From: an uncultured Halioglobus sp.
GTDB lineage: Bacteria > Pseudomonadota > Gammaproteobacteria > Pseudomonadales > Halieaceae
Length of the DNA: 64,000 nt
Assembly (NCBI GenBank): GCA_963976735.1
Contig: CAXBLZ010000005.1
Span: 2,559 to 66,558 of the forward strand
Reading direction: 5' to 3'
The position numbers and the translations under genes are program-made. Numbering within the stretch: the first letter of the stretch is position 1; each line of letters begins with the position of its first letter. Shown one piece after another: positions 1 through 64,000 of this stretch. The notes under the pieces are model-generated. The model was given only the letters and a program-made list of their open reading frames with translations. It ran no database searches and was not told the DNA's origin.

Positions 1-14
1 TACCCGTTGATTAG

Positions 15-185
15 AACAAGGGGTCAGAGTACTTGAACGAAGAAGGCGGCCCCCAAATCCGACAATATCGCTCTGGCATGGACGCCAGCAATGATCGAGG
101 ATGGTTTATCACTTGGGAACTTGAGGATAAAAATGGAGGCTCGGGTCATCTCCGAATAGCTTCTATATACAACTGTTTTACCTGA
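15..185 (+). pseudogene. Startless 3' gene fragment fused to a GGGGTCAGAGTAC junction motif
   Basis: After TAG at 12-14 the frame reads NKGSEYLNEEGGPQIRQYRSGMDASNDRGWFITWELEDKNGGSGHLRIASIYNCFT*. It has no early start with an RBS, and an AT-rich tract follows. Confidence 0.35.
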
Positions 186-262
186 TATTTTTTAAAGTAA
201 ATCATAATTGTTGAATTACATCGAATATTGAGCCAATTCGGAATAATTTTTGCGCGTCTCTA

Positions 263-3200
263 TCACTCGCCAACGTTGACCAACGGACCCTCTTCCAACT
301 TTGCCACCACCCCGTCCCGCCGCTTCGCAACATACGTATACACCACCGGCAGCACAAACAACGTAAACACCGTCCCGATCGACATCCCCGTCACAATCAC
401 CAGGCCAATGTGATACCGGCTCACCGCCCCGGGCCCTGACGCAATCAACAGCGGTATCACCGCCATCACAATCGCCGCCGTGGTCATCAGGATCGGACGC
501 AGCCGCACCGCCGCCGCTTCGATGATCGCCTCCTCGAACGCCACGCCCTTGTCCTGCAGCCGGCGCGCAAAATCCACCATCAATATGCCGTGCTTGCTGA
601 TCAGGCCGACCAGTGTGATCAGGCCCACCTGGCTGAACAGGCTCAGCGTGGCGAAGTCCAGGGTGAGGAAGATCAGCGCCCCGCACAGCGACATCGGCAC
701 GGTCACCAGCACCACCAGCGGGTCGCGCAGGCTCTCGAACTGGGCGACGAGGAACAGGTAGATCGTCAGCAGCGACAGCAGGAACGCGTAGATCAGGGTG
801 TTGCCCGATTGCAGGAACGCGCGCGCCTGGCCGCTGTAGTCCACGCTGAAACCGGGAGGCAATAAGCGTTCCTGTACACCATCGAGGTAATCCAGCGCTT
901 CCTGCATGGCCACGCCGGGCATCGGCACCAGCGATATGGTCGCGGTATTGAGTCCATTGAACTGGTTCAGGGCACGCGGTTCGGCATCGAGGCGGGTGGT
1001 CACCACCGCGGACAGCGGGATGCTGTCGCCGCTGGCGCTGCGCACGTAGTAGCGCTCCAGCCAGGCGCGGTCGATGCGCTGTTCGGGGTTGGCCTGGGGT
1101 ATCACGTCGTAGCTCTCGCCCTTGTAGCTGAAGCGGCTGATATAGCCCTCGCCGAGCATCACGGAAAGGGTAGTCGCGATGTCCTCCATATCAATGCCCA
1201 GTTCGCCCGCCTTGTCGCGGTCGATGTCGACGTGAATCTGCGGCTTGGAGAATTTCAGGTCATTGGCGGAGTAAATAAAGTTCCCGCTGTTGCGAATCGC
1301 CTGCAACAGGTGGTCGCTGACCTCGGCGAGTTCCGCGTGGTCGGCGGTGGTCTGGACCGCCATCTGTATCGGCATTGAGCCCGCCGCGCCCGCCGGCGAC
1401 ATGTCCACGATAAACACGTTGGCCTCGATGCCCGGCACCTGGTTCACCATCTCCTGCACGATATTGCGCAGTTCCATCGCGCTGCGCTCGCGTTCATCCC
1501 AGGGCGCAAGCTCGACCGCGACCATCGAGGTGCCGTCGGTGAGCATCCCCTCCAGGCGCAGTGAGCCGGTGTACTCTGGCAGCTCCTGCAACGCCGCTTC
1601 CAACCTGGCACCGCTCTCGGTGACAAACTCCTCGCTGAGGTGGCCGGGAATCGTGTAGGCGGTATGGACATAGCCCGGGTCCTCCAGCGGCACAAGCTCC
1701 TGTTCGGACAGCAGGAACAGCACCGGAATCGTGGCGATCACGGTGACCGCGACCAGCGCCCACACCGGGCGGTAGCGCAGGGCGGTGTGCAGCGCCCTGG
1801 CGTAGCGACGGCGCAGGGTATCAAAGCGCTGGTCCAGCCAGTGGGCGATCGAGTTGTCCTGTTCCTGTTTTAAAATGCGCGAACACAACATCGGTGACAG
1901 CGTGAGCGCGACGATACCGGAGATGACCACCGATCCGGCCAGCGTGAACACAAATTCCGAGATCAGCTCGCCGCTCAGGCCCTGCATGAAGCTCACCGGC
2001 AGGAACACGGCGACCAGCGTCAGGCTCATGCTGATGACCGGGCCGATCACCTCCCGCGCGCCCTCGCGCGCGGCCTCCATCGGCGGCATGCCCTCCTCGA
2101 TATGGCGATGGATGTTCTCCACCACCACGATGGTGTCGTCGACCACCAGCCCGATGGCGATGACCAGCGCCAGCATGGTGAACAGGTTCAGTGAGTAGCC
2201 CATCATCCACATGACCAGGAACGTGCCGATCAGCGACAGCGGAATGCTGATCAACATGATCAGCACCGAGCGCGGATTGCCGAAGAACAGCAGCGTGATC
2301 AGCGCGACAATGACCAGCGCCTCGAACAGCGTGGTGGTGACCTCAAGCAGGGCGTTCTCAACGTATTTGCCGTTGTCGGAGAAGACATCGGCGGTCATGG
2401 AGGCGGGCAGCTTCTCCTGCAATTCCTGCAGCCCCTGGCGGACATTGCGGCTCAGCTCCAGTGGGTTGGAGTCGGGGGCCATGGATATGCCGATCAGCAG
2501 GCCGGGTACCCCATCGACGAAGCCGCGCTTGCGCTCCGGCGCCGAGGCCAGTTCAACGGTCGCCACGTCCCGCACGCGCACCACTGCGCCGTCGCTTTCG
2601 CGTATCACGATGCTGGCGAAGGCTTCCGCCGTGTTGATGTCGGTGGCCGCGCGTACCGGCTGCACCACCAGCGTGTCGCGCATCTCCCCGGCCTCGCTGG
2701 TGAAGTTGTTGCTGCGCACAGCGTCCTGCAGCTCGGCGGCGGTGACATCCATCGCCGCCATGCGCACCGGGTCGATCCACAGGCGCATCGCGAAGGGCCG
2801 CTCACCGAGGATCACCAGGCCGGCCACGCCTTCGCGCGTGAGGATGCCGGGGCGCACCACGCGATAGAAGTATTCGGTCAGTTGCTCCGGTGTCATCTGC
2901 GTGTCCTGCAGCCGGATCCACAGCGGCGGGCTGCTGCCCCAGCTCTTGGTGATGACCGGTTCCAGTGCGTTGGGCGGCAGCTCGCCGCGCACCGACGCGA
3001 CCTTGCCGATGACATCGGTCACGAGCTGGTTCACATCGTAGTCGGCGGTGTTGTAGATGGTGATGGAGGAGAGGCCGTCACTGCTGGAGGAGATGTAGTA
3101 GTCGATGCCCTCCGCGCCAATGATGGCGCGTTGCAGCGGCCCGGTGACAAAACCCTGCACCACATCGGCGGGCGCGCCCGGATAGGCGGTATCGAGATGA

Positions 3201-3334
3201 ATGGAGGCGGGCTGTACGTCGGGATAGGGGCGCAGGCCCAGCGAGCTGAACGCCACCAGGCCGAACAGCAGGATGAGCGCGTTGAGCACCCACGCGAGCA
3301 GCGGGCGCCGGATGAATAAATCTGTGAAGCGCAC
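263..3334 (-). CDS. RND efflux transporter permease, AcrB/AcrD/AcrF (HAE1) family
   Basis: 1023 aa with two large periplasmic loops. Proton-relay motifs present: IGLVVDDTIVVVENI, GLISKHGIL, RLRPILMTT. Start abuts the adaptor gene stop. Confidence 0.97.
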   Translation of the reverse strand: MRFTDLFIRRPLLAWVLNALILLFGLVAFSSLGLRPYPDVQPASIHLDTAYPGAPADVVQGFVTGPLQRAIIGAEGIDYYISSSSDGLSSITIYNTADYDVNQLVTDVIGKVASVRGELPPNALEPVITKSWGSSPPLWIRLQDTQMTPEQLTEYFYRVVRPGILTREGVAGLVILGERPFAMRLWIDPVRMAAMDVTAAELQDAVRSNNFTSEAGEMRDTLVVQPVRAATDINTAEAFASIVIRESDGAVVRVRDVATVELASAPERKRGFVDGVPGLLIGISMAPDSNPLELSRNVRQGLQELQEKLPASMTADVFSDNGKYVENALLEVTTTLFEALVIVALITLLFFGNPRSVLIMLISIPLSLIGTFLVMWMMGYSLNLFTMLALVIAIGLVVDDTIVVVENIHRHIEEGMPPMEAAREGAREVIGPVISMSLTLVAVFLPVSFMQGLSGELISEFVFTLAGSVVISGIVALTLSPMLCSRILKQEQDNSIAHWLDQRFDTLRRRYARALHTALRYRPVWALVAVTVIATIPVLFLLSEQELVPLEDPGYVHTAYTIPGHLSEEFVTESGARLEAALQELPEYTGSLRLEGMLTDGTSMVAVELAPWDERERSAMELRNIVQEMVNQVPGIEANVFIVDMSPAGAAGSMPIQMAVQTTADHAELAEVSDHLLQAIRNSGNFIYSANDLKFSKPQIHVDIDRDKAGELGIDMEDIATTLSVMLGEGYISRFSYKGESYDVIPQANPEQRIDRAWLERYYVRSASGDSIPLSAVVTTRLDAEPRALNQFNGLNTATISLVPMPGVAMQEALDYLDGVQERLLPPGFSVDYSGQARAFLQSGNTLIYAFLLSLLTIYLFLVAQFESLRDPLVVLVTVPMSLCGALIFLTLDFATLSLFSQVGLITLVGLISKHGILMVDFARRLQDKGVAFEEAIIEAAAVRLRPILMTTAAIVMAVIPLLIASGPGAVSRYHIGLVIVTGMSIGTVFTLFVLPVVYTYVAKRRDGVVAKLEEGPLVNVGE

Positions 3335-4476
3335 TACCGGGCTCCCGCAGACACTGTTTCGTCGGCCGTGGGTGTGTTCGCCTCCAGAGCGGCGAGATTC
3401 TCGATCACCACCGGCGAGCCCTCCAGCAGTCGATGCTGGGTATCCAGTGCCACCAGCTGACCCGCTTCAATACCGGTCACCGCCAGGCGACCATCGCGCG
3501 TCTGGCCGCTCTTCACAGGGGTACGGTAGGCCTTCCAGCCAGGCGTCCCGGTGTCGGCATCGTTTTCCTGTTGCAGCAGGTACACGGTTTCACCGTACAG
3601 CGTAAAAGCGACTGCCGTGCGCGGCAGCGTTACCACCTCACGACTTTGCGCCAGTACGACCGTGGCATCCGCGAACATACCGGGCAGCAGTTCATGCTGG
3701 GGGTTGTCCACCTCGGCCCGCACCAGCACATTGCGCGTCGTCGCCTGCACCTGCACATCGATAAAGCGAATCACGCCGGTAAAGGAGCGGCCGGGATGGC
3801 TGGGCACGGAAAAATTCACCTGTTGGCCGAGCCGCAGGTTTTCCAGTTCCTTCTCGGGCAGGTTCATGTCGAGGTAGAGCGTGTCGAGATCCTGCAGCGA
3901 GACCACCGCGTCGCCCCGGGACAGGTAGTGTCCCTCGGCGAGGTTGTGAATGCCGATGCTGCTGTCAAACGGGGCGCGGATGCTCTTCTTGGCGATGATG
4001 CCCTGCGTCTCGTCAAAAAACGCCTGCGCGCTTTCGTATTCACTGCGGCTGCTTTCGAACTGGTCCTCGGAGACCAGGTCCCGCTCGAACAGCGCCCGGT
4101 CGCGCTCAAAATCCCGACGGGATTTCTGCAGGCGCACATCGGCGCTTTTCAGCGTCGCGCGATCCACCGTGTCGTCCAGTTCCACCATCAGCTCGCCGGC
4201 CGCAATCCACTGCCCCGGCACGATGTGCAGCGTGCGGATCACCCCGTCCGCTTCGCTGCGAATGTCGATACCGCGTCGCGCCCGCAGCGAGCCGATGGCG
4301 GCGAGGTGTTGCGGCCAGCTTGCGGATGTGGCCACCGCGGCGTTCAGATGTACCGGCGGCGTCCCCATGTTGCTGAGATAGTCCGCGATCATCGCCTGCT
4401 TGTACAACTTGAAGCCGATGACCCCGCCGAAGACGAGGGCCAATAGTGCGGATGCCAGGATAAAACGTTTCAACAT
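3334..4476 (-). CDS. RND efflux periplasmic adaptor (membrane fusion protein)
   Basis: N-terminal TM (MLKRFILASALLALVFGGVIG), lipoyl-like halves, coiled hairpin, LLPGMF motif. ATG at 4476 preferred over the ORF-track start at 4524. Confidence 0.95.
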   Translation of the reverse strand: MLKRFILASALLALVFGGVIGFKLYKQAMIADYLSNMGTPPVHLNAAVATSASWPQHLAAIGSLRARRGIDIRSEADGVIRTLHIVPGQWIAAGELMVELDDTVDRATLKSADVRLQKSRRDFERDRALFERDLVSEDQFESSRSEYESAQAFFDETQGIIAKKSIRAPFDSSIGIHNLAEGHYLSRGDAVVSLQDLDTLYLDMNLPEKELENLRLGQQVNFSVPSHPGRSFTGVIRFIDVQVQATTRNVLVRAEVDNPQHELLPGMFADATVVLAQSREVVTLPRTAVAFTLYGETVYLLQQENDADTGTPGWKAYRTPVKSGQTRDGRLAVTGIEAGQLVALDTQHRLLEGSPVVIENLAALEANTPTADETVSAGAR

Positions 4477-4644
4477 GGTAGAACTCGCGGGTGAAAACGT
4501 GCCTGTGCCGAAACCCGGTGGCACGTCACATCGGGAAGGGTCAGTGGGTTCACATGACTATCTTGCGCGAAGCGTCAAAAATCGATGCATTTGCCCAAGC
4601 GGGGTTCCGCTTGCCGATTTAACTCAGACAAGCGGCGCGCTCGG

Positions 4645-5778
4645 CTATCCCACCTTGGCCAAGTACTCTGCACAGATATCCTGTCCCAGCTCGCCCATCA
4701 ATTGTGCACTGCTGCCGGCGGTCAATTCGATCTGGCGCGCCAGTTCACAGTAGCGGAATAACACGTAATCGCGATCCACGCCGGTGCCGCCGTGGCAGTG
4801 CTGTGAGGCCTGGCTGACCCGGTGTGTTACGTTGCCACACCAGAGTTTCGCCATTTTTACCGCCTCGCCAGCCGGGCGACCCTGGTCGATCAATGAGGCG
4901 GCCTGTTGCGTCACCAGGCGCAGGCACTCAACGTCGATATAGCAGTCTGCGACGCGGTGGCTGACCGCCTGGAAGGTGGCAATCGCGCGACCAAACTGCT
5001 CGCGCTCCGACGTGTAACTGCCGGTGATGCGCATCATCTTGTCACAGACGCCCACCGCCATGGCGGCGAGTGCGGTGCGGGTGGCCTGCAGCGCCCACTC
5101 CATCGCCGCCACCGCCTCGCGACCGACCACCACGATATCCGCTGTCGGCACTTGTGCTTTGTCCATGACGAGTTCGTGGCGGGTCTCGCCGGTGGTGACA
5201 ATCTGGGCATTGAGCGTCACACCGGCGGCGCGCGGATCAACCAGGGCTACCACCAGGTCATCGCCCGCCCTGGCCGACACCAGGATACGCGCTGCTGATT
5301 TCGCCAGGCTCACGCAGATTTTGCTGCCGCTGATCGAGTAGCCGCCATCCATTTTTTGCGCGGTACACGTCGGGGCGGCGGGGTCATCGTTGTTGTATTC
5401 TTCCAGGCCCGCAGTCACCAGCGTGTTGCCACTGGCGATACCGCCGAGCCATTTCTCATTCTGGGCGTCGCTGCCGAAGCGCTTGAGGGTACCCGCTGCC
5501 GACACCAGCACCGGGATCACCGGCACCGGTGCGACAGTGCGACCCACCTCTTCGCACAGCGTGGTCAGGCTGTAAAAGCCCAATCCGGTACCGCCGTTGT
5601 CCTCCGGGATATCCAAACCCAGCAGCCCGGCCTCGGCCAGCGCCTGCCACAGCGCGGTGTCCATGCGCTCTTCCTGCTGCTCGATGACCTTGAGCTTGTC
5701 GACTTCAGTAAAGTCCCCCAGGATCTGCTGGGCCAGTTGCTGCGCGCTTTTTACTTCTTCAGAAATTGTGAAATCCAC
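4645..5778 (-). CDS. Acyl-CoA dehydrogenase family protein, likely second subunit of a heteromeric pair
   Basis: MDFTISEE start, GLLGLDIPEDNGGTGLG and REQFGRAIATFQAVSHR motifs. Directly downstream of another ACAD. Confidence 0.92.
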   Translation of the reverse strand: MDFTISEEVKSAQQLAQQILGDFTEVDKLKVIEQQEERMDTALWQALAEAGLLGLDIPEDNGGTGLGFYSLTTLCEEVGRTVAPVPVIPVLVSAAGTLKRFGSDAQNEKWLGGIASGNTLVTAGLEEYNNDDPAAPTCTAQKMDGGYSISGSKICVSLAKSAARILVSARAGDDLVVALVDPRAAGVTLNAQIVTTGETRHELVMDKAQVPTADIVVVGREAVAAMEWALQATRTALAAMAVGVCDKMMRITGSYTSEREQFGRAIATFQAVSHRVADCYIDVECLRLVTQQAASLIDQGRPAGEAVKMAKLWCGNVTHRVSQASQHCHGGTGVDRDYVLFRYCELARQIELTAGSSAQLMGELGQDICAEYLAKVG

Positions 5779-5790
5779 GGCCTGATTCTC

Positions 5791-6972
5791 CTAGCGTGTG
5801 CGGGGCATCCACAGCCCCGCCATGGCGATAATATCGCGTTGTACTTCGTTGGTGCCGCCGCCAAAGGTGAGCACCGCGCCCACCCGCCAGCGAAACTCCA
5901 GCTTGCCCTTGAGCACGGCACCCGGGGAGTGCATGGCAATTGTGCCGGCCTGCCCCATGACTTCCAGCAGCATGCGGTACAGCTCGACAAAGAACTCACT
6001 GCTGTAGACCTTTGCCACCGAGGCGTCGGCCATATCCAGCGGCCCCTGGTCCATCGCCCACGCCTGCTTCCAGCAGATCAATTTGACCACTTCCAGCCCG
6101 GCTTTGACCTTGGCCAGATTGTGCTGCACCCACGGTTGCTCGATGACCTTGCCGCCCCTGGGCGCATCGGTTTCAGCGGCCCATTCGCAGACGCCTTCAT
6201 ACAGCGACGCCACCTGACCGTGGGTGAACAGGGACAGCCGTTCGATATTGAGCTGGCCGGTGATCAGTTTCCAGCCGGCATTCACCTCGCCGACACGGTA
6301 TTTGTCCGGCAGGCGGATGTCGCTGTAGTAGGTGGCGTTGGTACGCACACCCAGAGTGTGTACCGGCGTCAGTGAAAAGCCCTCGATATCCGTCGGCACC
6401 AGAAACATCGTGAGCCCCTTGTGCTTTTTGCTGGCATCCGGATCAGTGCGTGCCGCCAGCCAGACGTAGTCGGCGAAATTGCCGAGGCTGGTCCACATTT
6501 TCTGGCCGTTGATGATCCAGTCGTCACCGTCGCGCTCGGCACGTGTGGTGAGGCTGGCCAGGTCAGTGCCCGCATTCGGTTCGGAGTAGCCGATCGCGAT
6601 GGTGACCTTGCCCTGCTTGACCCCGCCGACGACTTCCTCGCGCACCTCGGCGTTGGCGTTGGCGGCGATCACCGGTGTCACTGCTTCGGTGGTCAGGAAC
6701 GGGTAGGCGAAGCCGGAGCGCACGACCTCATCGGTAAAAATATACTGTTCGACATGCGACAGTTCCTTGCCGCCCAACTCCTTGGACCAGCTCAGGCCTA
6801 TCCAGCCATCGGCGCCCATGCGAGCGTACTGCTTGCGAAACTCCGGGCCGCCCCCCTCCTTGAACTCGGGGATTTTCATCTCCTCCAGCAGTTCCGGCGT
6901 CATGACAGTCTTCATGTACTCGCGGACTTCCATCTGGAGTGCTTTTTGCTGCGTGGTTAACTCTATGTTCAT
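5791..6972 (-). CDS. Acyl-CoA dehydrogenase (FadE26/ChsE-like catalytic subunit)
   Basis: Motifs IGYSEPNAGTDLASL, NGQKMWTS, LNIERL, TFGGGTNEVQRDII. ATG at 6972 follows a GAGG RBS. Confidence 0.93.
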   Translation of the reverse strand: MNIELTTQQKALQMEVREYMKTVMTPELLEEMKIPEFKEGGGPEFRKQYARMGADGWIGLSWSKELGGKELSHVEQYIFTDEVVRSGFAYPFLTTEAVTPVIAANANAEVREEVVGGVKQGKVTIAIGYSEPNAGTDLASLTTRAERDGDDWIINGQKMWTSLGNFADYVWLAARTDPDASKKHKGLTMFLVPTDIEGFSLTPVHTLGVRTNATYYSDIRLPDKYRVGEVNAGWKLITGQLNIERLSLFTHGQVASLYEGVCEWAAETDAPRGGKVIEQPWVQHNLAKVKAGLEVVKLICWKQAWAMDQGPLDMADASVAKVYSSEFFVELYRMLLEVMGQAGTIAMHSPGAVLKGKLEFRWRVGAVLTFGGGTNEVQRDIIAMAGLWMPRTR

Positions 6973-7050
6973 GGTTCTGGTCCTCTGCCAGTCGTTCTGT
7001 GTAGTCGCTGTCGCGCTGTTTGTTATCACGCCTGTCGCTGTCGGGCTTGC

Positions 7051-8061
7051 TCAGGCGTTCTGTATATCGGCTATTAACTGTCTTTGCAGCGTGCTATCCC
7101 CTGTGTCCACCGTGCACATCCAGGTATCAACCAGACTTCCGTAGCGCTGCGTGAGCAGGGCCGGTACCTGTTCGATGTGTTCGCTGACGATCGCAAACGT
7201 GTGCAGGATGTCATCCGTAATCAGCTCGCCCATGTCCTGCCAGCGGCCCTCGCGCGTCAGCCGGTGCGCTTCGGCCTGCAGCTCGCCCCAGCCGTGCAAT
7301 TCCAGCACCGGGCGGTAAGCAGGGGTAGAGGCATAAAATGCCAGCTGATTCTGCACCATCGAGCGGGATTGCGCATAGGCTTCTTCACTGGTGCCTGTTA
7401 CCACCATCACCGGTATGCTGATGTCAAACGCCGCCCGGCTGCGCCCGGATTTTGCCAGTCCGCGCTCCACTGCCGGTAGTGTAACTTGTCGCAGGTATTT
7501 TTCAGTGGTGAAGGTATGAGCAATCATCCCATTGGCCACTTCTCCTGCCACTTCTGACATCAATGGCCCGACAGCGGCGAGATTCACCGCCGGCCCGCCG
7601 TAAGTGGCGTCTGCGGGGACGAACATCGGTGTCATCAGGTTGTGCTGGTAGAACTCACCTTCAAACGCCAGTTTCCCGCCAGTTTCCCAGCACGTCCAGA
7701 TGGCTTGCATGGCGAGGATAAACTCACGCATGCGTGCGGCCGGCCGTGACCACGGCATGGAAAAGCGACGTGTGATATGCGGTTTGATCTGTGAACCCAG
7801 TCCCAGGGTAAAGCGGCCTTTCGCGTACTGGTTCAAGTCCCAGGCCAGGTTGGCCATAGTCATCGGATTGCGTGCGAATGCCACACTGATAGAGGTGGTC
7901 AGCGCGATAGTCTCACTGTGCTCGGCGGCCAGTACCAGTGGGAAAAACGGATCGTTGTTGATCTCTGCGGAAAAGGCGGCGTCATAGCCGCGCGCCTCCA
8001 ACTCTGCGATCGCCTGTGGCGCCTGGTCCAGGTTGGCGCTGAGCATGCCACTGACTCTCAA
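7051..8061 (-). CDS. LLM-class flavin-dependent oxidoreductase, TIGR03617-like (predicted F420-dependent)
   Basis: AFARNPMTMANLAWDL and GRFTLGLGSQIKPHITRRFSMPW match my recollection of this family. The real start may be a few codons from the listed one. Confidence 0.85.
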   Translation of the reverse strand: MRVSGMLSANLDQAPQAIAELEARGYDAAFSAEINNDPFFPLVLAAEHSETIALTTSISVAFARNPMTMANLAWDLNQYAKGRFTLGLGSQIKPHITRRFSMPWSRPAARMREFILAMQAIWTCWETGGKLAFEGEFYQHNLMTPMFVPADATYGGPAVNLAAVGPLMSEVAGEVANGMIAHTFTTEKYLRQVTLPAVERGLAKSGRSRAAFDISIPVMVVTGTSEEAYAQSRSMVQNQLAFYASTPAYRPVLELHGWGELQAEAHRLTREGRWQDMGELITDDILHTFAIVSEHIEQVPALLTQRYGSLVDTWMCTVDTGDSTLQRQLIADIQNA

Positions 8062-8284
8062 AGACCTTCCTCCTTATTTTGTGCTGGTAGTGGGAAATTC
8101 CTGATCAGGCGGCGTTTTACAGCCGATCCCCCGGGCATGGACGCTGCAATAGAGGCTAGCGGGGTTTGCAGAGGGCTGTGCGACGACGCTACAGCACTTT
8201 ACGCGACCTGCCTGTCGGATCAAGTGTCCCAGTGTGCCGATGAGAGTGGCAAAAACGATCATCGCGGCAGAGGTGTAAAGGTGG

Positions 8285-8313
8285 TTGAGCAAATGCCCGG
8301 GCCCGCATATAAT
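8285..8313 (+). promoter_or_regulatory. Sigma70 promoter of tRNA-Val
   Basis: TTGAGC (8285-8290), 17-bp spacer, TATAAT (8308-8313), ending 13 bp before the tRNA. Confidence 0.8.
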
Positions 8314-8326
8314 GCGCTCCCTCCAC

Positions 8327-8403
<77 letters not shown>

Positions 8404-8474
8404 AATTCGTCCGGTCTGTACCGCAGACAAGGTTTACATCACCGGTAAAAAGGATCAGTGCCAGCTTCTAACTT

Positions 8475-8876
8475 CTAGCCGCTTGCGCGCTTGATTTTTT
8501 TTACCTTGAACCGGGATGGCCTGTCACCATTTTCTGCGGCACGGGACATCCAGTACAGATACTTCTCCCGATCCTTGGCCACGCCGTTTCCCGCATAGTA
8601 CATTTTCGCAAGGCACTGCTGCGCTCGTAGATTGCCCTCTTTTGCGGCGGGCTCCAGCAGCTTGAAGGCCTCATTGTATCGACCTTTCATAAAGGCTCTT
8701 ATTCCTGGCTGTATATTGCCAGCCGGGGCAGTCGAGGGCGCTTCCCCGGTTGGGTCAAGGACTTCACTGGCAGCGTCCCGCAGATGGCCCTGATTGCGAT
8801 GGCCGGTATTTTTAAACAGAAGAACAATACACCCAATAGCCACCACCACTACTGTGGTTATTACAAATACAGTCAT
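8475..8876 (-). CDS. Membrane-anchored Sel1-repeat protein
   Basis: N-terminal hydrophobic helix, then Sel1 pattern AAKEGNLRAQQCLAKMYYAGNGVAKD...WMSRAAENG. ATGA overlap with the upstream radical SAM stop. Confidence 0.85.
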   Translation of the reverse strand: MTVFVITTVVVVAIGCIVLLFKNTGHRNQGHLRDAASEVLDPTGEAPSTAPAGNIQPGIRAFMKGRYNEAFKLLEPAAKEGNLRAQQCLAKMYYAGNGVAKDREKYLYWMSRAAENGDRPSRFKVKKIKRASG

Positions 8877-9868
8877 GCAGTTTCCCGTGCGGGTAGAAGC
8901 TGCAGATGGTCTTTCTGTCGCTCTCTCAGCAAATTAGTCACTTTCGTAAGTTTTGACGCGGGGGCCTCCCCGGCTTCAATCTCAAAGAGTGCCTCGCGGA
9001 CTTGATTGATAACGTCCAGGTCACAATTCTTGCACGCCGCAGGGGCTTCACTCTCGAAAAACTTATCGCGTTTGATAATGTCCATTTCTTCGATGCTGTA
9101 ATCGAAAACCGACCCCAATGGCGTCAGCTTTCTATAGTCATTGCAGCACATATAATATTGGCCATTCCAGCCGACAAACAACAAAATAAATGGTACGCCA
9201 CAGACGTGACTGAGGTTGTTCTTTTTAAGTATGTCTATTGCTTGTTCGGTATGGTGGTTGTTGCCGACAAAATAATTGCCATTATCGCAGGCGCCGCCCC
9301 GGTTGGTTTGTTCAAAGTGGATGCACTGATCAATACCCGCATCGATCCAGAATTTTCGGTAACCATCCAGTTTCGCTCGATTCAGATCATGTGCGACCAG
9401 GCTGACCTGTGTGCGAATGGGTTTCCCCGCAGCCTCGTTCATATCCAGGAAACGCAGGATATTGTCCCGAGTTGTGTCGTACTTCAGGGCGTAGACCTCT
9501 TCGTAATCATCACCCATGTCGCTGATACTGAATACAATATGCTCGACGCCAGCTTCCAGAATACGTCTGGATAACGCTTCGGTCATCAGCGAGCCATTAG
9601 TGGTGAAACCAAACTCGAGCCCGAGCCCCCGCATATGATCGGCGAACTCGGGAAGCAATGGGTGCAAGGTGGGCTCACCCTGGCCCGCAGCATGAAATTT
9701 TGGTGTGTGCTCCAGTTCCATCGCCCTTTCAATGGCTTTCTTGAAAGTTTCCATGGTTATGAAGCCTTGTTCAGGCGTTTGATCGCGAGGACAAAAAGTA
9801 CACTGTGCATTGCACCGGTTGGTAAGCTCAATTTCGAAATTTCGCATACCGGGTATGAACTTGGCCAT
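8873..9868 (-). CDS. Radical SAM enzyme with C-terminal SPASM/twitch-like Fe-S domain
   Basis: CNAQCTFC (CxxxCxxC), GQGEPTLHP, TTNGSL. C-terminal C..YMCC..CKNC. RBS GGGGA before the ATG. Confidence 0.93.
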   Translation of the reverse strand: MAKFIPGMRNFEIELTNRCNAQCTFCPRDQTPEQGFITMETFKKAIERAMELEHTPKFHAAGQGEPTLHPLLPEFADHMRGLGLEFGFTTNGSLMTEALSRRILEAGVEHIVFSISDMGDDYEEVYALKYDTTRDNILRFLDMNEAAGKPIRTQVSLVAHDLNRAKLDGYRKFWIDAGIDQCIHFEQTNRGGACDNGNYFVGNNHHTEQAIDILKKNNLSHVCGVPFILLFVGWNGQYYMCCNDYRKLTPLGSVFDYSIEEMDIIKRDKFFESEAPAACKNCDLDVINQVREALFEIEAGEAPASKLTKVTNLLRERQKDHLQLLPARETA

Positions 9869-10106
9869 ATTTCCCCACTTACCTGCACAATAGATGATGA
9901 GTCCGGGCGAGAATATCGCTCGGATGTTCCCGGAATATGGAACTGAAGGTGCTAAAAAAACGCTATGAGGTAGTAGACAATCTTAACCAAGACATTGTCA
10001 AGGCGGATTATTTCGCTGCATGCGGGTCAAGGGTGCTGGTGGTTGAATTACGCGGTCAGTTTCCCGTTCCAGCAACCCTGCAGCAGCTTGGCAGCAATTG
10101 ACTTTG

Positions 10107-10132
10107 GCACTCACTATCCAGATAGTGGGTGC
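10107..10132. promoter_or_regulatory. 12-bp-arm palindrome, candidate operator in a divergent promoter region
   Basis: GCACTCACTATC-CA-GATAGTGGGTGC: 11 of 12 arm positions are complementary. Confidence 0.45.
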
Positions 10133-10198
10133 ATGGCTTGAAAGGCACGACTTCGTTCCAAACGGGCCGATATATTGGGACACTATTGGACAATTTGT

Positions 10199-10918
10199 AT
10201 GAGTGAAGATGCTGGGCAGGCCGGGAACCGCTTGAGTTCAGTTGACCTTGCGGTACAGGGGTACCGCTTGTCGCAGAGCCAACTCCGCTTTTTTCACACC
10301 TTTGGATACCTGTTGTTGCCAGGCCTGTTTTGTGAGGATATCGGTGCTATTGGCAATGCCTTTGACAAGGTCATGGCTGATCCTGACAGCGGCGGTATCC
10401 CGCTCGCCTATGCCAATGGTGGCCGCTCGATGGTGCCGGCGATACTCGATCGACACCCGACATTAAATGCCCTGAAATCTGACCCAAGGGTTACCGGCAT
10501 TGCGGACAGCGTCCTCGGTGATGACTGGGAGTACGCTGAGAGCGCTGGTGACCAACTCGAATGCGAGACGACCTGGCACCGCGACACCTATGGCACCCCG
10601 CTGACGCAATTCAGTATCAAGTTGCTGTTTTACATGGAACCATTGACGGCCGCTACGGGTGCCCTTCGAGTTCTGCCTGGAACTAACTATTTCCAGGGCG
10701 ACTATGTGAAGGACGTACTCAGAGGACATGGTTTTCCCGATCGGATGCAGGACGTTTTCGGCGTACCGGCGAATGCAATTCCAGCGGTAGCAGTAGAGAC
10801 GAACCCGGGGGATGTCGTCGTGCTGAATTTTCGAACCGTGCATGCCAGTTTTGAAGGAGCAAAAATAAAGCGAAGGTTGCTAAATATTAATTACCGCGAG
10901 CCGACAAAGCCCAAATAG
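10199..10918 (+). CDS. Phytanoyl-CoA dioxygenase (PhyH)-family Fe(II)/2-oxoglutarate dioxygenase
   Basis: FFHTFGYLLLPGLF N-terminus, WHRD (HxD), GALRVLPGT, PGDVVVLNFRTVHAS and a distal Arg. ATG 10199 chosen. Confidence 0.88.
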   Translation: MSEDAGQAGNRLSSVDLAVQGYRLSQSQLRFFHTFGYLLLPGLFCEDIGAIGNAFDKVMADPDSGGIPLAYANGGRSMVPAILDRHPTLNALKSDPRVTGIADSVLGDDWEYAESAGDQLECETTWHRDTYGTPLTQFSIKLLFYMEPLTAATGALRVLPGTNYFQGDYVKDVLRGHGFPDRMQDVFGVPANAIPAVAVETNPGDVVVLNFRTVHASFEGAKIKRRLLNINYREPTKPK

Positions 10919-10989
10919 AGCTGGCTGCCACTGCATCGGAGCCTGATTTTTGGGACAGGCGATCGAGACGAACACCAGGTTGCTATCGC

Positions 10990-13194
10990 TTAGCGAGCCC
11001 GGGGGAAATCATGCGCTACTTTTTCAATGCCTACCTGATGCGCTAACAGGATCGCTTGACCGCTTACAGGTTCCATATAAGCCGCGCCACCGGGGATTAC
11101 ATCGTTAATATTCTGCCCCGCCAGTTGGCTCGCTTGTTGGTTTCTGGTGACATGATGACCCCATCCGTGAGGTACAGCGATTACGCCGGGCATCACGTCG
11201 GCGCTAATGGATAGCGGCAACTCGATGGTTCCATGATCACTGAACACTTTCACCCGGTCGCCGGGCGCCAGGCCCATCCGCACGGCATCTTGTGGATTGA
11301 TCTGGGCGCTATTCGACAGCGGCTGTTTGATCTGTGCGTTGTTATGCATCCAACTATTGTGTGATTTCCGACTGCGTCGCCCAATCAGCGCCAATGTGTT
11401 TTGTGGCTGCCTGCTGGCTGCAGAGGTGAAGTCCTTTTCATAGTCGGTCAGGCGAGGCAAGTCAGCAGCCACGCTGGCAAGTGCCAAATTGATCGGCTGT
11501 CTTAAACGCGCGCCAAGGAACGTGCCTGGCTCGTTGGCAGCGAGTGTTATGCCTTCTGGATGGGCGACCAGCTTTTTCAAAGACACTTTCCTGCCTGAAA
11601 ACAATAGAATTTTCAGTATGTGATCGGGCGTGAGCCTGAGGTTTCCCGGTAGCCGCTGCAACAACGCATTGGCCCTGGCGAGCAAAAGAAGCGGCTTGTC
11701 CGACAGTATGGGCGCGCCGATTGCCAGCAACAGGTCGGAGAAAATAGCCCATTCTTCTCGTCGGTCAAACAGAGGTTTCACCACAGCTTTCGTGTACTGA
11801 GCATAGGGCTCTGCCTGTAGCGGAATGTGAGAAAGAGGGAAGTCAGATCTTTCCAGCATATCGGTAGCCGGCAAAACATAGTCGGCGTAACGCGCAGCGG
11901 TTTCGTTGATATAAATGTCGACGCTGACGACAAGTTCAAGTTGCTCCATCGCCTGGTGCCAGTTGGGATGTGGCGTGGAGTGAACGGGGTTGCCTGCTGA
12001 TATAAACAGCGCACGAATACGGTTTTCGCTATCACATAGAATGTCATCTGGCAGCGAAGAAACGGGGAAACATCCGGCGACCTTGTGCCAGCCCTGTGAG
12101 GTTTTGACTTTGGCGTCACTGGCGATAACACGCTGCGCCAGTGTCAGCCAGTCAATAGCACCCTCGGGCACCAGCAGTCCACCTCTCTTATCCAGGTTAC
12201 CAGATAGAATGTTTATCCCCTGCAGCACCCAGTACGCGATAGAACCGAAAGGCCCCATATTCACGCCAGTGGACATATAAAGGGCTGCGCCATTGGCGTT
12301 ATGGTACTGCTGCGCCAGTCGTCGAATTACCGTGCTACTGATGCCGCTGATGGAGGAAACTCGCTCCGGCGTCCATTCCCGGGCGGCATTAAGCAATATA
12401 TCTGCGCCCTCGATATGTTTATCCATAGACGGCGCTCTAAACGCGAGCTCATGGTGCAGAACATGGAGCAGTGCCAACAGGAAAAATGCGTCTGTGCCGG
12501 GATGAATGAATACATGTTCTCCGACCTTGGCTGCAGTTTCGGTTCTGCGTGGATCTACAATCACAACCTTGCCACCGCGTGCTTCTATAGCCTGAAGTTT
12601 TTCCAGCGGGTTGATGACGCTCACTACCGACATCTGGCTTATAACCGGGTTGCTGCCCAGGCACATAAGAAATTGTGTATGAGCAAAATCGGGTATCGGG
12701 TGCACTATATCCACGCCATAGATATCCGCCGACACCTGAAACTTATTGTTCAAATCAACCGAGTGTGACGCATACAGTTGGTCAGAACCCAAACACGTGA
12801 TGAAGTCCTGTGTGCAAAGTATATGTTTGAAATTCGCGTAGCTGGGGTTGCCGGTATAATGGGCTAATGCGTTTGCGCCATGTGTTAGCTTGATCGCGCG
12901 AGATTTTTCCGCGATTTCACTAATGGCTTGCTCCCAGCTTATTTTCTCCCAGCAATCGCTATCTTGTGCGCCCTTTACTCGCTTGAGGGGAAAGTTTACA
13001 CGGTCTGGATCATGGTGAATGCCGGCGAGAGTCGTGCCCTTGATGCAGGCATATCCTTTCGAAACCGGGTGTCCAGCATCTGCTGTAATTTTTCGGATGG
13101 TCTGCGAGCCACTTTGGTCCGTCCCAATGTCCACGACAAGACCGCATGCCGCTTCGCAGATTCTGCAGTAGGTTTTCTGTGAGCGTATTTCCAC
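10990..13194 (-). CDS. Molybdopterin (Mo/W-bisPGD) oxidoreductase, cytoplasmic, substrate unknown
   Basis: N-terminal CRICEAAC...CIKG 4Fe-4S motif; GSNPVIS, VDPRRTETA, DYVLPA; C-terminal molydop-binding domain (PHGWG). No Tat signal. GTG 13194 follows GGAGGGA. Confidence 0.93.
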   Translation of the reverse strand: MEIRSQKTYCRICEAACGLVVDIGTDQSGSQTIRKITADAGHPVSKGYACIKGTTLAGIHHDPDRVNFPLKRVKGAQDSDCWEKISWEQAISEIAEKSRAIKLTHGANALAHYTGNPSYANFKHILCTQDFITCLGSDQLYASHSVDLNNKFQVSADIYGVDIVHPIPDFAHTQFLMCLGSNPVISQMSVVSVINPLEKLQAIEARGGKVVIVDPRRTETAAKVGEHVFIHPGTDAFFLLALLHVLHHELAFRAPSMDKHIEGADILLNAAREWTPERVSSISGISSTVIRRLAQQYHNANGAALYMSTGVNMGPFGSIAYWVLQGINILSGNLDKRGGLLVPEGAIDWLTLAQRVIASDAKVKTSQGWHKVAGCFPVSSLPDDILCDSENRIRALFISAGNPVHSTPHPNWHQAMEQLELVVSVDIYINETAARYADYVLPATDMLERSDFPLSHIPLQAEPYAQYTKAVVKPLFDRREEWAIFSDLLLAIGAPILSDKPLLLLARANALLQRLPGNLRLTPDHILKILLFSGRKVSLKKLVAHPEGITLAANEPGTFLGARLRQPINLALASVAADLPRLTDYEKDFTSAASRQPQNTLALIGRRSRKSHNSWMHNNAQIKQPLSNSAQINPQDAVRMGLAPGDRVKVFSDHGTIELPLSISADVMPGVIAVPHGWGHHVTRNQQASQLAGQNINDVIPGGAAYMEPVSGQAILLAHQVGIEKVAHDFPRAR

Positions 13195-13454
13195 CTTCCC
13201 TCCGTGTCTTGTGTGTAGCGAACAGCCAGTGTCCAGTGTAAGCCAGCACATTACCAGTTCCCGATACTATTTGAGCGGAACTACCGGGAAGAAACGAGTT
13301 GCACCGCGGTCGCTTGTTGGGGTCGACAAGCACAGCTCGTTTATATTTGTAGCGGGGGTGTCTGTTTTTTTTCGATAAACGGCTTCATGGCCTTGATCAA
13401 CACATAGATCTGATATTACATTGAAGCCATAATATGCCCTACAACCAATAAGAA

Positions 13455-14702
13455 GTGATCATCATGAAAAATCCCACCATGCGGCAGAGCAAAACCATCA
13501 TTACCCCGGAATTTATTGTCAGCCGCCGTCAGGCGCTGCGTTATAGTCTTGCTACGCTGGGCTTGGCGGTCGGTTCACCGCTGTTGAGTGGCTGCAGTGA
13601 TTCCAATAACAATTCCAATGACACACTCTCCGATGACATGCGCTCTTTTGAGCTTCAGGCGCCTGATGAAAATGGCGTCGCTCTGCCTGTGGGCTATACA
13701 TCCCGTATTGTCGCTCGCTCCACCGAGTTGGTAGAAGGGACCTCGTATGCCTGGCACAACGCGCCCGATGGCGGCGCCTGCTTTGACGCCGGCGACGGAG
13801 GCTGGATTTACGTTTCCAACAGTGAACAGTTCGTCGAGGCCGCTGGCGGGGTCAGCGCTATCCGCTTCGATGCCAATGGCACTATTGTCGACGCCTACAA
13901 TATTTGCACGGGTACTACCGCTAATTGCGCCGGTGGTAAAACACCGTGGAACACCTGGTTGACGTGCGAGGAAAAGTTTATCGGTGACGGTCTGGGCCTG
14001 GTTTACGAGTGTGACCCCTGGGGCGTGAATGCCGCGATTGCCCGGCCTGCCATGGGGGCGTTCGCCCACGAAGCCGTCGCTGTTGATGATGTTATGCAAG
14101 TCCTCTACCTGACAGAAGACAGGCCAGACGGAAAGCTCTATCGCTTCACCCCGGACAATTATCCAGATTTAAGCAGCGGCTTGTTGGAATCTGCAGAAGT
14201 TGTGGGCGACCCGGGCACTGGTGCTTCGCTGGTCTGGCATGTCATTCCTGACCCATCCGGTGTAACCGGCGACACGCGTTACCAGGTACCCGCCAGTAGC
14301 GATTTTAACGGTGGCGAAGGCATAGCGTTCGCCGACGGACTCATATTCTTCGCGACCAAAGGCGATAACCGCATTTGGCGGTATGACACCATCGGCAATT
14401 CCCTCGATATCCTCTACGATGATGACAATTTTGAAGAACCTTTGCTTACCGGCGTCGACAATATCACCATCGCCCCATCTGGTGAAATTTATGTCGCAGA
14501 AGATGGCGGGGACATGCAGGTGGTTATCCTCACGCAATCCGGTGAAACCTTCCCGATCGCCCAGGTTCCTGGCCAGGAAGGCTCAGAAATCACCGGCCCT
14601 GCCATTTACGGAAACCGCTTGTATTTCAGTTCACAGCGGGGCGTAGGACCTTTTAGTGGTGAAGGCGGTATTACCTATGAGATCACCGGGGATTTCCGCT
14701 AG
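13455..14702 (+). CDS. phoX: PhoX/DUF839-family phosphatase-like Tat lipoprotein (short form)
   Basis: SRRQAL twin-Arg and LSGC lipobox. Motifs NSE, NCAGG, TCEE, HEAVA, TED, GGEG, VDNI, AEDG, SEITG. Exact start uncertain. Confidence 0.85.
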   Translation: MIIMKNPTMRQSKTIITPEFIVSRRQALRYSLATLGLAVGSPLLSGCSDSNNNSNDTLSDDMRSFELQAPDENGVALPVGYTSRIVARSTELVEGTSYAWHNAPDGGACFDAGDGGWIYVSNSEQFVEAAGGVSAIRFDANGTIVDAYNICTGTTANCAGGKTPWNTWLTCEEKFIGDGLGLVYECDPWGVNAAIARPAMGAFAHEAVAVDDVMQVLYLTEDRPDGKLYRFTPDNYPDLSSGLLESAEVVGDPGTGASLVWHVIPDPSGVTGDTRYQVPASSDFNGGEGIAFADGLIFFATKGDNRIWRYDTIGNSLDILYDDDNFEEPLLTGVDNITIAPSGEIYVAEDGGDMQVVILTQSGETFPIAQVPGQEGSEITGPAIYGNRLYFSSQRGVGPFSGEGGITYEITGDFR

Positions 14703-14891
14703 CGACACTGGTGGTTTGCAGCGTGCTGGTCTGTGCGCAAGCTGGTAGCGAGCCTGGTATCCCGTTAAGCACCGTGTGCGATTCTCACGGGTAGAGAGAT
14801 CGATAAAGCCGAAGTATACCCAAGAAAAAAACGGTTTGAGCGAATGAGTCATCGCTTCCATACTTCCTGCGAAACACAGGAGGGGTGGACA

Positions 14892-15578
14892 GTGGATTTG
14901 AACAAAATTATCTCCGGCCTTGCCAGCAGCGGTGTACTGGGTGGTTTTGCCGGTGGCGCCGTCGGCGGTGCCCTGATGGGCAACAAGAAAGCACGCAAAA
15001 CAGCGGGTACCCTGTTAAAGGTAGGCAGTATCGCAGCTCTCGGTGGGGTCGCCTGGAAAGCCTACCAGGGCTACCAGTCTGCGCAGACCCAGACGGACCA
15101 GACAGCCTTCAGTGATTCCGCAAACACTGCCGGTCAGCCGCAGCGGGGTAAGGATTGGGGGCATGTGCCTGAACAACGCTTTGCTCTCGAGGAACACGTC
15201 GACCCCGGCCGGGACTCCCCTTCGCTACTGCTGGTCCAGGCTATGATTGCGGCCGCCTGTGCAGACAGCCATATCGATACTGACGAGCGTCAACGGATCA
15301 TGAATCGGGTAGAAGAGCTTAACCTCGCTCCCGATGAGACAGCCCTGGTGTTCGATTCCCTGCAATCGCCACTTTCGCTCATCCAGTTGTGTGAGCGTGT
15401 TGACTCGCCAGAACTGGCCACAGAGGTCTACCTCTCCTCGCTGATGGCAGTAGATACAGCTCGCACCGAGGCGCGCCTCTACCTGGACGCATTGGCATTT
15501 CGCCTCGGTTTGCCGCCGGCGTTGAAGGAGCAATTGCACCGCAGCATCGACAGCGGGCAGACGTTGCAGGTTGCTTGA
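14892..15578 (+). CDS. DUF533 / TerB-like (YebE-like) protein
   Basis: Gly-rich N-terminus and AALGGVAWKAY, then AMIAAACADSHIDTDERQRI, ATEVYLSSL and YLDALA. GTG 14892 follows AGGGG. Confidence 0.85.
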   Translation: MDLNKIISGLASSGVLGGFAGGAVGGALMGNKKARKTAGTLLKVGSIAALGGVAWKAYQGYQSAQTQTDQTAFSDSANTAGQPQRGKDWGHVPEQRFALEEHVDPGRDSPSLLLVQAMIAAACADSHIDTDERQRIMNRVEELNLAPDETALVFDSLQSPLSLIQLCERVDSPELATEVYLSSLMAVDTARTEARLYLDALAFRLGLPPALKEQLHRSIDSGQTLQVA

Positions 15579-15598
15579 TAGCGGGGGCCGGCTCGGCC

Positions 15599-16045
15599 TC
15601 AGATGCTCAGGTACTTGTGCAACAGTTCGCCGACCTTGCCGGTATCGTGCTGGGTCAGGTCCTTGTCGATCTCGTGTATCACGCACTTGCGGGTCTGGTC
15701 ATCCAGTGCCTTGCGCAGGAGCCCTAGAAAATTGGGAGCTGCCACCAGAACCAGCGAATCCATCTCCTGCCCCAGCCGTGCCTGGCGCAGGCGGTCGGTC
15801 AGCTCGTGGGCGAATACCTGGGCCTCGTGTTCGGTGGCAGAGACTTCCGGCTGGGTGTCGCGCCGCTGTCCCTGGCCACCGCGCTGCATTACCGCAGCAC
15901 CCTCGTCGGTTACCAGGTCACCTTCGTGCGCCCGGCCCTGGGGATGTTCGTGGTTTTCCAGTTGCTCCAGTTGATCCCACCGCTTGCCGCGCAGATACAG
16001 GCGCGCATGTGCTCGGTCCGCCACCAGGATCCAGATTCTTCCCAT
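15599..16045 (-). CDS. Host attachment protein family (baeRF12/AtsE-like)
   Basis: WILVADRAHARLY and LVLVAAPNFLGLLR..L...IDKDLT family motifs. Confidence 0.88.
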   Translation of the reverse strand: MGRIWILVADRAHARLYLRGKRWDQLEQLENHEHPQGRAHEGDLVTDEGAAVMQRGGQGQRRDTQPEVSATEHEAQVFAHELTDRLRQARLGQEMDSLVLVAAPNFLGLLRKALDDQTRKCVIHEIDKDLTQHDTGKVGELLHKYLSI

Positions 16046-16320
16046 CGTGTTTCTCCCCTCTCATGTTGTGCCTGGGGCATCCACGGTACGCAAGTCGGTC
16101 AACACGCGCAAGCGACCCAGCGGCGGCAAAGGCCGGCTTGCAGTACAGAAATGTATCGCTGTATGAGGACGACACAGACTGCATTCGATCACGCAGGCCC
16201 CAGTTCCCGATTGGGCAAAATCACCTATCGCCGGTTCCAGTGCGGCGATCTGCTGGATCCGTTTTGACTGAACGCACCAGCAAACCTCGGATTTCAATCT
16301 ACATCGAAGTGGATGCTGAA

Positions 16321-16338
16321 ACGTCATCTTACAGTAAT
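16321..16338 (+). promoter_or_regulatory. Candidate Pho box upstream of the second phoX
   Basis: ACGTCAT-CTTA-CAGTAAT: two half-sites at 11-bp period resembling CTGTCAT-N4-CTGT(C/A)A(C/T), about 60 bp before the ATG. Confidence 0.4.
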
Positions 16339-16396
16339 AGTCATTTATTACAGTGACCGCTTTCAAGCCGAGTTAGACTCCTGGACCAGAGCAACC

Positions 16397-17914
16397 ATGC
16401 GTAAATTTCATCAGCAGCCACTAGGGCGCCGTACGTTCATTGTCGGTGCAAGTAAATCAGCCATCGCTATCGGACTGGCTCCCATCCTGCAGGCCTGTAG
16501 TGACAGCAGTAACAAACACCTGTTACAAACGGGGGCTTCCTCCTATGGGCCGTTGTCACCTGTCGCAGACAGCACAACGGGGCTGTCGCTGCTGAAGTTG
16601 CCGGAGGGATTTACCTACACGTCCATTGGATGGACTGGCGATAGCATGAGCGACGGTACACTCACTCCCGACAGACACGATGGCATGGCTGTGGTCAGTG
16701 GACGGGGGGGCGTTTCCGGCGAATGCGTGCTGATTCGCAATCATGAGCGCAGTGTTGTCGGACCCGGCTTGCCCCAGCCCGTGGTTGGCGGTGGTATCGC
16801 GCCGGTGTATGACGGGCTCTCAATACCGGGCGTGCTTGCTGGCCTGGGGGGCGGGACTACCGCCCTGAAGGTGCGTGGTGGGCAATTGATCGAAGATCGC
16901 GCCACCCTGGGCGGCACCATTGCAAACTGTGCCGGGGGACCCACTCCCTGGGGAAGTTGGTTGACCTGCGAGGAGACCATGACACTGGCTAGCATCATCG
17001 GCGCGCGAGACCATGGCTTTGTATTTGAAGTGCCCGATCCGGCGCTGGGGCCAGCCTCTGCTGTACCCATCACGGACATGGGGTTGATGCCCCATGAAGC
17101 GGTGGCCGTGGATGCGAGGGACTCGCGCGTATACCTGACCGAGGACAATAATCCGTTGTCGGGTTTCTACCGCTACACCCCTGACGATAACAGCCAGCAG
17201 GTGGGGGCACTGGAGCGGGGCGGCGCACTGGAGATGCTGGCCGTTGCCGGTCGTGCTGGCGTCGATCTTGGACAGGCTGCACAGGGGGACGTTTACGATG
17301 TCCGGTGGGTGCCGGTGCCCAATCCGGTTGCACCGCCAGAGACTTTGATAGCTCCCATTGAGGGGTTCCCGCCGATCCAGGGGGCGGGTCGCTCCGGCCC
17401 GTTCATGCAGGGGCGGGCAAACGGGGGCGCCAGTTTCCGTCGCGGAGAGGGATGCTGGTATCAGGACGGGGTGGTGTACTTCGTTGATACTGCTGGCGGG
17501 AACGCTGGTAAGGGGGCGGTCTGGGCATACATCCCCGGCGAGGAGACGCTCACCGCCCTGTTCGTCTCCCCGGATGCCGCTACAGCGGATAATCCCGACA
17601 ATATCACGGTGACGCCGCAAACCGCATTGCTGGTGTGTGAGGATGGAGGTGGCATCAGCGAAAACGGTGCGTTGGTCACCGGTACACGTATGCTCGGCAT
17701 AGCGCAGGATGGCAGCTCATTCGTATTTGCCGAGAACAATATGGTGCTTGATGCCGCACTACCCGGGCGCCCCTCGATCCCTGCTGCAGATTATCGTGGT
17801 AGTGAGTGGGCTGGCGCCTGTTTCGATCCTTCGGGCGAGTACCTCTACGTCAACATACAGACCCCGGGGGTCACCTTCGCAATAACAGGTCCCTGGAAGA
17901 GAGGCCCTCTCTGA
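16397..17914 (+). CDS. phoX: PhoX-family alkaline phosphatase, Tat lipoprotein
   Basis: GRRTFI twin-Arg and LQAC lipobox. Motifs NHE, NCAGG, TCEE, HEAVA, TED, RGEG, PDNI, CEDG, SEWAG. ATG 16397. Confidence 0.9.
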   Translation: MRKFHQQPLGRRTFIVGASKSAIAIGLAPILQACSDSSNKHLLQTGASSYGPLSPVADSTTGLSLLKLPEGFTYTSIGWTGDSMSDGTLTPDRHDGMAVVSGRGGVSGECVLIRNHERSVVGPGLPQPVVGGGIAPVYDGLSIPGVLAGLGGGTTALKVRGGQLIEDRATLGGTIANCAGGPTPWGSWLTCEETMTLASIIGARDHGFVFEVPDPALGPASAVPITDMGLMPHEAVAVDARDSRVYLTEDNNPLSGFYRYTPDDNSQQVGALERGGALEMLAVAGRAGVDLGQAAQGDVYDVRWVPVPNPVAPPETLIAPIEGFPPIQGAGRSGPFMQGRANGGASFRRGEGCWYQDGVVYFVDTAGGNAGKGAVWAYIPGEETLTALFVSPDAATADNPDNITVTPQTALLVCEDGGGISENGALVTGTRMLGIAQDGSSFVFAENNMVLDAALPGRPSIPAADYRGSEWAGACFDPSGEYLYVNIQTPGVTFAITGPWKRGPL

Positions 17915-18029
17915 GTCATTCAGTGAGACCCTAGCAAAGCACGTTGACGACGTTCGAGTTAGTCCTGATTGAGGGTAAGCCTGGGGTTCAAGAGCAGCGA
18001 CCGCAGGCGCTTTCGGGAGAATAACAGCA

Positions 18030-19370
18030 TCAGGAAAACATATAGTCGTTGAGCAGGTTTTCAAGCCATTCCTGCTTGCCACTGGCCTGCACCGGCTCGG
18101 CACTTCTGGCGGCGATGTCGCGCAGTTCGGCCAGGCCCATTTTCCCCGCCGCAAACCGCTGCGCATCTGTTCTGTCGAAACTGGCATAACGGCTGGCTTT
18201 GAACGCATCCAGTTTGCCATCACTGATGATGCGCTCGGCAATCAGCAACGCTCGCGCATAGGCATCCATGCCGCCGATGTGACCCAAAAACAGGTCCTCA
18301 AGCGCAGTCGACTCGCGGCGCACTTTGGCGTCGAAGTTCAAGCCGCCACTGCCAAGCCCGCCGGCGGCAAGTACGATCAGCATGTTCTGCACACAGTCGT
18401 ACATGTCCATGGGAAACTGGTCGGTATCCCAGCCGTTCTGGGCGTTGCCGCGGTTGGCGTCAATCGAACCCAACAAACCGGCATCAGTCGCCATCTGCAG
18501 GTCATGAGCGGAACTGTGGCCGGCCAGTGTGGCGTGGTTTGCTTCGATATTCAGTTTGAAATCGCCGTCCAGCCCATGGTGTCGGAGGAAACCAATGACT
18601 GTTTGCGCGTCGACATCGTACTGGTGATACATTGGCTCCATCGGTTTCGGCTCAATGAGGAAGGTGCCTTTGAACCCGATCGAGCGACCATAGTCGCGGG
18701 CCATAGCGAGGAATGTGGCAAGGTGATCCAGTTCGCGGCGAGTGTCGGTATTGAGCAGGGTGGCGTAACCTTCGCGACCGCCCCAGAACACGTAATTTTT
18801 TCCCTCGAGCGCGACCGTCGCCTCCAGCGCCGCTTTCACCTGCGCACCCGCATGTGCGACCACTGCAAAATCGGGGTTGGTAGCGCCGCCATTCATATAG
18901 CGCGGGTGGGAGAAGAGGTTGGCTGTACCCCAGAGCAGTTCCATTCCGGTTGCGTCCTGCCGCTCCCGGGCCAAGCTGGCCATCTGCGCGAGATTGGCTT
19001 CCGATTCCGCTACTGAGTCGCCCTCGGGCGCGATATCACGGTCGTGAAAACAGTAGAAGGGGACATTGAGTTTGGTGAAAAATTCAAAGGCGGCGTCCAT
19101 TTTGTTACGGGCATTGACCATGGCATCTTCACTGGAATGCCAGGGATGTACGCGTGTGCCGGGACCAAATGGGTCGCCGCCATCGGCGCAGAAGGTGTGC
19201 CAGTAGCAGACGGCAAATCGCAGGTGCTGCTCCATGGTTTTGCCCGCAACGATGCGGTCTGGATCGTAGGCCTTGAAGCTCAGAGGATTATCGGATTCCG
19301 GGCCTTCATAGGCAATCTGGCCAACACCGGGGAAGTATGCCCTGTCCCCGGTAAATACTGATCTGCTCAT
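18030..19370 (-). CDS. xylA: Xylose isomerase (class II)
   Basis: Motifs [44 protein letters not shown]. Confidence 0.98.
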
Positions 19371-19415
19371 CGGACCCTCACGTTGTTACCCTCGAACAGG
19401 ACGCCGCTTGCCTGC

Positions 19416-20909
19416 TCAGGAATAGATGGCTGTCAGTGCATTCACCGACGCCTGATAGTGCTGGTAAATCTCAGTATACAATTTGACTGTCGATTCGTCA
19501 GGCTCGCAACACAGCGTTTCATTTCTTGAAAGATGATTGTTTGCGAGTTGCTGTAGATCATCGGGATGGCAGGACTCCAGTACACTCAGCGCTTGTAAGG
19601 CCGCACCGAAAGCGGCTCCCTCATCCTGATGCAAGATGGTGACCGGCACATTGCAGATGTCAGCGACAGCCTGTCGCCAGGTGGCACTTGCCGCACCGCC
19701 ACCGGTCAACACGACGTTGCCTGTGTCCAGTCCCAGCGTGCGCATTCGCTCGACGCCGTAACGCAGTGCAAAAGTTGCGCCTTCCAGCGCGGAACGCAGC
19801 AGATTCTCCGGACTGTTGTTGTGAGCATCGAGGCCGATAATGCACGCCTTGGCACGTGGCAGGTTCGGTGTTCGCTCACCGTTATAGAATGGCAATGTGA
19901 TCACGCCCTGCGAACCTGCCGGCGAGCGGCTCACCTGTTGTTCGAAATCTGCCCGTTCGGTACCCAGTACACGCCGCGCTTGCTCGGTCGTGACGGTGCA
20001 ATTCATTGTGCACAGCAACGGCAGCCACCCGCCGGTAGACGAGCAGAACGCGGAAATCTCGCCTTGCGGATCTATCACAGGGCTGTCGGCATAGGCGTAC
20101 ACGGTGCCGGAGGTGCCCAGGCTCATGGTCGCTCTGCCGGGACTCAGGTTGCCGGTACCTATGGCCCCCATCATATTGTCACCTCCGCCTGTCGCAACCG
20201 GTATCCCCTCGCGAAGACCGGTGTGGCGAGCCACCTCTGCCCGCAGCCTGCCCATGATGCCGGGCGTCTCGTGTAGCGGCGGCAGACACTCGGCCAGATT
20301 TCGGTCAGGATCGATGGCGTGTAACATCCGGCAGGACCAGCGGCGCTCGCGAATATCGAGAAAGCCGGTACCGGAGGCATCGCCGACCTCCATACAGCGT
20401 TCACCGGTGAGGTAAAAATTCAGGTAGTCGTGCGGCAGCAGAATGCAATCGAGCTGCTCATACTGCGCGTTTGCGTGCTTGGCCAGCCAGCGTACTTTCG
20501 ATGCGGTGAAGCCGGGCAGGATCAGGTTGCCGACCTCCACCACACACTGCTGTGCACCGCCGTAGGCCGACATGATTTCCTCACATTCGGTGAGCGTTGA
20601 GGTGTCGCACCACAGCTTGACCGGAGCCAGTACTGCGCCGTTTTTTCCCAGTGGGACAAAGCCGTGCTGTTGCCCCGAGACACCTATGGCTTCAGTGGAG
20701 GCAATAATCGTGGGGTCGATTTTTGCAAGGGCCTGGTGCAGGGCATCGAGCCACCAGTTCGCCTGCTGCTCTGCGGCTCCCTGTTCATTCTGGTACAGGG
20801 GCAGTGCGGCGCTTTCAGTGGCGATTACGTTTTTGCCCAGCATATCGTAAAACAGAACTTTCAGTGATTGCGTGCCAAGGTCAATACCGAGCACCGTCTT
20901 TGTTTGCAT
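19416..20909 (-). CDS. xylB: Xylulokinase (FGGY family)
   Basis: LGIDLGTQSLK, GVSGQQHG, GGGDN, LPFYNGERTP, GGGAAS motifs; adjacent to xylA. Confidence 0.96.
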   Translation of the reverse strand: MQTKTVLGIDLGTQSLKVLFYDMLGKNVIATESAALPLYQNEQGAAEQQANWWLDALHQALAKIDPTIIASTEAIGVSGQQHGFVPLGKNGAVLAPVKLWCDTSTLTECEEIMSAYGGAQQCVVEVGNLILPGFTASKVRWLAKHANAQYEQLDCILLPHDYLNFYLTGERCMEVGDASGTGFLDIRERRWSCRMLHAIDPDRNLAECLPPLHETPGIMGRLRAEVARHTGLREGIPVATGGGDNMMGAIGTGNLSPGRATMSLGTSGTVYAYADSPVIDPQGEISAFCSSTGGWLPLLCTMNCTVTTEQARRVLGTERADFEQQVSRSPAGSQGVITLPFYNGERTPNLPRAKACIIGLDAHNNSPENLLRSALEGATFALRYGVERMRTLGLDTGNVVLTGGGAASATWRQAVADICNVPVTILHQDEGAAFGAALQALSVLESCHPDDLQQLANNHLSRNETLCCEPDESTVKLYTEIYQHYQASVNALTAIYS

Positions 20910-21127
20910 AGGCTTTCATGCCAGCAGCGGGAGATGCAGTCATTATACGCAGCAAGAGGCTTGAGCGCTCTGGCTGTCGTTGTCGGCCGGGTGGTCAGCA
21001 ACATAGCGAACATTAGCGCCGTATCGGCCGCGCAGGTATAGTGAACGTCCAATAAAACGGAAACCCGACTCCCGGCATTGGCTCATGGCCCGGTGGCCAG
21101 CTGGTTGGGCTCCCAGGGGCGCGTTAT

Positions 21128-22654
21128 ATGTGTCGTCATGTTTCGTTTGTGCTAGCTGCCGTCTGTGCAGTGTTTCTCTGTGCGGCAGCCGCCTCCGGTG
21201 ACGCCCCAAAACCGAATCTGCTGCTGATTACCGTTGATGATATGAACACGGATTCCGTCGGCGCGTTTGGCTCCGCGGTACCGGATAGCACCCCGAGTAT
21301 TGATCAGCTGGCGAAAGAGGGGCTGCGGTTTGAGCGTGCGCATGTGCAGGTGGCCAACTGTATGCCCTCGCGCAACGTGATGTGGTCGGGCCGCTACCCG
21401 CGGAGCAACAAAATCGAGGGGTTCTACCAGGTGAAACACCCGGGCTACCTCACTCTGGCGGACTATGCAAAGAGTGCAGGGTACTTTACCGCAATCCGGC
21501 ACAAGGCCCATGATTCCACGCCCTACACACCTTATGACTGGGACGCGGTACTCGATACCATTGCTGGCGGTGAGAAACAGCATAAAAAAGACCCCGCGTC
21601 CTACGGGCTGTCTACCGCGGAGGGCATTCGGCTGGCGAAACGGGCCGGGAAACCGTTCTGCCTGCTGATCAACATCGCAGATCCACATCTGCCGTTTTTT
21701 GGCCTTAACCGCAAGGGCAAGGCGATAGCGGACCCGTTCGTTCCCTCACGTATTTATCGCGCTGAAGAGGTAGCTGTGCCGGGATTCCTGGTCGATGATC
21801 CCGTCGTTCGCCAGGAGTTGGCGCACTACTACTCCTCAGTGCGCCGTGCCGACGATGCGGTGGGGCAGGTGCTGCGCGCGTTGCAGGAATCGGGTGAAGC
21901 GGACAATACGCTGGTGATGTTCCTGTCCGATCACGGTATGCCATTTCCCTTTGCGAAAACACAGTTGTACCACCACAGCACGAGCACACCGCTGATAGTT
22001 CGCTGGCCAGATGTCATCAAACCCAATTCTGTCGAGGGCGAGCATCTGGTCTCGGCGGTCGATATTCTCCCGACGCTGCTCGATGCGATCGGTGAGGCGG
22101 TTCCGCAGGATCTGGACGGCCGTACGTTTTTGCCGCTGTTGCAAGGTGGGACACAGGACGGTCGCGATTACGTGTTCAAGGTCTACAACGAAAATGCTGC
22201 AGGTGCGCGAGAGCCGATGGTGGCGGTAGAAAGCGCACAGTTTTTATACATTTTTAACCCGTGGTCGAACGGCAAACGCACGCTGTTTTCCGCCACCTAC
22301 GATACCGATACCTACAAGCGCATGCTGCAACTGGCAGAGAAAGATGCGCGGATCGCCGACAGGCTGCAACTGCTCAACCACCGTGTGCTGGAGGAGTTTT
22401 ACGATGTTCAGAGCGACCCGGACTGCCTGGTCAACTTGATTGATGATCCCGCCTACCAGGAACAGGTAGACGAATACCGGGAGCTGCTGGAGCAGTGGTT
22501 ACGCAATATGCAAGACCCGATGCTGGAGGTGCTGTTGCAGCGAGACGATCCGGCGACGCTTGCAGCCTTCATGCTAGAGCAAAAGCGTCTAACCAGAGAG
22601 CGCAAGCAGTGGTCGCGGGCGATTCTGGAACAGCGCAAAGCGTCAGGTAGTTAG
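21128..22654 (+). CDS. Secreted formylglycine-dependent sulfatase (N-sulfoglucosamine sulfohydrolase-like, probably S1_8)
   Basis: Signal peptide, ITVDD, CMPSR (CxPxR) + WSGRYP, SDHGMPFPFAK. Confidence 0.92.
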   Translation: MCRHVSFVLAAVCAVFLCAAAASGDAPKPNLLLITVDDMNTDSVGAFGSAVPDSTPSIDQLAKEGLRFERAHVQVANCMPSRNVMWSGRYPRSNKIEGFYQVKHPGYLTLADYAKSAGYFTAIRHKAHDSTPYTPYDWDAVLDTIAGGEKQHKKDPASYGLSTAEGIRLAKRAGKPFCLLINIADPHLPFFGLNRKGKAIADPFVPSRIYRAEEVAVPGFLVDDPVVRQELAHYYSSVRRADDAVGQVLRALQESGEADNTLVMFLSDHGMPFPFAKTQLYHHSTSTPLIVRWPDVIKPNSVEGEHLVSAVDILPTLLDAIGEAVPQDLDGRTFLPLLQGGTQDGRDYVFKVYNENAAGAREPMVAVESAQFLYIFNPWSNGKRTLFSATYDTDTYKRMLQLAEKDARIADRLQLLNHRVLEEFYDVQSDPDCLVNLIDDPAYQEQVDEYRELLEQWLRNMQDPMLEVLLQRDDPATLAAFMLEQKRLTRERKQWSRAILEQRKASGS

Positions 22655-22675
22655 CGGCGCGGGTTTGACTCACAA

Positions 22676-24046
22676 TTATGAAGCCTGACCTTGTTCCGCG
22701 CCGGGCTTTTCTGTATGCAGCATCAGCCAGAAAAAGCCGCCAAACCCCGCGATTGCAGAGGCCAGCAGAATACCGGTTTTAGCCATCAGCAGGTCGTGGG
22801 GGGAGTTGGCGAATCCCAGGTCGGCGATAAAAATTGACATGGTAAAGCCGATGCCACCCAGCAGGCCGACGCCCAGAATATGATTCATATTCAACCCGGC
22901 AGGCAATGTCGCCCAGCCCATTTTTACTGTGAGCCAGGTGAGCCCGGCGATCCCGATCGGCTTGCCCAGCAGTAGCCCGGCCAGTACCCCCAGCATTATG
23001 GGGTCCTGGAAGTACTGGGAGAACCCGACAAAGTCCACCGGAATGCCTGCATTGGCGAGTGCAAAAATCGGGATCACGATATAGGCGACTGGCAGGTGCA
23101 ATGTGTGCTCGAGCCGTTGCGCGGGCGCCTGTACCAATCGGACCCCATCCCCTAGCGATGTCACCAGGGAGCGGAAGCGGTTATTCTTGATAATATCGGC
23201 TTGGTCGGTAATGGATTTGAGCATTTTCACGGAGGTGTCTTTTACCCGGTGCACGAACACCTCGGGCTCAAACTTGGGCCGAATCGGAATCGTAAAGGCG
23301 ACCACAATACCGGCGATCGTCGCGTGGATGCCGCTGCTCAGCATCGCCATCCACAGCAGTGCCCCCACGGCCGCATACGGCAGGGGACGGCGGATGCCGC
23401 CGAGATTCAGCGCCAACAGCAGGAAGGTGCACCCACCGGCATATGCCAGCGCCACCAGATTGAGATCATCGGTATAAAACAGCGCGATCACCGCCACGGC
23501 GCCGAGGTCGTCCACGATGGCCAGCGCAATCAGAAAGGTCACCAGGCTCTTCGGTATGCGGCTGCCCAGCAGGCTCAGGGCGCCGATGGCGAAGGCGATG
23601 TCGGTGGCCATCGGGATGCCCCAGCCGGCAGCGCCCTGGCCGGAGAGGTTGAACATCAGGTAAAACAGTGCGGGAACCACCATGCCGCCCATGGCGGCCA
23701 TGATCGGCACCAGTGCCTGCTTGGGCGACGACAACTCGCCCACCATCAGCTCCCGTTTCAATTCCAGGCCCATGATGAAGAAGAACATCGCCATCAGTGC
23801 TTCATTGATCCAATGGTGAATCGAGAGGGAGAACTCGTAGCTACCGAGGCTGACGCCAATTTTCGTGTGCAGCAGGTGTTCGTAATCGCTGTACAGAGGG
23901 CTGTTGGCTATGAAGAGCGCGATGACGGCGCAGATCATCAACAACACACCGCTGGTGGTCTGGCGGTGTATAAATTCTTCCAGCGGTGTCAGCAGCCGCT
24001 CGAAGGATTTTTCCCAAGGCGCGTTATAGATTCCCTTGCCTGCCAT
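22676..24046 (-). CDS. nhaA: Na+/H+ antiporter NhaA
   Basis: HWINEALM, GWGIPMATDIAF, LAIVDDLG, GIGFTMSIF. Confidence 0.97.
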   Translation of the reverse strand: MAGKGIYNAPWEKSFERLLTPLEEFIHRQTTSGVLLMICAVIALFIANSPLYSDYEHLLHTKIGVSLGSYEFSLSIHHWINEALMAMFFFIMGLELKRELMVGELSSPKQALVPIMAAMGGMVVPALFYLMFNLSGQGAAGWGIPMATDIAFAIGALSLLGSRIPKSLVTFLIALAIVDDLGAVAVIALFYTDDLNLVALAYAGGCTFLLLALNLGGIRRPLPYAAVGALLWMAMLSSGIHATIAGIVVAFTIPIRPKFEPEVFVHRVKDTSVKMLKSITDQADIIKNNRFRSLVTSLGDGVRLVQAPAQRLEHTLHLPVAYIVIPIFALANAGIPVDFVGFSQYFQDPIMLGVLAGLLLGKPIGIAGLTWLTVKMGWATLPAGLNMNHILGVGLLGGIGFTMSIFIADLGFANSPHDLLMAKTGILLASAIAGFGGFFWLMLHTEKPGAEQGQAS

Positions 24047-24078
24047 TTGGTGTGGAGCTCCTTATTGATCTTCTTTGG

Positions 24079-25698
24079 TTACAGTGGTGCCATGAACGGT
24101 CCGTCCACGCACAGGCGGCGGCCGTCCGGTGTTGCACAGGCGCCGCAAATGCCGACTCCGCACTTGGTGAGGTAATCGATCGAGCTGAAGATTTGCTCTG
24201 GCCGGCAAAATTCCCGCTGTACCGCATTTGCGGCGTGTACCATGGGCGCGGGGCCGCAATTGTAGAATACCAGTTGTTCGCGCTCTGGCGGGCTCATCAA
24301 TTGCAGCCGCTCGCGCAGCAGTTCGGTGACAACACCGTGGTAGCCGGCGCTGCCGTCATCGGTGGCGACGTGAACTTCGGCCACCCGCTGGCATTCTTCG
24401 AGGTAGTACAGGCGCTGCGCTGTGCGCGCCCCGACGAACACCTCAGCATTGCCGAAATCGCGTGCGATCTGGTACACGGCAGCCAACCCCGTGCCCCCTG
24501 CCACCGCGATGATTTTTGCATCCTCGGGCGGCGCGACAGGAATACCGTGTGGGCCGCGCACATACGCTTGCGTGCCGACCGGCAGGTCCATCAGGGTGTG
24601 CGTGAACTGCCCGAGATCGATCACGGCAAGTGTGAAGGGATCGTCGGTCAATGCGGAAAATGGCTTCTCACCGAGCCCGGGTATCCACAGGAAGACGAAC
24701 TCGCCAGCCTGTATGTTGATCTTGCGGTCAAATCGCAACAGCGCAATGTCAGCGCAGACGCGGGTGTTCTCCACCAGTGTGACGGGGCGAAAACTCATGT
24801 CGATATCGTAGCGAATTTGCGCTTCAGCCCGGTTGGTGCCGCGCTCCAGATCGCGGCTGAGGGTCTCGAAGTAGGTGCCTATCTCATCGGTGGTCAGGCC
24901 GGTAAGTGCAGAACCAATGCCTACTACAGTTGCTCCTGCGTCAAAGTAAGCGCTCACATCACCCGCACTACTGGCACCGCCGCAGCCAATGATCGGGCAG
25001 TCCGTGACCGCGGCAATTTCGCGCACGCATTTCAGGCCAATCGGCAAAATACCCTTGCCGGACATGCCTCCGGCGCCGTTGCTCAACACCGGGTGCCCGT
25101 GCGCTGCCGTATAGCCTGGGCCCACGGTATTGATGGCGCACAAACCATCGGCACCGCCGGCAATCGCGGCCTCGGCTATCATCGCGATGTCGGGCGTGTT
25201 CGGTGTGAGCTTGGGAATCACCGGGATATCCACCACGGCTTTGACCGCTGCAGTGATCTCCCGAACCAGTTCGGGGTCCTGGCCCATTGCCATGCCATAG
25301 CCCTTGGCGTGCGGGCAGGACAGGTTGAGTTCCAGGCCGTCGGACACCGGCGCCAGGATTTTCGCGACGGCCACGAATTCCTCGAGACTGCCGCCGAAAA
25401 TGGATGTCAGCAGAAACCTGTCTGCGGGGACCTTGAGCGCCGCCAGCGCCGCCCGCGATTGCTCCGCCCCCGGATTGGTCAGTCCCACGGCATTGACGAA
25501 GCAGCCCGGTGCGTACTGGCTGTAGACAGGCTCGCGATTCCCCGCGCGCGGCTCCAGTCCGATACTCTTGGTAGTGACCACGCCGACCTCGGGCATATGG
25601 TCAAAAATGTACTGGATAATAGGGGTGGCGGTCGTGACGATGCCCGAGGGTATCGTGAACGGGCCGGACAGCGTCTTGCCAAAGAATTCCATAGTCAA
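24079..25698 (-). CDS. pyrD: Class 1 dihydroorotate dehydrogenase fused to a PyrK-like FAD/[2Fe-2S] electron-transfer domain
   Basis: N half: TTKS..EPRAGN, ELNLSCPH, KLTPN, INT, GGMSG. C half: GEKPFS, RGPHG, AGGTGLA, CGP, KCGVGICGAC..LCVDGP. One uninterrupted ORF. Confidence 0.9.
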   Translation of the reverse strand: MTMEFFGKTLSGPFTIPSGIVTTATPIIQYIFDHMPEVGVVTTKSIGLEPRAGNREPVYSQYAPGCFVNAVGLTNPGAEQSRAALAALKVPADRFLLTSIFGGSLEEFVAVAKILAPVSDGLELNLSCPHAKGYGMAMGQDPELVREITAAVKAVVDIPVIPKLTPNTPDIAMIAEAAIAGGADGLCAINTVGPGYTAAHGHPVLSNGAGGMSGKGILPIGLKCVREIAAVTDCPIIGCGGASSAGDVSAYFDAGATVVGIGSALTGLTTDEIGTYFETLSRDLERGTNRAEAQIRYDIDMSFRPVTLVENTRVCADIALLRFDRKINIQAGEFVFLWIPGLGEKPFSALTDDPFTLAVIDLGQFTHTLMDLPVGTQAYVRGPHGIPVAPPEDAKIIAVAGGTGLAAVYQIARDFGNAEVFVGARTAQRLYYLEECQRVAEVHVATDDGSAGYHGVVTELLRERLQLMSPPEREQLVFYNCGPAPMVHAANAVQREFCRPEQIFSSIDYLTKCGVGICGACATPDGRRLCVDGPFMAPL

Positions 25699-25915
25699 AG
25701 TAGCGAGCTCACGCGTCGATGGATTGTACGGGAAACAAGTTGCGAGATTATACGGGTTTGGTGGACGTTACACGACCTTACTTCGCTGGATAGCAGTGTA
25801 TTCGCCAGACCATGCGCGTTGAATTTGGACGAATCCCTGTTCTGATGGGCAGTGTCCGTTTCCGCCCTGTTTTTGGTTCGCCTGTTCTATGGCAGACCCG
25901 GTGGCACTGATTATT

Positions 25916-25955
25916 TATTACATATAATGGTTTTTTAAAATTTAAACGTGTAATA
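25916..25955. promoter_or_regulatory. Long-spacer inverted repeat, candidate PaaX-family operator
   Basis: TATTACA (25916-22), 26-bp AT-rich spacer containing TATAAT, TGTAATA (25949-55), just upstream of the PaaX-family gene. Confidence 0.5.
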
Positions 25956-25963
25956 TTTTGCGC

Positions 25964-26773
25964 ATGCATATTTCAGTCGATAACACTGCGGCGGGTCTGA
26001 CGCCCAGAAAACTGATCCTTGAGATGCTGGATGCTGATCCGGTCATGATGGCCCATGGTCGGCGCCTGATCGCCGCTGGCGGTGTATTCGGGTTCAGCGA
26101 GAACCAGGTGCGCGTGGCCCTGAGTCGTCTCCTCGCCGACGGGCTGTTGGTGCAACCGCGTCGGGGTGACTATGCGCTGGATGGCGCAGCCACCCGTATT
26201 CAGGCGGAGACGCAGCGCTGGCAGAAGATCGAACGTCGCCTGCTGCGCTGGCGTGGCGATTGGTGTGCCGTGCTCACCGACAACCTCGCTGCAGAGGGCA
26301 GTACGCAGTTCCGCAAGCAGTCGCGGGCACTGGCGATGCGCGGCATGCAGCGTTGGCGACCGGGCTTGTGGGTGCGGCCGAATAACCTGCGCGGAGGGCC
26401 CCAGCGGCTGGCGGACGAGTTGCAGGCGCTGGGGCTGGATGCGATTCGCGGCCACTGTGTTATCACCCGGGGGGATGCAGGCGGTGAGGCCAGCCTGCGA
26501 AGTCTGTGGGATTGCTCGCAGTTGGAAGCGACCTACAAACAGCAAATCGCCGCGCTGCGCGCTGCCACGATTCGCCTCGACAACCCGCAGTTTCCGGGGG
26601 TGTTGAGTGAGTCGGTAGAACTGGGCAGCAGTTGTATAAGGGCGTTGTTGAGGGACCCATTGTTGCCGGATGAACTGGCCAGCGGCGACAGCCGGCGTGA
26701 GCTCGCCAGCCTGCTGAAGGACTACGACAAGAAGGGGCGTCGTCAGTGGCGGCGGTTTATTCAACAGTTATAG
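25964..26773 (+). CDS. PaaX-family transcriptional regulator
   Basis: wHTH FGFSENQVRVALSRL..DG, GxWxxV, G..RWRPGLWVRPNNL, WDCSQLEATY, DPLLPDEL. Confidence 0.85.
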   Translation: MHISVDNTAAGLTPRKLILEMLDADPVMMAHGRRLIAAGGVFGFSENQVRVALSRLLADGLLVQPRRGDYALDGAATRIQAETQRWQKIERRLLRWRGDWCAVLTDNLAAEGSTQFRKQSRALAMRGMQRWRPGLWVRPNNLRGGPQRLADELQALGLDAIRGHCVITRGDAGGEASLRSLWDCSQLEATYKQQIAALRAATIRLDNPQFPGVLSESVELGSSCIRALLRDPLLPDELASGDSRRELASLLKDYDKKGRRQWRRFIQQL

Positions 26774-26785
26774 GGAGGTCGTCAT

Positions 26786-27952
26786 ATGAACGCACCCGGA
26801 TTTACTGAAGTTTTTTCCCGCCTGCTCGACGACTATCGCGAGGGCAGGGCGGTGCCACCTTTTCAGGCGGAAGTGGACACCCGTTTCTACACCGACCCCG
26901 AGTGGTTTGAAAAAGAGAGGGCCGCCCTGTTCAGCGATGTGCCAATCCTGGTGGGTCATGTCGCGATGCTGAAGCACACTGGCGATGCGTTTACGCACGA
27001 TCACCTGGGCGTGCCGATAGTCGTGGTGCGCGCTGGTGATGGCGAGATCCGGGCGTTTCTCAATGTCTGCCGCCACCGCGGTGTCCGCCTTGTTAACGGT
27101 GACGGGGTGGTCAATAAAACCAGCTTTGTCTGTCCCTACCACAACTGGACCTACGGGCTTGACGGCACACTCAGGCACATCCCGTTACATGAGGAGAGCT
27201 TCCCGGGCCTGGACGCGCAATGCCACAATTTGAAAGCGTTGCCGCTGGCGATCTGCGAGGGGCTGATTTTCGTGAATCCCGATCCGGGGGGCACTATCGA
27301 CATCGACAAGCACATGGGCATGGTGAAGGCGGATTTTGCGGCGTTCGGTATGTCGGATCACGTTTTTTTCCGGCAGACGGTCACCACGCTGAAATGCAAC
27401 TGGAAGTTACTGGTCGATGCCTTCCAGGACGGTTATCACGTCACCCGCCTGCACAGGAAAACCGTCGGTCCGCACTTTATCGATGCCGTGTCCCGCAGTG
27501 AGCGCAGTGGCGATCACCTGATCGCCGTGGTCGCGCGCAACGCCTTCAGCGATGCGCTGCAGTTGTCGCCCGAGCAATGGGACCTGCGTCGCCAGGCCTC
27601 CTGTGCGATGTACCTGTTCCCCAATATCGAGATGATCATTCACCCCGACTACATCAGCTACCTGGCTTTCTTCCCGACCAGTGTCGATGAAACGGTTGTG
27701 GTTCACGGTTGCTTTATCGAAGAGGAGCCGAAGGATGAGAAGGCCGCCGCGCACTGGGAGCGCGCCTTCGATATTATCGAAAACGGTGTCTTTCGTCCCG
27801 AGGACTATTTCGTTTGCGAGCAGGCGCAGATCGGTATGGCATCCGGTGCCAACAGCCACTTATTGCTGGGCGCGCATGAAACCGGCGTCAAAGCCTTCCA
27901 CGACCTGTTGGCCGAAAAAATGGGCCCCTATCGCCCCGCGGCGCCCGCTTGA
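26786..27952 (+). CDS. Rieske non-heme iron oxygenase alpha subunit (SRPBCC catalytic domain)
   Basis: CRHRG...CPYHNW Rieske motif, NWKLLVDAFQDGYHVTRLH and a distal ED. RBS GGAGG. Confidence 0.94.
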   Translation: MNAPGFTEVFSRLLDDYREGRAVPPFQAEVDTRFYTDPEWFEKERAALFSDVPILVGHVAMLKHTGDAFTHDHLGVPIVVVRAGDGEIRAFLNVCRHRGVRLVNGDGVVNKTSFVCPYHNWTYGLDGTLRHIPLHEESFPGLDAQCHNLKALPLAICEGLIFVNPDPGGTIDIDKHMGMVKADFAAFGMSDHVFFRQTVTTLKCNWKLLVDAFQDGYHVTRLHRKTVGPHFIDAVSRSERSGDHLIAVVARNAFSDALQLSPEQWDLRRQASCAMYLFPNIEMIIHPDYISYLAFFPTSVDETVVVHGCFIEEEPKDEKAAAHWERAFDIIENGVFRPEDYFVCEQAQIGMASGANSHLLLGAHETGVKAFHDLLAEKMGPYRPAAPA

Positions 27953-27965
27953 TTCATCGCCGCCG

Positions 27966-29444
27966 TCAGGTACCGCAAAAGGTTTGCTGAACGACCTGCT
28001 CCGGTCGCGGAGGTGTGGCGAACTGTGCAAGCTCCGCGCGATAGACATGCGGCTCCTCCAGCACATCCATCAGTCGGTTGAACACGCTGAGATCGTCCCT
28101 GTCAGTGGCGGCGGCGATAGCGGCTTCCACCAGGTGATTGCGGGGTATCAATGCCGGATTGGCGAGATCCATGCTGCGCTGTCGCTCGGCGCCGGACAGC
28201 GTCTCCTGGTCCAGCCGTGTGCGCCAGCGCGCCAGCCAGGGCTGCAGTGCCTGCGGGAATTCAAACAGCGTCGACACCGTCTGTTCGGGATTGTCGCGCT
28301 CGTGGGCGAGGTCGGCCAGACGACGAAAGGCCAGGGTGAAATCGAGTTTGTGCTCCGCCATCAGTTGCCAAAGATCCTCCACCAGTGCCGTGTCCTGTTC
28401 TTCAATCGATTGCAGTCCCAGCTTGCGCGCCATGCACCGGGTGTTGGCATTCAGGAATTGCTCGGGAAAGGCATCGATGGCTTTTTGTGCCAGTGCCACC
28501 GCCCGCTCGGGGTTGTCGTCCAGCACTGGCAGCAGTGCCTGCGCCAGGCAGGACAGGTTCCAGTGTGCAATGCCCGGTTGGTTGCGATAGGCGTAGCGTC
28601 CGCCGTGATCGATGGAACTGTACACCTGCTCCGGATTGAACGCGTCCATAAAAGCACAGGGGCCGTAGTCGATGGTTTCCCCGCAGACGAGCATATTATC
28701 TGTATTCATTACGCCGTGGATAAAGCCCAGCGACTGCCACTGCGCGATCAGTGCTGCCTGCCTCGCAATAACACCTTGCAGCAGGGCCAGTACCGGGTTC
28801 TCGGCGTCTCGGGCCTCGGGGTAGTGCCGCTCGATCACGTGATCGGCGAGCAATTGCAGCGCTTCGGTGTCTTTGCGCGCCGCGTAGTACTGGAAGGTGC
28901 CGATGCGAATATGGCTGCGGGCGACACGGGCCAGCACTGCACCCGGAAGGAAGCGCTCGCGCGCGACAGTGTCGCCGGTACTCGCGGCCGCCAGCGCTCG
29001 TGTGGTAGGAACGCCGAGGCGGTACATGGCCTCGCTGACGATATATTCGCGCAATACAGGACCCAGTGGCGAGCGACCGTCGCCGCCGCGGGACCAGGCC
29101 GTGGGCCCGGAGCCCTTGAGTTGCAGATCGAAGCGCTCGCCATCCGGCGTGGCCACTTCGCCCAACAGTACCGCGCGGCCATCGCCCAACTGTGGGTTGA
29201 AACCGCCAAACTGGTGCCCCGCATAGACGGTAGCGATGGGCTCGGCGCCGGGCGGAACGGCGTTGCCGGCCACCATTTCGGTGCCCGCGGCGGAGTCCAG
29301 CCAGTCTGCATCGATACCCAGAGCTGCGGCCAGTTCCCGGTTCACACGAATCGGGCCAGGTGTCGATACCGGTTCTGGCGCCTGGCGGACGTAGAAGCGT
29401 TCAGGAAGGCGTGTGTAGCTGTTGTCAAAGGCGATAGGGTCCAT
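27966..29444 (-). CDS. selO: Protein adenylyltransferase SelO (YdiU/UPF0061)
   Basis: YAGHQFG, LGDGRA, QLKGSG, GDGR, REYIVSEAM, HGVMNTDN, DYGP, C-terminal TFCGT. ATG 29444. Confidence 0.96.
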   Translation of the reverse strand: MDPIAFDNSYTRLPERFYVRQAPEPVSTPGPIRVNRELAAALGIDADWLDSAAGTEMVAGNAVPPGAEPIATVYAGHQFGGFNPQLGDGRAVLLGEVATPDGERFDLQLKGSGPTAWSRGGDGRSPLGPVLREYIVSEAMYRLGVPTTRALAAASTGDTVARERFLPGAVLARVARSHIRIGTFQYYAARKDTEALQLLADHVIERHYPEARDAENPVLALLQGVIARQAALIAQWQSLGFIHGVMNTDNMLVCGETIDYGPCAFMDAFNPEQVYSSIDHGGRYAYRNQPGIAHWNLSCLAQALLPVLDDNPERAVALAQKAIDAFPEQFLNANTRCMARKLGLQSIEEQDTALVEDLWQLMAEHKLDFTLAFRRLADLAHERDNPEQTVSTLFEFPQALQPWLARWRTRLDQETLSGAERQRSMDLANPALIPRNHLVEAAIAAATDRDDLSVFNRLMDVLEEPHVYRAELAQFATPPRPEQVVQQTFCGT

Positions 29445-29617
29445 TGAACCGAGTCCTCTGGTTGATTGGCGCGACGACAAGCGAGGATCATGCCGCAATG
29501 ATCGCAGACTATCCAGTGTGAGGGCGAATTCGCGGGTTGACGACAGCGCCTGGTGGTGGCTTGATACGAGGTTTGCAGATAATGGCAACAGAAACCCGCA
29601 ACGGGAGGAAATACACC

Positions 29618-31489
29618 ATGGCCAAGAAGACCTGGGATACGCTGATTCGAAACGCACTGGTGTTTGACGGTACCGGCACGGCACCGCAGCATGTGGATAT
29701 CGCCATAAAGGACGGGCGCATCGCCGCCCGGGGCAGCAAACTGCCTGCCACGCAGGCGTCCCGCGTGATCGACGGCGAGGGCCAGTGGTTGATGCCGGGC
29801 CTGCTGGATATCCACACCCACCTGGATCTCGAAGTTGATCTGGAACCCGGCCTGCCGGAGGTGGTGCGGCACGGCACCACCACGGTGCTGGTGGGCAACT
29901 GTAGCCTCGGCACCTGTTTTGGCCGCCAGCAAAGCGGCGAGCAAAACCCTATCGTCGATTGCTTCACCCGGGTCGAGAACATCCCCAAATCGGTGCTGCG
30001 ACAATGTGTCGAGGCGGTGGAGTGGGATAACACCGGCGATTACCTGGATCACTTTGAGAATATCCCGCTGGGCCCCAATGTCGGTGCGTTTATTCCCCAC
30101 TCCATGCTCAGGGTGGAGGCCATGGGCCTGCGCGACAGTGTCAGCCGCGAACCCACAGAGGCCGAGTTGATACGCATGGAGCAGTTGCTGGAAGAGGGTA
30201 TGGACCAGGGCTACCTCGGTATGAGTACCGATGGGCTGCCTTTTCACTACCTGGCCACTGAACCCTTCACCGACAAACGCATTCCCACCCAGTTTGCGAG
30301 TTTTGGCGAGATGAAGCGCCTGCTCAAGGTGGTGCGCAAGCACAACCGGGTGTGGCAGACCACACCCATCATCGAGAACCGCGCCAAGGCCTTCCTGTAC
30401 TTCCTCCTGTCCAGCGGTCGCCTGTTTGGTAAAACATTGAAAACCTCGGCGCTGTCAGCGATGGAGTTCGTTCTGATGCCCGGCGCCCATAAGGGCTTCC
30501 TCGGTTTTGCCGCGCTGGTAAACAGCCGCTTGCTGAAGGGAGACCTCCATTTCCAGGCACTGGGCACCAACTTCCGCATCTGGTCGGATGGCATTGTTTC
30601 GCCCCTGTACGAAGAGCTGGATTCCACCTGCGAACTGATTGCCCGTGAATACGATGATGTTGAAGGGCGCATGGCGCTGCTCAACAACCCGGATTTCGAG
30701 CGCCGTTTTCGCGCCGACTGGCACCACGGACGGCGCGGCCGCACGCTCGCCCACCTCAAATCAAAGTTGGGCATGCCTGACAATATCGTGATACGGGATT
30801 TGCGCCTGATGATTTTTGATGGTGCCCCGGTCGCGGACTGGGACGGCGAGAGTATGCAGGCCGTGTACGATCGCCTCGAGCGCTTTCAGTATGGCGCTGT
30901 CGGTGCCGCCCGGTCGGACGCCGAGCGCGAGGCGTTTGAGAAGTTTCCGCGCCCTATTCGCGACGACGCCGATTTTATGCTGCACATGATGCGTACCTAC
31001 GACAAATCCTTCCGCTTCTGGGTGGATGTCGGCAATGAGGGCAATCGCAACACGCTGGATATCCTGTTGTACAAGCACGCCATGCCAGGTTTCAACGATT
31101 CCGGGGCGCACATTACCAATATGGCCTTTTTCGACGCCAACCTGATGTCATTGAAACTGGCGCAGGCAAAATCGCTGGACACCGTGAGCACCATCGTTAA
31201 GCGATTGACGCGTGAGCCGGCAGAGTTTTTCGGGCTGGATGTGGGTAGTCTGGAGATCGGCGCACAGGCGGATATCGTGCTGGTGGATCCAGAGGCACTG
31301 AAAACCTGGGATACCAATGATCACCGCGTATTCGAATACCGCGAACTGTTCAAGCACAAGCAGATGTTCAATCGCTCTGAAGGGGTGGTGAAAGTCGTGC
31401 TGATCAACGGCGAGCCAGTCTGGCAGAATGGCGAGGCGACCGAGGCGCTGGGTAGCCAACGGCTCGGCCGGGCGTTGCGCGCGGCGTGA
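29618..31489 (+). CDS. Amidohydrolase, N-acyl-D-amino-acid deacylase family
   Basis: DIAIKDGRI, PGLLDIHTHLD (HxH), SDS-like NDSGAH, GAQADIVL. ATG 29618 follows GGGAGG. Confidence 0.9.
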   Translation: MAKKTWDTLIRNALVFDGTGTAPQHVDIAIKDGRIAARGSKLPATQASRVIDGEGQWLMPGLLDIHTHLDLEVDLEPGLPEVVRHGTTTVLVGNCSLGTCFGRQQSGEQNPIVDCFTRVENIPKSVLRQCVEAVEWDNTGDYLDHFENIPLGPNVGAFIPHSMLRVEAMGLRDSVSREPTEAELIRMEQLLEEGMDQGYLGMSTDGLPFHYLATEPFTDKRIPTQFASFGEMKRLLKVVRKHNRVWQTTPIIENRAKAFLYFLLSSGRLFGKTLKTSALSAMEFVLMPGAHKGFLGFAALVNSRLLKGDLHFQALGTNFRIWSDGIVSPLYEELDSTCELIAREYDDVEGRMALLNNPDFERRFRADWHHGRRGRTLAHLKSKLGMPDNIVIRDLRLMIFDGAPVADWDGESMQAVYDRLERFQYGAVGAARSDAEREAFEKFPRPIRDDADFMLHMMRTYDKSFRFWVDVGNEGNRNTLDILLYKHAMPGFNDSGAHITNMAFFDANLMSLKLAQAKSLDTVSTIVKRLTREPAEFFGLDVGSLEIGAQADIVLVDPEALKTWDTNDHRVFEYRELFKHKQMFNRSEGVVKVVLINGEPVWQNGEATEALGSQRLGRALRAA

Positions 31490-31509
31490 CCATGTCGCGC
31501 GCCGATGGG

Positions 31510-32070
31510 TCAGGGCGCGCGTTTTTTGGTCAGCAAGCGGAATAGCCAGAAGCCGAGGCCGACGGCAGCCATTGCGCCGAACACGCCCATTTCGTAGTGT
31601 TTCAGGTTGCCCAGCATGGCTTCAATGGCATAGCCGAACGAGTAGCCCAGGCTGCCGATCGCGATAGCCCAGACGCCGGCGCCTATCATGTTCAGCACAA
31701 AGAACCGTGCGGGTGACACTTTCGCCGCGCCCAGCAAAAACGGCGTTACGGAACGCAATCCATACAGGAACCTGAACCCGAGGATCAGCCCCGTCTGGTG
31801 TTTGTCCATCATAGCGAGCACCTTCCCCGCTTTCGCCTGCCAGTGCGGGCGTTTCTGCAGCATCTTCTCGCCGTTCTTGCGGCCGATATAGAAAAAGGCC
31901 TGATCTCCGACAAAGCTGCCGAGAAAGGCACATACGATTACCCAGGGTAGCTCGAGATAGCCACGATGAGCGGCAAAACCGCCCAATACCAGAATCGTTT
32001 CTCCTTCGAGAAAGGTGCCTATAGCAATAGCGAAATAGCCATAGTTGGCTACCAGTTCTTCCAGTGACAT
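31510..32070 (-). CDS. DedA family membrane protein
   Basis: FLEGETIL, GDQAFFYIGR, RFLYGLR, F..LN..GA..W. Confidence 0.93.
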   Translation of the reverse strand: MSLEELVANYGYFAIAIGTFLEGETILVLGGFAAHRGYLELPWVIVCAFLGSFVGDQAFFYIGRKNGEKMLQKRPHWQAKAGKVLAMMDKHQTGLILGFRFLYGLRSVTPFLLGAAKVSPARFFVLNMIGAGVWAIAIGSLGYSFGYAIEAMLGNLKHYEMGVFGAMAAVGLGFWLFRLLTKKRAP

Positions 32071-32110
32071 GAATTCCTAGTCCACCGTATCGTATTCGTT
32101 CTGTGTCAGG

Positions 32111-32464
32111 CTAAAGCTGTGCATCTGGCGTCTGCTTCTCCCGCCCCTGCCAGTATGACCCGAGAATGCCGATGAACCAGCACCCGATCAACACCATTGT
32201 CGCCAGATTAGTGGACCCTTCCGTTGCCTGCAATTGCTGTGTTATCAGTTGTGAGATAACAGCGGTATCGGCGGCCACCTCACCGCTTTCGATCTTGCCG
32301 GCTATATCCAGCGCAGTGTTCAGGACGACAGATATGATGACGTACAGCGCCCACGCAGCGGCACCTGTCAGCACTGCGCCTTCAACCCACCGTTTCAAAT
32401 AAAAATGTCCGGCACCTGGGAAAACCAGCGCGGATAACAGTATTGCCTTGGTTGATCTTTTCAC
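32111..32464 (-). CDS. Conserved-looking hypothetical membrane protein
   Basis: AILLSALVFPGAGHFYL pattern with 2-3 TM helices. GTG follows GGAGG. Confidence 0.75.
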   Translation of the reverse strand: MKRSTKAILLSALVFPGAGHFYLKRWVEGAVLTGAAAWALYVIISVVLNTALDIAGKIESGEVAADTAVISQLITQQLQATEGSTNLATMVLIGCWFIGILGSYWQGREKQTPDAQL

Positions 32465-32569
32465 GGGCTACCTCCGATAAGGTGCCGGGTGATGCCAGGT
32501 GCGTGCGTTTCTGGCGCTGCACAGCAGGCAAGCCTGCTGCTGCGTGTGTGCGATGAACGCGGCGACCGT

Positions 32570-32842
32570 TCAGGCATTGTACAGCGTGAAAATTCCAATA
32601 CCGATAAATCCGACACCTGCTATGTAGTGCAGGTATTTGGTATTGATGTATTCCGCGAGCAGGCTGCCAGCCAGCACGCCGATGGCTGAGGCTACCACCA
32701 GGGCGGCGGCTGCGGCCAGAAATACCGTGTACTTGCTCACCTCTTTATCCGCGGCGAACAGCATGGTAGCCAGCTGTGTTTTGTCGCCCAACTCGGCGAT
32801 GAAGACAGAGGCAAATATCGTCAGAAAGATCTTCCAGTCCAT
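32570..32842 (-). CDS. UPF0016/TMEM165/GDT1-family half-size cation transporter
   Basis: IAELGDKTQLAT signature, 3 TM helices, 90 aa. Confidence 0.92.
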   Translation of the reverse strand: MDWKIFLTIFASVFIAELGDKTQLATMLFAADKEVSKYTVFLAAAAALVVASAIGVLAGSLLAEYINTKYLHYIAGVGFIGIGIFTLYNA

Positions 32843-33008
32843 TAACAATGGCTCCCTAAAGCAGGTGCAGGCTCATACTCAGGCCCCACGGGTCGATTCG
32901 CATGCACAGGTTGCGAGGAGTTTACGCATTCGCGCGCCCAAGCTCTATCCAAATTTGGTGTGCGCACGTGCTGTTGAACATGGCCGCCTGATGGATGACA
33001 GCGCCATG

Positions 33009-33067
33009 CCACACCCCGGTGTAAAGCGGGATGATCAGCTGCGCTGCGATCACCCCGCTCGGTGTGG
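33009..33067 (-). terminator. Large stem-loop right after the GH64-like gene stop
   Basis: On the minus strand: CCACACC..GCGGGGTGATC-11 nt-GATCATCCCGC-TTT..GGTGTGG. An 11-bp stem with one G-U pair, followed by TTT, inside an outer 7-bp stem. Confidence 0.55.
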
Positions 33068-35518
33068 TTACTGGTGCGAGGGGAATTTGATCTCGAAATG
33101 CCTGTAGTACGGCTTCGGTGCAAATGGCGTTCCGATGGTGAGCGGGTAGTCGGGTCCCAGCGCGTACGGGGGTGCCCCCGGAGGCCCGGCCTGAGTCAGT
33201 GGCTTCAGGTTGTACTCCAGCTGGTACGGCGCCCCCACATTGAAGTGCCCGGCGCTTGCATCTTCCAGCGTGACAAAGTAGGTGCCCTGGTAAACGATCG
33301 TGCTGTCGGCGTCGAGTATGCTCAGGTTAAGCGTGTTTGTCCCGATGACGCCTGTCACACTGGCATCGTCATTGAAATCGACGGCTTCACCGTTTAACAC
33401 GTAACTCATGGAACTGAAGTTTGGCGTCAACCCCAGGCTCACCTTGAATGTCGGTGACTCTGACGTCGCTGTGTCACTGTCAGCATGGGTGGCCGCGGGA
33501 TCAGCGTGTGTCACTCCCTGAACCGGGAGCACCGCAGATTCTATGGCCTGGCCACTTCTGCTGCCGGTGGCCTTCACGGATACGAGGTAGGAGGTCCCCG
33601 GCGTCAGGCCGGTGACCGAATGGGTCTGCATGGCTTTGTCCTGCACGCCAACAGGCGCTGGATTCTGCGCGGGTTTGGGGCTGAGTTCGATGCTGTAACC
33701 CCTGGCACCGGCGACTTTCGGCCACGCCAGGTCCAGTTTGTTCTTGTCCGCCCCCGTGACACTGACCAGCGGTGTGTCGAGTCGGTGATCATTGAGCAAC
33801 GTGATGCGAACCGTGTCCCCGGCCTGCAGCGAGTAGAGCGGGCTGGCCGCTGCCAGACGATCGCTGTAGGGGTGTCCGTATGCGTCGGACAGGTAGTAGA
33901 AAACACCGGCGTAGGGGTTGTAGAAGCCATCATTTTTTACCCGGGCGCCGCTGTAGGGATAGGCGTAAGGCAACAGGACACTGGTGTAATAGTCGTCGAT
34001 ATCCTGCTCCTTCTTGGGATGCGCAGTACTGGCGTCGAAGCGCCCCCCCAGATAGCCGAAGTTCAGCGCCGCCTGTATATCCCCGACGATGGCGCCGTAG
34101 GGGCTGGCGTTGGCCAGTTTCACCTTGTCTTCCGCTGTGCTGTCCTTGGTATCGACAAACGGGAACCCCTCGATACTGTATGACGACTTGTTGGCAACCG
34201 TCGCGTAGATGAAAAAGTCCAGCTGGTCTTTCGGCAGGTGGAGGGTCACGGCGGCGTTCGCCGGGAGCGGCGACGCAGGATGGGTGGTTGTTTTACCGGT
34301 GCAGTGCACGATGTAGCCGCCGTCTGTGTGGCGCTCGAACTTCGCCTTGTACTCATAGCCGCCATACTGTGCACCGTTGAGAGCATACGTTTTGCCGACC
34401 AGGCTCTCAAGGTAACCGTGAGGGCCGCCGAAACTGGGGTAGGGCGCGGATGATCCGCTGGCGGCTGCGGCAGCGATGGTGTTGGGTGACAGCGCGCGGG
34501 CAAACGTGGACAGGTCAAACGGATCGCGCACAGGGAACTGGAACTCGCCGCCCGAGAGGTTTTTGAACGCGGGGCCCATGCGGTTGGGGGCCAATTTCCT
34601 GAGTGTTTTCAGGATTGTGGGTGTGGAGGCATAGATGCTTTTGGTCTGCAGTGGGTCTGGCGTGTCTTCACCCCAGTGTATGACTTCCACCTGCAGCGGC
34701 ATCGAGAAAAAGTCGATAGCCGTAAGGTTTCCCCCGCCACTTTTATTGCTGCTCAGGTATGTGATCTCAAGCTTGTCATAACGATAATTCTCCGCTGCAG
34801 TCGGCCCTTTGCCGTCGACGATGGAGGCGGGTGTCCCATACGAGAAAGTGAGCCGTCCTGAATTCACATCATCCACCGTAAACGAGTAGATCGGCAGCAC
34901 CTTGCCGGTATAAGGCGATGTCAGTGTGGGCTGGTTACCTTGCCCTTTTGGCCAGAGCGAACTTAGTGCCGCGCCGGAGGCATTCGCTGATGCACTGCCG
35001 GAGCTTGTTAACAGGTCAATCCCCGTCGCACTGCCCGATGGCTTGGGCGTATCGAACAGAACAAACATATTCGAGTCGCCACCCGCGTTTTCGGTGTCGT
35101 TTACCAGTTCCACCTGCACATTATTGGGCGGGCCGGATGCTGCAGCGAGGACTTGTGTCGTAGCGTTCTGCCGAACGTCAACCGCAGTGTCCGCGAGCGC
35201 AATTTGTCGCCCGGTTCCCAGTCGGTATTCGATCCGTATCCGCACCACGTTGAGCGGAACGTTCTCCAGCGTGTGCTCGTCGGCGTAGGGCAAACGCAAC
35301 GGGCCGTAGACGATATCGCCCGCGCTGTCGATGCCGCTGATGAACGAAAACAGAGTGTGATCACCCTCCTGCGGCTCAATATTGTCCAGCGTATGGGCAA
35401 TCTGCAGTGAGCCTGCCTGGGATGAACTGCTATCCCCGTCGCTGCACCCCGCTCCGATCACAAGCAGCAGTAACAGCACGGTGGTGGTCAGGCGGCGTCT
35501 AGGGATTATTATGTTCAA
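33068..35518 (-). CDS. Putative lipoprotein with GH64 (beta-1,3-glucanase)-like domain and FN3 domain
   Basis: TTG start after GAGG; RRR + hydrophobic + AGC signal. Motifs SGRLTFSYG, DKLEITY, NLTAIDFFSMP, YNPYA...DAYGHPYSD. FN3 segment LAWPKVAGARGY...GLTPGTSYLVSVKA. Confidence 0.7.
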   Translation of the reverse strand: MNIIIPRRRLTTTVLLLLLVIGAGCSDGDSSSSQAGSLQIAHTLDNIEPQEGDHTLFSFISGIDSAGDIVYGPLRLPYADEHTLENVPLNVVRIRIEYRLGTGRQIALADTAVDVRQNATTQVLAAASGPPNNVQVELVNDTENAGGDSNMFVLFDTPKPSGSATGIDLLTSSGSASANASGAALSSLWPKGQGNQPTLTSPYTGKVLPIYSFTVDDVNSGRLTFSYGTPASIVDGKGPTAAENYRYDKLEITYLSSNKSGGGNLTAIDFFSMPLQVEVIHWGEDTPDPLQTKSIYASTPTILKTLRKLAPNRMGPAFKNLSGGEFQFPVRDPFDLSTFARALSPNTIAAAAASGSSAPYPSFGGPHGYLESLVGKTYALNGAQYGGYEYKAKFERHTDGGYIVHCTGKTTTHPASPLPANAAVTLHLPKDQLDFFIYATVANKSSYSIEGFPFVDTKDSTAEDKVKLANASPYGAIVGDIQAALNFGYLGGRFDASTAHPKKEQDIDDYYTSVLLPYAYPYSGARVKNDGFYNPYAGVFYYLSDAYGHPYSDRLAAASPLYSLQAGDTVRITLLNDHRLDTPLVSVTGADKNKLDLAWPKVAGARGYSIELSPKPAQNPAPVGVQDKAMQTHSVTGLTPGTSYLVSVKATGSRSGQAIESAVLPVQGVTHADPAATHADSDTATSESPTFKVSLGLTPNFSSMSYVLNGEAVDFNDDASVTGVIGTNTLNLSILDADSTIVYQGTYFVTLEDASAGHFNVGAPYQLEYNLKPLTQAGPPGAPPYALGPDYPLTIGTPFAPKPYYRHFEIKFPSHQ

Positions 35519-35718
35519 GGTGTGCCTCTTGATCGTCTGGAATACATGCAGCCGGCAGCACTGATGCTGTCATTGTTTTAGCACCGCATGATAGGGCAAG
35601 ATGTCACTTCAGCGAAGAGATGCGGCGATACTGTCAGTGAACTTGCCCACACAATGGTTAAAAAAGTGCCTGTATCCCGCGCCGGTGTGCAATTCAGCAC
35701 AAATATGAGTAGCGCGTC

Positions 35719-36024
35719 GTGAGAATGGTATTCACCCACAGCAACCGCTTTATCGTCGCAAATGCGAAGAACATTCTCGAGTCCTATGATGTCAATGTCG
35801 TTGTCAAAAACGAGTACGCCTCAAGTGCGATTGGTGAAGTGTCGCCGTTTGATACCTGGGTTGAACTGTGGGTGGTCAGGGATATGGATTACGACAGGGC
35901 CTGCAGGATTCTTGAAAGTGCTGTCAGTGACGAGAACGCCGCGCCGTGGGTTTGTAAGCGCTGTCAGGAGGAAAACGATGAGTCGTTTGACCTGTGCTGG
36001 AACTGTGGCGCGGGGCATGTGTGA
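35719..36024 (+). CDS. DUF2007 protein with C-terminal RanBP2-type zinc finger
   Basis: V.VKNEYASSAIGEV..FDTWVELWV and WVCKRCQEENDESFDLCWNCG. Confidence 0.88.
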   Translation: MRMVFTHSNRFIVANAKNILESYDVNVVVKNEYASSAIGEVSPFDTWVELWVVRDMDYDRACRILESAVSDENAAPWVCKRCQEENDESFDLCWNCGAGHV

Positions 36025-36079
36025 CCCGTGCTTGGGTGCGCAGTGAAATCGGGAAAGCGGATGTGGGGATTGTGGTGAC

Positions 36080-36307
36080 ATGCGAGGCTTTCTGTTCCCG
36101 GTGGTATTTTGGCTGGCTGTACTTTTTGCAATAGGCAGTTCAATGCAATACTGGCTTTCAAGTCAGCAGGAAAAATGCCAGAGATACTGCGCCAGCGAAG
36201 GCAAGAAAAGCCATTACCAGCCACCGCGGGCCCGAAAAGGCGTGAGATCCCCCGCAAAGGGATACTCACGCCCCGATGATTGCGAATGCAGGGAAGCCGC
36301 CCGCTGA
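36080..36307 (+). CDS. Small membrane-anchored or secreted Cys-containing protein
   Basis: 75 aa with N-terminal hydrophobic helix and CxxxC...CxC. GGGGA upstream. Fills the gap and stops 3 bp from the convergent atuF stop. Confidence 0.55.
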   Translation: MRGFLFPVVFWLAVLFAIGSSMQYWLSSQQEKCQRYCASEGKKSHYQPPRARKGVRSPAKGYSRPDDCECREAAR

Positions 36308-36310
36308 GCA

Positions 36311-38302
36311 TTACTGTGCGACAGTGATCTCGATCAACAGGTCGTCGGCCGCAACCTGTGTACCCGCCATTGCCATCACCGATGCCACTTCACCAGTGGC
36401 ATCGGCGACGATTTCATAGTGCATTTTCATCGCCTCGAGGACTGCCAGGGTCTGCCCCGCCTCGACCGTATCTCCACTGGCTACATGCACTTCGAGTAGC
36501 AGGCCGTGCATCGGCGCGACAATTCTGCCACTGCCGCCAGCCTGGTCCTGCACACCATCGAGGCGAATCATGTCGCGGTATTGTGCCGCGCGACCGCCGA
36601 TCGACAGGTACAGTCGCCCTTCCTCGGGCAGGTGATAGCGTGCGATATGTTGCACTTCATCGATCGCCACGTGAGCGATACTGTCGGCCATTGAAAGCAG
36701 CTCGATTACGGCGGCGTTGTCGCCGTCGCGGACCAGGTAGCGAGCACGGCCCTGCGGTGTCACCGACAGGTCGTGAACTGTTTCACCGTGGCTATACTGC
36801 TTGCGCGAGACCAGTGCACCGGCACTGCTCCAGTCGCGCAGCGCCGGCGCCACGATCACGCTGCGGTCATACAGTTCACGGTGCTGTAGTGCGAGTTCCA
36901 GCACGGCGGCCACCGCGCTGTCGGTGAACGTCGGTTGCATGTCGGCGATTTCACCCGCGGCAAACTCCTCGGCGATAAAGGCGGTGGTGGCCTCGCCGGC
37001 GGCGAAACACTCTTTCTCCAGGCAGGCGACGAGGAAGTCACGGTTGTGGTGGGGGCCGAACAGCACCGTGTCCTTCAGCGCTTCAATCAGTCGCAGGCGG
37101 GCGATTTCCCGCGTCGGACCGCTGGCGATGATCTTGGCCACCATCGGGTCGTAGAAGGGCGAAATCAACTGCCCGCTACAAATGCCGCTATCTACCCGAA
37201 CGGCGGAACCGGTGGGTTCAGACCAAAGATCAACCGGCCCGGAGGTGGGCAGGAAGTCCTGGCTCGGGTCCTCGGTGTAGAGTCGCACCTCAATGGCGTG
37301 CCCAGTGAGGGTGACATCGTCCTGCGTGAAACCGAGAGATTCGCCCTGTGCGACCTGAAGCTGCAGTGCTACCAAATCCCGGCCGGTGATCAATTCCGTT
37401 ACAGGGTGCTCCACCTGCAAGCGGGTGTTCATCTCCAGGAAATAAAAGTCGCCGTGTTCATCGAGCAGGAATTCCACGGTGCCGGCGCCGCGATAATTGA
37501 TGCTGCGAGCCGCGGCGACTGCGGCCGCACCCATCTGTTCGCGCAGCGCGGGTGTCATCACCGGGCAGGGCGCTTCCTCCACTACCTTCTGGTGCCTGCG
37601 CTGCACCGAGCAGTCGCGCTCGCCCAGATGCACGAGGTTGCCGTGGCTGTCGCCAAATACCTGCACCTCGACATGGCGCGGGCGGACAATGGCTTTCTCG
37701 AGGATCAGGTCGCCGCTGCCGAACGCGGAGGTTGCCTCGGCGCGAGCCAGCTTGATCGCATTTGCCAACTCCTGCGCGTCGTCGACCAGACGCATGCCGC
37801 GGCCGCCGCCGCCAGCGGCCGCCTTGACCATCAGTGGCAATCCGATTTTTGCCCCCTCGCTCAGCAGTGTGGCATCGCTCTGGTTCTCGCCTTCGTACCC
37901 TGGCACGCAGGGCACGCCCGCTGCGATCATACGACGCTTGGCCTCAGCCTTGTTGCCCATCAGGTGGATTGCATCGGGGCGCGGGCCGATAAACACCAGC
38001 CCGGCATCCTCACAGGCGCGGGCAAAGTCGGCGTTTTCGCTGAGAAAGCCATAGCCGGGATGTATCGCCTGTGCGCCACTGGCACTGGCGGCGGCGAGGA
38101 TGTTCTCAACCACCAGATAGGATTCGTTGACCGGGCTGGGGCCGATGTGGACAGCCTCGTCGGCCATCAATACATGGGGTGCCCTGGCGTCGGCATCGGA
38201 GTAGACGGCGACGGTGCGGTAACCCTGCGCGCGCGCTGTGCGTATCACCCGGCAGGCGATCTCGCCGCGATTGGCCACCAGAATGCTGGTAAATCGTGTC
38301 AT
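36311..38302 (-). CDS. atuF: Geranyl-CoA carboxylase alpha subunit (biotin carboxylase + BCCP)
   Basis: ANRGEIACR, HPGYGFLSEN, ERDCSVQRRHQK, EMNTRLQVEH, EAMKM. Lies in the atuA operon. Confidence 0.88.
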   Translation of the reverse strand: MTRFTSILVANRGEIACRVIRTARAQGYRTVAVYSDADARAPHVLMADEAVHIGPSPVNESYLVVENILAAASASGAQAIHPGYGFLSENADFARACEDAGLVFIGPRPDAIHLMGNKAEAKRRMIAAGVPCVPGYEGENQSDATLLSEGAKIGLPLMVKAAAGGGGRGMRLVDDAQELANAIKLARAEATSAFGSGDLILEKAIVRPRHVEVQVFGDSHGNLVHLGERDCSVQRRHQKVVEEAPCPVMTPALREQMGAAAVAAARSINYRGAGTVEFLLDEHGDFYFLEMNTRLQVEHPVTELITGRDLVALQLQVAQGESLGFTQDDVTLTGHAIEVRLYTEDPSQDFLPTSGPVDLWSEPTGSAVRVDSGICSGQLISPFYDPMVAKIIASGPTREIARLRLIEALKDTVLFGPHHNRDFLVACLEKECFAAGEATTAFIAEEFAAGEIADMQPTFTDSAVAAVLELALQHRELYDRSVIVAPALRDWSSAGALVSRKQYSHGETVHDLSVTPQGRARYLVRDGDNAAVIELLSMADSIAHVAIDEVQHIARYHLPEEGRLYLSIGGRAAQYRDMIRLDGVQDQAGGSGRIVAPMHGLLLEVHVASGDTVEAGQTLAVLEAMKMHYEIVADATGEVASVMAMAGTQVAADDLLIEITVAQ

Positions 38303-38316
38303 TGTGTTCTCCACGC

Positions 38317-39126
38317 TTATTCGCTGGCCCATGTCGGTTTACGCTTCTCAACGAAGGCGGCTACACCCTCGCGGCCCTCGTCGCTGAGCATGCATTTGGC
38401 AAAGCCGCGCGCGGCAAAATCCAGCGCCTCCGACCGGGGGCGACGGGTGGCCTCGAACACGATGCTTTTGGTAACGGCATTGGCTCCCGGTGCGCACAGT
38501 GCAATTTGCGCCAGTACCTCGGCGCATTTGGCCTCCATGTCGGCGCTGTCCTCAGCCAGGATGTGGCCGATGCCGTACTGCACAGCTTCCTCACCCTTAA
38601 AGCGCGCACCGGTCAACATCAGGCGACGGGCCTGGGTAAGCCCGACCCGCTCGGTCACGAACGGGGCGATCTGCGCGGGTGGAATACCGAGGCTGGTTTC
38701 CGATAGGCGGAACCTGGCATCACGTGTCACCAGCGTGACGTCGCCGACACAGCACAACCCCAGTCCGCCGCCGATGGCCGCGCCTTCCACCAGCATGATG
38801 ACGGCCTGCGGCTGTTCGTTGAGCTTGATCATCAGGTCGCCAAAGGTGCGATTGCCGCGCGCGACGTCGTCCTCGTTCGGCTCGCCGCCCTGCGCGCCGG
38901 ATTTGAAGCCCTTGATATCCGCGCCAGCGCAAAAAATGCCGCCCTTGCCGCGCAGGATCAGTGTGCGCAGTGTCGGGTCCGCAGCGGCTGCATCCAGCAC
39001 CGCGTGGAGTTCATCGACCATCTCAGCCGACAGGGCGTTTTTGGCCTCGGGACGGTTGAGCCAGAGGGTCAGCACGCTGCCCTGTTTATCCAGTATCAGG
39101 TCTTTGGTTTGGGGTAGTGCGCTCAT
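38317..39126 (-). CDS. atuE: Enoyl-CoA hydratase (isohexenylglutaconyl-CoA hydratase-like)
   Basis: Crotonase motifs FCAGADI, AIGGGLGL, ETSLGIPPAQI. Sits between atuC and atuF. Confidence 0.82.
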   Translation of the reverse strand: MSALPQTKDLILDKQGSVLTLWLNRPEAKNALSAEMVDELHAVLDAAAADPTLRTLILRGKGGIFCAGADIKGFKSGAQGGEPNEDDVARGNRTFGDLMIKLNEQPQAVIMLVEGAAIGGGLGLCCVGDVTLVTRDARFRLSETSLGIPPAQIAPFVTERVGLTQARRLMLTGARFKGEEAVQYGIGHILAEDSADMEAKCAEVLAQIALCAPGANAVTKSIVFEATRRPRSEALDFAARGFAKCMLSDEGREGVAAFVEKRKPTWASE

Positions 39127-39158
39127 GTTGGTGTCTCCAGTTGTGCTGTATGCCGCGC

Positions 39159-40784
39159 TTACATGCGCGCGATGCCAAAGCTGTTTGGTCGCACGCTGCG
39201 ATGTCTGGTTTCCCACACGGTTTCCAGCAGGAAGCCCAGCGTCTTGCGCGTTTCGCGTGGATCAATCATGCCGTCGTCCAGCATGTGCCCGGAGGTATAG
39301 AAGGCGCTGGACTGGCTGTCGAAAATATTGGCCAGGAACGCCTCCTGCTTGGCGAGTGCGTCCTCATCCGGTTGCTGTCCCAGCGCAGCGGCTTTACCGC
39401 GCGCGACCTCCGACATGGTTTTCGCGGCCTGTTCGCCGCCCATTACGCCGGTGCGGGCGTTGGGAAAGGTATACAGGAAGTCGGGCTCGAAGTGGCGGCC
39501 GCACATGCCGTAATTGCCAGCCCCGAAGCTGGCACCGGTCATCATCGTGATGCGCGGCACTTCCAGGTTGCGCACCGCCTGGATCATCTTCGAGCCGTGT
39601 TTGATCATCCCTGCGCGTTCCGATTTTGTGCCCACGATGTAGCCGGTGGTGTTCTGCAGGAACACCACCGGGATATTGGACTGGTCGCACAACTGCAGGA
39701 ACTGCGTGGCCTTGGTGGCACCCTCCGGATCGATCGGGCCGTTGTTGCCGAGAATGCCGCAGGGCAGGCCAAAAATGTCAGCCTGAATGCACACTGTGGA
39801 GGCACCGTAGCGGGATTTGAAATCCATGAAGTCGGAGCCGTCCACCACCCGCGCCACCAGCTCGCGCATATCGTAGGGGTTGCGGTAATCGCAGGGAATC
39901 ACGCCGGCCAGTTCATCGGCCTCGTACAGGGGCTCGCGGAAGGCGCGCCGCGCCGGGGTGGCGCAATCCTTGTTCCACTGCAGTCGGTGCATCAATTCAC
40001 GGCACATCTGCACCGCCTGGCCATCATTCTCTGCCAGGTATTCCGCCAGCCCGGACACCGAGGCGTGCATTTCAGCACCGCCCAGTTCTTCCTCGGTGGC
40101 GACCTCGCCGGTGGCCGCCTTCAGCAGCGGCGGGCCGGCCAGAAAGGCGCGACCGTTGTTCTTCACCGCGATCACATAATCGCTGAGGCCCGGCATGTAG
40201 GCGCCACCGGCTGTCGAGGAACCGTGCAGGATGGAGATCACCGGGATGCCCGCCTTGCTCAGTTTGGCGAGGTTACCGAATAGCATGCCGCCCTGGGAAA
40301 AAGCCTCCACGGTATAGTTGATGAGGTCGCCGCCAGCGCTTTCCACCAGATGTACGAAGGGCAGCTTTTGCTGCAGCGCGATCTCCTCACAGCGGCGCAC
40401 ACGGTAACCACCGGCGGTCGTGAGTGTGCCGGCCATGATGCCGCTGTCGTCCACCACCACCATGCAGCGCACGCCACTGATAAACCCGATACCGGAGATG
40501 ATGGTGGAGCCGGGAATAGACTTTTCCGGATCGCTGCTGTCCACCAGGTAGCCGGCGATATTGCCCACGGTGAGGAAGGGCATGCCGGGATCGAGCAGGC
40601 GGGCGAGTCGCTCGCGTGGGGTCAATTGTCCGCGCGCTTCAAAGCGCGGTTTGCGCTGCTCGGAAATCATGGCACCGCGCGCGTTCAGCACTTCCAACTG
40701 CCCAATCAGCTCCAGCATCTCCCGCCGGTTTTTCGCGTAGCCCTCGGAGTTTACGTTGATCTTTGAGTTAAACACTGGCATCAC
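39159..40784 (-). CDS. atuC: Geranyl-CoA carboxylase beta subunit (carboxyltransferase)
   Basis: RERLARLLDPG, HLVESAGG, HGSSTAGGAY, FLQNTTG, GAGNYGMCGR. Overlaps the atuA stop. Confidence 0.88.
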   Translation of the reverse strand: MMPVFNSKINVNSEGYAKNRREMLELIGQLEVLNARGAMISEQRKPRFEARGQLTPRERLARLLDPGMPFLTVGNIAGYLVDSSDPEKSIPGSTIISGIGFISGVRCMVVVDDSGIMAGTLTTAGGYRVRRCEEIALQQKLPFVHLVESAGGDLINYTVEAFSQGGMLFGNLAKLSKAGIPVISILHGSSTAGGAYMPGLSDYVIAVKNNGRAFLAGPPLLKAATGEVATEEELGGAEMHASVSGLAEYLAENDGQAVQMCRELMHRLQWNKDCATPARRAFREPLYEADELAGVIPCDYRNPYDMRELVARVVDGSDFMDFKSRYGASTVCIQADIFGLPCGILGNNGPIDPEGATKATQFLQLCDQSNIPVVFLQNTTGYIVGTKSERAGMIKHGSKMIQAVRNLEVPRITMMTGASFGAGNYGMCGRHFEPDFLYTFPNARTGVMGGEQAAKTMSEVARGKAAALGQQPDEDALAKQEAFLANIFDSQSSAFYTSGHMLDDGMIDPRETRKTLGFLLETVWETRHRSVRPNSFGIARM

Positions 40785-42595
40785 AGGGTCTCCGCGATAG
40801 TGGCCGCAATTTTTTCAGGTATCGGAATGGGGCAGGACAATAACAGCTGTGCATAACCCTTGCCCTGGGGGTCGTTGCGCAGGCTGGCGACGCCGCCGCC
40901 GCCAAGCACATCGTGTAACAGGAAGTTGAGGGCGTGGGCGCCGGGCAGGAGGAAGCGTTCAACACTGTCCGCTGAGCTGTCGGCGAGGAAGTGGGCGAAG
41001 CGCTGCTGCACCACGTCTGCGGTGAGCGCATCACAGATATAGGGCAGGTATTCCGCCCGCCGCGCAATGATGCCGACATTCGCCTTGTTGCCCTTGTCGC
41101 CGCTGCGGCCCCACGCCAGTGCGATCAGCGGCACCTCGACACTGTCAGTGGTGGCTGCTGCGTGCGGTGTTTCCGGTCGCGCGATGGTGGAGGTATCCAG
41201 TGCTTCACCGTGGACTTCATCACAGGCCGCCGTGTCATCCCCAAGCACAATACTCACCTGCACCTCTGCCTTGGGCACTGTGAATGAAAACAGGCGCACC
41301 ACCGGTGAGGGGCTGGGGCGGCTACCGGCGAAACCGGACAGGCCCGGCGGTGTCGCCAGGCCGAGCCCGACCGCTTCCTTGAGCAGGATGCCGATGCCGA
41401 TGCTCTCGGGGTGCTTGGCGGCGATTTTCATCACCACCTCGCGGCTGCTGCTGACCTCGCTGAACTGGCCGTACTGGCTCTCGGTGCCCAGCAGCTCGAT
41501 ACTGGTCTCGCTGAAGTCCGCCAGGCCAAAGGTGTTAAAGACATTGCGGGCCGCCTCGAACACGGCGTCACCGAGGGCGCGGGCCTTGCGGTCTGCGTCT
41601 ATGCCGTAGAAACTCATATAGGTGCCGCCGCGGAATTCATCGGCGTACGTGGCACTGACTTTATAGGTGTCAGGGGCTTGCCTGCCCGTTGCGCCGGACA
41701 CCCGCACCCGGTTCTCGCCCACCTGCTCGATACGGGCGGTGGAGAAGTCACACACCACATCGGGCAATATATAGGCTTGCGGATCGCCAATTTCGTAAAG
41801 CATCTGCTCGCTCACAGTGCCCACGTTGACCACGCCGCCGGTGCCCTCGGGCTTGGTGCAGACGAAACTGCCATCGGCGGAGATTTCGGCCACAGGGTAA
41901 CCGATGTTCGCGATGCCGGGCACCTGCTCCCAGTCGGTGAAGTTGCCGCCGCTGGCCTGTGGCCCGCACTCCAGGATGTGGCCCGCCAGAGAGCCCATGG
42001 CCAACTGGTCGAGGTCGTCGCGGCCCCAGCCAAACGCATGTATGCATGCGCCCAGTGTCACCGCGCTGTCGACACAGCGCCCGGTGATGACAATATCGGC
42101 ACCCATTGCCAGTGCGCGGGCGATCGGGAATGCGCCCAGATAGGCATTGATGCTGAGAATTTTCTCCAGCGGTGGAAACGCCGCACCGGAAAACATCTCC
42201 GTGATACCCGATGCCTGCAGCGCATCTTTGTTGTCGAGTAGATCGTCGCCGCTCACGCAGGCGACCTTGAGACTCAGGCCCTGCTCGGCGATCTCTGCGC
42301 ACAGGGCCTGCACGCAGGCGTCGGGATTCACGCCGCCGGCATTGGAGATGACCTTGATACCGCGCTCGGCGATCAGTGCCAGACTGGGTTTCATGGCCGC
42401 GCTGACAAAATCAGCGGCATAGCCCTTGCGCGGATCTTTAGCCCTGGCGCGCGCCATGATGGACATCGTGATCTCGGCCAGGTAGTCGTAGACGATGTAA
42501 TCCAGTCCGGGGGTATTCACCAGTTGCGGCGTGGCCCGGGCGGCGTCACCCCAAAAGCCGCTGGCACCGCCGATACGCAATAGCCTGTCTGCCAT
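40781..42595 (-). CDS. atuA: Acyclic terpene utilization protein AtuA
   Basis: RIGGASGFWGD, YDYLAEITMSI, GHILECG, YEIGDP, GRSGDKGN, DPQGKG. Confidence 0.95.
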   Translation of the reverse strand: MADRLLRIGGASGFWGDAARATPQLVNTPGLDYIVYDYLAEITMSIMARARAKDPRKGYAADFVSAAMKPSLALIAERGIKVISNAGGVNPDACVQALCAEIAEQGLSLKVACVSGDDLLDNKDALQASGITEMFSGAAFPPLEKILSINAYLGAFPIARALAMGADIVITGRCVDSAVTLGACIHAFGWGRDDLDQLAMGSLAGHILECGPQASGGNFTDWEQVPGIANIGYPVAEISADGSFVCTKPEGTGGVVNVGTVSEQMLYEIGDPQAYILPDVVCDFSTARIEQVGENRVRVSGATGRQAPDTYKVSATYADEFRGGTYMSFYGIDADRKARALGDAVFEAARNVFNTFGLADFSETSIELLGTESQYGQFSEVSSSREVVMKIAAKHPESIGIGILLKEAVGLGLATPPGLSGFAGSRPSPSPVVRLFSFTVPKAEVQVSIVLGDDTAACDEVHGEALDTSTIARPETPHAAATTDSVEVPLIALAWGRSGDKGNKANVGIIARRAEYLPYICDALTADVVQQRFAHFLADSSADSVERFLLPGAHALNFLLHDVLGGGGVASLRNDPQGKGYAQLLLSCPIPIPEKIAATIAETL

Positions 42596-42703
42596 GTTCT
42601 TATTCCCGTCTCAACGCGTACGAGGCAGTATAGTACTGGATGAGTGGCCCCGGCACATGGGATTGCATGCCATCCTTGTGTGAGTTCGCGCCAGCCGCTG
42701 TCG

Positions 42704-43945
42704 CTATGCCTGCGGTGGATCGCCCTGCACAGTGTGTGTTACCTGCCGCCCGGCGATCGCTCGCAACAGTATCAACAGCGCCAGCAGCGTTAACACCGCC
42801 GAGGCAAAAAACGGTGCGCCGGGGAAGTACACAATCGCGTCATCGGAGCTGAAGTAGGAAAAAAGTTGCGTCATGAACAGCGGGCTGAGTATCGCTACCA
42901 GGCCACTCATGCTGCCGAGAGCACCCTGCAGTTCGCCCTGCGCATTGGCCGGGATGCGCGCCGACATAATGCTTTGCAGCGACGGCACCACAAACCCCTG
43001 CAGTGCACCCAGTGCGATGATCGGGTACATCATCCAGCCATACGGTACAAAGGCGTATGCGATGAAGCTCAGCGTGGTGGCGATGAAACCGACGATAGCG
43101 GTTTTTATCGGCCCCCACACCGGCAACACTTTGCGGATGAGGAAGCCCTGCACGAAAATCATCGCGACGCCGACTACGCTCAATGAGAAGCCGATTTCAC
43201 GCGGTGACCAGTCAAATTTCTCGATCGTGAAGAACGCCCAGATACTCGGAAGCGAGAAGTGGCCCAACATATAGAAGAAGTACACTACTACCAGTGCGAT
43301 CACCTCCGGGTAGTGCCATAGCTGCCTGAACGCTCCCAACGGGTTGGCGCGGGCGAGGTCAAACTCCCGGCGGTTTTCCATTTTGTGGGATTCGGGCAAC
43401 ACGAAAAACCCGTAAATGACATTGATAAACGCCAGCAATCCCGCCGCGTAAAACGGTGTGCGGGGGCCGAACTCGCCGAGGAAACCACCGACGGCGGGGC
43501 CGATGATAAACCCGGTGCCGAACCCCGCACCCAGCAGCGCGAAGTACTGCGCGCGCTTTTCCGGGGGAAAGGTATCGGCGATATAGGCGTTGGCAATGCC
43601 GTATGTTGAGGCGGAAATGCCGCCGATGATGCGCCCCACAAACAACCACACCAGTGTCGGCGCCCAACCCATCAACAGATAGTTGCAGCCCATTGCCAGT
43701 AGCGAGCACAGCAGGACAGGCCTGCGCCCGAAACGATCAGAGAGATTTCCCAGTAGCGGTGAGGAGATAAACTGCATGCCGGCAAAGGCGAACAACAGGA
43801 AGCCGCTGATGCGTGCGGCGTGGGTCAGGTCCTCGCCGGAAATATCCATTATCAGTTGTGGCACAACCGGCATGATGATGCCGAATCCGATGGAGTCCAG
43901 CAGTACCGTGATAAAAATAAACCCAAAGGCTAACTGCGGACGCAT
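42704..43945 (-). CDS. TCR/Tet-family MFS efflux transporter
   Basis: 12 TM helices; [11 protein letters not shown] (motif A), [16 protein letters not shown]. Confidence 0.93.
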
Positions 43946-43987
43946 GGCTCCCCCCAATAGAGGCGCAGACTAGCATGCGTATTTGGC

Positions 43988-44005
43988 CCAGTTCAAACGA
44001 ACTGG
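43988..44005 (-). terminator. Hairpin downstream of the GH-like gene
   Basis: CCAGTTC-AAAC-GAACTGG perfect 7-bp stem; the U tract is weak. Confidence 0.35.
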
Positions 44006-44031
44006 CCGCTGGCGAAGGTTTGCTCGATCGA

Positions 44032-45171
44032 TTACTGCGGGGGCTGGTAGGGAATTGCCAGGAACAGATCCCACAGTGCGGCGACCGGTTTTGGCGTGCC
44101 ATCGGGATTAAACAGTCCGGCATAGGCCCAGGACAGCGAAATCGGGTTGTTCCCGTAGTTCTCTGCGTAATCTACCGTAAAGAAATTGACCGCGAACAGA
44201 ACGTCCGACTGGTAGCAAGCGGCCAGTAAATAGTAGATCGTATTGAGCTGCACCTCCTCCGAGCCCCTAAGAATAACCGGACCCACATCCACATCCCGCG
44301 ACAAACTGCCCATCTGGTCGATCGCTACCGGTATCCCATGCACGGTAGCCAGATTGAATGCGAGATCGTAGTAGCCATCGTAAATCTGGTTGTTGTAGGA
44401 GAGATAGGGGAATGTACTGATCACGAATGCGTCGCTGTAAAACATCAGCTCGTACATTTCCCACCACAGAACTGTCGGGTAGAACGCCGACAGGTAATCG
44501 GCCAACTGGCGGGAGGCGTCATGCAGGCCCAGCATATGCTCATACTGGATTGTGGGGAAAACATACAGGTCGGGGTAGCGCTGCTTGAGTTCTGTGTAGA
44601 GGTACTGGTTGAGTTGCTTGTAGTCACTCCACACGTCGAATCGTTTCGCCATCAGGATATTGATCTCGACACCCAGTCCAAAATACTCTGGCTGAAACGC
44701 CTCAATGAGCGCAATCGAATAATTCAGCAGGGCGGTTTTGACTTGCGGTGAATTGAATGCCGCCGTATCCCAGGGAGCGCCCAGCGGTTGGCCCGGTCCG
44801 TTCTCATTCCAGAGTGTGGCCAGGCTGTTGTACTGGATATTGGTTGGCAGCATGGACACATACCTGGCCATACCCGGGACATTGTTGGCATCGGCCTCAA
44901 GCAGAAAATCCCATTCCTGCTGCAGGCTGGCGGGATAATCCCTGTAACTGGAACTGGTCAGGGCGTCATCCCATGGGATCCCGGCCTGGAATGTGTGGCT
45001 GATCAGGTCAGCGTGCTGCTGAATGATCTGGTAGGACTGGTCGTAGCCGGCCGCATCAAAGCTGGGAGGATAGGGTGTGAACCCCATGCGAAACTCGCGG
45101 ACATAGGTTTGCTGCGCGAAAACCGGCAACGCGACGAGGACAACAAGTAGGACAAGTAAACGTCTGAGCAT
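44032..45171 (-). CDS. Secreted glycoside hydrolase-like (clan GH-A-like TIM barrel) protein
   Basis: Sec signal ending VFA. Trp/Tyr rich. LGVEIN at a beta4-like position, PVAIDQMG at a beta7-like position, C-terminal GLFNPDGTPKP. Confidence 0.65.
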   Translation of the reverse strand: MLRRLLVLLVVLVALPVFAQQTYVREFRMGFTPYPPSFDAAGYDQSYQIIQQHADLISHTFQAGIPWDDALTSSSYRDYPASLQQEWDFLLEADANNVPGMARYVSMLPTNIQYNSLATLWNENGPGQPLGAPWDTAAFNSPQVKTALLNYSIALIEAFQPEYFGLGVEINILMAKRFDVWSDYKQLNQYLYTELKQRYPDLYVFPTIQYEHMLGLHDASRQLADYLSAFYPTVLWWEMYELMFYSDAFVISTFPYLSYNNQIYDGYYDLAFNLATVHGIPVAIDQMGSLSRDVDVGPVILRGSEEVQLNTIYYLLAACYQSDVLFAVNFFTVDYAENYGNNPISLSWAYAGLFNPDGTPKPVAALWDLFLAIPYQPPQ

Positions 45172-45384
45172 GACAAAGCATCCCTGCAGGTATTTATCCG
45201 AAAAACCCCGCATAGGAACCGCGAGCAATTCTTGTGCCCAATCCGATAATTGCTATAAGAAGCAATACGCAACAGCGATCCTTTGCTATCCGGACGCGGT
45301 CATTGCAGCTCAAGTGTAAAAAATGCTGACAGGCCTGTTCAGGTCGCGCTGAGCGCCGCCAACGCCCGTTTCGCACAACAGCAA

Positions 45385-45415
45385 TTGACATGTTTGCAGA
45401 TGATGACAATATACT
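45385..45415 (+). promoter_or_regulatory. Possible sigma70 promoter for the diguanylate cyclase
   Basis: TTGACA (45385-90) and TATACT (45410-15), but the 19-bp spacer is long. Confidence 0.4.
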
Positions 45416-45524
45416 GGCGATTGTCTCGACTGGACTCAGGTGATCCCGCGCGGTTGGTGATGCCTGATGGAACGGCCCCCCCGGAACGTTCAGCTACCAG
45501 ATGCAGGCGCGCTCATGAGATTCT

Positions 45525-47417
45525 ATGTTTAAAACCATTTTCCTGTCGCTGCTTATCACCCTTTGCTTTAGTGCGCCTGTCGCTGCCCTGTCGGCGCCCA
45601 AGGCAGAGGGCGGCGAACTCGATCTGCGGCATTGGAATTTTGAGCGCGATGGCACTATTCGCCTCGATGGTCGCTGGCTGTTCTACTGGCAGGATTTCAT
45701 TCCGCCAGCGCAGCGCGCGCTGGCAAGCGACGACACCATCGTTGTGCCAGGAACCTGGAACGGCCATGAGTATGGAGACAAGCAGGTTGTGACCGGGCAC
45801 GGTTACGCCAGCTATCAGTTGCGCGTGTTGCTGCCGCCCGACTCCCCGCATCTCGCGCTGAAAGTGGTTGATATCGGCGAGGCGTTCAAGCTCTACGTCA
45901 ATGGCCAGCTGCTGCACTCCGTTGGAGAACTGGGCACGAATGCGCGCGATTCCAAGCCGGCGTTCGCGCGCAGTGTGCTGACGCTCCCTACGGATATCGG
46001 GAGCGAGATGAATATCGTGATTCATGTGTCGAATTATCACTATCGCAGCGGTGGCGTGTGGAAGGTGATGACACTCGGCGAAGTCTCCGCGATTCGCCAC
46101 GCGCATGAACTGGCATTGAGCTATGCGATATTTCTGGTGGGCAGTATTGGTTTTATTGCCCTCTACCATATCGCCCTGTATCTGCAGCGCCGCCAGGATG
46201 CATCGCCGTTGTTTTTTGGCCTGTTCTGCCTGATTGTGTTGGTCCGCATTCTGGCCACCGATGACGAATACCTGACGCTATTGATACCGTCTATCTCCTA
46301 TTCGATGCTGGTGCGCCTGGAGTATGTGTCGTTTCTGTTGGCGGTCCCCGCTTTCGCCGGGTTTGTTTCCAATCTGGTCCCCGGGTCCTACCCTGAGTGG
46401 ATTTCGCGTCTGTGCATCTTCCTGGGCCTGGCCTTTACGGCTTTTGTGATGGTGACACCGGCCGAGGTGTTTTCCGAGTTCCTGGTCGTATTTCAAATCT
46501 ATCTGGTGGGCAGTGTCTGTTTTGGACTCTATATCTTTACCCGCTGTGTAGTGGAGCAGCGAGAAGTGGCCAAGGCCTTCCTGTTTGGCTTTACCGTACT
46601 GGCGATCGCTATCGTGCACGATGTGCTCATGTCGCTGGATGTCATCAGGACCCCCGTTTTTCTCGCCGGCGCCGGTATGCTCTGTTTCATCGTGATTCAG
46701 TCGTATGCGTTGTCCCTGCGCTTTGCCAAATCATTTACAGAGGTCGAAGCCTTGTCGCGTGAACTGGAGGACTACACCCACACGCTGGAGTCCAGGGTTG
46801 AGCGACGAACCAGGGAACTGGAGATTGCTAACAGGAAGCTGGAGCAGCTTGTCAGTGTCGACGGCTTGACCGGCATTGCAAACAGGCGCGCATTCGACGA
46901 CATACTCAATCGTGAATGGGTTGGCCATACCCGGCGTTCGTCGCAGTTGGCCCTGATCCTTTGCGATGTGGACTATTTCAAGCGGTACAACGATTTTTAC
47001 GGACACCTGGAGGGCGACGACGCATTGTGCAAGGTCGCTCATTGTCTCAGTGCGACCCTACAGCGGGAAGTGGATGCCGTGGCGCGTTATGGCGGCGAAG
47101 AGTTTGCCATTATATTGCCGGACACCAACCTGGACGGCGCCATGAAGATTGCCGAGCGTGTCAACAGGGCCGTGCGTGATTTGCATATCCTCCACCAGGG
47201 CTCAGCGGTAAGCCATGAGTTGACGATGAGTTGTGGTGTGGCGGCGATTGTTCCAACCGAAAAGCTCAGGCCAGGAGATCTGGTCGGCCTGGCCGACAGC
47301 GCGCTATACAGCGCCAAAGAGAAGGGCCGAAACCGGGTAGCTGCCGCCAGCAGTGAACTGAGCGCCGTTGAGAAAAGCCAGCAGTCGACTCGCCAGAACC
47401 CAATGCAGCAGGCCTAG
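45525..47417 (+). CDS. 7TM-DISM sensor diguanylate cyclase
   Basis: Signal peptide, jelly-roll sugar-binding-like domain (LDGRWLFYW, VPGTW), 7 TM helices, coiled coil, DGLTGIANRR, DVDYFKRYND, RxxD I-site (REVD), GGEEF. Confidence 0.93.
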   Translation: MFKTIFLSLLITLCFSAPVAALSAPKAEGGELDLRHWNFERDGTIRLDGRWLFYWQDFIPPAQRALASDDTIVVPGTWNGHEYGDKQVVTGHGYASYQLRVLLPPDSPHLALKVVDIGEAFKLYVNGQLLHSVGELGTNARDSKPAFARSVLTLPTDIGSEMNIVIHVSNYHYRSGGVWKVMTLGEVSAIRHAHELALSYAIFLVGSIGFIALYHIALYLQRRQDASPLFFGLFCLIVLVRILATDDEYLTLLIPSISYSMLVRLEYVSFLLAVPAFAGFVSNLVPGSYPEWISRLCIFLGLAFTAFVMVTPAEVFSEFLVVFQIYLVGSVCFGLYIFTRCVVEQREVAKAFLFGFTVLAIAIVHDVLMSLDVIRTPVFLAGAGMLCFIVIQSYALSLRFAKSFTEVEALSRELEDYTHTLESRVERRTRELEIANRKLEQLVSVDGLTGIANRRAFDDILNREWVGHTRRSSQLALILCDVDYFKRYNDFYGHLEGDDALCKVAHCLSATLQREVDAVARYGGEEFAIILPDTNLDGAMKIAERVNRAVRDLHILHQGSAVSHELTMSCGVAAIVPTEKLRPGDLVGLADSALYSAKEKGRNRVAAASSELSAVEKSQQSTRQNPMQQA

Positions 47418-47436
47418 TCCAGTATGTCTGGCGTGT

Positions 47437-47835
47437 CTATTCAGGAAGCTCCGGAAACTGCTTCGTCCCGGCCAGTTCCCTCTCCCAACTGGCTTGACTC
47501 GCTGTGTAGATATGCGCCTCGGGTTTCATCGCCACCTCATCATCGAGGCAGCCTGCGGGGACGATGCAAACCTCATTATCCGGCTCTACAATCGGCAGTG
47601 CCGAACCGCAGGTTGAGCAAAAACTCTTGGTGTGACGACTTGCTTCAAGCAAAAAGTTTGTCACCTTTTCTTCACCGGACAGCCACTTCAAAGCGCTTTT
47701 TTTTGTAAACAGGTTGGCTGCATGCGCAGAACCGGAATCCTTGCGGCAGTAGGAGCAGTGGCATATAAAAAAATGCTCGAATTCTCCCTCGATTTCAAAG
47801 CTGACCTGGCCACACAGGCAGGATCCTTTTGTCAT
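47437..47835 (-). CDS. GFA/CENP-V family zinc protein
   Basis: GSCLCG, CHCSYCRK, FCSTCGS. Confidence 0.92.
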   Translation of the reverse strand: MTKGSCLCGQVSFEIEGEFEHFFICHCSYCRKDSGSAHAANLFTKKSALKWLSGEEKVTNFLLEASRHTKSFCSTCGSALPIVEPDNEVCIVPAGCLDDEVAMKPEAHIYTASQASWERELAGTKQFPELPE

Positions 47836-47848
47836 TGTAGTGCTCCTG

Positions 47849-48721
47849 TTACCACCACGGATAAAAGTCAGGCATGTCGGTAGACGTGCGATCCTCAAAC
47901 ACCGGGGCCCGCTTTTCCAGAAACGACTTCACGCCTTCCTTACCGCTGTTGAGGCTGGCGTAGTAAATCGCCAGAGAGTCCACCTTGTGGGCTTCGATAG
48001 GGTGCGGCTGCGCCGAGCAGCGGTACATCATCTGTCGTGTCATCGCGATGGCCACCGGGCTGTGCTGCGCGATGCGCCGCGCGATCTTGTAGGCTTCCTC
48101 CAGCAGTTCATCGGCGGGTACTACGGCGGTGACGAAGCGCCCTGCCAGCGCCTGTTCGGCCTTGAGTATCTCTGCGCTGTACACCCACTCCAGCGCCTGT
48201 GAGATACCCACGATACGCGGCAGGAACCAGCTGGAACAGGCTTCCGGTGTGATGCCGATCTTGTTAAACACAAAGCCGATGCGCGCGTGCTCAGACGCGA
48301 GGCGGATGTCCATCGCGCAGGTCATGGTGGCTCCGATACCGACGGCCGCGCCGTTGATGGCGGCGATAACCGGCTTGTTGCAGTCATAGATCGCCAGCGT
48401 TACGCGGCCGCCAGTGTCACGCACGCCAGCGATAATCTTGGGGTCGTCCAGGCGGTTTTCCATATCGTCCATGGTCGGCTTCAGGTTTTCGTTCAGGCCG
48501 AAGACGTTGCCGTCCACCGAGAGATCCATGCCGGCACAGAAGGCGCGGCCTTCGCCTGTCACTACCACCGCGCGCACCTCGTCGTCATCGCTGGCGCGAT
48601 TGAACGCGTCGATAAGTTCGTGCGCCATCTCGACAGTAAACGAATTGAGTTGGTCGGGCCGGTTCAGCGTCAGGGTCAGGATGCTGTCGGCGACTTCATA
48701 GCGCAGAGTGTTGTAGGACAT
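47849..48721 (-). CDS. Enoyl-CoA hydratase/crotonase
   Basis: AFCAGMDL, NGAAVGIG, PEACSSWFLPR. Confidence 0.93.
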   Translation of the reverse strand: MSYNTLRYEVADSILTLTLNRPDQLNSFTVEMAHELIDAFNRASDDDEVRAVVVTGEGRAFCAGMDLSVDGNVFGLNENLKPTMDDMENRLDDPKIIAGVRDTGGRVTLAIYDCNKPVIAAINGAAVGIGATMTCAMDIRLASEHARIGFVFNKIGITPEACSSWFLPRIVGISQALEWVYSAEILKAEQALAGRFVTAVVPADELLEEAYKIARRIAQHSPVAIAMTRQMMYRCSAQPHPIEAHKVDSLAIYYASLNSGKEGVKSFLEKRAPVFEDRTSTDMPDFYPWW

Positions 48722-48748
48722 AGTGGTCTCCTGTTGTCGATGGAAGAA

Positions 48749-49552
48749 TCAGTTGCCGGTAAATTGGGGTGGGCGCTTCTCGAAGAAGGCCAGCGCGCCC
48801 TCCAGTGCATCCTCCGTGCCCTGGGCGAGCAGGAACTGGTCGGCGTCCATATAGCTGACGGCGTTGTCCAGCGCGGTGACACTGGCGTTGATCGCCTTTT
48901 TGGTCATGCGCACGGGAATCGGCGGCATGGCGGCGACCTGTCTGGCCAGCTCGCGGGCGCGGTTCATCGCCTCTCCGGGTGCGCAGAGGTAGTCAAACAA
49001 ACCCCAGCGCTGTGCAGTGGTGGCGTCCAGCGGTTCGCCCAGAATCAGTAACTGTTTGGTCCTGGCCGGGCCGATCAGGTGCGTGAAACGGGGTACGCTT
49101 TGCCAGCTCATATTCATGCCCAGCTTGAGTTCCGGCACATAGAACGAGGCATTGCTGGCAGCGACCCGCCAGTCACAGGCCACGGCGAGCGCCGTGCCTC
49201 CACCGATGCACCAGCCCTCTATCGCGACAATAGTGACCGGTTCCAGTGCTTCCCACGCCGCGCACATGGCCGGTCCCACTTTCACCAGTTGGCGGCGCTC
49301 GGCCACGGTCATGCTGCCGGCCTGTGCCGCCTCGGGATCTTTCAGGTCCATGCCGGCGGTGAAGATATCCGCTGTGCCGGTGAGAATGATGGCGCTCAGT
49401 TCGCTGTCGAACTGCAACTCCTGTGCGAGCTGTGTCAGCTCACGCATCAGCGCATTGCCCAGGCTGTTGACCTTGTTGGGCGAGCGAAAGCTTACTTCCA
49501 GTACGCGGCCGTCGCGGTGCAGGCTCAGGTACTGCCACGGTGTGTCGCTCAT
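48749..49552 (-). CDS. Enoyl-CoA hydratase/isomerase family
   Basis: FTAGMDL, EGWCIGGG, PELKLG. ATG 49552. Confidence 0.92.
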   Translation of the reverse strand: MSDTPWQYLSLHRDGRVLEVSFRSPNKVNSLGNALMRELTQLAQELQFDSELSAIILTGTADIFTAGMDLKDPEAAQAGSMTVAERRQLVKVGPAMCAAWEALEPVTIVAIEGWCIGGGTALAVACDWRVAASNASFYVPELKLGMNMSWQSVPRFTHLIGPARTKQLLILGEPLDATTAQRWGLFDYLCAPGEAMNRARELARQVAAMPPIPVRMTKKAINASVTALDNAVSYMDADQFLLAQGTEDALEGALAFFEKRPPQFTGN

Positions 49553-49638
49553 TGCGATGTCTCCCCGGCACGCATAGTTACGAGGCACAGCCTATGGGCA
49601 TATTCACACTGGCGCAACTGGCAGTGTCGGGATTGCAA

Positions 49639-50337
49639 TCAGTGAATGGGTGTGCCGAGCTTCTTCGCCACCCAGTACCATACGGCGGCATTGAGGTTCA
49701 GACCGATATGGCTGCCCAGCACTTCTATGTTGTGCACGTGGTGATCATCACCGGGTTGCAGGGAGGTGCGCCAGTTCACGATGCCATCGGCTTTGGTATA
49801 AATCGCGGTGGTCGGCACCGGCGGCGGCAGGCACAGGCTGGCATCCGCGCGCCGGTCATCTGTTTGCGGGTTCAGGCGCTGGTACAGGCGGCTGGCGTGC
49901 GATGCGTGCTGTCGCCCGGCACCGAACGGGCTGCCGAGCGTGATGACCTGCGCAATATGATCCGGGTCGCTGCGCGCAATCTCGCGGGCGTAGATACCAC
50001 CGAGTGAATGGCCGATCAGGGCGACCTTGCCATTGCCAGCCTCTATCAGCGGCTCTAGCGCGGCGCGCAGCGCATCCTCGTTAAAGCTCTGTGTGCCCAG
50101 GTTGCGGCCCTGGCCCCAGCCGGAAGCGGTGTAGCCGAGGTGGCGCAGGAACCGGATCAGCGGTGCATTGCCCCGGTCGTCGCCGAGAAAGCCGGGAATC
50201 ACCATCACGCTCTGTGGGTATTGCGTGGGCTTCAGCCGGCGCAGCAGTGGGGCCGCCATGTTGAGGATGGCTACATCTGCCAGCGCGCGCGGCCCATCGC
50301 TCAGCGCCAGCAACAGATTGGGCGGCCGCATATTCAT
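49639..50337 (-). CDS. Alpha/beta hydrolase (lipase/esterase-like)
   Basis: IPGFLG, GHSLGG nucleophile elbow, DGIV, SHIG. ATGA overlap with the WS/DGAT gene. Confidence 0.9.
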   Translation of the reverse strand: MNMRPPNLLLALSDGPRALADVAILNMAAPLLRRLKPTQYPQSVMVIPGFLGDDRGNAPLIRFLRHLGYTASGWGQGRNLGTQSFNEDALRAALEPLIEAGNGKVALIGHSLGGIYAREIARSDPDHIAQVITLGSPFGAGRQHASHASRLYQRLNPQTDDRRADASLCLPPPVPTTAIYTKADGIVNWRTSLQPGDDHHVHNIEVLGSHIGLNLNAAVWYWVAKKLGTPIH

Positions 50338-51827
50338 GCAGCGCTCCTTGTGTTGCGGGATTTGGCCTTGCGGGCCGGGACGCGCGATTTCCTTTTCGCT
50401 GCCGGCGCCGGCGCGGACGCCGCGTTGGCCGCTGTCAGCAGTTCGTCAAAGCTTGCCTGCAGGCATTCCCGGTAGAACGCCGGGTCCGGCATCATCACCC
50501 GGCAACTGGTCGCACTGATGACGAATTGGCCACAGTAACTGCTGATCACGTGGAACAGGCCGAGCCCATCCTGTACCGGCCCGGTGCCGTAGTTGGCGAC
50601 CATTTTTGCGCCGGTGTTGTACAGCGGGATTGGGGGGCCGGGAACGTTGGTGATCACACAGTTGAACTGCGGGCTGATACGGTTCATCAGTCCCCAGCGG
50701 CTGGCCAGTCGCGCCGCCTGTGCGGTCAGTGTAGCGGGTATGAACTGCGAGTAGTCCGTCATGGTCTTGGCACCGATCGCGTTGGTCAGCTCCTTCGCCC
50801 TGCTGCTGCTTTCGTGTACTGCCTGCAGGCGCTGCAGCGGGTCTGCGACGTCGCTGCGCACCTGCACCGTCATGCTGGCGACGATATTGCCGCCGGTTTT
50901 GTCCTTGTCCGAGCGCACGTTGACAGGCGCCATCGCGGCCAGCGACTGTTCGGGGAGCTCATCGTGCGCTTGCAGGTATTTACGCAGGGCGCCGCCGACG
51001 ATGGTAATCGCCGCATCGTTGACGGTAGCGCCGGGCACTGCGTTCTTGATTTTCTTCACATCGTCCAGTGGTACGTTAATAGCATCAAACACCCGGTGTG
51101 GTGAGACGCTGTCGTTAAACCGGGTGCGCGGGATGTCCGTAACCCTGCTCAACTTTCCCCTGGACAGGCCGGCCACGACCCTGGCCAGGCCCGGCACCGT
51201 GTTTCTGGCCACGCTCAGCAGGTGAAAGGGCTTGCGAATACTGTTGTACTGCGAACGGATGACCATCTCCAGCGCTGAGGGCTGACTATCGACACTGATG
51301 GTGGCGGCGGTGTGCGTGCGTTTGTAATCCGCCGACAGATCATGCATCGCCGCCGTCAACTCCATCCCCGAGGTGCCGTCGATGGCCGCGTGGTGTGTCT
51401 TGGAGAACATCGCAAAGCTGCCTTTGGGCACGCCCTCAACGTTGTCCAGGCCTTCAATGATGTACAGCTCCCACAATGGGTGGGCGCGGTCCAGCGGGCG
51501 CGCGTGCAAGCGGGAGATGACGATGCACAACTGCCGCCAGTCGCCCGGTTTGGGCAGCGCAATGTGGCGGATATGAAACTCGGGGTCGAAAGCGCCGTCG
51601 GTCACCCAGTAAGGGTGATCCAGGTTCATGGGCACGGTAACGAGTTTTTGCGTCATCACAGGCATGGCCATCAGGCGGTTGTGGGTGTTTGCGATAATAT
51701 CCTTGAACCGCACTTTGCCGCCGGGCGCGGTGGACTGGTCGTAAATGGACAGGCCCGAGATATGCATCGGGGCGTTGGGGGTTTCCAGATACAGGAAGGA
51801 GGCGTCGAGCCCGGTAAGTTGTTTCAT
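50334..51827 (-). CDS. Wax ester synthase/diacylglycerol acyltransferase (WS/DGAT)
   Basis: LDASFLYLETP, PLWELYII, HHAAIDG catalytic motif, TVND, ITNVPGP. Confidence 0.96.
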   Translation of the reverse strand: MKQLTGLDASFLYLETPNAPMHISGLSIYDQSTAPGGKVRFKDIIANTHNRLMAMPVMTQKLVTVPMNLDHPYWVTDGAFDPEFHIRHIALPKPGDWRQLCIVISRLHARPLDRAHPLWELYIIEGLDNVEGVPKGSFAMFSKTHHAAIDGTSGMELTAAMHDLSADYKRTHTAATISVDSQPSALEMVIRSQYNSIRKPFHLLSVARNTVPGLARVVAGLSRGKLSRVTDIPRTRFNDSVSPHRVFDAINVPLDDVKKIKNAVPGATVNDAAITIVGGALRKYLQAHDELPEQSLAAMAPVNVRSDKDKTGGNIVASMTVQVRSDVADPLQRLQAVHESSSRAKELTNAIGAKTMTDYSQFIPATLTAQAARLASRWGLMNRISPQFNCVITNVPGPPIPLYNTGAKMVANYGTGPVQDGLGLFHVISSYCGQFVISATSCRVMMPDPAFYRECLQASFDELLTAANAASAPAPAAKRKSRVPARKAKSRNTRSAA

Positions 51828-52077
51828 GGCAGTGGCTTTCCTGCTGCGTCCCGCGGGTGAAAGCGCGCCCTTGGGATGTGAGTGAATGGTTCGTTGGTAG
51901 CGCCAGGCCCACAGCGGCGCCGAACTCGGTTATGGCATGCAGGCTGACCCAAGATCCCGCTTCGGTCAAGCTTTAAACGGTGGGATTTGCGCCGATACCT
52001 TGACTCGCCCGCCTTCGTTTTTCGCTGCCAGACATGCTAGCCTAGTGCATGCAATTCAACAGCGGGGCTGTCGGAAA

Positions 52078-52437
52078 ATGAAACATGCAATCACTGCGCT
52101 CGCGGCGTTGTTGGCGTTGTCCGGGTGCACTACCACCGACGAAATCATTATTGACCAGAAAGGCGTCAATATGGCGGCCTACCAGCAGGATCTGGCCGAG
52201 TGCAAAACCTACTCTGAATCGGTCCAGACCGGTGAGAAGGCCGGTGTCGGCGCGGCCTCAGGTGCCGTGGTGGGTGGCTTGATTGGCGCGATTACCGGGG
52301 GCAGTGAGGGCGCGGTCAAAGGTGCCGGGGTCGGTGCTGTCGGCGGTGGCGCCAAGGGCGTGAGCCAGGGGGCGCAGGAGGAGGTGCAGGTGGTCAAGAA
52401 CTGCCTCCGCGGCAGAGGCTACCGCGTCCTCAACTAG
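52078..52437 (+). CDS. Glycine-zipper lipoprotein
   Basis: MKHAITALAALLALSGC lipobox, DLAEC, GxxxG repeats, CLRGRGY end. Confidence 0.88.
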   Translation: MKHAITALAALLALSGCTTTDEIIIDQKGVNMAAYQQDLAECKTYSESVQTGEKAGVGAASGAVVGGLIGAITGGSEGAVKGAGVGAVGGGAKGVSQGAQEEVQVVKNCLRGRGYRVLN

Positions 52438-52567
52438 TACTCTCTGGTTGTGATCTGGAAGGCGCCAGATAGCCCTGTTTTCATCAGGGCTGCTAACTGT
52501 GTTATGTTTTGGCCGGGACAATGCCAATTGTCCACCCCAAGATACTAATAACCAGTTGGAGCCCGCC

Positions 52568-53848
52568 ATGGCGATACACTGTTTCCGTTCCACCAGAACG
52601 CATCTCGACGGTCGAATTCACCCGGATTTTGCGCCTGTGGAGGCCACCCTGCGCGATATGTTGCGCAATTATCGCGGCGGCGCTGCGGTCTGCGTCTACC
52701 ACCGCGGCGAGTGCGTGGTGGATCTGTGGGGAGGGTACAAGGACGACCAGGGGGGCCTCTGGAGCCGCGACACGATGGCGCCGAGCTTCTCCACCACCAA
52801 GGGTGTGGCGGCGACCCTGCTGCATATCTATGCCGATCGTGGGCTTATCGATTACGACGCCCGGGTGTCGCAGTACTGGCCGGAGTTCGGGCAGGCGGGA
52901 AAGGAAGACATCACGGTGCGGCAGGTGCTGGCGCATCAATCCGGCCTCTACCATATCCGCCAGATGATCGATCACGTGGATCGCATGCTGGACTGGAAGT
53001 ATATGATCCGCGTGATCGAGCAGGCCGAGCCGGCGCATGTTCCCGGCACCCGCACCGGTTATCACGGCCTGACCTTTGGTTTTCTGGTGGGGGAGATTAT
53101 TCAGCGTGTCACCGGCAAGAAGTTTTCCGATCTGGTGCAGAAAGAAATCGCCCGACCGTTAAAACTGGATGGTTTATACATCGGCACCCCGGCGCGGGAG
53201 ATACCGCGTGCGGCACAGTTGATCTTCCCCGATTCCACCAGGCGGCTGGCGCAGACCTCGCTGGGCAGCAAGATCGAGATCAATGCCAGTCGCGTCAGCT
53301 CGCTGTTGCGACGGGTCGGCATCGACTCCGACCTGTCCAGTATTTTCGATGCGCTTGCGCCGCGCGGGGTGAGTGACTTTGATTTCGGGTCGCCGGAGTC
53401 GCTGCGGGTTGCGATTCCGGCGGCGAACGGCTTGTTTACCGCGCGTTCGCTGGCCAGACTCTACGCCCTGCTCGGCAACGGTGGCGAAATGGACGGGGTG
53501 CGCCTGTTGTCGCAGCAGACACTGAAACGCGCTACCACGCTGCAAAAACCCACTGGCAAGCTTTCAGTCATTCCCTTCGATATGCGCTGGCGGCTGGGCT
53601 ACCACGGCGTCGCGACCACCAAAGGCTTCCCGCGCGAGGCGTTTGGGCACTTCGGTTTCGGCGGCTCGGGTGCGTGGGCCGACCCGAAAAGTAGCCTCTC
53701 AGTGGCGCTGATTGTCAACAGTGGCCTGGGCACGCCCTTTGGCGACCTGCGTACGGCGCGCATCGGCGGCGCGGCATTGAGCTGCGCCAATGCGCGGTCC
53801 AGGCCGGCAGGGCTGTTGAAAGAGCCAGTCGCCATCAAGGTTGCCTGA
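52568..53848 (+). CDS. Serine hydrolase (class C beta-lactamase-like esterase)
   Basis: FSTTK (SxxK), LAHQSGL, GYHGLTFG, PAANG, FGHFGFGGS. Confidence 0.92.
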   Translation: MAIHCFRSTRTHLDGRIHPDFAPVEATLRDMLRNYRGGAAVCVYHRGECVVDLWGGYKDDQGGLWSRDTMAPSFSTTKGVAATLLHIYADRGLIDYDARVSQYWPEFGQAGKEDITVRQVLAHQSGLYHIRQMIDHVDRMLDWKYMIRVIEQAEPAHVPGTRTGYHGLTFGFLVGEIIQRVTGKKFSDLVQKEIARPLKLDGLYIGTPAREIPRAAQLIFPDSTRRLAQTSLGSKIEINASRVSSLLRRVGIDSDLSSIFDALAPRGVSDFDFGSPESLRVAIPAANGLFTARSLARLYALLGNGGEMDGVRLLSQQTLKRATTLQKPTGKLSVIPFDMRWRLGYHGVATTKGFPREAFGHFGFGGSGAWADPKSSLSVALIVNSGLGTPFGDLRTARIGGAALSCANARSRPAGLLKEPVAIKVA

Positions 53849-53961
53849 TTCGCTGGGGCGGGCGCGAGTGCGGGACGTAGAGCGCAATTTCTACACAAAA
53901 TCGCGGCTGTCCCGGCAATTGGCGGCGCCGTATACTCGCGAATTTTACCGGTAGTGATCCG

Positions 53962-54717
53962 ATGGCCACTAGACCCTATCTCAATTCCGCTGTTCTGGAT
54001 GCCATTGATCCCGCCCAATTCCAGGCTAGATCGCCGTTCCCCTGGGTGAACCCGCAGAATTTCATCGATCCCGAGCACTACGAAGAACTGTTGCAAAGCC
54101 TGCCGGAACTGGGGCGTTTCAATGCGTTTTTCGGCAAACAGCGCAAGCATGGGCAGGCCAGCCACGATCGCTACATACTGGATTACGAGCGGGGCATGGA
54201 ACTGGCGCCTGCATGGACTGATTTCATCGAGGAGTTGTGCAGCGACAACTATCGCAAGTTTGTCTGTCGGCTGCTGGATGTGTCCAGCGTGCGGTTTCGC
54301 TTCCACTGGCATTTCACGCCGAACGGCGGTGAGGTTTCGCCGCACTGCGATTCAAAGGGAAAAATCGGCTCGCAGATTTTTTACCTGAACACGGAGAACG
54401 ACTGGGACTGGAGCTGGGGCGGAGAGACGGTCATTCTCGACGACAAGGGCCGCTTTTCGTCCGACACCGCACCGTCATTTGATGATTTCGACGCGGCCTA
54501 CCCGGCCGAGACCAGGGATAACCGCAGTATCCTGTTCGGTCGCCGCGGCAATTCCTGGCACGGGGTGCGACGCATCAATTGTCCGGATAACTACTTCCGC
54601 AAGGTGTTTATCGTGGTTTTTGAGGAACACCGGCCGCTGCGGATGGTGGTCAAGAAGACGCGACGCCTGTTCACCGGTGCACCGTTGGTGACAGAAAAAG
54701 AGCGTTTGATGTACTGA
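53962..54717 (+). CDS. 2OG-Fe(II) oxygenase
   Basis: PHCD (HxD), WGGET, SWHGV and a distal R. Confidence 0.85.
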   Translation: MATRPYLNSAVLDAIDPAQFQARSPFPWVNPQNFIDPEHYEELLQSLPELGRFNAFFGKQRKHGQASHDRYILDYERGMELAPAWTDFIEELCSDNYRKFVCRLLDVSSVRFRFHWHFTPNGGEVSPHCDSKGKIGSQIFYLNTENDWDWSWGGETVILDDKGRFSSDTAPSFDDFDAAYPAETRDNRSILFGRRGNSWHGVRRINCPDNYFRKVFIVVFEEHRPLRMVVKKTRRLFTGAPLVTEKERLMY

Positions 54718-54743
54718 GTGGTATCGCGCTCGATTGTCCCGCG

Positions 54744-56021
54744 CTAGCGCCGCCGCGCGGCTAGTTCGCCGAGTTCCTGATAGAGCGCCGTGTAGTGATC
54801 AAGGCTGTGCTGCTGGTCGACATTCTCCACCACGTAGCGTTGTCCCCGCTGGCCAAACGCTTGTCCCAGCGCCTCGTCCCGTAACAGGCCCTTGAGCGCC
54901 GCTGCGATAGCGCCGGGCTCCCGCGCCACCAGTTGATAGTGTTCATCGGCGGTACCGATGCCGGCGGAGATGCCGAGAAACGGCGTGACCAGACACGGCA
55001 GCCCGGTGGCCATGGCTTCCAGCACCGAGTTAGGGGTGCCCTCGCGACTCGAGGCGAGCACGAACAGGTCGGCGGCGCGCAGGTAGTTGTCCACATCGTC
55101 CACAATGCCGGCGAAATGCACCTGCTCCGGGGCCGCTGAGCTCGCCACCAGCGCCTCGACGTCGGCGCCGAATTTTTGCAGCTTCGGGTCGTGGGTATCG
55201 GCGCGCGGCCCGACAAACATCACGTGGGTATCGGGCCAGTCCTGCAGTACCTGGCGCCAGGCCTGTAAAAGTATATCGGGCCCCTTGCGTGGCATGATGG
55301 CCCCTACCGACACGATGACCTTGTGCCCCTCGGGAATGCCAAAACGGGCCCGCAGCGAGGCCCTGGCCTGCTGGTCTTCGGCCGATCGCGGCGGGTGGAA
55401 ACGCTGCAGATTCACGCCATTGGGGATGTACTCAATGCGTGTGGTAACGCCGATCTCACGCAGGAATACCTCTATCGCCTGGCTGTTGGTGACCAGGGCA
55501 TCGAAGCTGTTGTATACGCGCTGGTAACCGCGTTTGCGAAAGATGCGTTTCAGCGGCTTCTGCTGCCAGGTGGGGAATTGCGACACGGAGTAGACGGTGG
55601 CGACGCCGCTGGCCTTCAGGCGGCGCAGCCAGGGCAGGGCCTGCGGGCGCATATTGGTCAGAAGCTGTGCCACCGTCGGCCCCTCGGTGGGCTGTTGGCA
55701 CACCTCCAGCAGGGCATCGTAGTAGATCTGCGTGCGTGAGCGGCTCTTGCTGTCGGGCAGGCGGATGCGCTCGAGCGGGGCCCCGTCCAGGGTGATAGGC
55801 GACAGCCAGGTGCCCGGCGCTGCCTGGTACCAGCTTTTGTCCGTGTCAGCCTCGCTGCGCTCCTGAATCTGCGGCGTCCCCGTCATCACACGTACATCCA
55901 GCCCGCGATCCAGCAAGCCCGGGATATAGCTGCGATAGCGGTTCTGGGCGCCGCCGTAGGTGGGATAAAAATGGGGGGACGTCAGCCACAGTCTCGTGCG
56001 CTTGTATTGGATTGACGAGAT
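54744..56021 (-). CDS. Glycosyltransferase family 4 (start codon non-canonical, probably ATC)
   Basis: GT-B motifs IPNGV, VGAIMPRKG, REGTPNSVLEAMATG. The frame stays open upstream of the TTG at 55916 through RLWLTSPHFYPTYGGAQ, with only ATC/CTG candidates. Confidence 0.88.
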   Translation of the reverse strand: MSSIQYKRTRLWLTSPHFYPTYGGAQNRYRSYIPGLLDRGLDVRVMTGTPQIQERSEADTDKSWYQAAPGTWLSPITLDGAPLERIRLPDSKSRSRTQIYYDALLEVCQQPTEGPTVAQLLTNMRPQALPWLRRLKASGVATVYSVSQFPTWQQKPLKRIFRKRGYQRVYNSFDALVTNSQAIEVFLREIGVTTRIEYIPNGVNLQRFHPPRSAEDQQARASLRARFGIPEGHKVIVSVGAIMPRKGPDILLQAWRQVLQDWPDTHVMFVGPRADTHDPKLQKFGADVEALVASSAAPEQVHFAGIVDDVDNYLRAADLFVLASSREGTPNSVLEAMATGLPCLVTPFLGISAGIGTADEHYQLVAREPGAIAAALKGLLRDEALGQAFGQRGQRYVVENVDQQHSLDHYTALYQELGELAARRR

Positions 56022-56248
56022 AGGACGTTCCCCCTGCTGTGTAGGACGGGTTGAGTGCGAAGTTCGCGCATTCTATCTGAATGCGGGAGCCCGGAAAACT
56101 GTATCGGTGCGCAGACAGGCAGGCAAAATCTACCTGGCGATGGCCAAACTGGACAGGCGATTCAGCTGACATATAATGGCTTGCACTCACCAGTGCGTAT
56201 TAGAGCGATTGCCCCATCCGCAGTGGATCATAATACGGGATTCATCTG

Positions 56249-57637
56249 ATGTCGCTTCAGGCAAAACAGGTTGGGCCGCAGCAGGCCAGTCCGCAACGGG
56301 TTGCATTCTTGCTGGATAACCTCAATGGCGGTGGTGCCGAACGGGTTGTTTTGTCCATGGCCTCGGGGTTTGCATCGCTTGGATATGAGGTTGATCTGCT
56401 GGTGTGCGAACTGCAGGGTGAGCTGTGCGGTAGCGTGCCGCCCGGCGTCAATCTGGTGGTATTGCAACCCGTGGGCAAATTGGCCGGCCTGGGCGCCGCT
56501 ATCCGGCGAGCTGGCTGGCGTGGCCTGCGCGGAATTCTGTTCTGGCTGGCATCGGCCCGGAAAATCCCACGCAGTTTCCGCTACATTCGCGATATCAGTG
56601 ATTACCTCGAAACCACTCGCCCCGCGGTGATTTCCTCTGCGCTGGGCAAATCGAGTATCAGTGCTATTTTGGCGGCATCCGGCCTGGATGTGCCGACCCG
56701 CGTATTTGTGGGCGTCCATATCGCGCTGTCTATTCGCAGCGAGCAGAGCCGAAAAAGCGGCAAGGGACAGGCGTACAGCATGGTGCCGATGTTCCGCTAC
56801 AGTTTCGCCAGGGCCGACGGTGTTATCGCCGCTTCTCGCGGTGTGGCTGAGGATGCAATCAGTCTCTTGGGCCTGGATCCGGATCGCGTGCATGTGGTCT
56901 ACAACCCTGTCGCCGAGGCCGAACTGGCCGGTGAGCCCAGCGGCGTTTTCACTCACCCATGGTTTCGGCCTGGTTCTCCACCGGTCGTCCTCGGTATGGG
57001 GCGCCTGGTCGAGCAAAAAAACTTTCCCCTGCTGATACGAGCGTTTGCCGCCGTGCGCCGGCGCGTCGATGCGCGGCTGGTTATTCTCGGGGGCGACAAG
57101 TCCTCCGCTGAACAGATGGCCCATCGTCAGGAATTGCAGAACCTGGCCACAGAACTGGGCGTTGGAGAGGATATCGCCCTGCCCGGTTATCAGCGCGATC
57201 CCCATACCTTCCTGCGGGCGGCGCGGGTATTTGTGCTGTCGTCCAACTTTGAGGGGTTTGGCAATGTGCTGGTGGAAGCGCTGTTGGAAGGGTGTCCGGT
57301 GGTGAGTACCGACTGCCCCAGCGGACCTTCCGAGATTCTGGAAAACGGGCGGTATGGCAAATTGGTGCCGGTCAATGATGTGGCGCGGTTGTCGGAGGCA
57401 ATTCTGGATAGCCTGGCGTCTGAACCGGATTCAGACATGCTGCGCCAGCGTGGACGAGAATTCTCACTGGAGCGTGCGGTGGAGGGATATCACCGGATAT
57501 TTTTTGGCGAGAGCCCCGCCTGCCTGCCCGGCGAGCCGGACCTGTCATCGTCGGTCAAGTCCAGCTCGTACGCCACCAGGCAGGCCAATGGTAGCCACAG
57601 AATGATCCACAGTTCCCTGGGCCGGGTGATCATCTGA
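56249..57637 (+). CDS. Glycosyltransferase family 4
   Basis: GGGAERV, VVYNPV, GRLVEQKNF, EGFGNVLVEALLEGCPVVSTDCPSGPSEIL. The C-terminal tail overlaps the convergent gene. Confidence 0.93.
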   Translation: MSLQAKQVGPQQASPQRVAFLLDNLNGGGAERVVLSMASGFASLGYEVDLLVCELQGELCGSVPPGVNLVVLQPVGKLAGLGAAIRRAGWRGLRGILFWLASARKIPRSFRYIRDISDYLETTRPAVISSALGKSSISAILAASGLDVPTRVFVGVHIALSIRSEQSRKSGKGQAYSMVPMFRYSFARADGVIAASRGVAEDAISLLGLDPDRVHVVYNPVAEAELAGEPSGVFTHPWFRPGSPPVVLGMGRLVEQKNFPLLIRAFAAVRRRVDARLVILGGDKSSAEQMAHRQELQNLATELGVGEDIALPGYQRDPHTFLRAARVFVLSSNFEGFGNVLVEALLEGCPVVSTDCPSGPSEILENGRYGKLVPVNDVARLSEAILDSLASEPDSDMLRQRGREFSLERAVEGYHRIFFGESPACLPGEPDLSSSVKSSSYATRQANGSHRMIHSSLGRVII

Positions 57638-58737
57638 TCGGTGTCGACGAGCACGCAGATCACGCCAAGCGCGAACAGGCACAGATAGCGCGCGCGACGC
57701 ACGGTGAATACCATTTTGAAAGCGGTTTGCAGCGCCAGCCCGTAGACCGCGAGTAACAGCAGCAGTCCAACCATGCCGCCGTCGCGCAGGGTTGCGAGAA
57801 AACTGCTGTGGGCGTAGTTCAGGATGCTCGGCTTGCCGTCTGGCAGTAAAACAATCTCTGGTTGGAAGCCATACCCAAAAATAGGAGCGGCTTGCCACTG
57901 CTCCAGTATGCGCTCCCAGATCGGAAACCTTGCTACAAAACCGAGATCGGTCGCCGCGTTCAACAAACCCAGAGACCAGACCAGGTAGAGACTGGCAGCC
58001 ACACCAATGGCAAGCCCGATAACCAGTGCCGGTGGCGCCCGGCGACGGTCGAGAAGAAACAGCAGTGCGCAGGCCGAGGCCATCGCCAGCAGGCCGGTAT
58101 TGCTCTGGGTCAGGATCACAAAAAACACGATTATCATCAGTCCCGCAGCGTGGACATAAGCCAGCTTTTCACCCCAGTGCCGTCGCGCGTAATCCAGTGC
58201 GATAACGCCAAAAAAACCGTAAATGAAAGCGCTCGGGTTCGGGTTGTCGGTAATGCCCAGGCCAATCAGGCGATTGTCCGTCAACGCCGGCAGCAGCATC
58301 AGATCCTCAAAGGTGACGATGGAAACGGCCGCGGCGAGGATAGCCACCAGGGTGACCGCCTCCATGATCGCATCCGGCAATTGTCGATTGCGTTCAAACC
58401 AGTACACCGTCAGCAGAATAAAAACGAGTATATACGCAGTGTACCGGGCATCGCGCCACAGCGTAGCGACGGAAAAGTCAGTGCTCCACAGCGAGCTCGA
58501 CAACATGTAGGCCAGATAGGCCAGCAGGCTCAGCCAGATGCGGCTTCTCATGCACAGTTTTAATGTTTGCGGCAGCAGGAACAGACCGGGCAGGAATACG
58601 GCGGCAATATAAAACTTGTAGTTGTCCACAGCGTTAGGGACGAAGTAAAAACCCGCGAGGAACAGCGTATAGGTTGCGAAAACGACATTCGCCAGACTCC
58701 AGCGACGATCGCGATCCGGAAAAGACAGGTTCAGCAC
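57490..58737 (-). CDS. O-antigen ligase/polymerase (WaaL/Wzy_C)-like membrane protein
   Basis: About 12 TM helices, TQSNTG, periplasmic RFPIW..P.FGYGF, HSSFL..L.DGGMVG. GTG 58737 overlaps the GT2 stop. Confidence 0.82.
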   Translation of the reverse strand: MLNLSFPDRDRRWSLANVVFATYTLFLAGFYFVPNAVDNYKFYIAAVFLPGLFLLPQTLKLCMRSRIWLSLLAYLAYMLSSSLWSTDFSVATLWRDARYTAYILVFILLTVYWFERNRQLPDAIMEAVTLVAILAAAVSIVTFEDLMLLPALTDNRLIGLGITDNPNPSAFIYGFFGVIALDYARRHWGEKLAYVHAAGLMIIVFFVILTQSNTGLLAMASACALLFLLDRRRAPPALVIGLAIGVAASLYLVWSLGLLNAATDLGFVARFPIWERILEQWQAAPIFGYGFQPEIVLLPDGKPSILNYAHSSFLATLRDGGMVGLLLLLAVYGLALQTAFKMVFTVRRARYLCLFALGVICVLVDTDQMITRPRELWIILWLPLACLVAYELDLTDDDRSGSPGRQAGLSPKNIR

Positions 58738-59717
58738 GCAGCATCCTTGTGGCGATAGTGTCGGTTGGGTATCTGTAGCACGCCCGCAATGGTGCCCAGG
58801 TTGTCCGCAATACGCAGTGCGTGAGGTACCCAAGCGCTGCTTTTGCGGCCGGCGCTGGCGAGCATACGCAGCAGGTACCAGGCGATACGCCCTGCGGATT
58901 TCAGCGTCAGGCGCAGGGCGATACGCAGCGCGTCGAGGTTGGAGCGGGATTTCAGGCGCCGTTTCACAAAGTACTTCACGCAGCCTCGGCGATAGGACTC
59001 TCGCCACATATAGGACAAGTTGGCGCGTTCGGCCGGAATCCACTCGCTGACCTGTGCCGCATTGGCCCAGGCGAACCGATAGCCGCACTGTTTCAGCGAC
59101 TGAAACAGCAGTTTGTCCTCGCCGCCACTGAGCGCCAGGGCCGGCTCAAATGACAGGCCTGATGGGCCGAGCAAATCGGCTCGCACCAGCACATTGCAGG
59201 TCGCAGCCGGAGGGTCCGGGTCCAGGTCGCACAGGCTCGCCCCGTTTTCAGGTTTTATGAAAAAGCCACTGGCTTTTATCCAGTCCGGTGTCTGGGGCGG
59301 AAAGACGGGCGTGGTGGGCCCGACGATGATGTCAGCGCCGCTGCGGGTCTGGGCATCCAGTAACTGGTCCAGCCAATCGGGTGCCGGCACCTCGTCGTCA
59401 TCGATCATGGCGATAAAATCTGTGTCCGGTGCCACAGCGGCCAGCGCCGTGTTGCGGGCGTAGGATATGCCGGGCCGCGGTTCGTGCAGGTATTGCAGGG
59501 GCCAGCGCGTTGTCTGCGCTGCACAGGTTGCAGCGGCCGAGCCGGTGGGCGAATTGTCGACCACAATGAGTTGCACGCGGGGCTGTGGTGTGACGGTAAA
59601 GGTCTGGCCGTCGAGCCCTGCCAGCAGGCGTTGCAAGCCGTCGGGACGCATAAACGTGCAGATACAGATGGCTAGTGAGCTGTGTGTAGGCTCAGGAATA
59701 GGTTGCTCCGTTTGCAT
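58731..59717 (-). CDS. Glycosyltransferase family 2 (ExoM-like)
   Basis: CICTFMRP, VVDN, GISYARN, MIDDDE (DxD), GGED. ATG 59717. Confidence 0.92.
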   Translation of the reverse strand: MQTEQPIPEPTHSSLAICICTFMRPDGLQRLLAGLDGQTFTVTPQPRVQLIVVDNSPTGSAAATCAAQTTRWPLQYLHEPRPGISYARNTALAAVAPDTDFIAMIDDDEVPAPDWLDQLLDAQTRSGADIIVGPTTPVFPPQTPDWIKASGFFIKPENGASLCDLDPDPPAATCNVLVRADLLGPSGLSFEPALALSGGEDKLLFQSLKQCGYRFAWANAAQVSEWIPAERANLSYMWRESYRRGCVKYFVKRRLKSRSNLDALRIALRLTLKSAGRIAWYLLRMLASAGRKSSAWVPHALRIADNLGTIAGVLQIPNRHYRHKDAAC

Positions 59718-59722
59718 AGAGG

Positions 59723-60655
59723 CTAGAGTTTGTGCGCCTTCGGCCAGCGCCGTTTCAGGCAGACCCACTGCTCGGGGTACTCCCTGATCCACGCTTCGAA
59801 GTGGTGGTGCACCATTTCCGTGATCGCCACAGCCTGTTCCTTGATCGGTGCATCTGGAATCGGGCTGACCAGTGGGTCGTAAACGGTTATCCGGTAACGC
59901 CCCCCCGGGAGGCGCTCGGCGCGCGACACGACGATTGCGGCCCCGGTGCGCAGCGCCAGCCCTACCGCGCTGGTATTGGTCAGCGCATCCACGCCAAAAA
60001 AGGGAATCAGTTTGCCGGTATCGGGCCGCGTATCGATCGCCATGATGATACTTTCGCCTGCGTTCAGCGCCTTGATCAGCGGCCGGGGCCCGGCGTCGGC
60101 GGCAATCAGCTTTTCTCCAAACGACTGGCGCAACTCCAGCATCAGTTCCTGCATGACCGGATTGGACTCCGGTGCGTAGATGGTGTTTATGTCGAAACCG
60201 AACTGCCGTGTCACCAGTGCCGCGACTTGCCAGGCGCCCACGTGGGCCGTCATGAACACGGTAGCGCGCTTGCTCTGCATATGTTTGAGGGCCTCGGGCT
60301 CGAGCACGAATTCGATGCGCTGGTCTCGCTCTTCCCAGATCTGCTGCAATTTCAGCAACTCGGCGGCGGAGTACCCGAGGTGGCGAAAAATCTCCCGGGT
60401 TGTCTGGTCTCGCCACTGCGGGGATTCGTCGGGAAACGCGATTGCCAGGTTGTCCCGGGCCTTTGCCGCTTTATCTGACACCGAGCCGACAAGCCCAAAA
60501 GCCGTCGCTGACAACCGCATGGCGTGGTCGATACTCAGCTTGCGCATCAGCCAGAAAACAAAACGGAACAGAGCCGCTTCTGCCCGCTGTGTGATAGTGA
60601 CCAGTATCGGCGCCTTGCGAGCCAGGCGCTTGGGAATCAGGTAAAACTCGGGCAC
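59723..60655 (-). CDS. LpxL/HtrB-family acyltransferase with HxxxxQ instead of HxxxxE
   Basis: NLAIAFP, TAHVGAWQ, IDTRPD..IPFFG, PEQWVCLKRRW. GTG 60655 gives an N-terminus (MPEF) parallel to its paralog (MAEF). Confidence 0.88.
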   Translation of the reverse strand: MPEFYLIPKRLARKAPILVTITQRAEAALFRFVFWLMRKLSIDHAMRLSATAFGLVGSVSDKAAKARDNLAIAFPDESPQWRDQTTREIFRHLGYSAAELLKLQQIWEERDQRIEFVLEPEALKHMQSKRATVFMTAHVGAWQVAALVTRQFGFDINTIYAPESNPVMQELMLELRQSFGEKLIAADAGPRPLIKALNAGESIIMAIDTRPDTGKLIPFFGVDALTNTSAVGLALRTGAAIVVSRAERLPGGRYRITVYDPLVSPIPDAPIKEQAVAITEMVHHHFEAWIREYPEQWVCLKRRWPKAHKL

Positions 60656-60665
60656 TCTGGTCGAC

Positions 60666-61277
60666 TCAACCCTGGCCCGGGTCGGAGCCGAATATACGGT
60701 CCCAGAGCGGGGAGCTGACTCCGTAGCGGCCACCCTCTTTAGCGTAGTGGTGCTTCAGGTGATAGTGCTTGAGAAATTTTGCCACCGGGTTGCGCATCGG
60801 GAAGTGATGGGTCGAGTAATGGATGTAGTCGTAGATCAGGTAGCCGATGATAAAAAACGCGCAAAACGGCTGAATCCACGGCTGCGGGATAAACAGGCCG
60901 AACAGCAGGTACAGCACCAGCATAATGGGAATCGCGCCAGCGGGGGGCATCACCAGGCGGGTCTTGTCCTTCGGATCATCGTGATGGTTGCCGTGGAACA
61001 GGAACACCAGCCACTTGCCCACTTTGCTGGTGGCGGGAAAGTGGAACAGATAGCGGTGCAGGCAGTACTCGGTGAGAGTCCAGGTGATAATGCCGGCGAC
61101 ACCGATCGCCAGCACCGGTAGCAGCGCCAGGTTGTACACGGCGAAGCTGCGCCAGATCAACCAGGCCGCAATGGGCCCCCACATCAGCAGTGGCGTGATG
61201 GGGTGAACATGGGACAGGCGTTCGAGAAAGTCGTTCTCGAACAGGCGTATGGATTGATGTTGTTCTTCAGGCTGCAT
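60666..61277 (-). CDS. Fatty acid hydroxylase superfamily di-iron enzyme, Scs7/FA2H-like
   Basis: EYCLHRYLFH, HGNHH..PKDKTRLVMPP, YDYIHYSTHH, LKHYHLKHHY, GVSSPLWDRIFG. Confidence 0.9.
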   Translation of the reverse strand: MQPEEQHQSIRLFENDFLERLSHVHPITPLLMWGPIAAWLIWRSFAVYNLALLPVLAIGVAGIITWTLTEYCLHRYLFHFPATSKVGKWLVFLFHGNHHDDPKDKTRLVMPPAGAIPIMLVLYLLFGLFIPQPWIQPFCAFFIIGYLIYDYIHYSTHHFPMRNPVAKFLKHYHLKHHYAKEGGRYGVSSPLWDRIFGSDPGQG

Positions 61278-62253
61278 AGGAATCCGTGTCGGCATCTGGG
61301 CCGCGCTCCTCCGTCTTGGGTAGTTTACGTTTTGGCCATATGCGTTTCGAGCAGAACCAGTCTTCCGGTTGCTGGCGTATCCAGTCCTCGAACTGCAGGT
61401 GGACCTGTTGGATCATATCGATGGCTTGGTCAGTCTCATCCGCACTGGTATTGCGGGGGCGGATGGGGGCGTGAAAGGTGACCCGGTAATGGGCATCCTG
61501 CAACCGCTCCACCTGCACGGGGACGAGGTCGCAGTTGAACTTCAGTGCCAGCTTGGCGGGCATGATGGTCGAGGGCTTGTCGAACCCAAAAAACTGCACG
61601 GGCTTGCCTTCATCCACCCGGCGATCCATCACCATGGCGGCAGTTCGCCCCTGTTTGAGTGCGCGCATCAGCAGGCGGGTGCTGTTTTCTGCCGGCAACA
61701 GTTCACAGTTGAGCGCTTCGCGGGACTCCAGCAACATACGGTCCAGTAGCGGATTGGTGGGCGGCGAGTACAGGCTGGCATTGGGAATATTCAATTTCGC
61801 CATCGCCGAGCACACCACTTCCCAGTTGCTCTGGTGGGCGGTCACGATAACGCAAGGCCTGGCAGGATTCCCGTAGGTTTCGATGGATTCGCGAATATCA
61901 ATCTGCAGGCGATCGTCCTCAGAGAGTATCGTGGCCAGGTGCGGGTACTCGGCCATCACACGCCCGGAGCGCCCCCAGGAACGGGTGACCAGGTCATCGA
62001 GTTCCGCCTCACTCAACTCGGGAAACGCGATGGCCAGGTTCGCGCGATAGATCGCTGTTTTCTTCTTCAGCTTTGGCCCTATCCAGCGACCCAGTTTTTC
62101 GCCGAAGCGGGAAGCTGTATCGACCGGCAGCAGTCGCGCCAAGCGGGTAATCGACCACACCAGCACAAAATCCAGCCGCCACAGCGCCTCTCGGAGCAGG
62201 CGATGATCGCGTGCCCATTTGCGCAATGGATTGCCGACAATAAATTCTGCCAC
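61267..62253 (-). CDS. LpxL/HtrB-family acyltransferase
   Basis: NLAIAFP, TAHQSNWE (HxxxxE), MDRRVD..VQFFG, PEDWFCSKRIW. GTG 62253 follows GAGG. Confidence 0.9.
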   Translation of the reverse strand: MAEFIVGNPLRKWARDHRLLREALWRLDFVLVWSITRLARLLPVDTASRFGEKLGRWIGPKLKKKTAIYRANLAIAFPELSEAELDDLVTRSWGRSGRVMAEYPHLATILSEDDRLQIDIRESIETYGNPARPCVIVTAHQSNWEVVCSAMAKLNIPNASLYSPPTNPLLDRMLLESREALNCELLPAENSTRLLMRALKQGRTAAMVMDRRVDEGKPVQFFGFDKPSTIMPAKLALKFNCDLVPVQVERLQDAHYRVTFHAPIRPRNTSADETDQAIDMIQQVHLQFEDWIRQQPEDWFCSKRIWPKRKLPKTEERGPDADTDSYAA

Positions 62254-62328
62254 GGTTAGCCTCACCTGAAATTTAGGATTCAACGAAAAGCAGGGCATTA
62301 TATCGCACTATAGCCGCGAGATTCGCGG

Positions 62329-63267
62329 TCAAAGTGGTGGTAATTTGAGCTGTTCCAGCCCCTCGCGCAAACCGACCACAGGTGTCCATCCGGTAGCGGC
62401 GGTAATTGCGTTGTTGTCTGTAACCCAGTCGCTGTGGCGCAGTTCGCGGACCTTGGGCGGTGTCAGCATGGGCGCATTGCCGGTGATGCCGGCCACCCGG
62501 GTGTTGAGGTTGGCGATGGCGTCGAGCAGCCACGTTGGCACGCGCACGAGGCGCACCCGCCGCGACCAGTGCTGACCGGCGATCTCAGCCATATCGTGCC
62601 AATTGTAGCCGTTGGGCTTGCCGTCGCCCACGCTTAACGGCTGGCGCAGAGCGGCGGGGCACAGCAGGCAGGCGATAATGGCCTCCACCAGATCGGATAC
62701 GTAAATCAGCGAGATACGCACCTCTGGTGAGCCGGGTACGACGGCGATACCGCGCTGCATCAGCCGAAAGATCGGCAGCATCTCCTTGTCGCCGGGACCG
62801 TACACTGCGGGCGGTCGCAGCACGGTGTACTCAATATCAACACAGTGTTCCAGCAACTGCTCGCCCTGCCATTTGCTGTGTGCGTACCAGGAAATGTTCG
62901 GCTCTCGCGCCACGATCGAGGACAGCAATAGCAGCCGCGGCCGGTGTGTCTGTGCCCGGATAGCCCTGATGACAGCGGCCGTGCCATCGACATTGACGCG
63001 ATCGAAGTCGGCCTGGCACCTGCCCCGGACGGCACCTGCGGCGTGTACCACAGCGTCGCTGTCGGCGATGAGTTGTTCGAGCGCGGTGCTGTTGGCGAGG
63101 TCTCCCTCAACAAGGGTTACGCCGGTGGCGGCAAGCTGTGTGGCTGCCGCTGGATTCCTGACCAGTGCCCGAATGCGGTAACCCCGATCCAGCAGGGACT
63201 GGCACAGGGTGGAACCGATAAACCCGGTAGCGCCGGTAACGGCGATGAGGCTGCCTTCGACGATCAG
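62329..63267 (-). CDS. NAD-dependent epimerase/dehydratase (extended SDR), CerR-like; probable CTG start
   Basis: TGATGFIG Rossmann motif lies upstream of the ORF-track start. Also VHAAG, SSIVAREP, YAHSK (YxxxK), RPPAVYGPGD. Confidence 0.88.
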   Translation of the reverse strand: MIVEGSLIAVTGATGFIGSTLCQSLLDRGYRIRALVRNPAAATQLAATGVTLVEGDLANSTALEQLIADSDAVVHAAGAVRGRCQADFDRVNVDGTAAVIRAIRAQTHRPRLLLLSSIVAREPNISWYAHSKWQGEQLLEHCVDIEYTVLRPPAVYGPGDKEMLPIFRLMQRGIAVVPGSPEVRISLIYVSDLVEAIIACLLCPAALRQPLSVGDGKPNGYNWHDMAEIAGQHWSRRVRLVRVPTWLLDAIANLNTRVAGITGNAPMLTPPKVRELRHSDWVTDNNAITAATGWTPVVGLREGLEQLKLPPL

Positions 63268-64000
63268 GCTGAAGCCACCCTCAGGCGCACTTCTTCAGCG
63301 GCGGCGTCAAGCATATCGACATCGTTGCTGTTGATGAAGTCGAGCCGTGCCTTGGCGCGGGACAACTTGCCCGATGAAGTGCGCGGCAGCGAGTGAATGG
63401 GAACCAGCTCGACATAGCAGTCCAGGCTCATCTCCATACGCACCAGGGCGGTCAGGCGACGAACCAGGTTATTGCGTTTGATCGGGTCTGTCTCGCGACA
63501 CTGTACCATCAGCACACACAGTTCCTCGCCCTCGCTGTTGGGCGCGGAGAATGCCACCGCATCACCAGCGCGCACCTCGGGCTGCGTTTCTGCCACATGC
63601 TCAAGATCCTGCGGCCAGATGTTGCGACCATGGATGATGATCAGGTCCTTCTTGCGGCCGGTAATGGTCAGTACACCGTCCACCAGGTAGCCGATATCGC
63701 CCGTGTTGAGCCAGCCGTCCTCGCTCAGTGCGTGGCTGGTTTCCTCGGGCAGGTTGAAGTAACCCGACATCACGCTGGGGCCGCGCAGGTAAATTACGCC
63801 ACTCTGCCAGTCGTCCAGTACGCGGTTGTCGTCGCGGACCTCGACTTCAAAATTGGGCATCGGGATGCCGCAGTTGACGAAATGGCGACCTCTGCCCTGG
63901 GTGTCGTCCTCATCCAGCAGCACGGCTTCGTGGTGATCTGACAGGTGATCGCTGTCGATATAGTGTGTCGTGAAGCCGGTGGACAGCGGTGAAAAGCTGA
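63264..64000 (-). CDS. Fatty acyl-AMP ligase / acyl-ACP synthetase, 3' part only (5' end beyond the window)
   Basis: Frame is open to the window edge. FVNCG.PMP, GPSVMSGYF, WLNTGDIGY, GRKKDLII..GRNIWPQDLE, PRTSSGKLSR. Confidence 0.9.
   Translation of the reverse strand, partial: SFSPLSTGFTTHYIDSDHLSDHHEAVLLDEDDTQGRGRHFVNCGIPMPNFEVEVRDDNRVLDDWQSGVIYLRGPSVMSGYFNLPEETSHALSEDGWLNTGDIGYLVDGVLTITGRKKDLIIIHGRNIWPQDLEHVAETQPEVRAGDAVAFSAPNSEGEELCVLMVQCRETDPIKRNNLVRRLTALVRMEMSLDCYVELVPIHSLPRTSSGKLSRAKARLDFINSNDVDMLDAAAEEVRLRVASA

Follow-up and report, generated by a model that had tools for sequence, protein, structure and literature searches.

We propose, as a fairly probable reading of its sequence, that the window (the whole stretch of 64,000 nucleotides analysed here, from an uncultured Halioglobus sp.) covers the tailoring end of a sphingolipid gene cluster of ∼30 kb, that the cluster belongs to a Halioglobus-type member of the Halieaceae (OM60/NOR5 clade), and that the acceptor is ceramide. 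Sequence searches returned Halioglobus MAGs as the best matches to the window, with a Halioglobus japonicus record and Ca. Litorirhabdus singularis IMCC14734 also among the matches. Clusters of this kind are already known; the new element is the run of cerR, an LpxL-like gene, a hydroxylase gene and a second LpxL-like gene. The gene list of a first-pass annotation, made from the letters alone, stood up fully: each gene it named was found where it had been placed, and each domain was recovered by Pfam. The minus-strand genes form a tightly coupled run, with successive junctions of −4, +75, −29, +10, −46 and −7 nt. From the end of the window inward the features are:

63264 to 64000 and onward, minus strand: C-terminal part (244 codons) of a fatty acyl-AMP ligase (FAAL), whose gene continues to about window-equivalent 65042
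62329–63267, minus strand: CerR-type extended SDR (PF01370, 1.4e-29)
61267–62253, minus strand: LpxL1 (PF03279 Lip_A_acyltrans, 3e-46)
60666–61295, minus strand: Scs7/FA2H-like hydroxylase (PF04116 FA_hydroxylase, 2e-20)
59723–60655, minus strand: LpxL2 (PF03279, 8e-38)
58731–59768, minus strand: GT2 glycosyltransferase, first gene of the cassette (PF00535, 1.7e-16)
57490–58737, minus strand: Wzy_C membrane protein of the cassette (PF04932, 3.6e-17, 63 bits)
56249–57637, plus strand: convergent GT4 of the cassette (PF00534, 1e-32)
54744 to ∼56021, minus strand: conserved divergent GT4 (PF00534/PF13692, about 6e-26)
53962–54717, plus strand: 2OG-Fe(II) oxygenase (2OG-FeII_Oxy_3) at the cluster edge (PF13640, 5.6e-7)

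By homology, the FAAL is an AasR-type acyl-ACP synthetase. In full (592 aa, from L001/L040) the protein reaches 785 bits on NF006624 'fatty acyl-AMP ligase', where the cut-off is 600, and is 47% identical over 552 aa (E = 6e-174) to E. coli AasR, which has been assayed from strain BL21 (PMC9386255). The SDR is, by the same kind of comparison, an orthologue of the CerR-type ceramide/3-ketosphinganine reductases. It is 39% identical over 298 aa (E = 9e-74) to the product of the E. coli B 'epi' gene, the CerR orthologue encoded beside AasR, and the two have a SS..AR.P..SWYA.SK motif in common, which bears out the resemblance to CerR proposed earlier. The best PDB matches of the SDR are NDUFA9/NUEM-like proteins, and NDUFA9-type proteins have been published as the nearest solved relatives of CerR (PMC11087976). 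The SDR gene has no ATG, GTG or TTG start; its first codon is a CTG that shares bases with the FAAL stop codon (CTGA), a junction found again in most Halieaceae loci inspected.

The first-pass annotation had assigned the locus to a sphingolipid cluster, expected spt, acp and bCerS to follow after base 64000, and named the absence of spt or bCerS as grounds for abandoning that reading. All three are present 5–13 kb past base 64000 on a 99.9%-identical contig (L040 matches the window at 99.88% over 4834 nt), and the sphingolipid reading thus survives. Spt scores 595.7 bits on the NCBI curated model NF047599 (cut-off 500), matches the solved SPT 2x8u (E = 6e-122) and is 56% identical to E. coli B Spt; directly upstream of spt lies an 80-aa PP-binding ACP with 37% identity to E. 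coli B AcpR. The YghO/bCerS-type GNAT shares 50% identity with E. coli YghO, itself given as the orthologue of CC_1154/cerS (PMC9386255), and MsbA-like and LptF/G-like exporter genes lie within the same 5–13 kb. If the enzymes work as their orthologues studied in E. coli B and Caulobacter do, the AasR-type ligase would load a fatty acid onto the dedicated carrier protein AcpR, Spt would join the acyl chain to serine, the GNAT would N-acylate the product of Spt and the CerR-type SDR would reduce the 3-keto group. The MsbA-like ABC protein and the LptF/G paralogue would serve export, as proposed for Caulobacter.

Described clusters of this kind, the Rhodobacteria-type ceramide/phosphosphingolipid cluster, are Caulobacter CC_1152–CC_1168 and E. 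coli B yghO with ECD_02851–02854 (PMC9386255, PMC11324152), and proteins of the window's cluster are 37–56% identical to those of E. coli B. As in Caulobacter, the Halieaceae cluster contains a metallophosphoesterase resembling CC_1158, an LptF/G paralogue and an ABC exporter, and the adjacent pairs aasR-cerR and cerS-MobA-like NTP transferase occur as in Caulobacter and Nitrosomonas. Roseomonas pRo-1 has the Caulobacter gene order (PMC11324152), with a GNAT homologue (47%) followed by a nucleotidyltransferase. The LpxL-like, Scs7-like and second LpxL-like genes that follow cerR in Halieaceae are not among the 17 described Caulobacter cluster genes, and none occurs in the E. coli cluster region examined. 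Unlike both systems, the Halieaceae cluster also has a conserved GT4, a 2OG oxygenase and an Elm1-like gene, keeps acpR-spt apart from aasR-cerR and carries an inserted strain-variable glycan cassette. The Halieaceae cluster stretch read showed no gene for a ceramide kinase, a Tam41-like protein or a CDP-alcohol transferase.

The order FAAL-SDR-LpxL1-hydroxylase-LpxL2 is common to all Halieaceae loci inspected and to all metagenome loci of at least 4.5 kb with at least 50% LpxL1 identity. Linkage persists at 39–41% LpxL1 identity, where genes of the LpxL1-hydroxylase-LpxL2 triad lie beside bCerS-like or CerR-like genes: in L044 a GNAT (57%) and NTP transferase pair is divergent from LpxL-hydroxylase-LpxL-Elm1, and L046 reads SDR (48%)-LpxL-hydroxylase. 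This conserved operon structure is our single basis for inferring that the acceptor of LpxL1 and LpxL2 is ceramide rather than lipid A. LpxL1 belongs to the LpxL/PatA superfamily with its HX4E catalytic motif intact in alignment (HQSNWE), falls below the cut-off of all 16 NCBIfam models matched (best NF005120, 170 against 273) and is distantly related to the solved A. baumannii LpxM (E = 1e-9) and PatA (E = 5e-4). LpxL2 is a paralogue with about 30% identity to LpxL1, and both fall under the cut-off of every NCBIfam lipid-A acyltransferase model matched. In LpxL2 HX4E is replaced by HX4Q (HVGAWQ), with the Q kept in nine of nine orthologues aligned; this lack of the acidic residue of the HX4D/E motif counts against the ceramide reading. 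Like LpxL/LpxM and PatA, which have the same Pfam domain, the window enzymes presumably esterify a membrane-lipid hydroxyl with acyl-ACP (or acyl-CoA) as donor; unlike LpxL/LpxM, they are encoded in a ceramide operon and not with lpx or waa genes.

The di-iron hydroxylase (209 aa, its gene overlapping that of LpxL1 by 29 nt) matches yeast Scs7 (4ZR1) over residues 23–205 (E = 1e-24) with all four His clusters aligned, as its motifs had led the earlier reader to expect. The match to this ceramide acyl 2-hydroxylase of the Scs7/FA2H type covers 183 residues, and the window enzyme has no fused cytochrome b5 domain. Sphingolipid acyl hydroxylation in Caulobacter has instead been attributed to the DesA-family protein CC_0202. 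Family membership and conserved operon structure suggest that the hydroxylase would place a 2-hydroxyl on the amide-linked acyl chain and that the two LpxL-superfamily enzymes would add ester-linked acyl chains from acyl-ACP. Their acceptor could be the new 2-hydroxyl, giving a lipid-A-like acyloxyacyl unit, or else a hydroxyl of the long-chain base, or a sugar, as for PatA on phosphatidylinositol mannosides.

The GT2, Wzy_C and convergent GT4 genes are a strain-variable cassette inserted into the operon. The glycosyltransferases and a WaaL-like protein had been counted as part of the locus, and the genes are indeed there, but these three are accessory and lie outside the conserved core. GT2 is missing from many related loci, the convergent GT4 travels with GT2 and Wzy_C in related loci, and a promoter-like site (11 of 12 positions matching) lies near this GT4 at 56150–56177. 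The name 'WaaL-like' holds as far as its sole basis, the Pfam Wzy_C domain, but not as a sequence match: the protein, polytopic with about 9 hydrophobic segments, matched no NCBIfam model and no PDB sequence, solved WaaL included. With the domain and polytopic form of WaaL and Wzy, it may be a ligase or a polymerase. The cassette, together with AsnB and another GT4 outside the window, probably extends a glycan in this lineage. It is possible, if rather doubtful, that 56249–59768 and the outside AsnB and GT4 are instead an unrelated exopolysaccharide or O-antigen island in a permissive spot, leaving the sphingolipid unmodified. In the many relatives that lack the cassette the 2OG gene directly follows LpxL2, in L017 and L091 the cassette occupies a different position, and in other strains the cassette is replaced by other Wzy_C/GT sets (Wzy_C genes of 25–30% identity, at other cluster positions), SGNH-like proteins or sulfotransferases; AsnB, moreover, finds its best match in the XrtA/PEP-CTERM EPS amidotransferase family (578 bits, under the 817 cut-off). 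However, there is same-strand overlap of 46 nt between GT2 and LpxL2 and of 7 nt between Wzy_C and GT2, so that GT2 and Wzy_C are probably on the core operon transcript, and no Wzx flippase or initiating phosphoglycosyltransferase was found in the Pfam-annotated stretch around the cluster. Differing glycan cassettes also occur repeatedly inside this one cluster, as they should if a conserved lipid anchor bears a glycan that varies. An island would be compatible with our explanation of the remaining locus.

Less probable, in our judgement, is that LpxL1, the hydroxylase and LpxL2 (perhaps with the glycosyltransferases and Wzy_C) are ordinary lipid A/LPS-core enzymes, namely two late acyltransferases and a 2-hydroxylase replacing LpxO, with ceramide genes as neighbours through clustering of outer-membrane lipid genes. 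Both acyltransferases are PF03279 proteins whose top NCBIfam matches are named lipid A lauroyl acyltransferase, and the annotated genes nearest to them from cultured organisms are alphaproteobacterial and carry the name 'lipid A biosynthesis lauroyl acyltransferase' (27–32% identity). The clade member Pseudohaliea rubra has 12:0 2-OH and 3-OH fatty acids, typical of Pseudomonas-like lipid A, and distant LpxL + Elm1 + GT4 modules occur without ceramide genes nearby. We also counted for lipid A that Elm1-like (PF06258) proteins are presumably annotated as outer-core glycosyltransferases in Acinetobacter. If Halieaceae have no canonical lpxL/lpxM elsewhere, late acylation of lipid A may simply be the task of LpxL1 and LpxL2. 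LpxL-family membership taken by itself points to lipid A, and chemotaxonomic work on the clade lists only phospholipids and aminophospholipids, all unidentified; both observations count against the ceramide reading. Against a lipid A role, scores fall far under every curated LpxL/LpxM/LpxP cut-off (82 against 298 for LpxL1 on TIGR02207; 47–63 against 491 on Pseudomonas-type PRK05646), which is unexpected for housekeeping enzymes of a gammaproteobacterium. In all close relatives the triad lies with aasR-cerR in a single tightly coupled operon, at 40% identity its genes still adjoin bCerS-like or CerR-like genes, Pfam annotation and homology mapping of the loci examined showed no lpxA/B/C/D/K or waaA, and the closest solved relative of the hydroxylase, Scs7, acts on ceramide.

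The divergent, conserved GT4 belongs to an older module with LpxL-like and Elm1-like genes. Its N-terminus (SPHFYPTYGG motif) lies ahead of the first canonical start and lengthens the protein by about 35 codons; over 412 aa this GT4 shares 43% identity (E = 1.5e-122) with its counterpart in distant LpxL + Elm1 + GT4 modules. In most related loci an orthologue of the 2OG oxygenase (68–88% identity; 48% in L034) comes after LpxL2 or after the conserved GT4, and PF13640 genes are found again in distant LpxL modules. The deepest LpxL1 relatives (about 40% identity; L119, L121, L123, L127) lie beside Elm1-like, GT4, 2OG and sulfotransferase genes with the nuo operon adjoining, and no FAAL, SDR, spt or hydroxylase gene occurs within 10 kb; the acyltransferase module can thus exist apart from ceramide genes, a further point against the ceramide reading. 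That this module makes its own acylated glycolipid with a glycerolipid or another anchor (sulfated in some lineages, PimA/PatA-like as for phosphatidylinositol mannosides, and only co-located and co-regulated with sphingolipid synthesis) would account for the LpxL + Elm1 + GT4 trio conserved alone beside sulfotransferases in L123-type loci (44%, 35% and 43% identity, respectively, to the Halieaceae genes) and for the similar scores of LpxL1 on PIM acyltransferase (80.6 bits) and LpxL (82 bits) models, but is very unlikely: glycerolipid-synthesis genes were found in none of these loci, the Halieaceae acyltransferases are transcriptionally fused to cerR, and the accessory families of the stand-alone modules (a sulfotransferase and an unknown 300-aa family) are 47–63% identical to genes in the FAAL-SDR cluster L034 or the bCerS-like GNAT cluster L044. 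The first ORF of L034 resembles, by eye only, the C-terminus of an AOS/Spt enzyme.

Under the ceramide reading that we favour, the conserved GT4 and the Elm1-like putative GT-B enzyme encoded outside the window would supply a sugar head group, and the 2OG oxygenase would add further oxidation. Two lipid-A-type acyltransferases together with a yeast-like ceramide hydroxylase suggest a multiply acylated sphingolipid that is absent from the literature searched here. The window would hold the tailoring half of the sphingolipid (ceramide) cluster of the Halieaceae, an abundant marine bacterial family.

Six-frame ORF analysis combined with Pfam and NCBIfam scans recovered every gene that the first-pass annotation had named in the window. 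These genes, given in window positions, are arranged as follows:

63264 to beyond 64000, minus strand: FAAL (AasR-type ligase), C-terminal 244 codons
62329-63267, minus strand: extended SDR (CerR-type)
61267-62253, minus strand: LpxL1, a PF03279 acyltransferase
60666-61295, minus strand: FAH, a PF04116 hydroxylase (Scs7-like)
59723-60655, minus strand: LpxL2, a second PF03279 acyltransferase
58731-59768, minus strand: GT2
57490-58737, minus strand: Wzy_C membrane protein
56249-57637, plus strand: convergent GT4
54744-~56021, minus strand: divergent GT4, hereafter the conserved GT4
53962-54717, plus strand: 2OG oxygenase, PF13640

The minus-strand run had been described as coupled, a fair term given that its successive junctions measure -4, +75, -29, +10, -46 and -7 nt. 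A look for RNA runs covering the locus returned none. At the first of these the SDR has no ATG, GTG or TTG 5' of its GxxGxxG motif, and a CTG overlaps the FAAL stop codon (CTGA, 63264-63267). The same CTGA junction was seen again in most of the Halieaceae loci inspected (the L001-L035 set), with TAA followed by GTG taking its place in L028 and L029, and to judge from the sequence it looks like termination-reinitiation coupling. Owing to the CTG start and the lack of a canonical one, gene callers shorten the SDR to 194 aa, a call that loses the Rossmann motif. A frameshifted pseudogene was ruled out at this position: no stop interrupts the frame, and most related loci have the CTGA junction too. 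The conserved GT4 extends in frame 5' of its first ATG, GTG or TTG (55917-56021) with the N-terminus KRTRLWLTSPHFYPTYGG..., and its SPHFYPTYGG motif lies within this extension. A possible start is an ATC located 7-8 nt after GGGGGA; at this position an ATG is present in L014 and absent in L007, L009 and L035. The true start of LpxL1 is 15 codons downstream of the start of its 343-aa ORF, which is why that ORF had no exact protein match, and exact look-up of FAH gave identical matches. Wzy_C and the convergent GT4 run into each other, their ORFs sharing 148 nt at the 3' ends (57490-57637); related contigs give the same calls. The cluster is flanked by a WS/DGAT wax-ester synthase (50334-51827) and a beta-lactamase-family protein (52499-53848), both syntenic in most Halioglobus and Haliea loci. 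Farther away, positions 8001-14000 have a G+C of 0.51-0.54 against ~0.60 elsewhere in the window, with few and short gene calls, and may be a foreign island; an ORF at 8873-9868 carries, by eye only, a CxxxCxxC motif typical of radical SAM enzymes.

A search with the SDR led to genomes of Halioglobus, Haliea and further Halieaceae (OM60/NOR5 clade), at 86% identity for the best. The matches included a Halioglobus japonicus record and Ca. Litorirhabdus singularis IMCC14734. We extended the window through contigs encoding identical hydroxylase and GNAT (YghO/bCerS-type N-acyltransferase) proteins. One of these contigs, L040, shares 4834 nt with the window at 99.88% identity, and adding 59166 to an L040 coordinate gives its window equivalent. 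Past base 64000 the genes follow in this order:

First past 64000: rest of FAAL (592 aa in full; NF006624, 785 bits against a cut-off of 600)
Next after FAAL on L040: AsnB-type amidotransferase, then a GT4
Next on L040, divergent: 382-aa GNAT and a MobA-like NTP transferase
L040 12014-14185 (~71180-73351 window-equivalent): PhyH gene, then Acyl_transf_3 gene
Next on L040: metallophosphoesterase
L040 15239-16489 (~74405-75655 window-equivalent): MurA
L040 16489-17694 (~75655-76860 window-equivalent), outside the window: Spt (alpha-oxoamine synthase, AOS), 401 aa
35 nt upstream of spt: carrier protein (ACP), 80 aa, PP-binding
Last listed on L040, in order: Elm1-like protein (PF06258), MsbA-like ABC transporter, LptF/LptG-family permease

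Reading beyond 64000 for spt, acp and bCerS had been suggested, and all three are present on L040. No ACP was found in the 570-nt gap upstream of FAAL, and within the window no AOS gene was seen among 55 ORF calls in 1-53 kb (ORF starts read by eye). In the window's own strain the NTP transferase and metallophosphoesterase genes are separated by the PhyH-family dioxygenase and the Acyl_transf_3 membrane acyltransferase; in the close relatives L007, L009, L011, L015 and L035 the NTP transferase directly adjoins the metallophosphoesterase. MurA has spt on one side and the metallophosphoesterase on the other in every Halieaceae locus whose flank is visible. It was set aside as a head-group enzyme because it passes the MurA equivalog cut-off and because in L032 (3574-4830 and 17271-19485) the ibaG-hisG neighbourhood, ORF starts read by eye, is without the usual murA. 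On account of that neighbourhood, the cluster-embedded copy may be the only, housekeeping murA.

Each ceramide-synthesis gene has a counterpart in E. coli. Spt scores 595.7 bits on the NF047599 equivalog model (cut-off 500), and among solved structures it is closest to bacterial SPTs (2x8u, E 6e-122). In blastp comparisons with E. coli, the AOS is 56% identical to Spt of strain B (E 3e-152), the ACP 37% to AcpR (E 2.5e-13), FAAL 47% to AasR (E 6e-174), the SDR 39% to the CerR orthologue 'epi' (E 9e-74) and the GNAT 50% to YghO over 373 aa (E 2e-143); a tblastn search of plasmid records with the GNAT also matched E. coli yghO at 50% identity. The first-pass annotation had named a genome devoid of spt or bCerS as evidence against sphingolipid synthesis; with Spt above its cut-off, SPT structures as its best relatives and a YghO-like GNAT nearby, that objection therefore falls away. 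The resemblance of the SDR to CerR likewise held, the window protein and the E. coli orthologue sharing an SS[IL]xAR.P.[IL]SWYA.SK motif. Its best PDB relatives are NDUFA9/NUEM-type complex I subunits, in agreement with the published statement that CerR is NDUFA9-like (PMC11087976). The GNAT gave nothing informative in the PDB sequence search (E 0.003 to a generic GNAT), and the best 120 homologues listed for it are all at least 80% identical, with no distant homologues or informative names among the matches listed.

Gene order points in the same direction. In E. coli BL21 the cluster comprises ECD_02851 (aasR), 02852 ('epi', cerR), 02853 (acpR) and 02854 (spt), yghO/ECD_02850 is the orthologue of Caulobacter CC_1154 (cerS), and AasR, AcpR and Spt of E. 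coli B have been assayed biochemically (PMC9386255). The bCerS and CerR assignments were made through YghO of E. coli B and the genes around it, rather than through Caulobacter sequences. The roles of the reductase (CerR) and the N-acyltransferase (bCerS) reportedly rest on genetic work in Caulobacter. The window's FAAL-SDR pair keeps the order of aasR-cerR, with an overlapping junction. In E. coli strains other than K-12, the FAAL, SDR, ACP and AOS genes, with lptG/lptF paralogues after them, run divergently from yghO. In Caulobacter, Hyphomonas and Nitrosomonas, as here, aasR-cerR are adjacent, as are cerS and a MobA-like NTP transferase (CC_1153). Plasmid pRo-1 of Roseomonas gilardii carries genes for a kinase, a CDP-alcohol transferase, a metallophosphoesterase, a HIT protein, LptF/G, a sterol-desaturase-family protein, a GNAT homologue (47% identical) and an NTP transferase, an order that follows the one described for Caulobacter (PMC11324152); the Roseomonas GNAT, between the LptF/G genes and the nucleotidyltransferase, occupies the position of Caulobacter cerS. 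A distant gammaproteobacterial locus (L036) combines FAAL, SDR, ACP, a GMC oxidoreductase, Spt and an ABC transporter with a CDP-OH transferase, a metallophosphoesterase, LptF/G, two NTP transferases and a GNAT. Because the blastp identities and the matching gene pairs and orders agree, the predicted ceramide-synthesis identity of the cluster is well supported by sequence and synteny, and this is very probably a sphingolipid cluster. Carriers of such Rhodobacteria-type clusters are on record from the alpha-, beta- and gammaproteobacteria, E. coli B, Azotobacter and Pseudomonas luteola among them.

Between the SDR and GT2 genes lies a triad of LpxL1, FAH and LpxL2. The first-pass annotation had likened the hydroxylase motifs to Scs7/FA2H, and all four His clusters of FAH (LHRYLFH, HGNHH, IHYSTHH and YHLKHHY) indeed align with the di-iron His motifs of yeast Scs7 (4ZR1, phmmer E 1e-24). 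The alignment begins at residue 189 of the full-length Scs7 chain; FAH, at 209 aa and with PF04116 as its sole Pfam match, has no N-terminal cytochrome b5 domain. Yeast Scs7 is the ceramide acyl 2-hydroxylase. The nearest plasmid-borne relatives of FAH are 34-38% identical and come mostly from Novosphingobium; one, at an Acidisoma locus, sits beside genes for an SDR, an aminotransferase class I/II enzyme and GTs.

Gene mapping by tblastn across 36 genome loci and 80 metagenome loci found FAAL-SDR-LpxL1-FAH-LpxL2 and the divergently oriented GNAT-NTP transferase pair without exception in the Halieaceae genome loci and in the metagenome loci of at least 4.5 kb with at least 50% LpxL1 identity. 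Where the upstream flank is visible it holds the ABC transporter, Elm1, ACP, Spt, MurA and metallophosphoesterase genes. On the other side, many genomes have the 2OG oxygenase gene directly after LpxL2, or the conserved GT4 between the two. Three parts of the window can therefore be told apart: 59723-64000 as conserved core, 53962-56021 as conserved outer pair and, between them, 56249-59768 as accessory glycan cassette. In one Halioglobus genome (L018, 10949-12389) a TetR-like regulator and a GST-like gene, both recognised by eye, stand between cerR and LpxL1, which shows that the 75-nt gap between SDR and LpxL1 tolerates insertion.

The cassette, comprising GT2, Wzy_C and the convergent GT4, is confined to the window's lineage and a small number of others, and in L017 and L091 it is found at another place in the cluster. 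Some strains have instead, in the space from the GNAT to the upstream GT4, a Wzy_C that is only 25-30% identical; others have SGNH-like or sulfotransferase-like genes (by eye) or nothing. AsnB and the upstream GT4 are missing in the more distant Halieaceae. The Wzy_C protein had been called WaaL-like. Its Wzy_C domain (PF04932, 63 bits) and polytopic membrane topology (about 9 hydrophobic segments) bear this out in part, but a specific similarity to characterised WaaL did not emerge, as the protein has no NCBIfam family match and the PDB sequence search returned no chain below E 0.3. That the cassette, and only the cassette, is unrelated to the sphingolipid is a possibility to which we give some weight without favoring it, and it is compatible with the main model.

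A further alternative is that the LpxL, FAH, GT and Wzy_C genes serve lipid A or LPS, as their family names would suggest and as a report of 12:0 2-OH in Pseudohaliea rubra fatty acids would allow. Both acyltransferases carry PF03279 (LpxL1 3e-46, LpxL2 8e-38), but they fall far below every curated cut-off for lipid A acyltransferases (LpxL/LpxM/LpxP): their best curated model is NF005120, with 170.5 and 144.9 bits respectively against 273, and they reach about 82 bits against 297.8 on TIGR02207 and 66 and 57 bits against 336 on TIGR02208. Both score about equally on the PIM acyltransferase model and the LpxL model, and LpxL1 matches solved LpxM at E 1e-9 and PatA at E 5e-4. LpxL1 keeps the catalytic HX4E motif (HQSNWE). 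LpxL2 has HVGAWQ, with Gln for Glu/Asp (HX4Q), in all nine orthologues aligned; its catalytic acid may lie elsewhere, as in PatA, or its role may be altered or non-catalytic. With LpxL1 as query, plasmid records gave only alphaproteobacterial acyltransferases of 23-32% identity. Against a role in LPS are the scores below the cut-offs, the operon fusion with cerR, a genomic context of ceramide genes, and the lack of lpx or waa genes among those annotated at the loci examined.

More distant relatives bear on this question as well. A search of 1.84 billion representative proteins returned 396 clusters at E <1e-30. In the 38-43% identity class, L044 has Elm1, a sulfotransferase, 2OG, an NTP transferase and a bCerS-like GNAT (57%) divergent from LpxL, FAH (60%), LpxL and Elm1; L046 has SDR (48%), LpxL and FAH; L043 has LpxL and FAH; and L045, L047 and L048 have LpxL with sulfotransferases, Elm1 and 2OG. 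From L044 and L046, linkage of the triad to bCerS-like or CerR-like genes thus holds to about 40% identity. The deepest relatives (L119, L121 and L123, at ~7.8-15 kb, and L127), from other gammaproteobacteria, carry beside the nuo operon a compact module of a sulfotransferase, a 300-aa protein, LpxL, Elm1, 2OG and GT4, with no ceramide genes within 10 kb. Compared with the window's cluster, its GT4 is 43% identical to the conserved GT4, its LpxL 44% and its Elm1 35%. The sulfotransferase and the 300-aa protein of the module have counterparts in L034 and L044 at 47-63% identity, the 300-aa family (no Pfam match) being 56-63% identical to two genes of L034, a locus with FAAL-SDR whose first ORF resembles, by eye only, the C-terminal end of an AOS/Spt enzyme. 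These stand-alone modules count in favor of the LPS alternative; weighing both sides, we consider that alternative unlikely. That the module makes an independent acylated glycolipid we regard as very unlikely.

In the reading we prefer, orthology to studied proteins suggests that AasR would load AcpR, Spt would make 3-ketosphinganine, the YghO/bCerS-type GNAT would N-acylate it and the CerR-type SDR would reduce the 3-keto group. Family membership and operon structure further suggest that the Scs7-like enzyme would 2-hydroxylate the amide-linked chain and that LpxL1 and LpxL2 would add ester-linked acyl chains, the acceptor being the 2-hydroxyl (giving an acyloxyacyl unit), a long-chain-base hydroxyl or, as with PatA, a sugar. 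The conserved GT4 and the Elm1-like protein would glycosylate the lipid, the 2OG oxygenase would oxidise it, the accessory cassette would extend the glycan, and the MsbA-like transporter and LptF/G paralogues would export the product. That the LpxL-type enzymes act on the sphingolipid seems to us slightly favored over the contrary, and we hold the combined proposal of a sphingolipid cluster with LpxL-type enzymes acting on its product to be probable. Rather unlikely, in our view, is a broader proposal, in which Halieaceae and other marine gammaproteobacteria with the module would make a second LPS-like outer-membrane molecule: a ceramide anchor mimicking lipid A through 2-hydroxylation and LpxL-type acyloxyacyl acylation, glycosylated, often bearing a strain-variable O-antigen-like glycan added by a Wzy_C/WaaL-type enzyme, and exported by dedicated MsbA and LptF/G paralogues. 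If true, there would be a sphingolipid-anchored lipopolysaccharide alongside, or partly in place of, classical LPS.

It is only recently that sphingolipid genes of bacteria were defined, the organisms being Caulobacter, E. coli B and Bacteroides, and the tailoring steps known to us for bacterial sphingolipids are head-group additions. In the literature searched, whose coverage is incomplete, we found no link between Halieaceae and sphingolipids, no LpxL-family acyltransferases or O-acylated ceramides in bacterial sphingolipid clusters, and no lipidomic data for Halieaceae. What would be new is the building of lipid-A-family acyltransferases and a eukaryote-like ceramide 2-hydroxylase into a ceramide operon with a hypervariable glycan cassette, which, if this reading holds, would add a new layer of bacterial sphingolipid chemistry. 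Chemotaxonomy of the Halieaceae clade reports only unidentified phospholipids and aminophospholipids, and the predicted lipid may account for these. Halieaceae (OM60/NOR5) are one of the abundant groups of coastal bacterioplankton. Since the cluster is found throughout the family, the lipid could matter for marine lipid biomarkers, for recognition by phages and grazers and for outer-membrane physiology.
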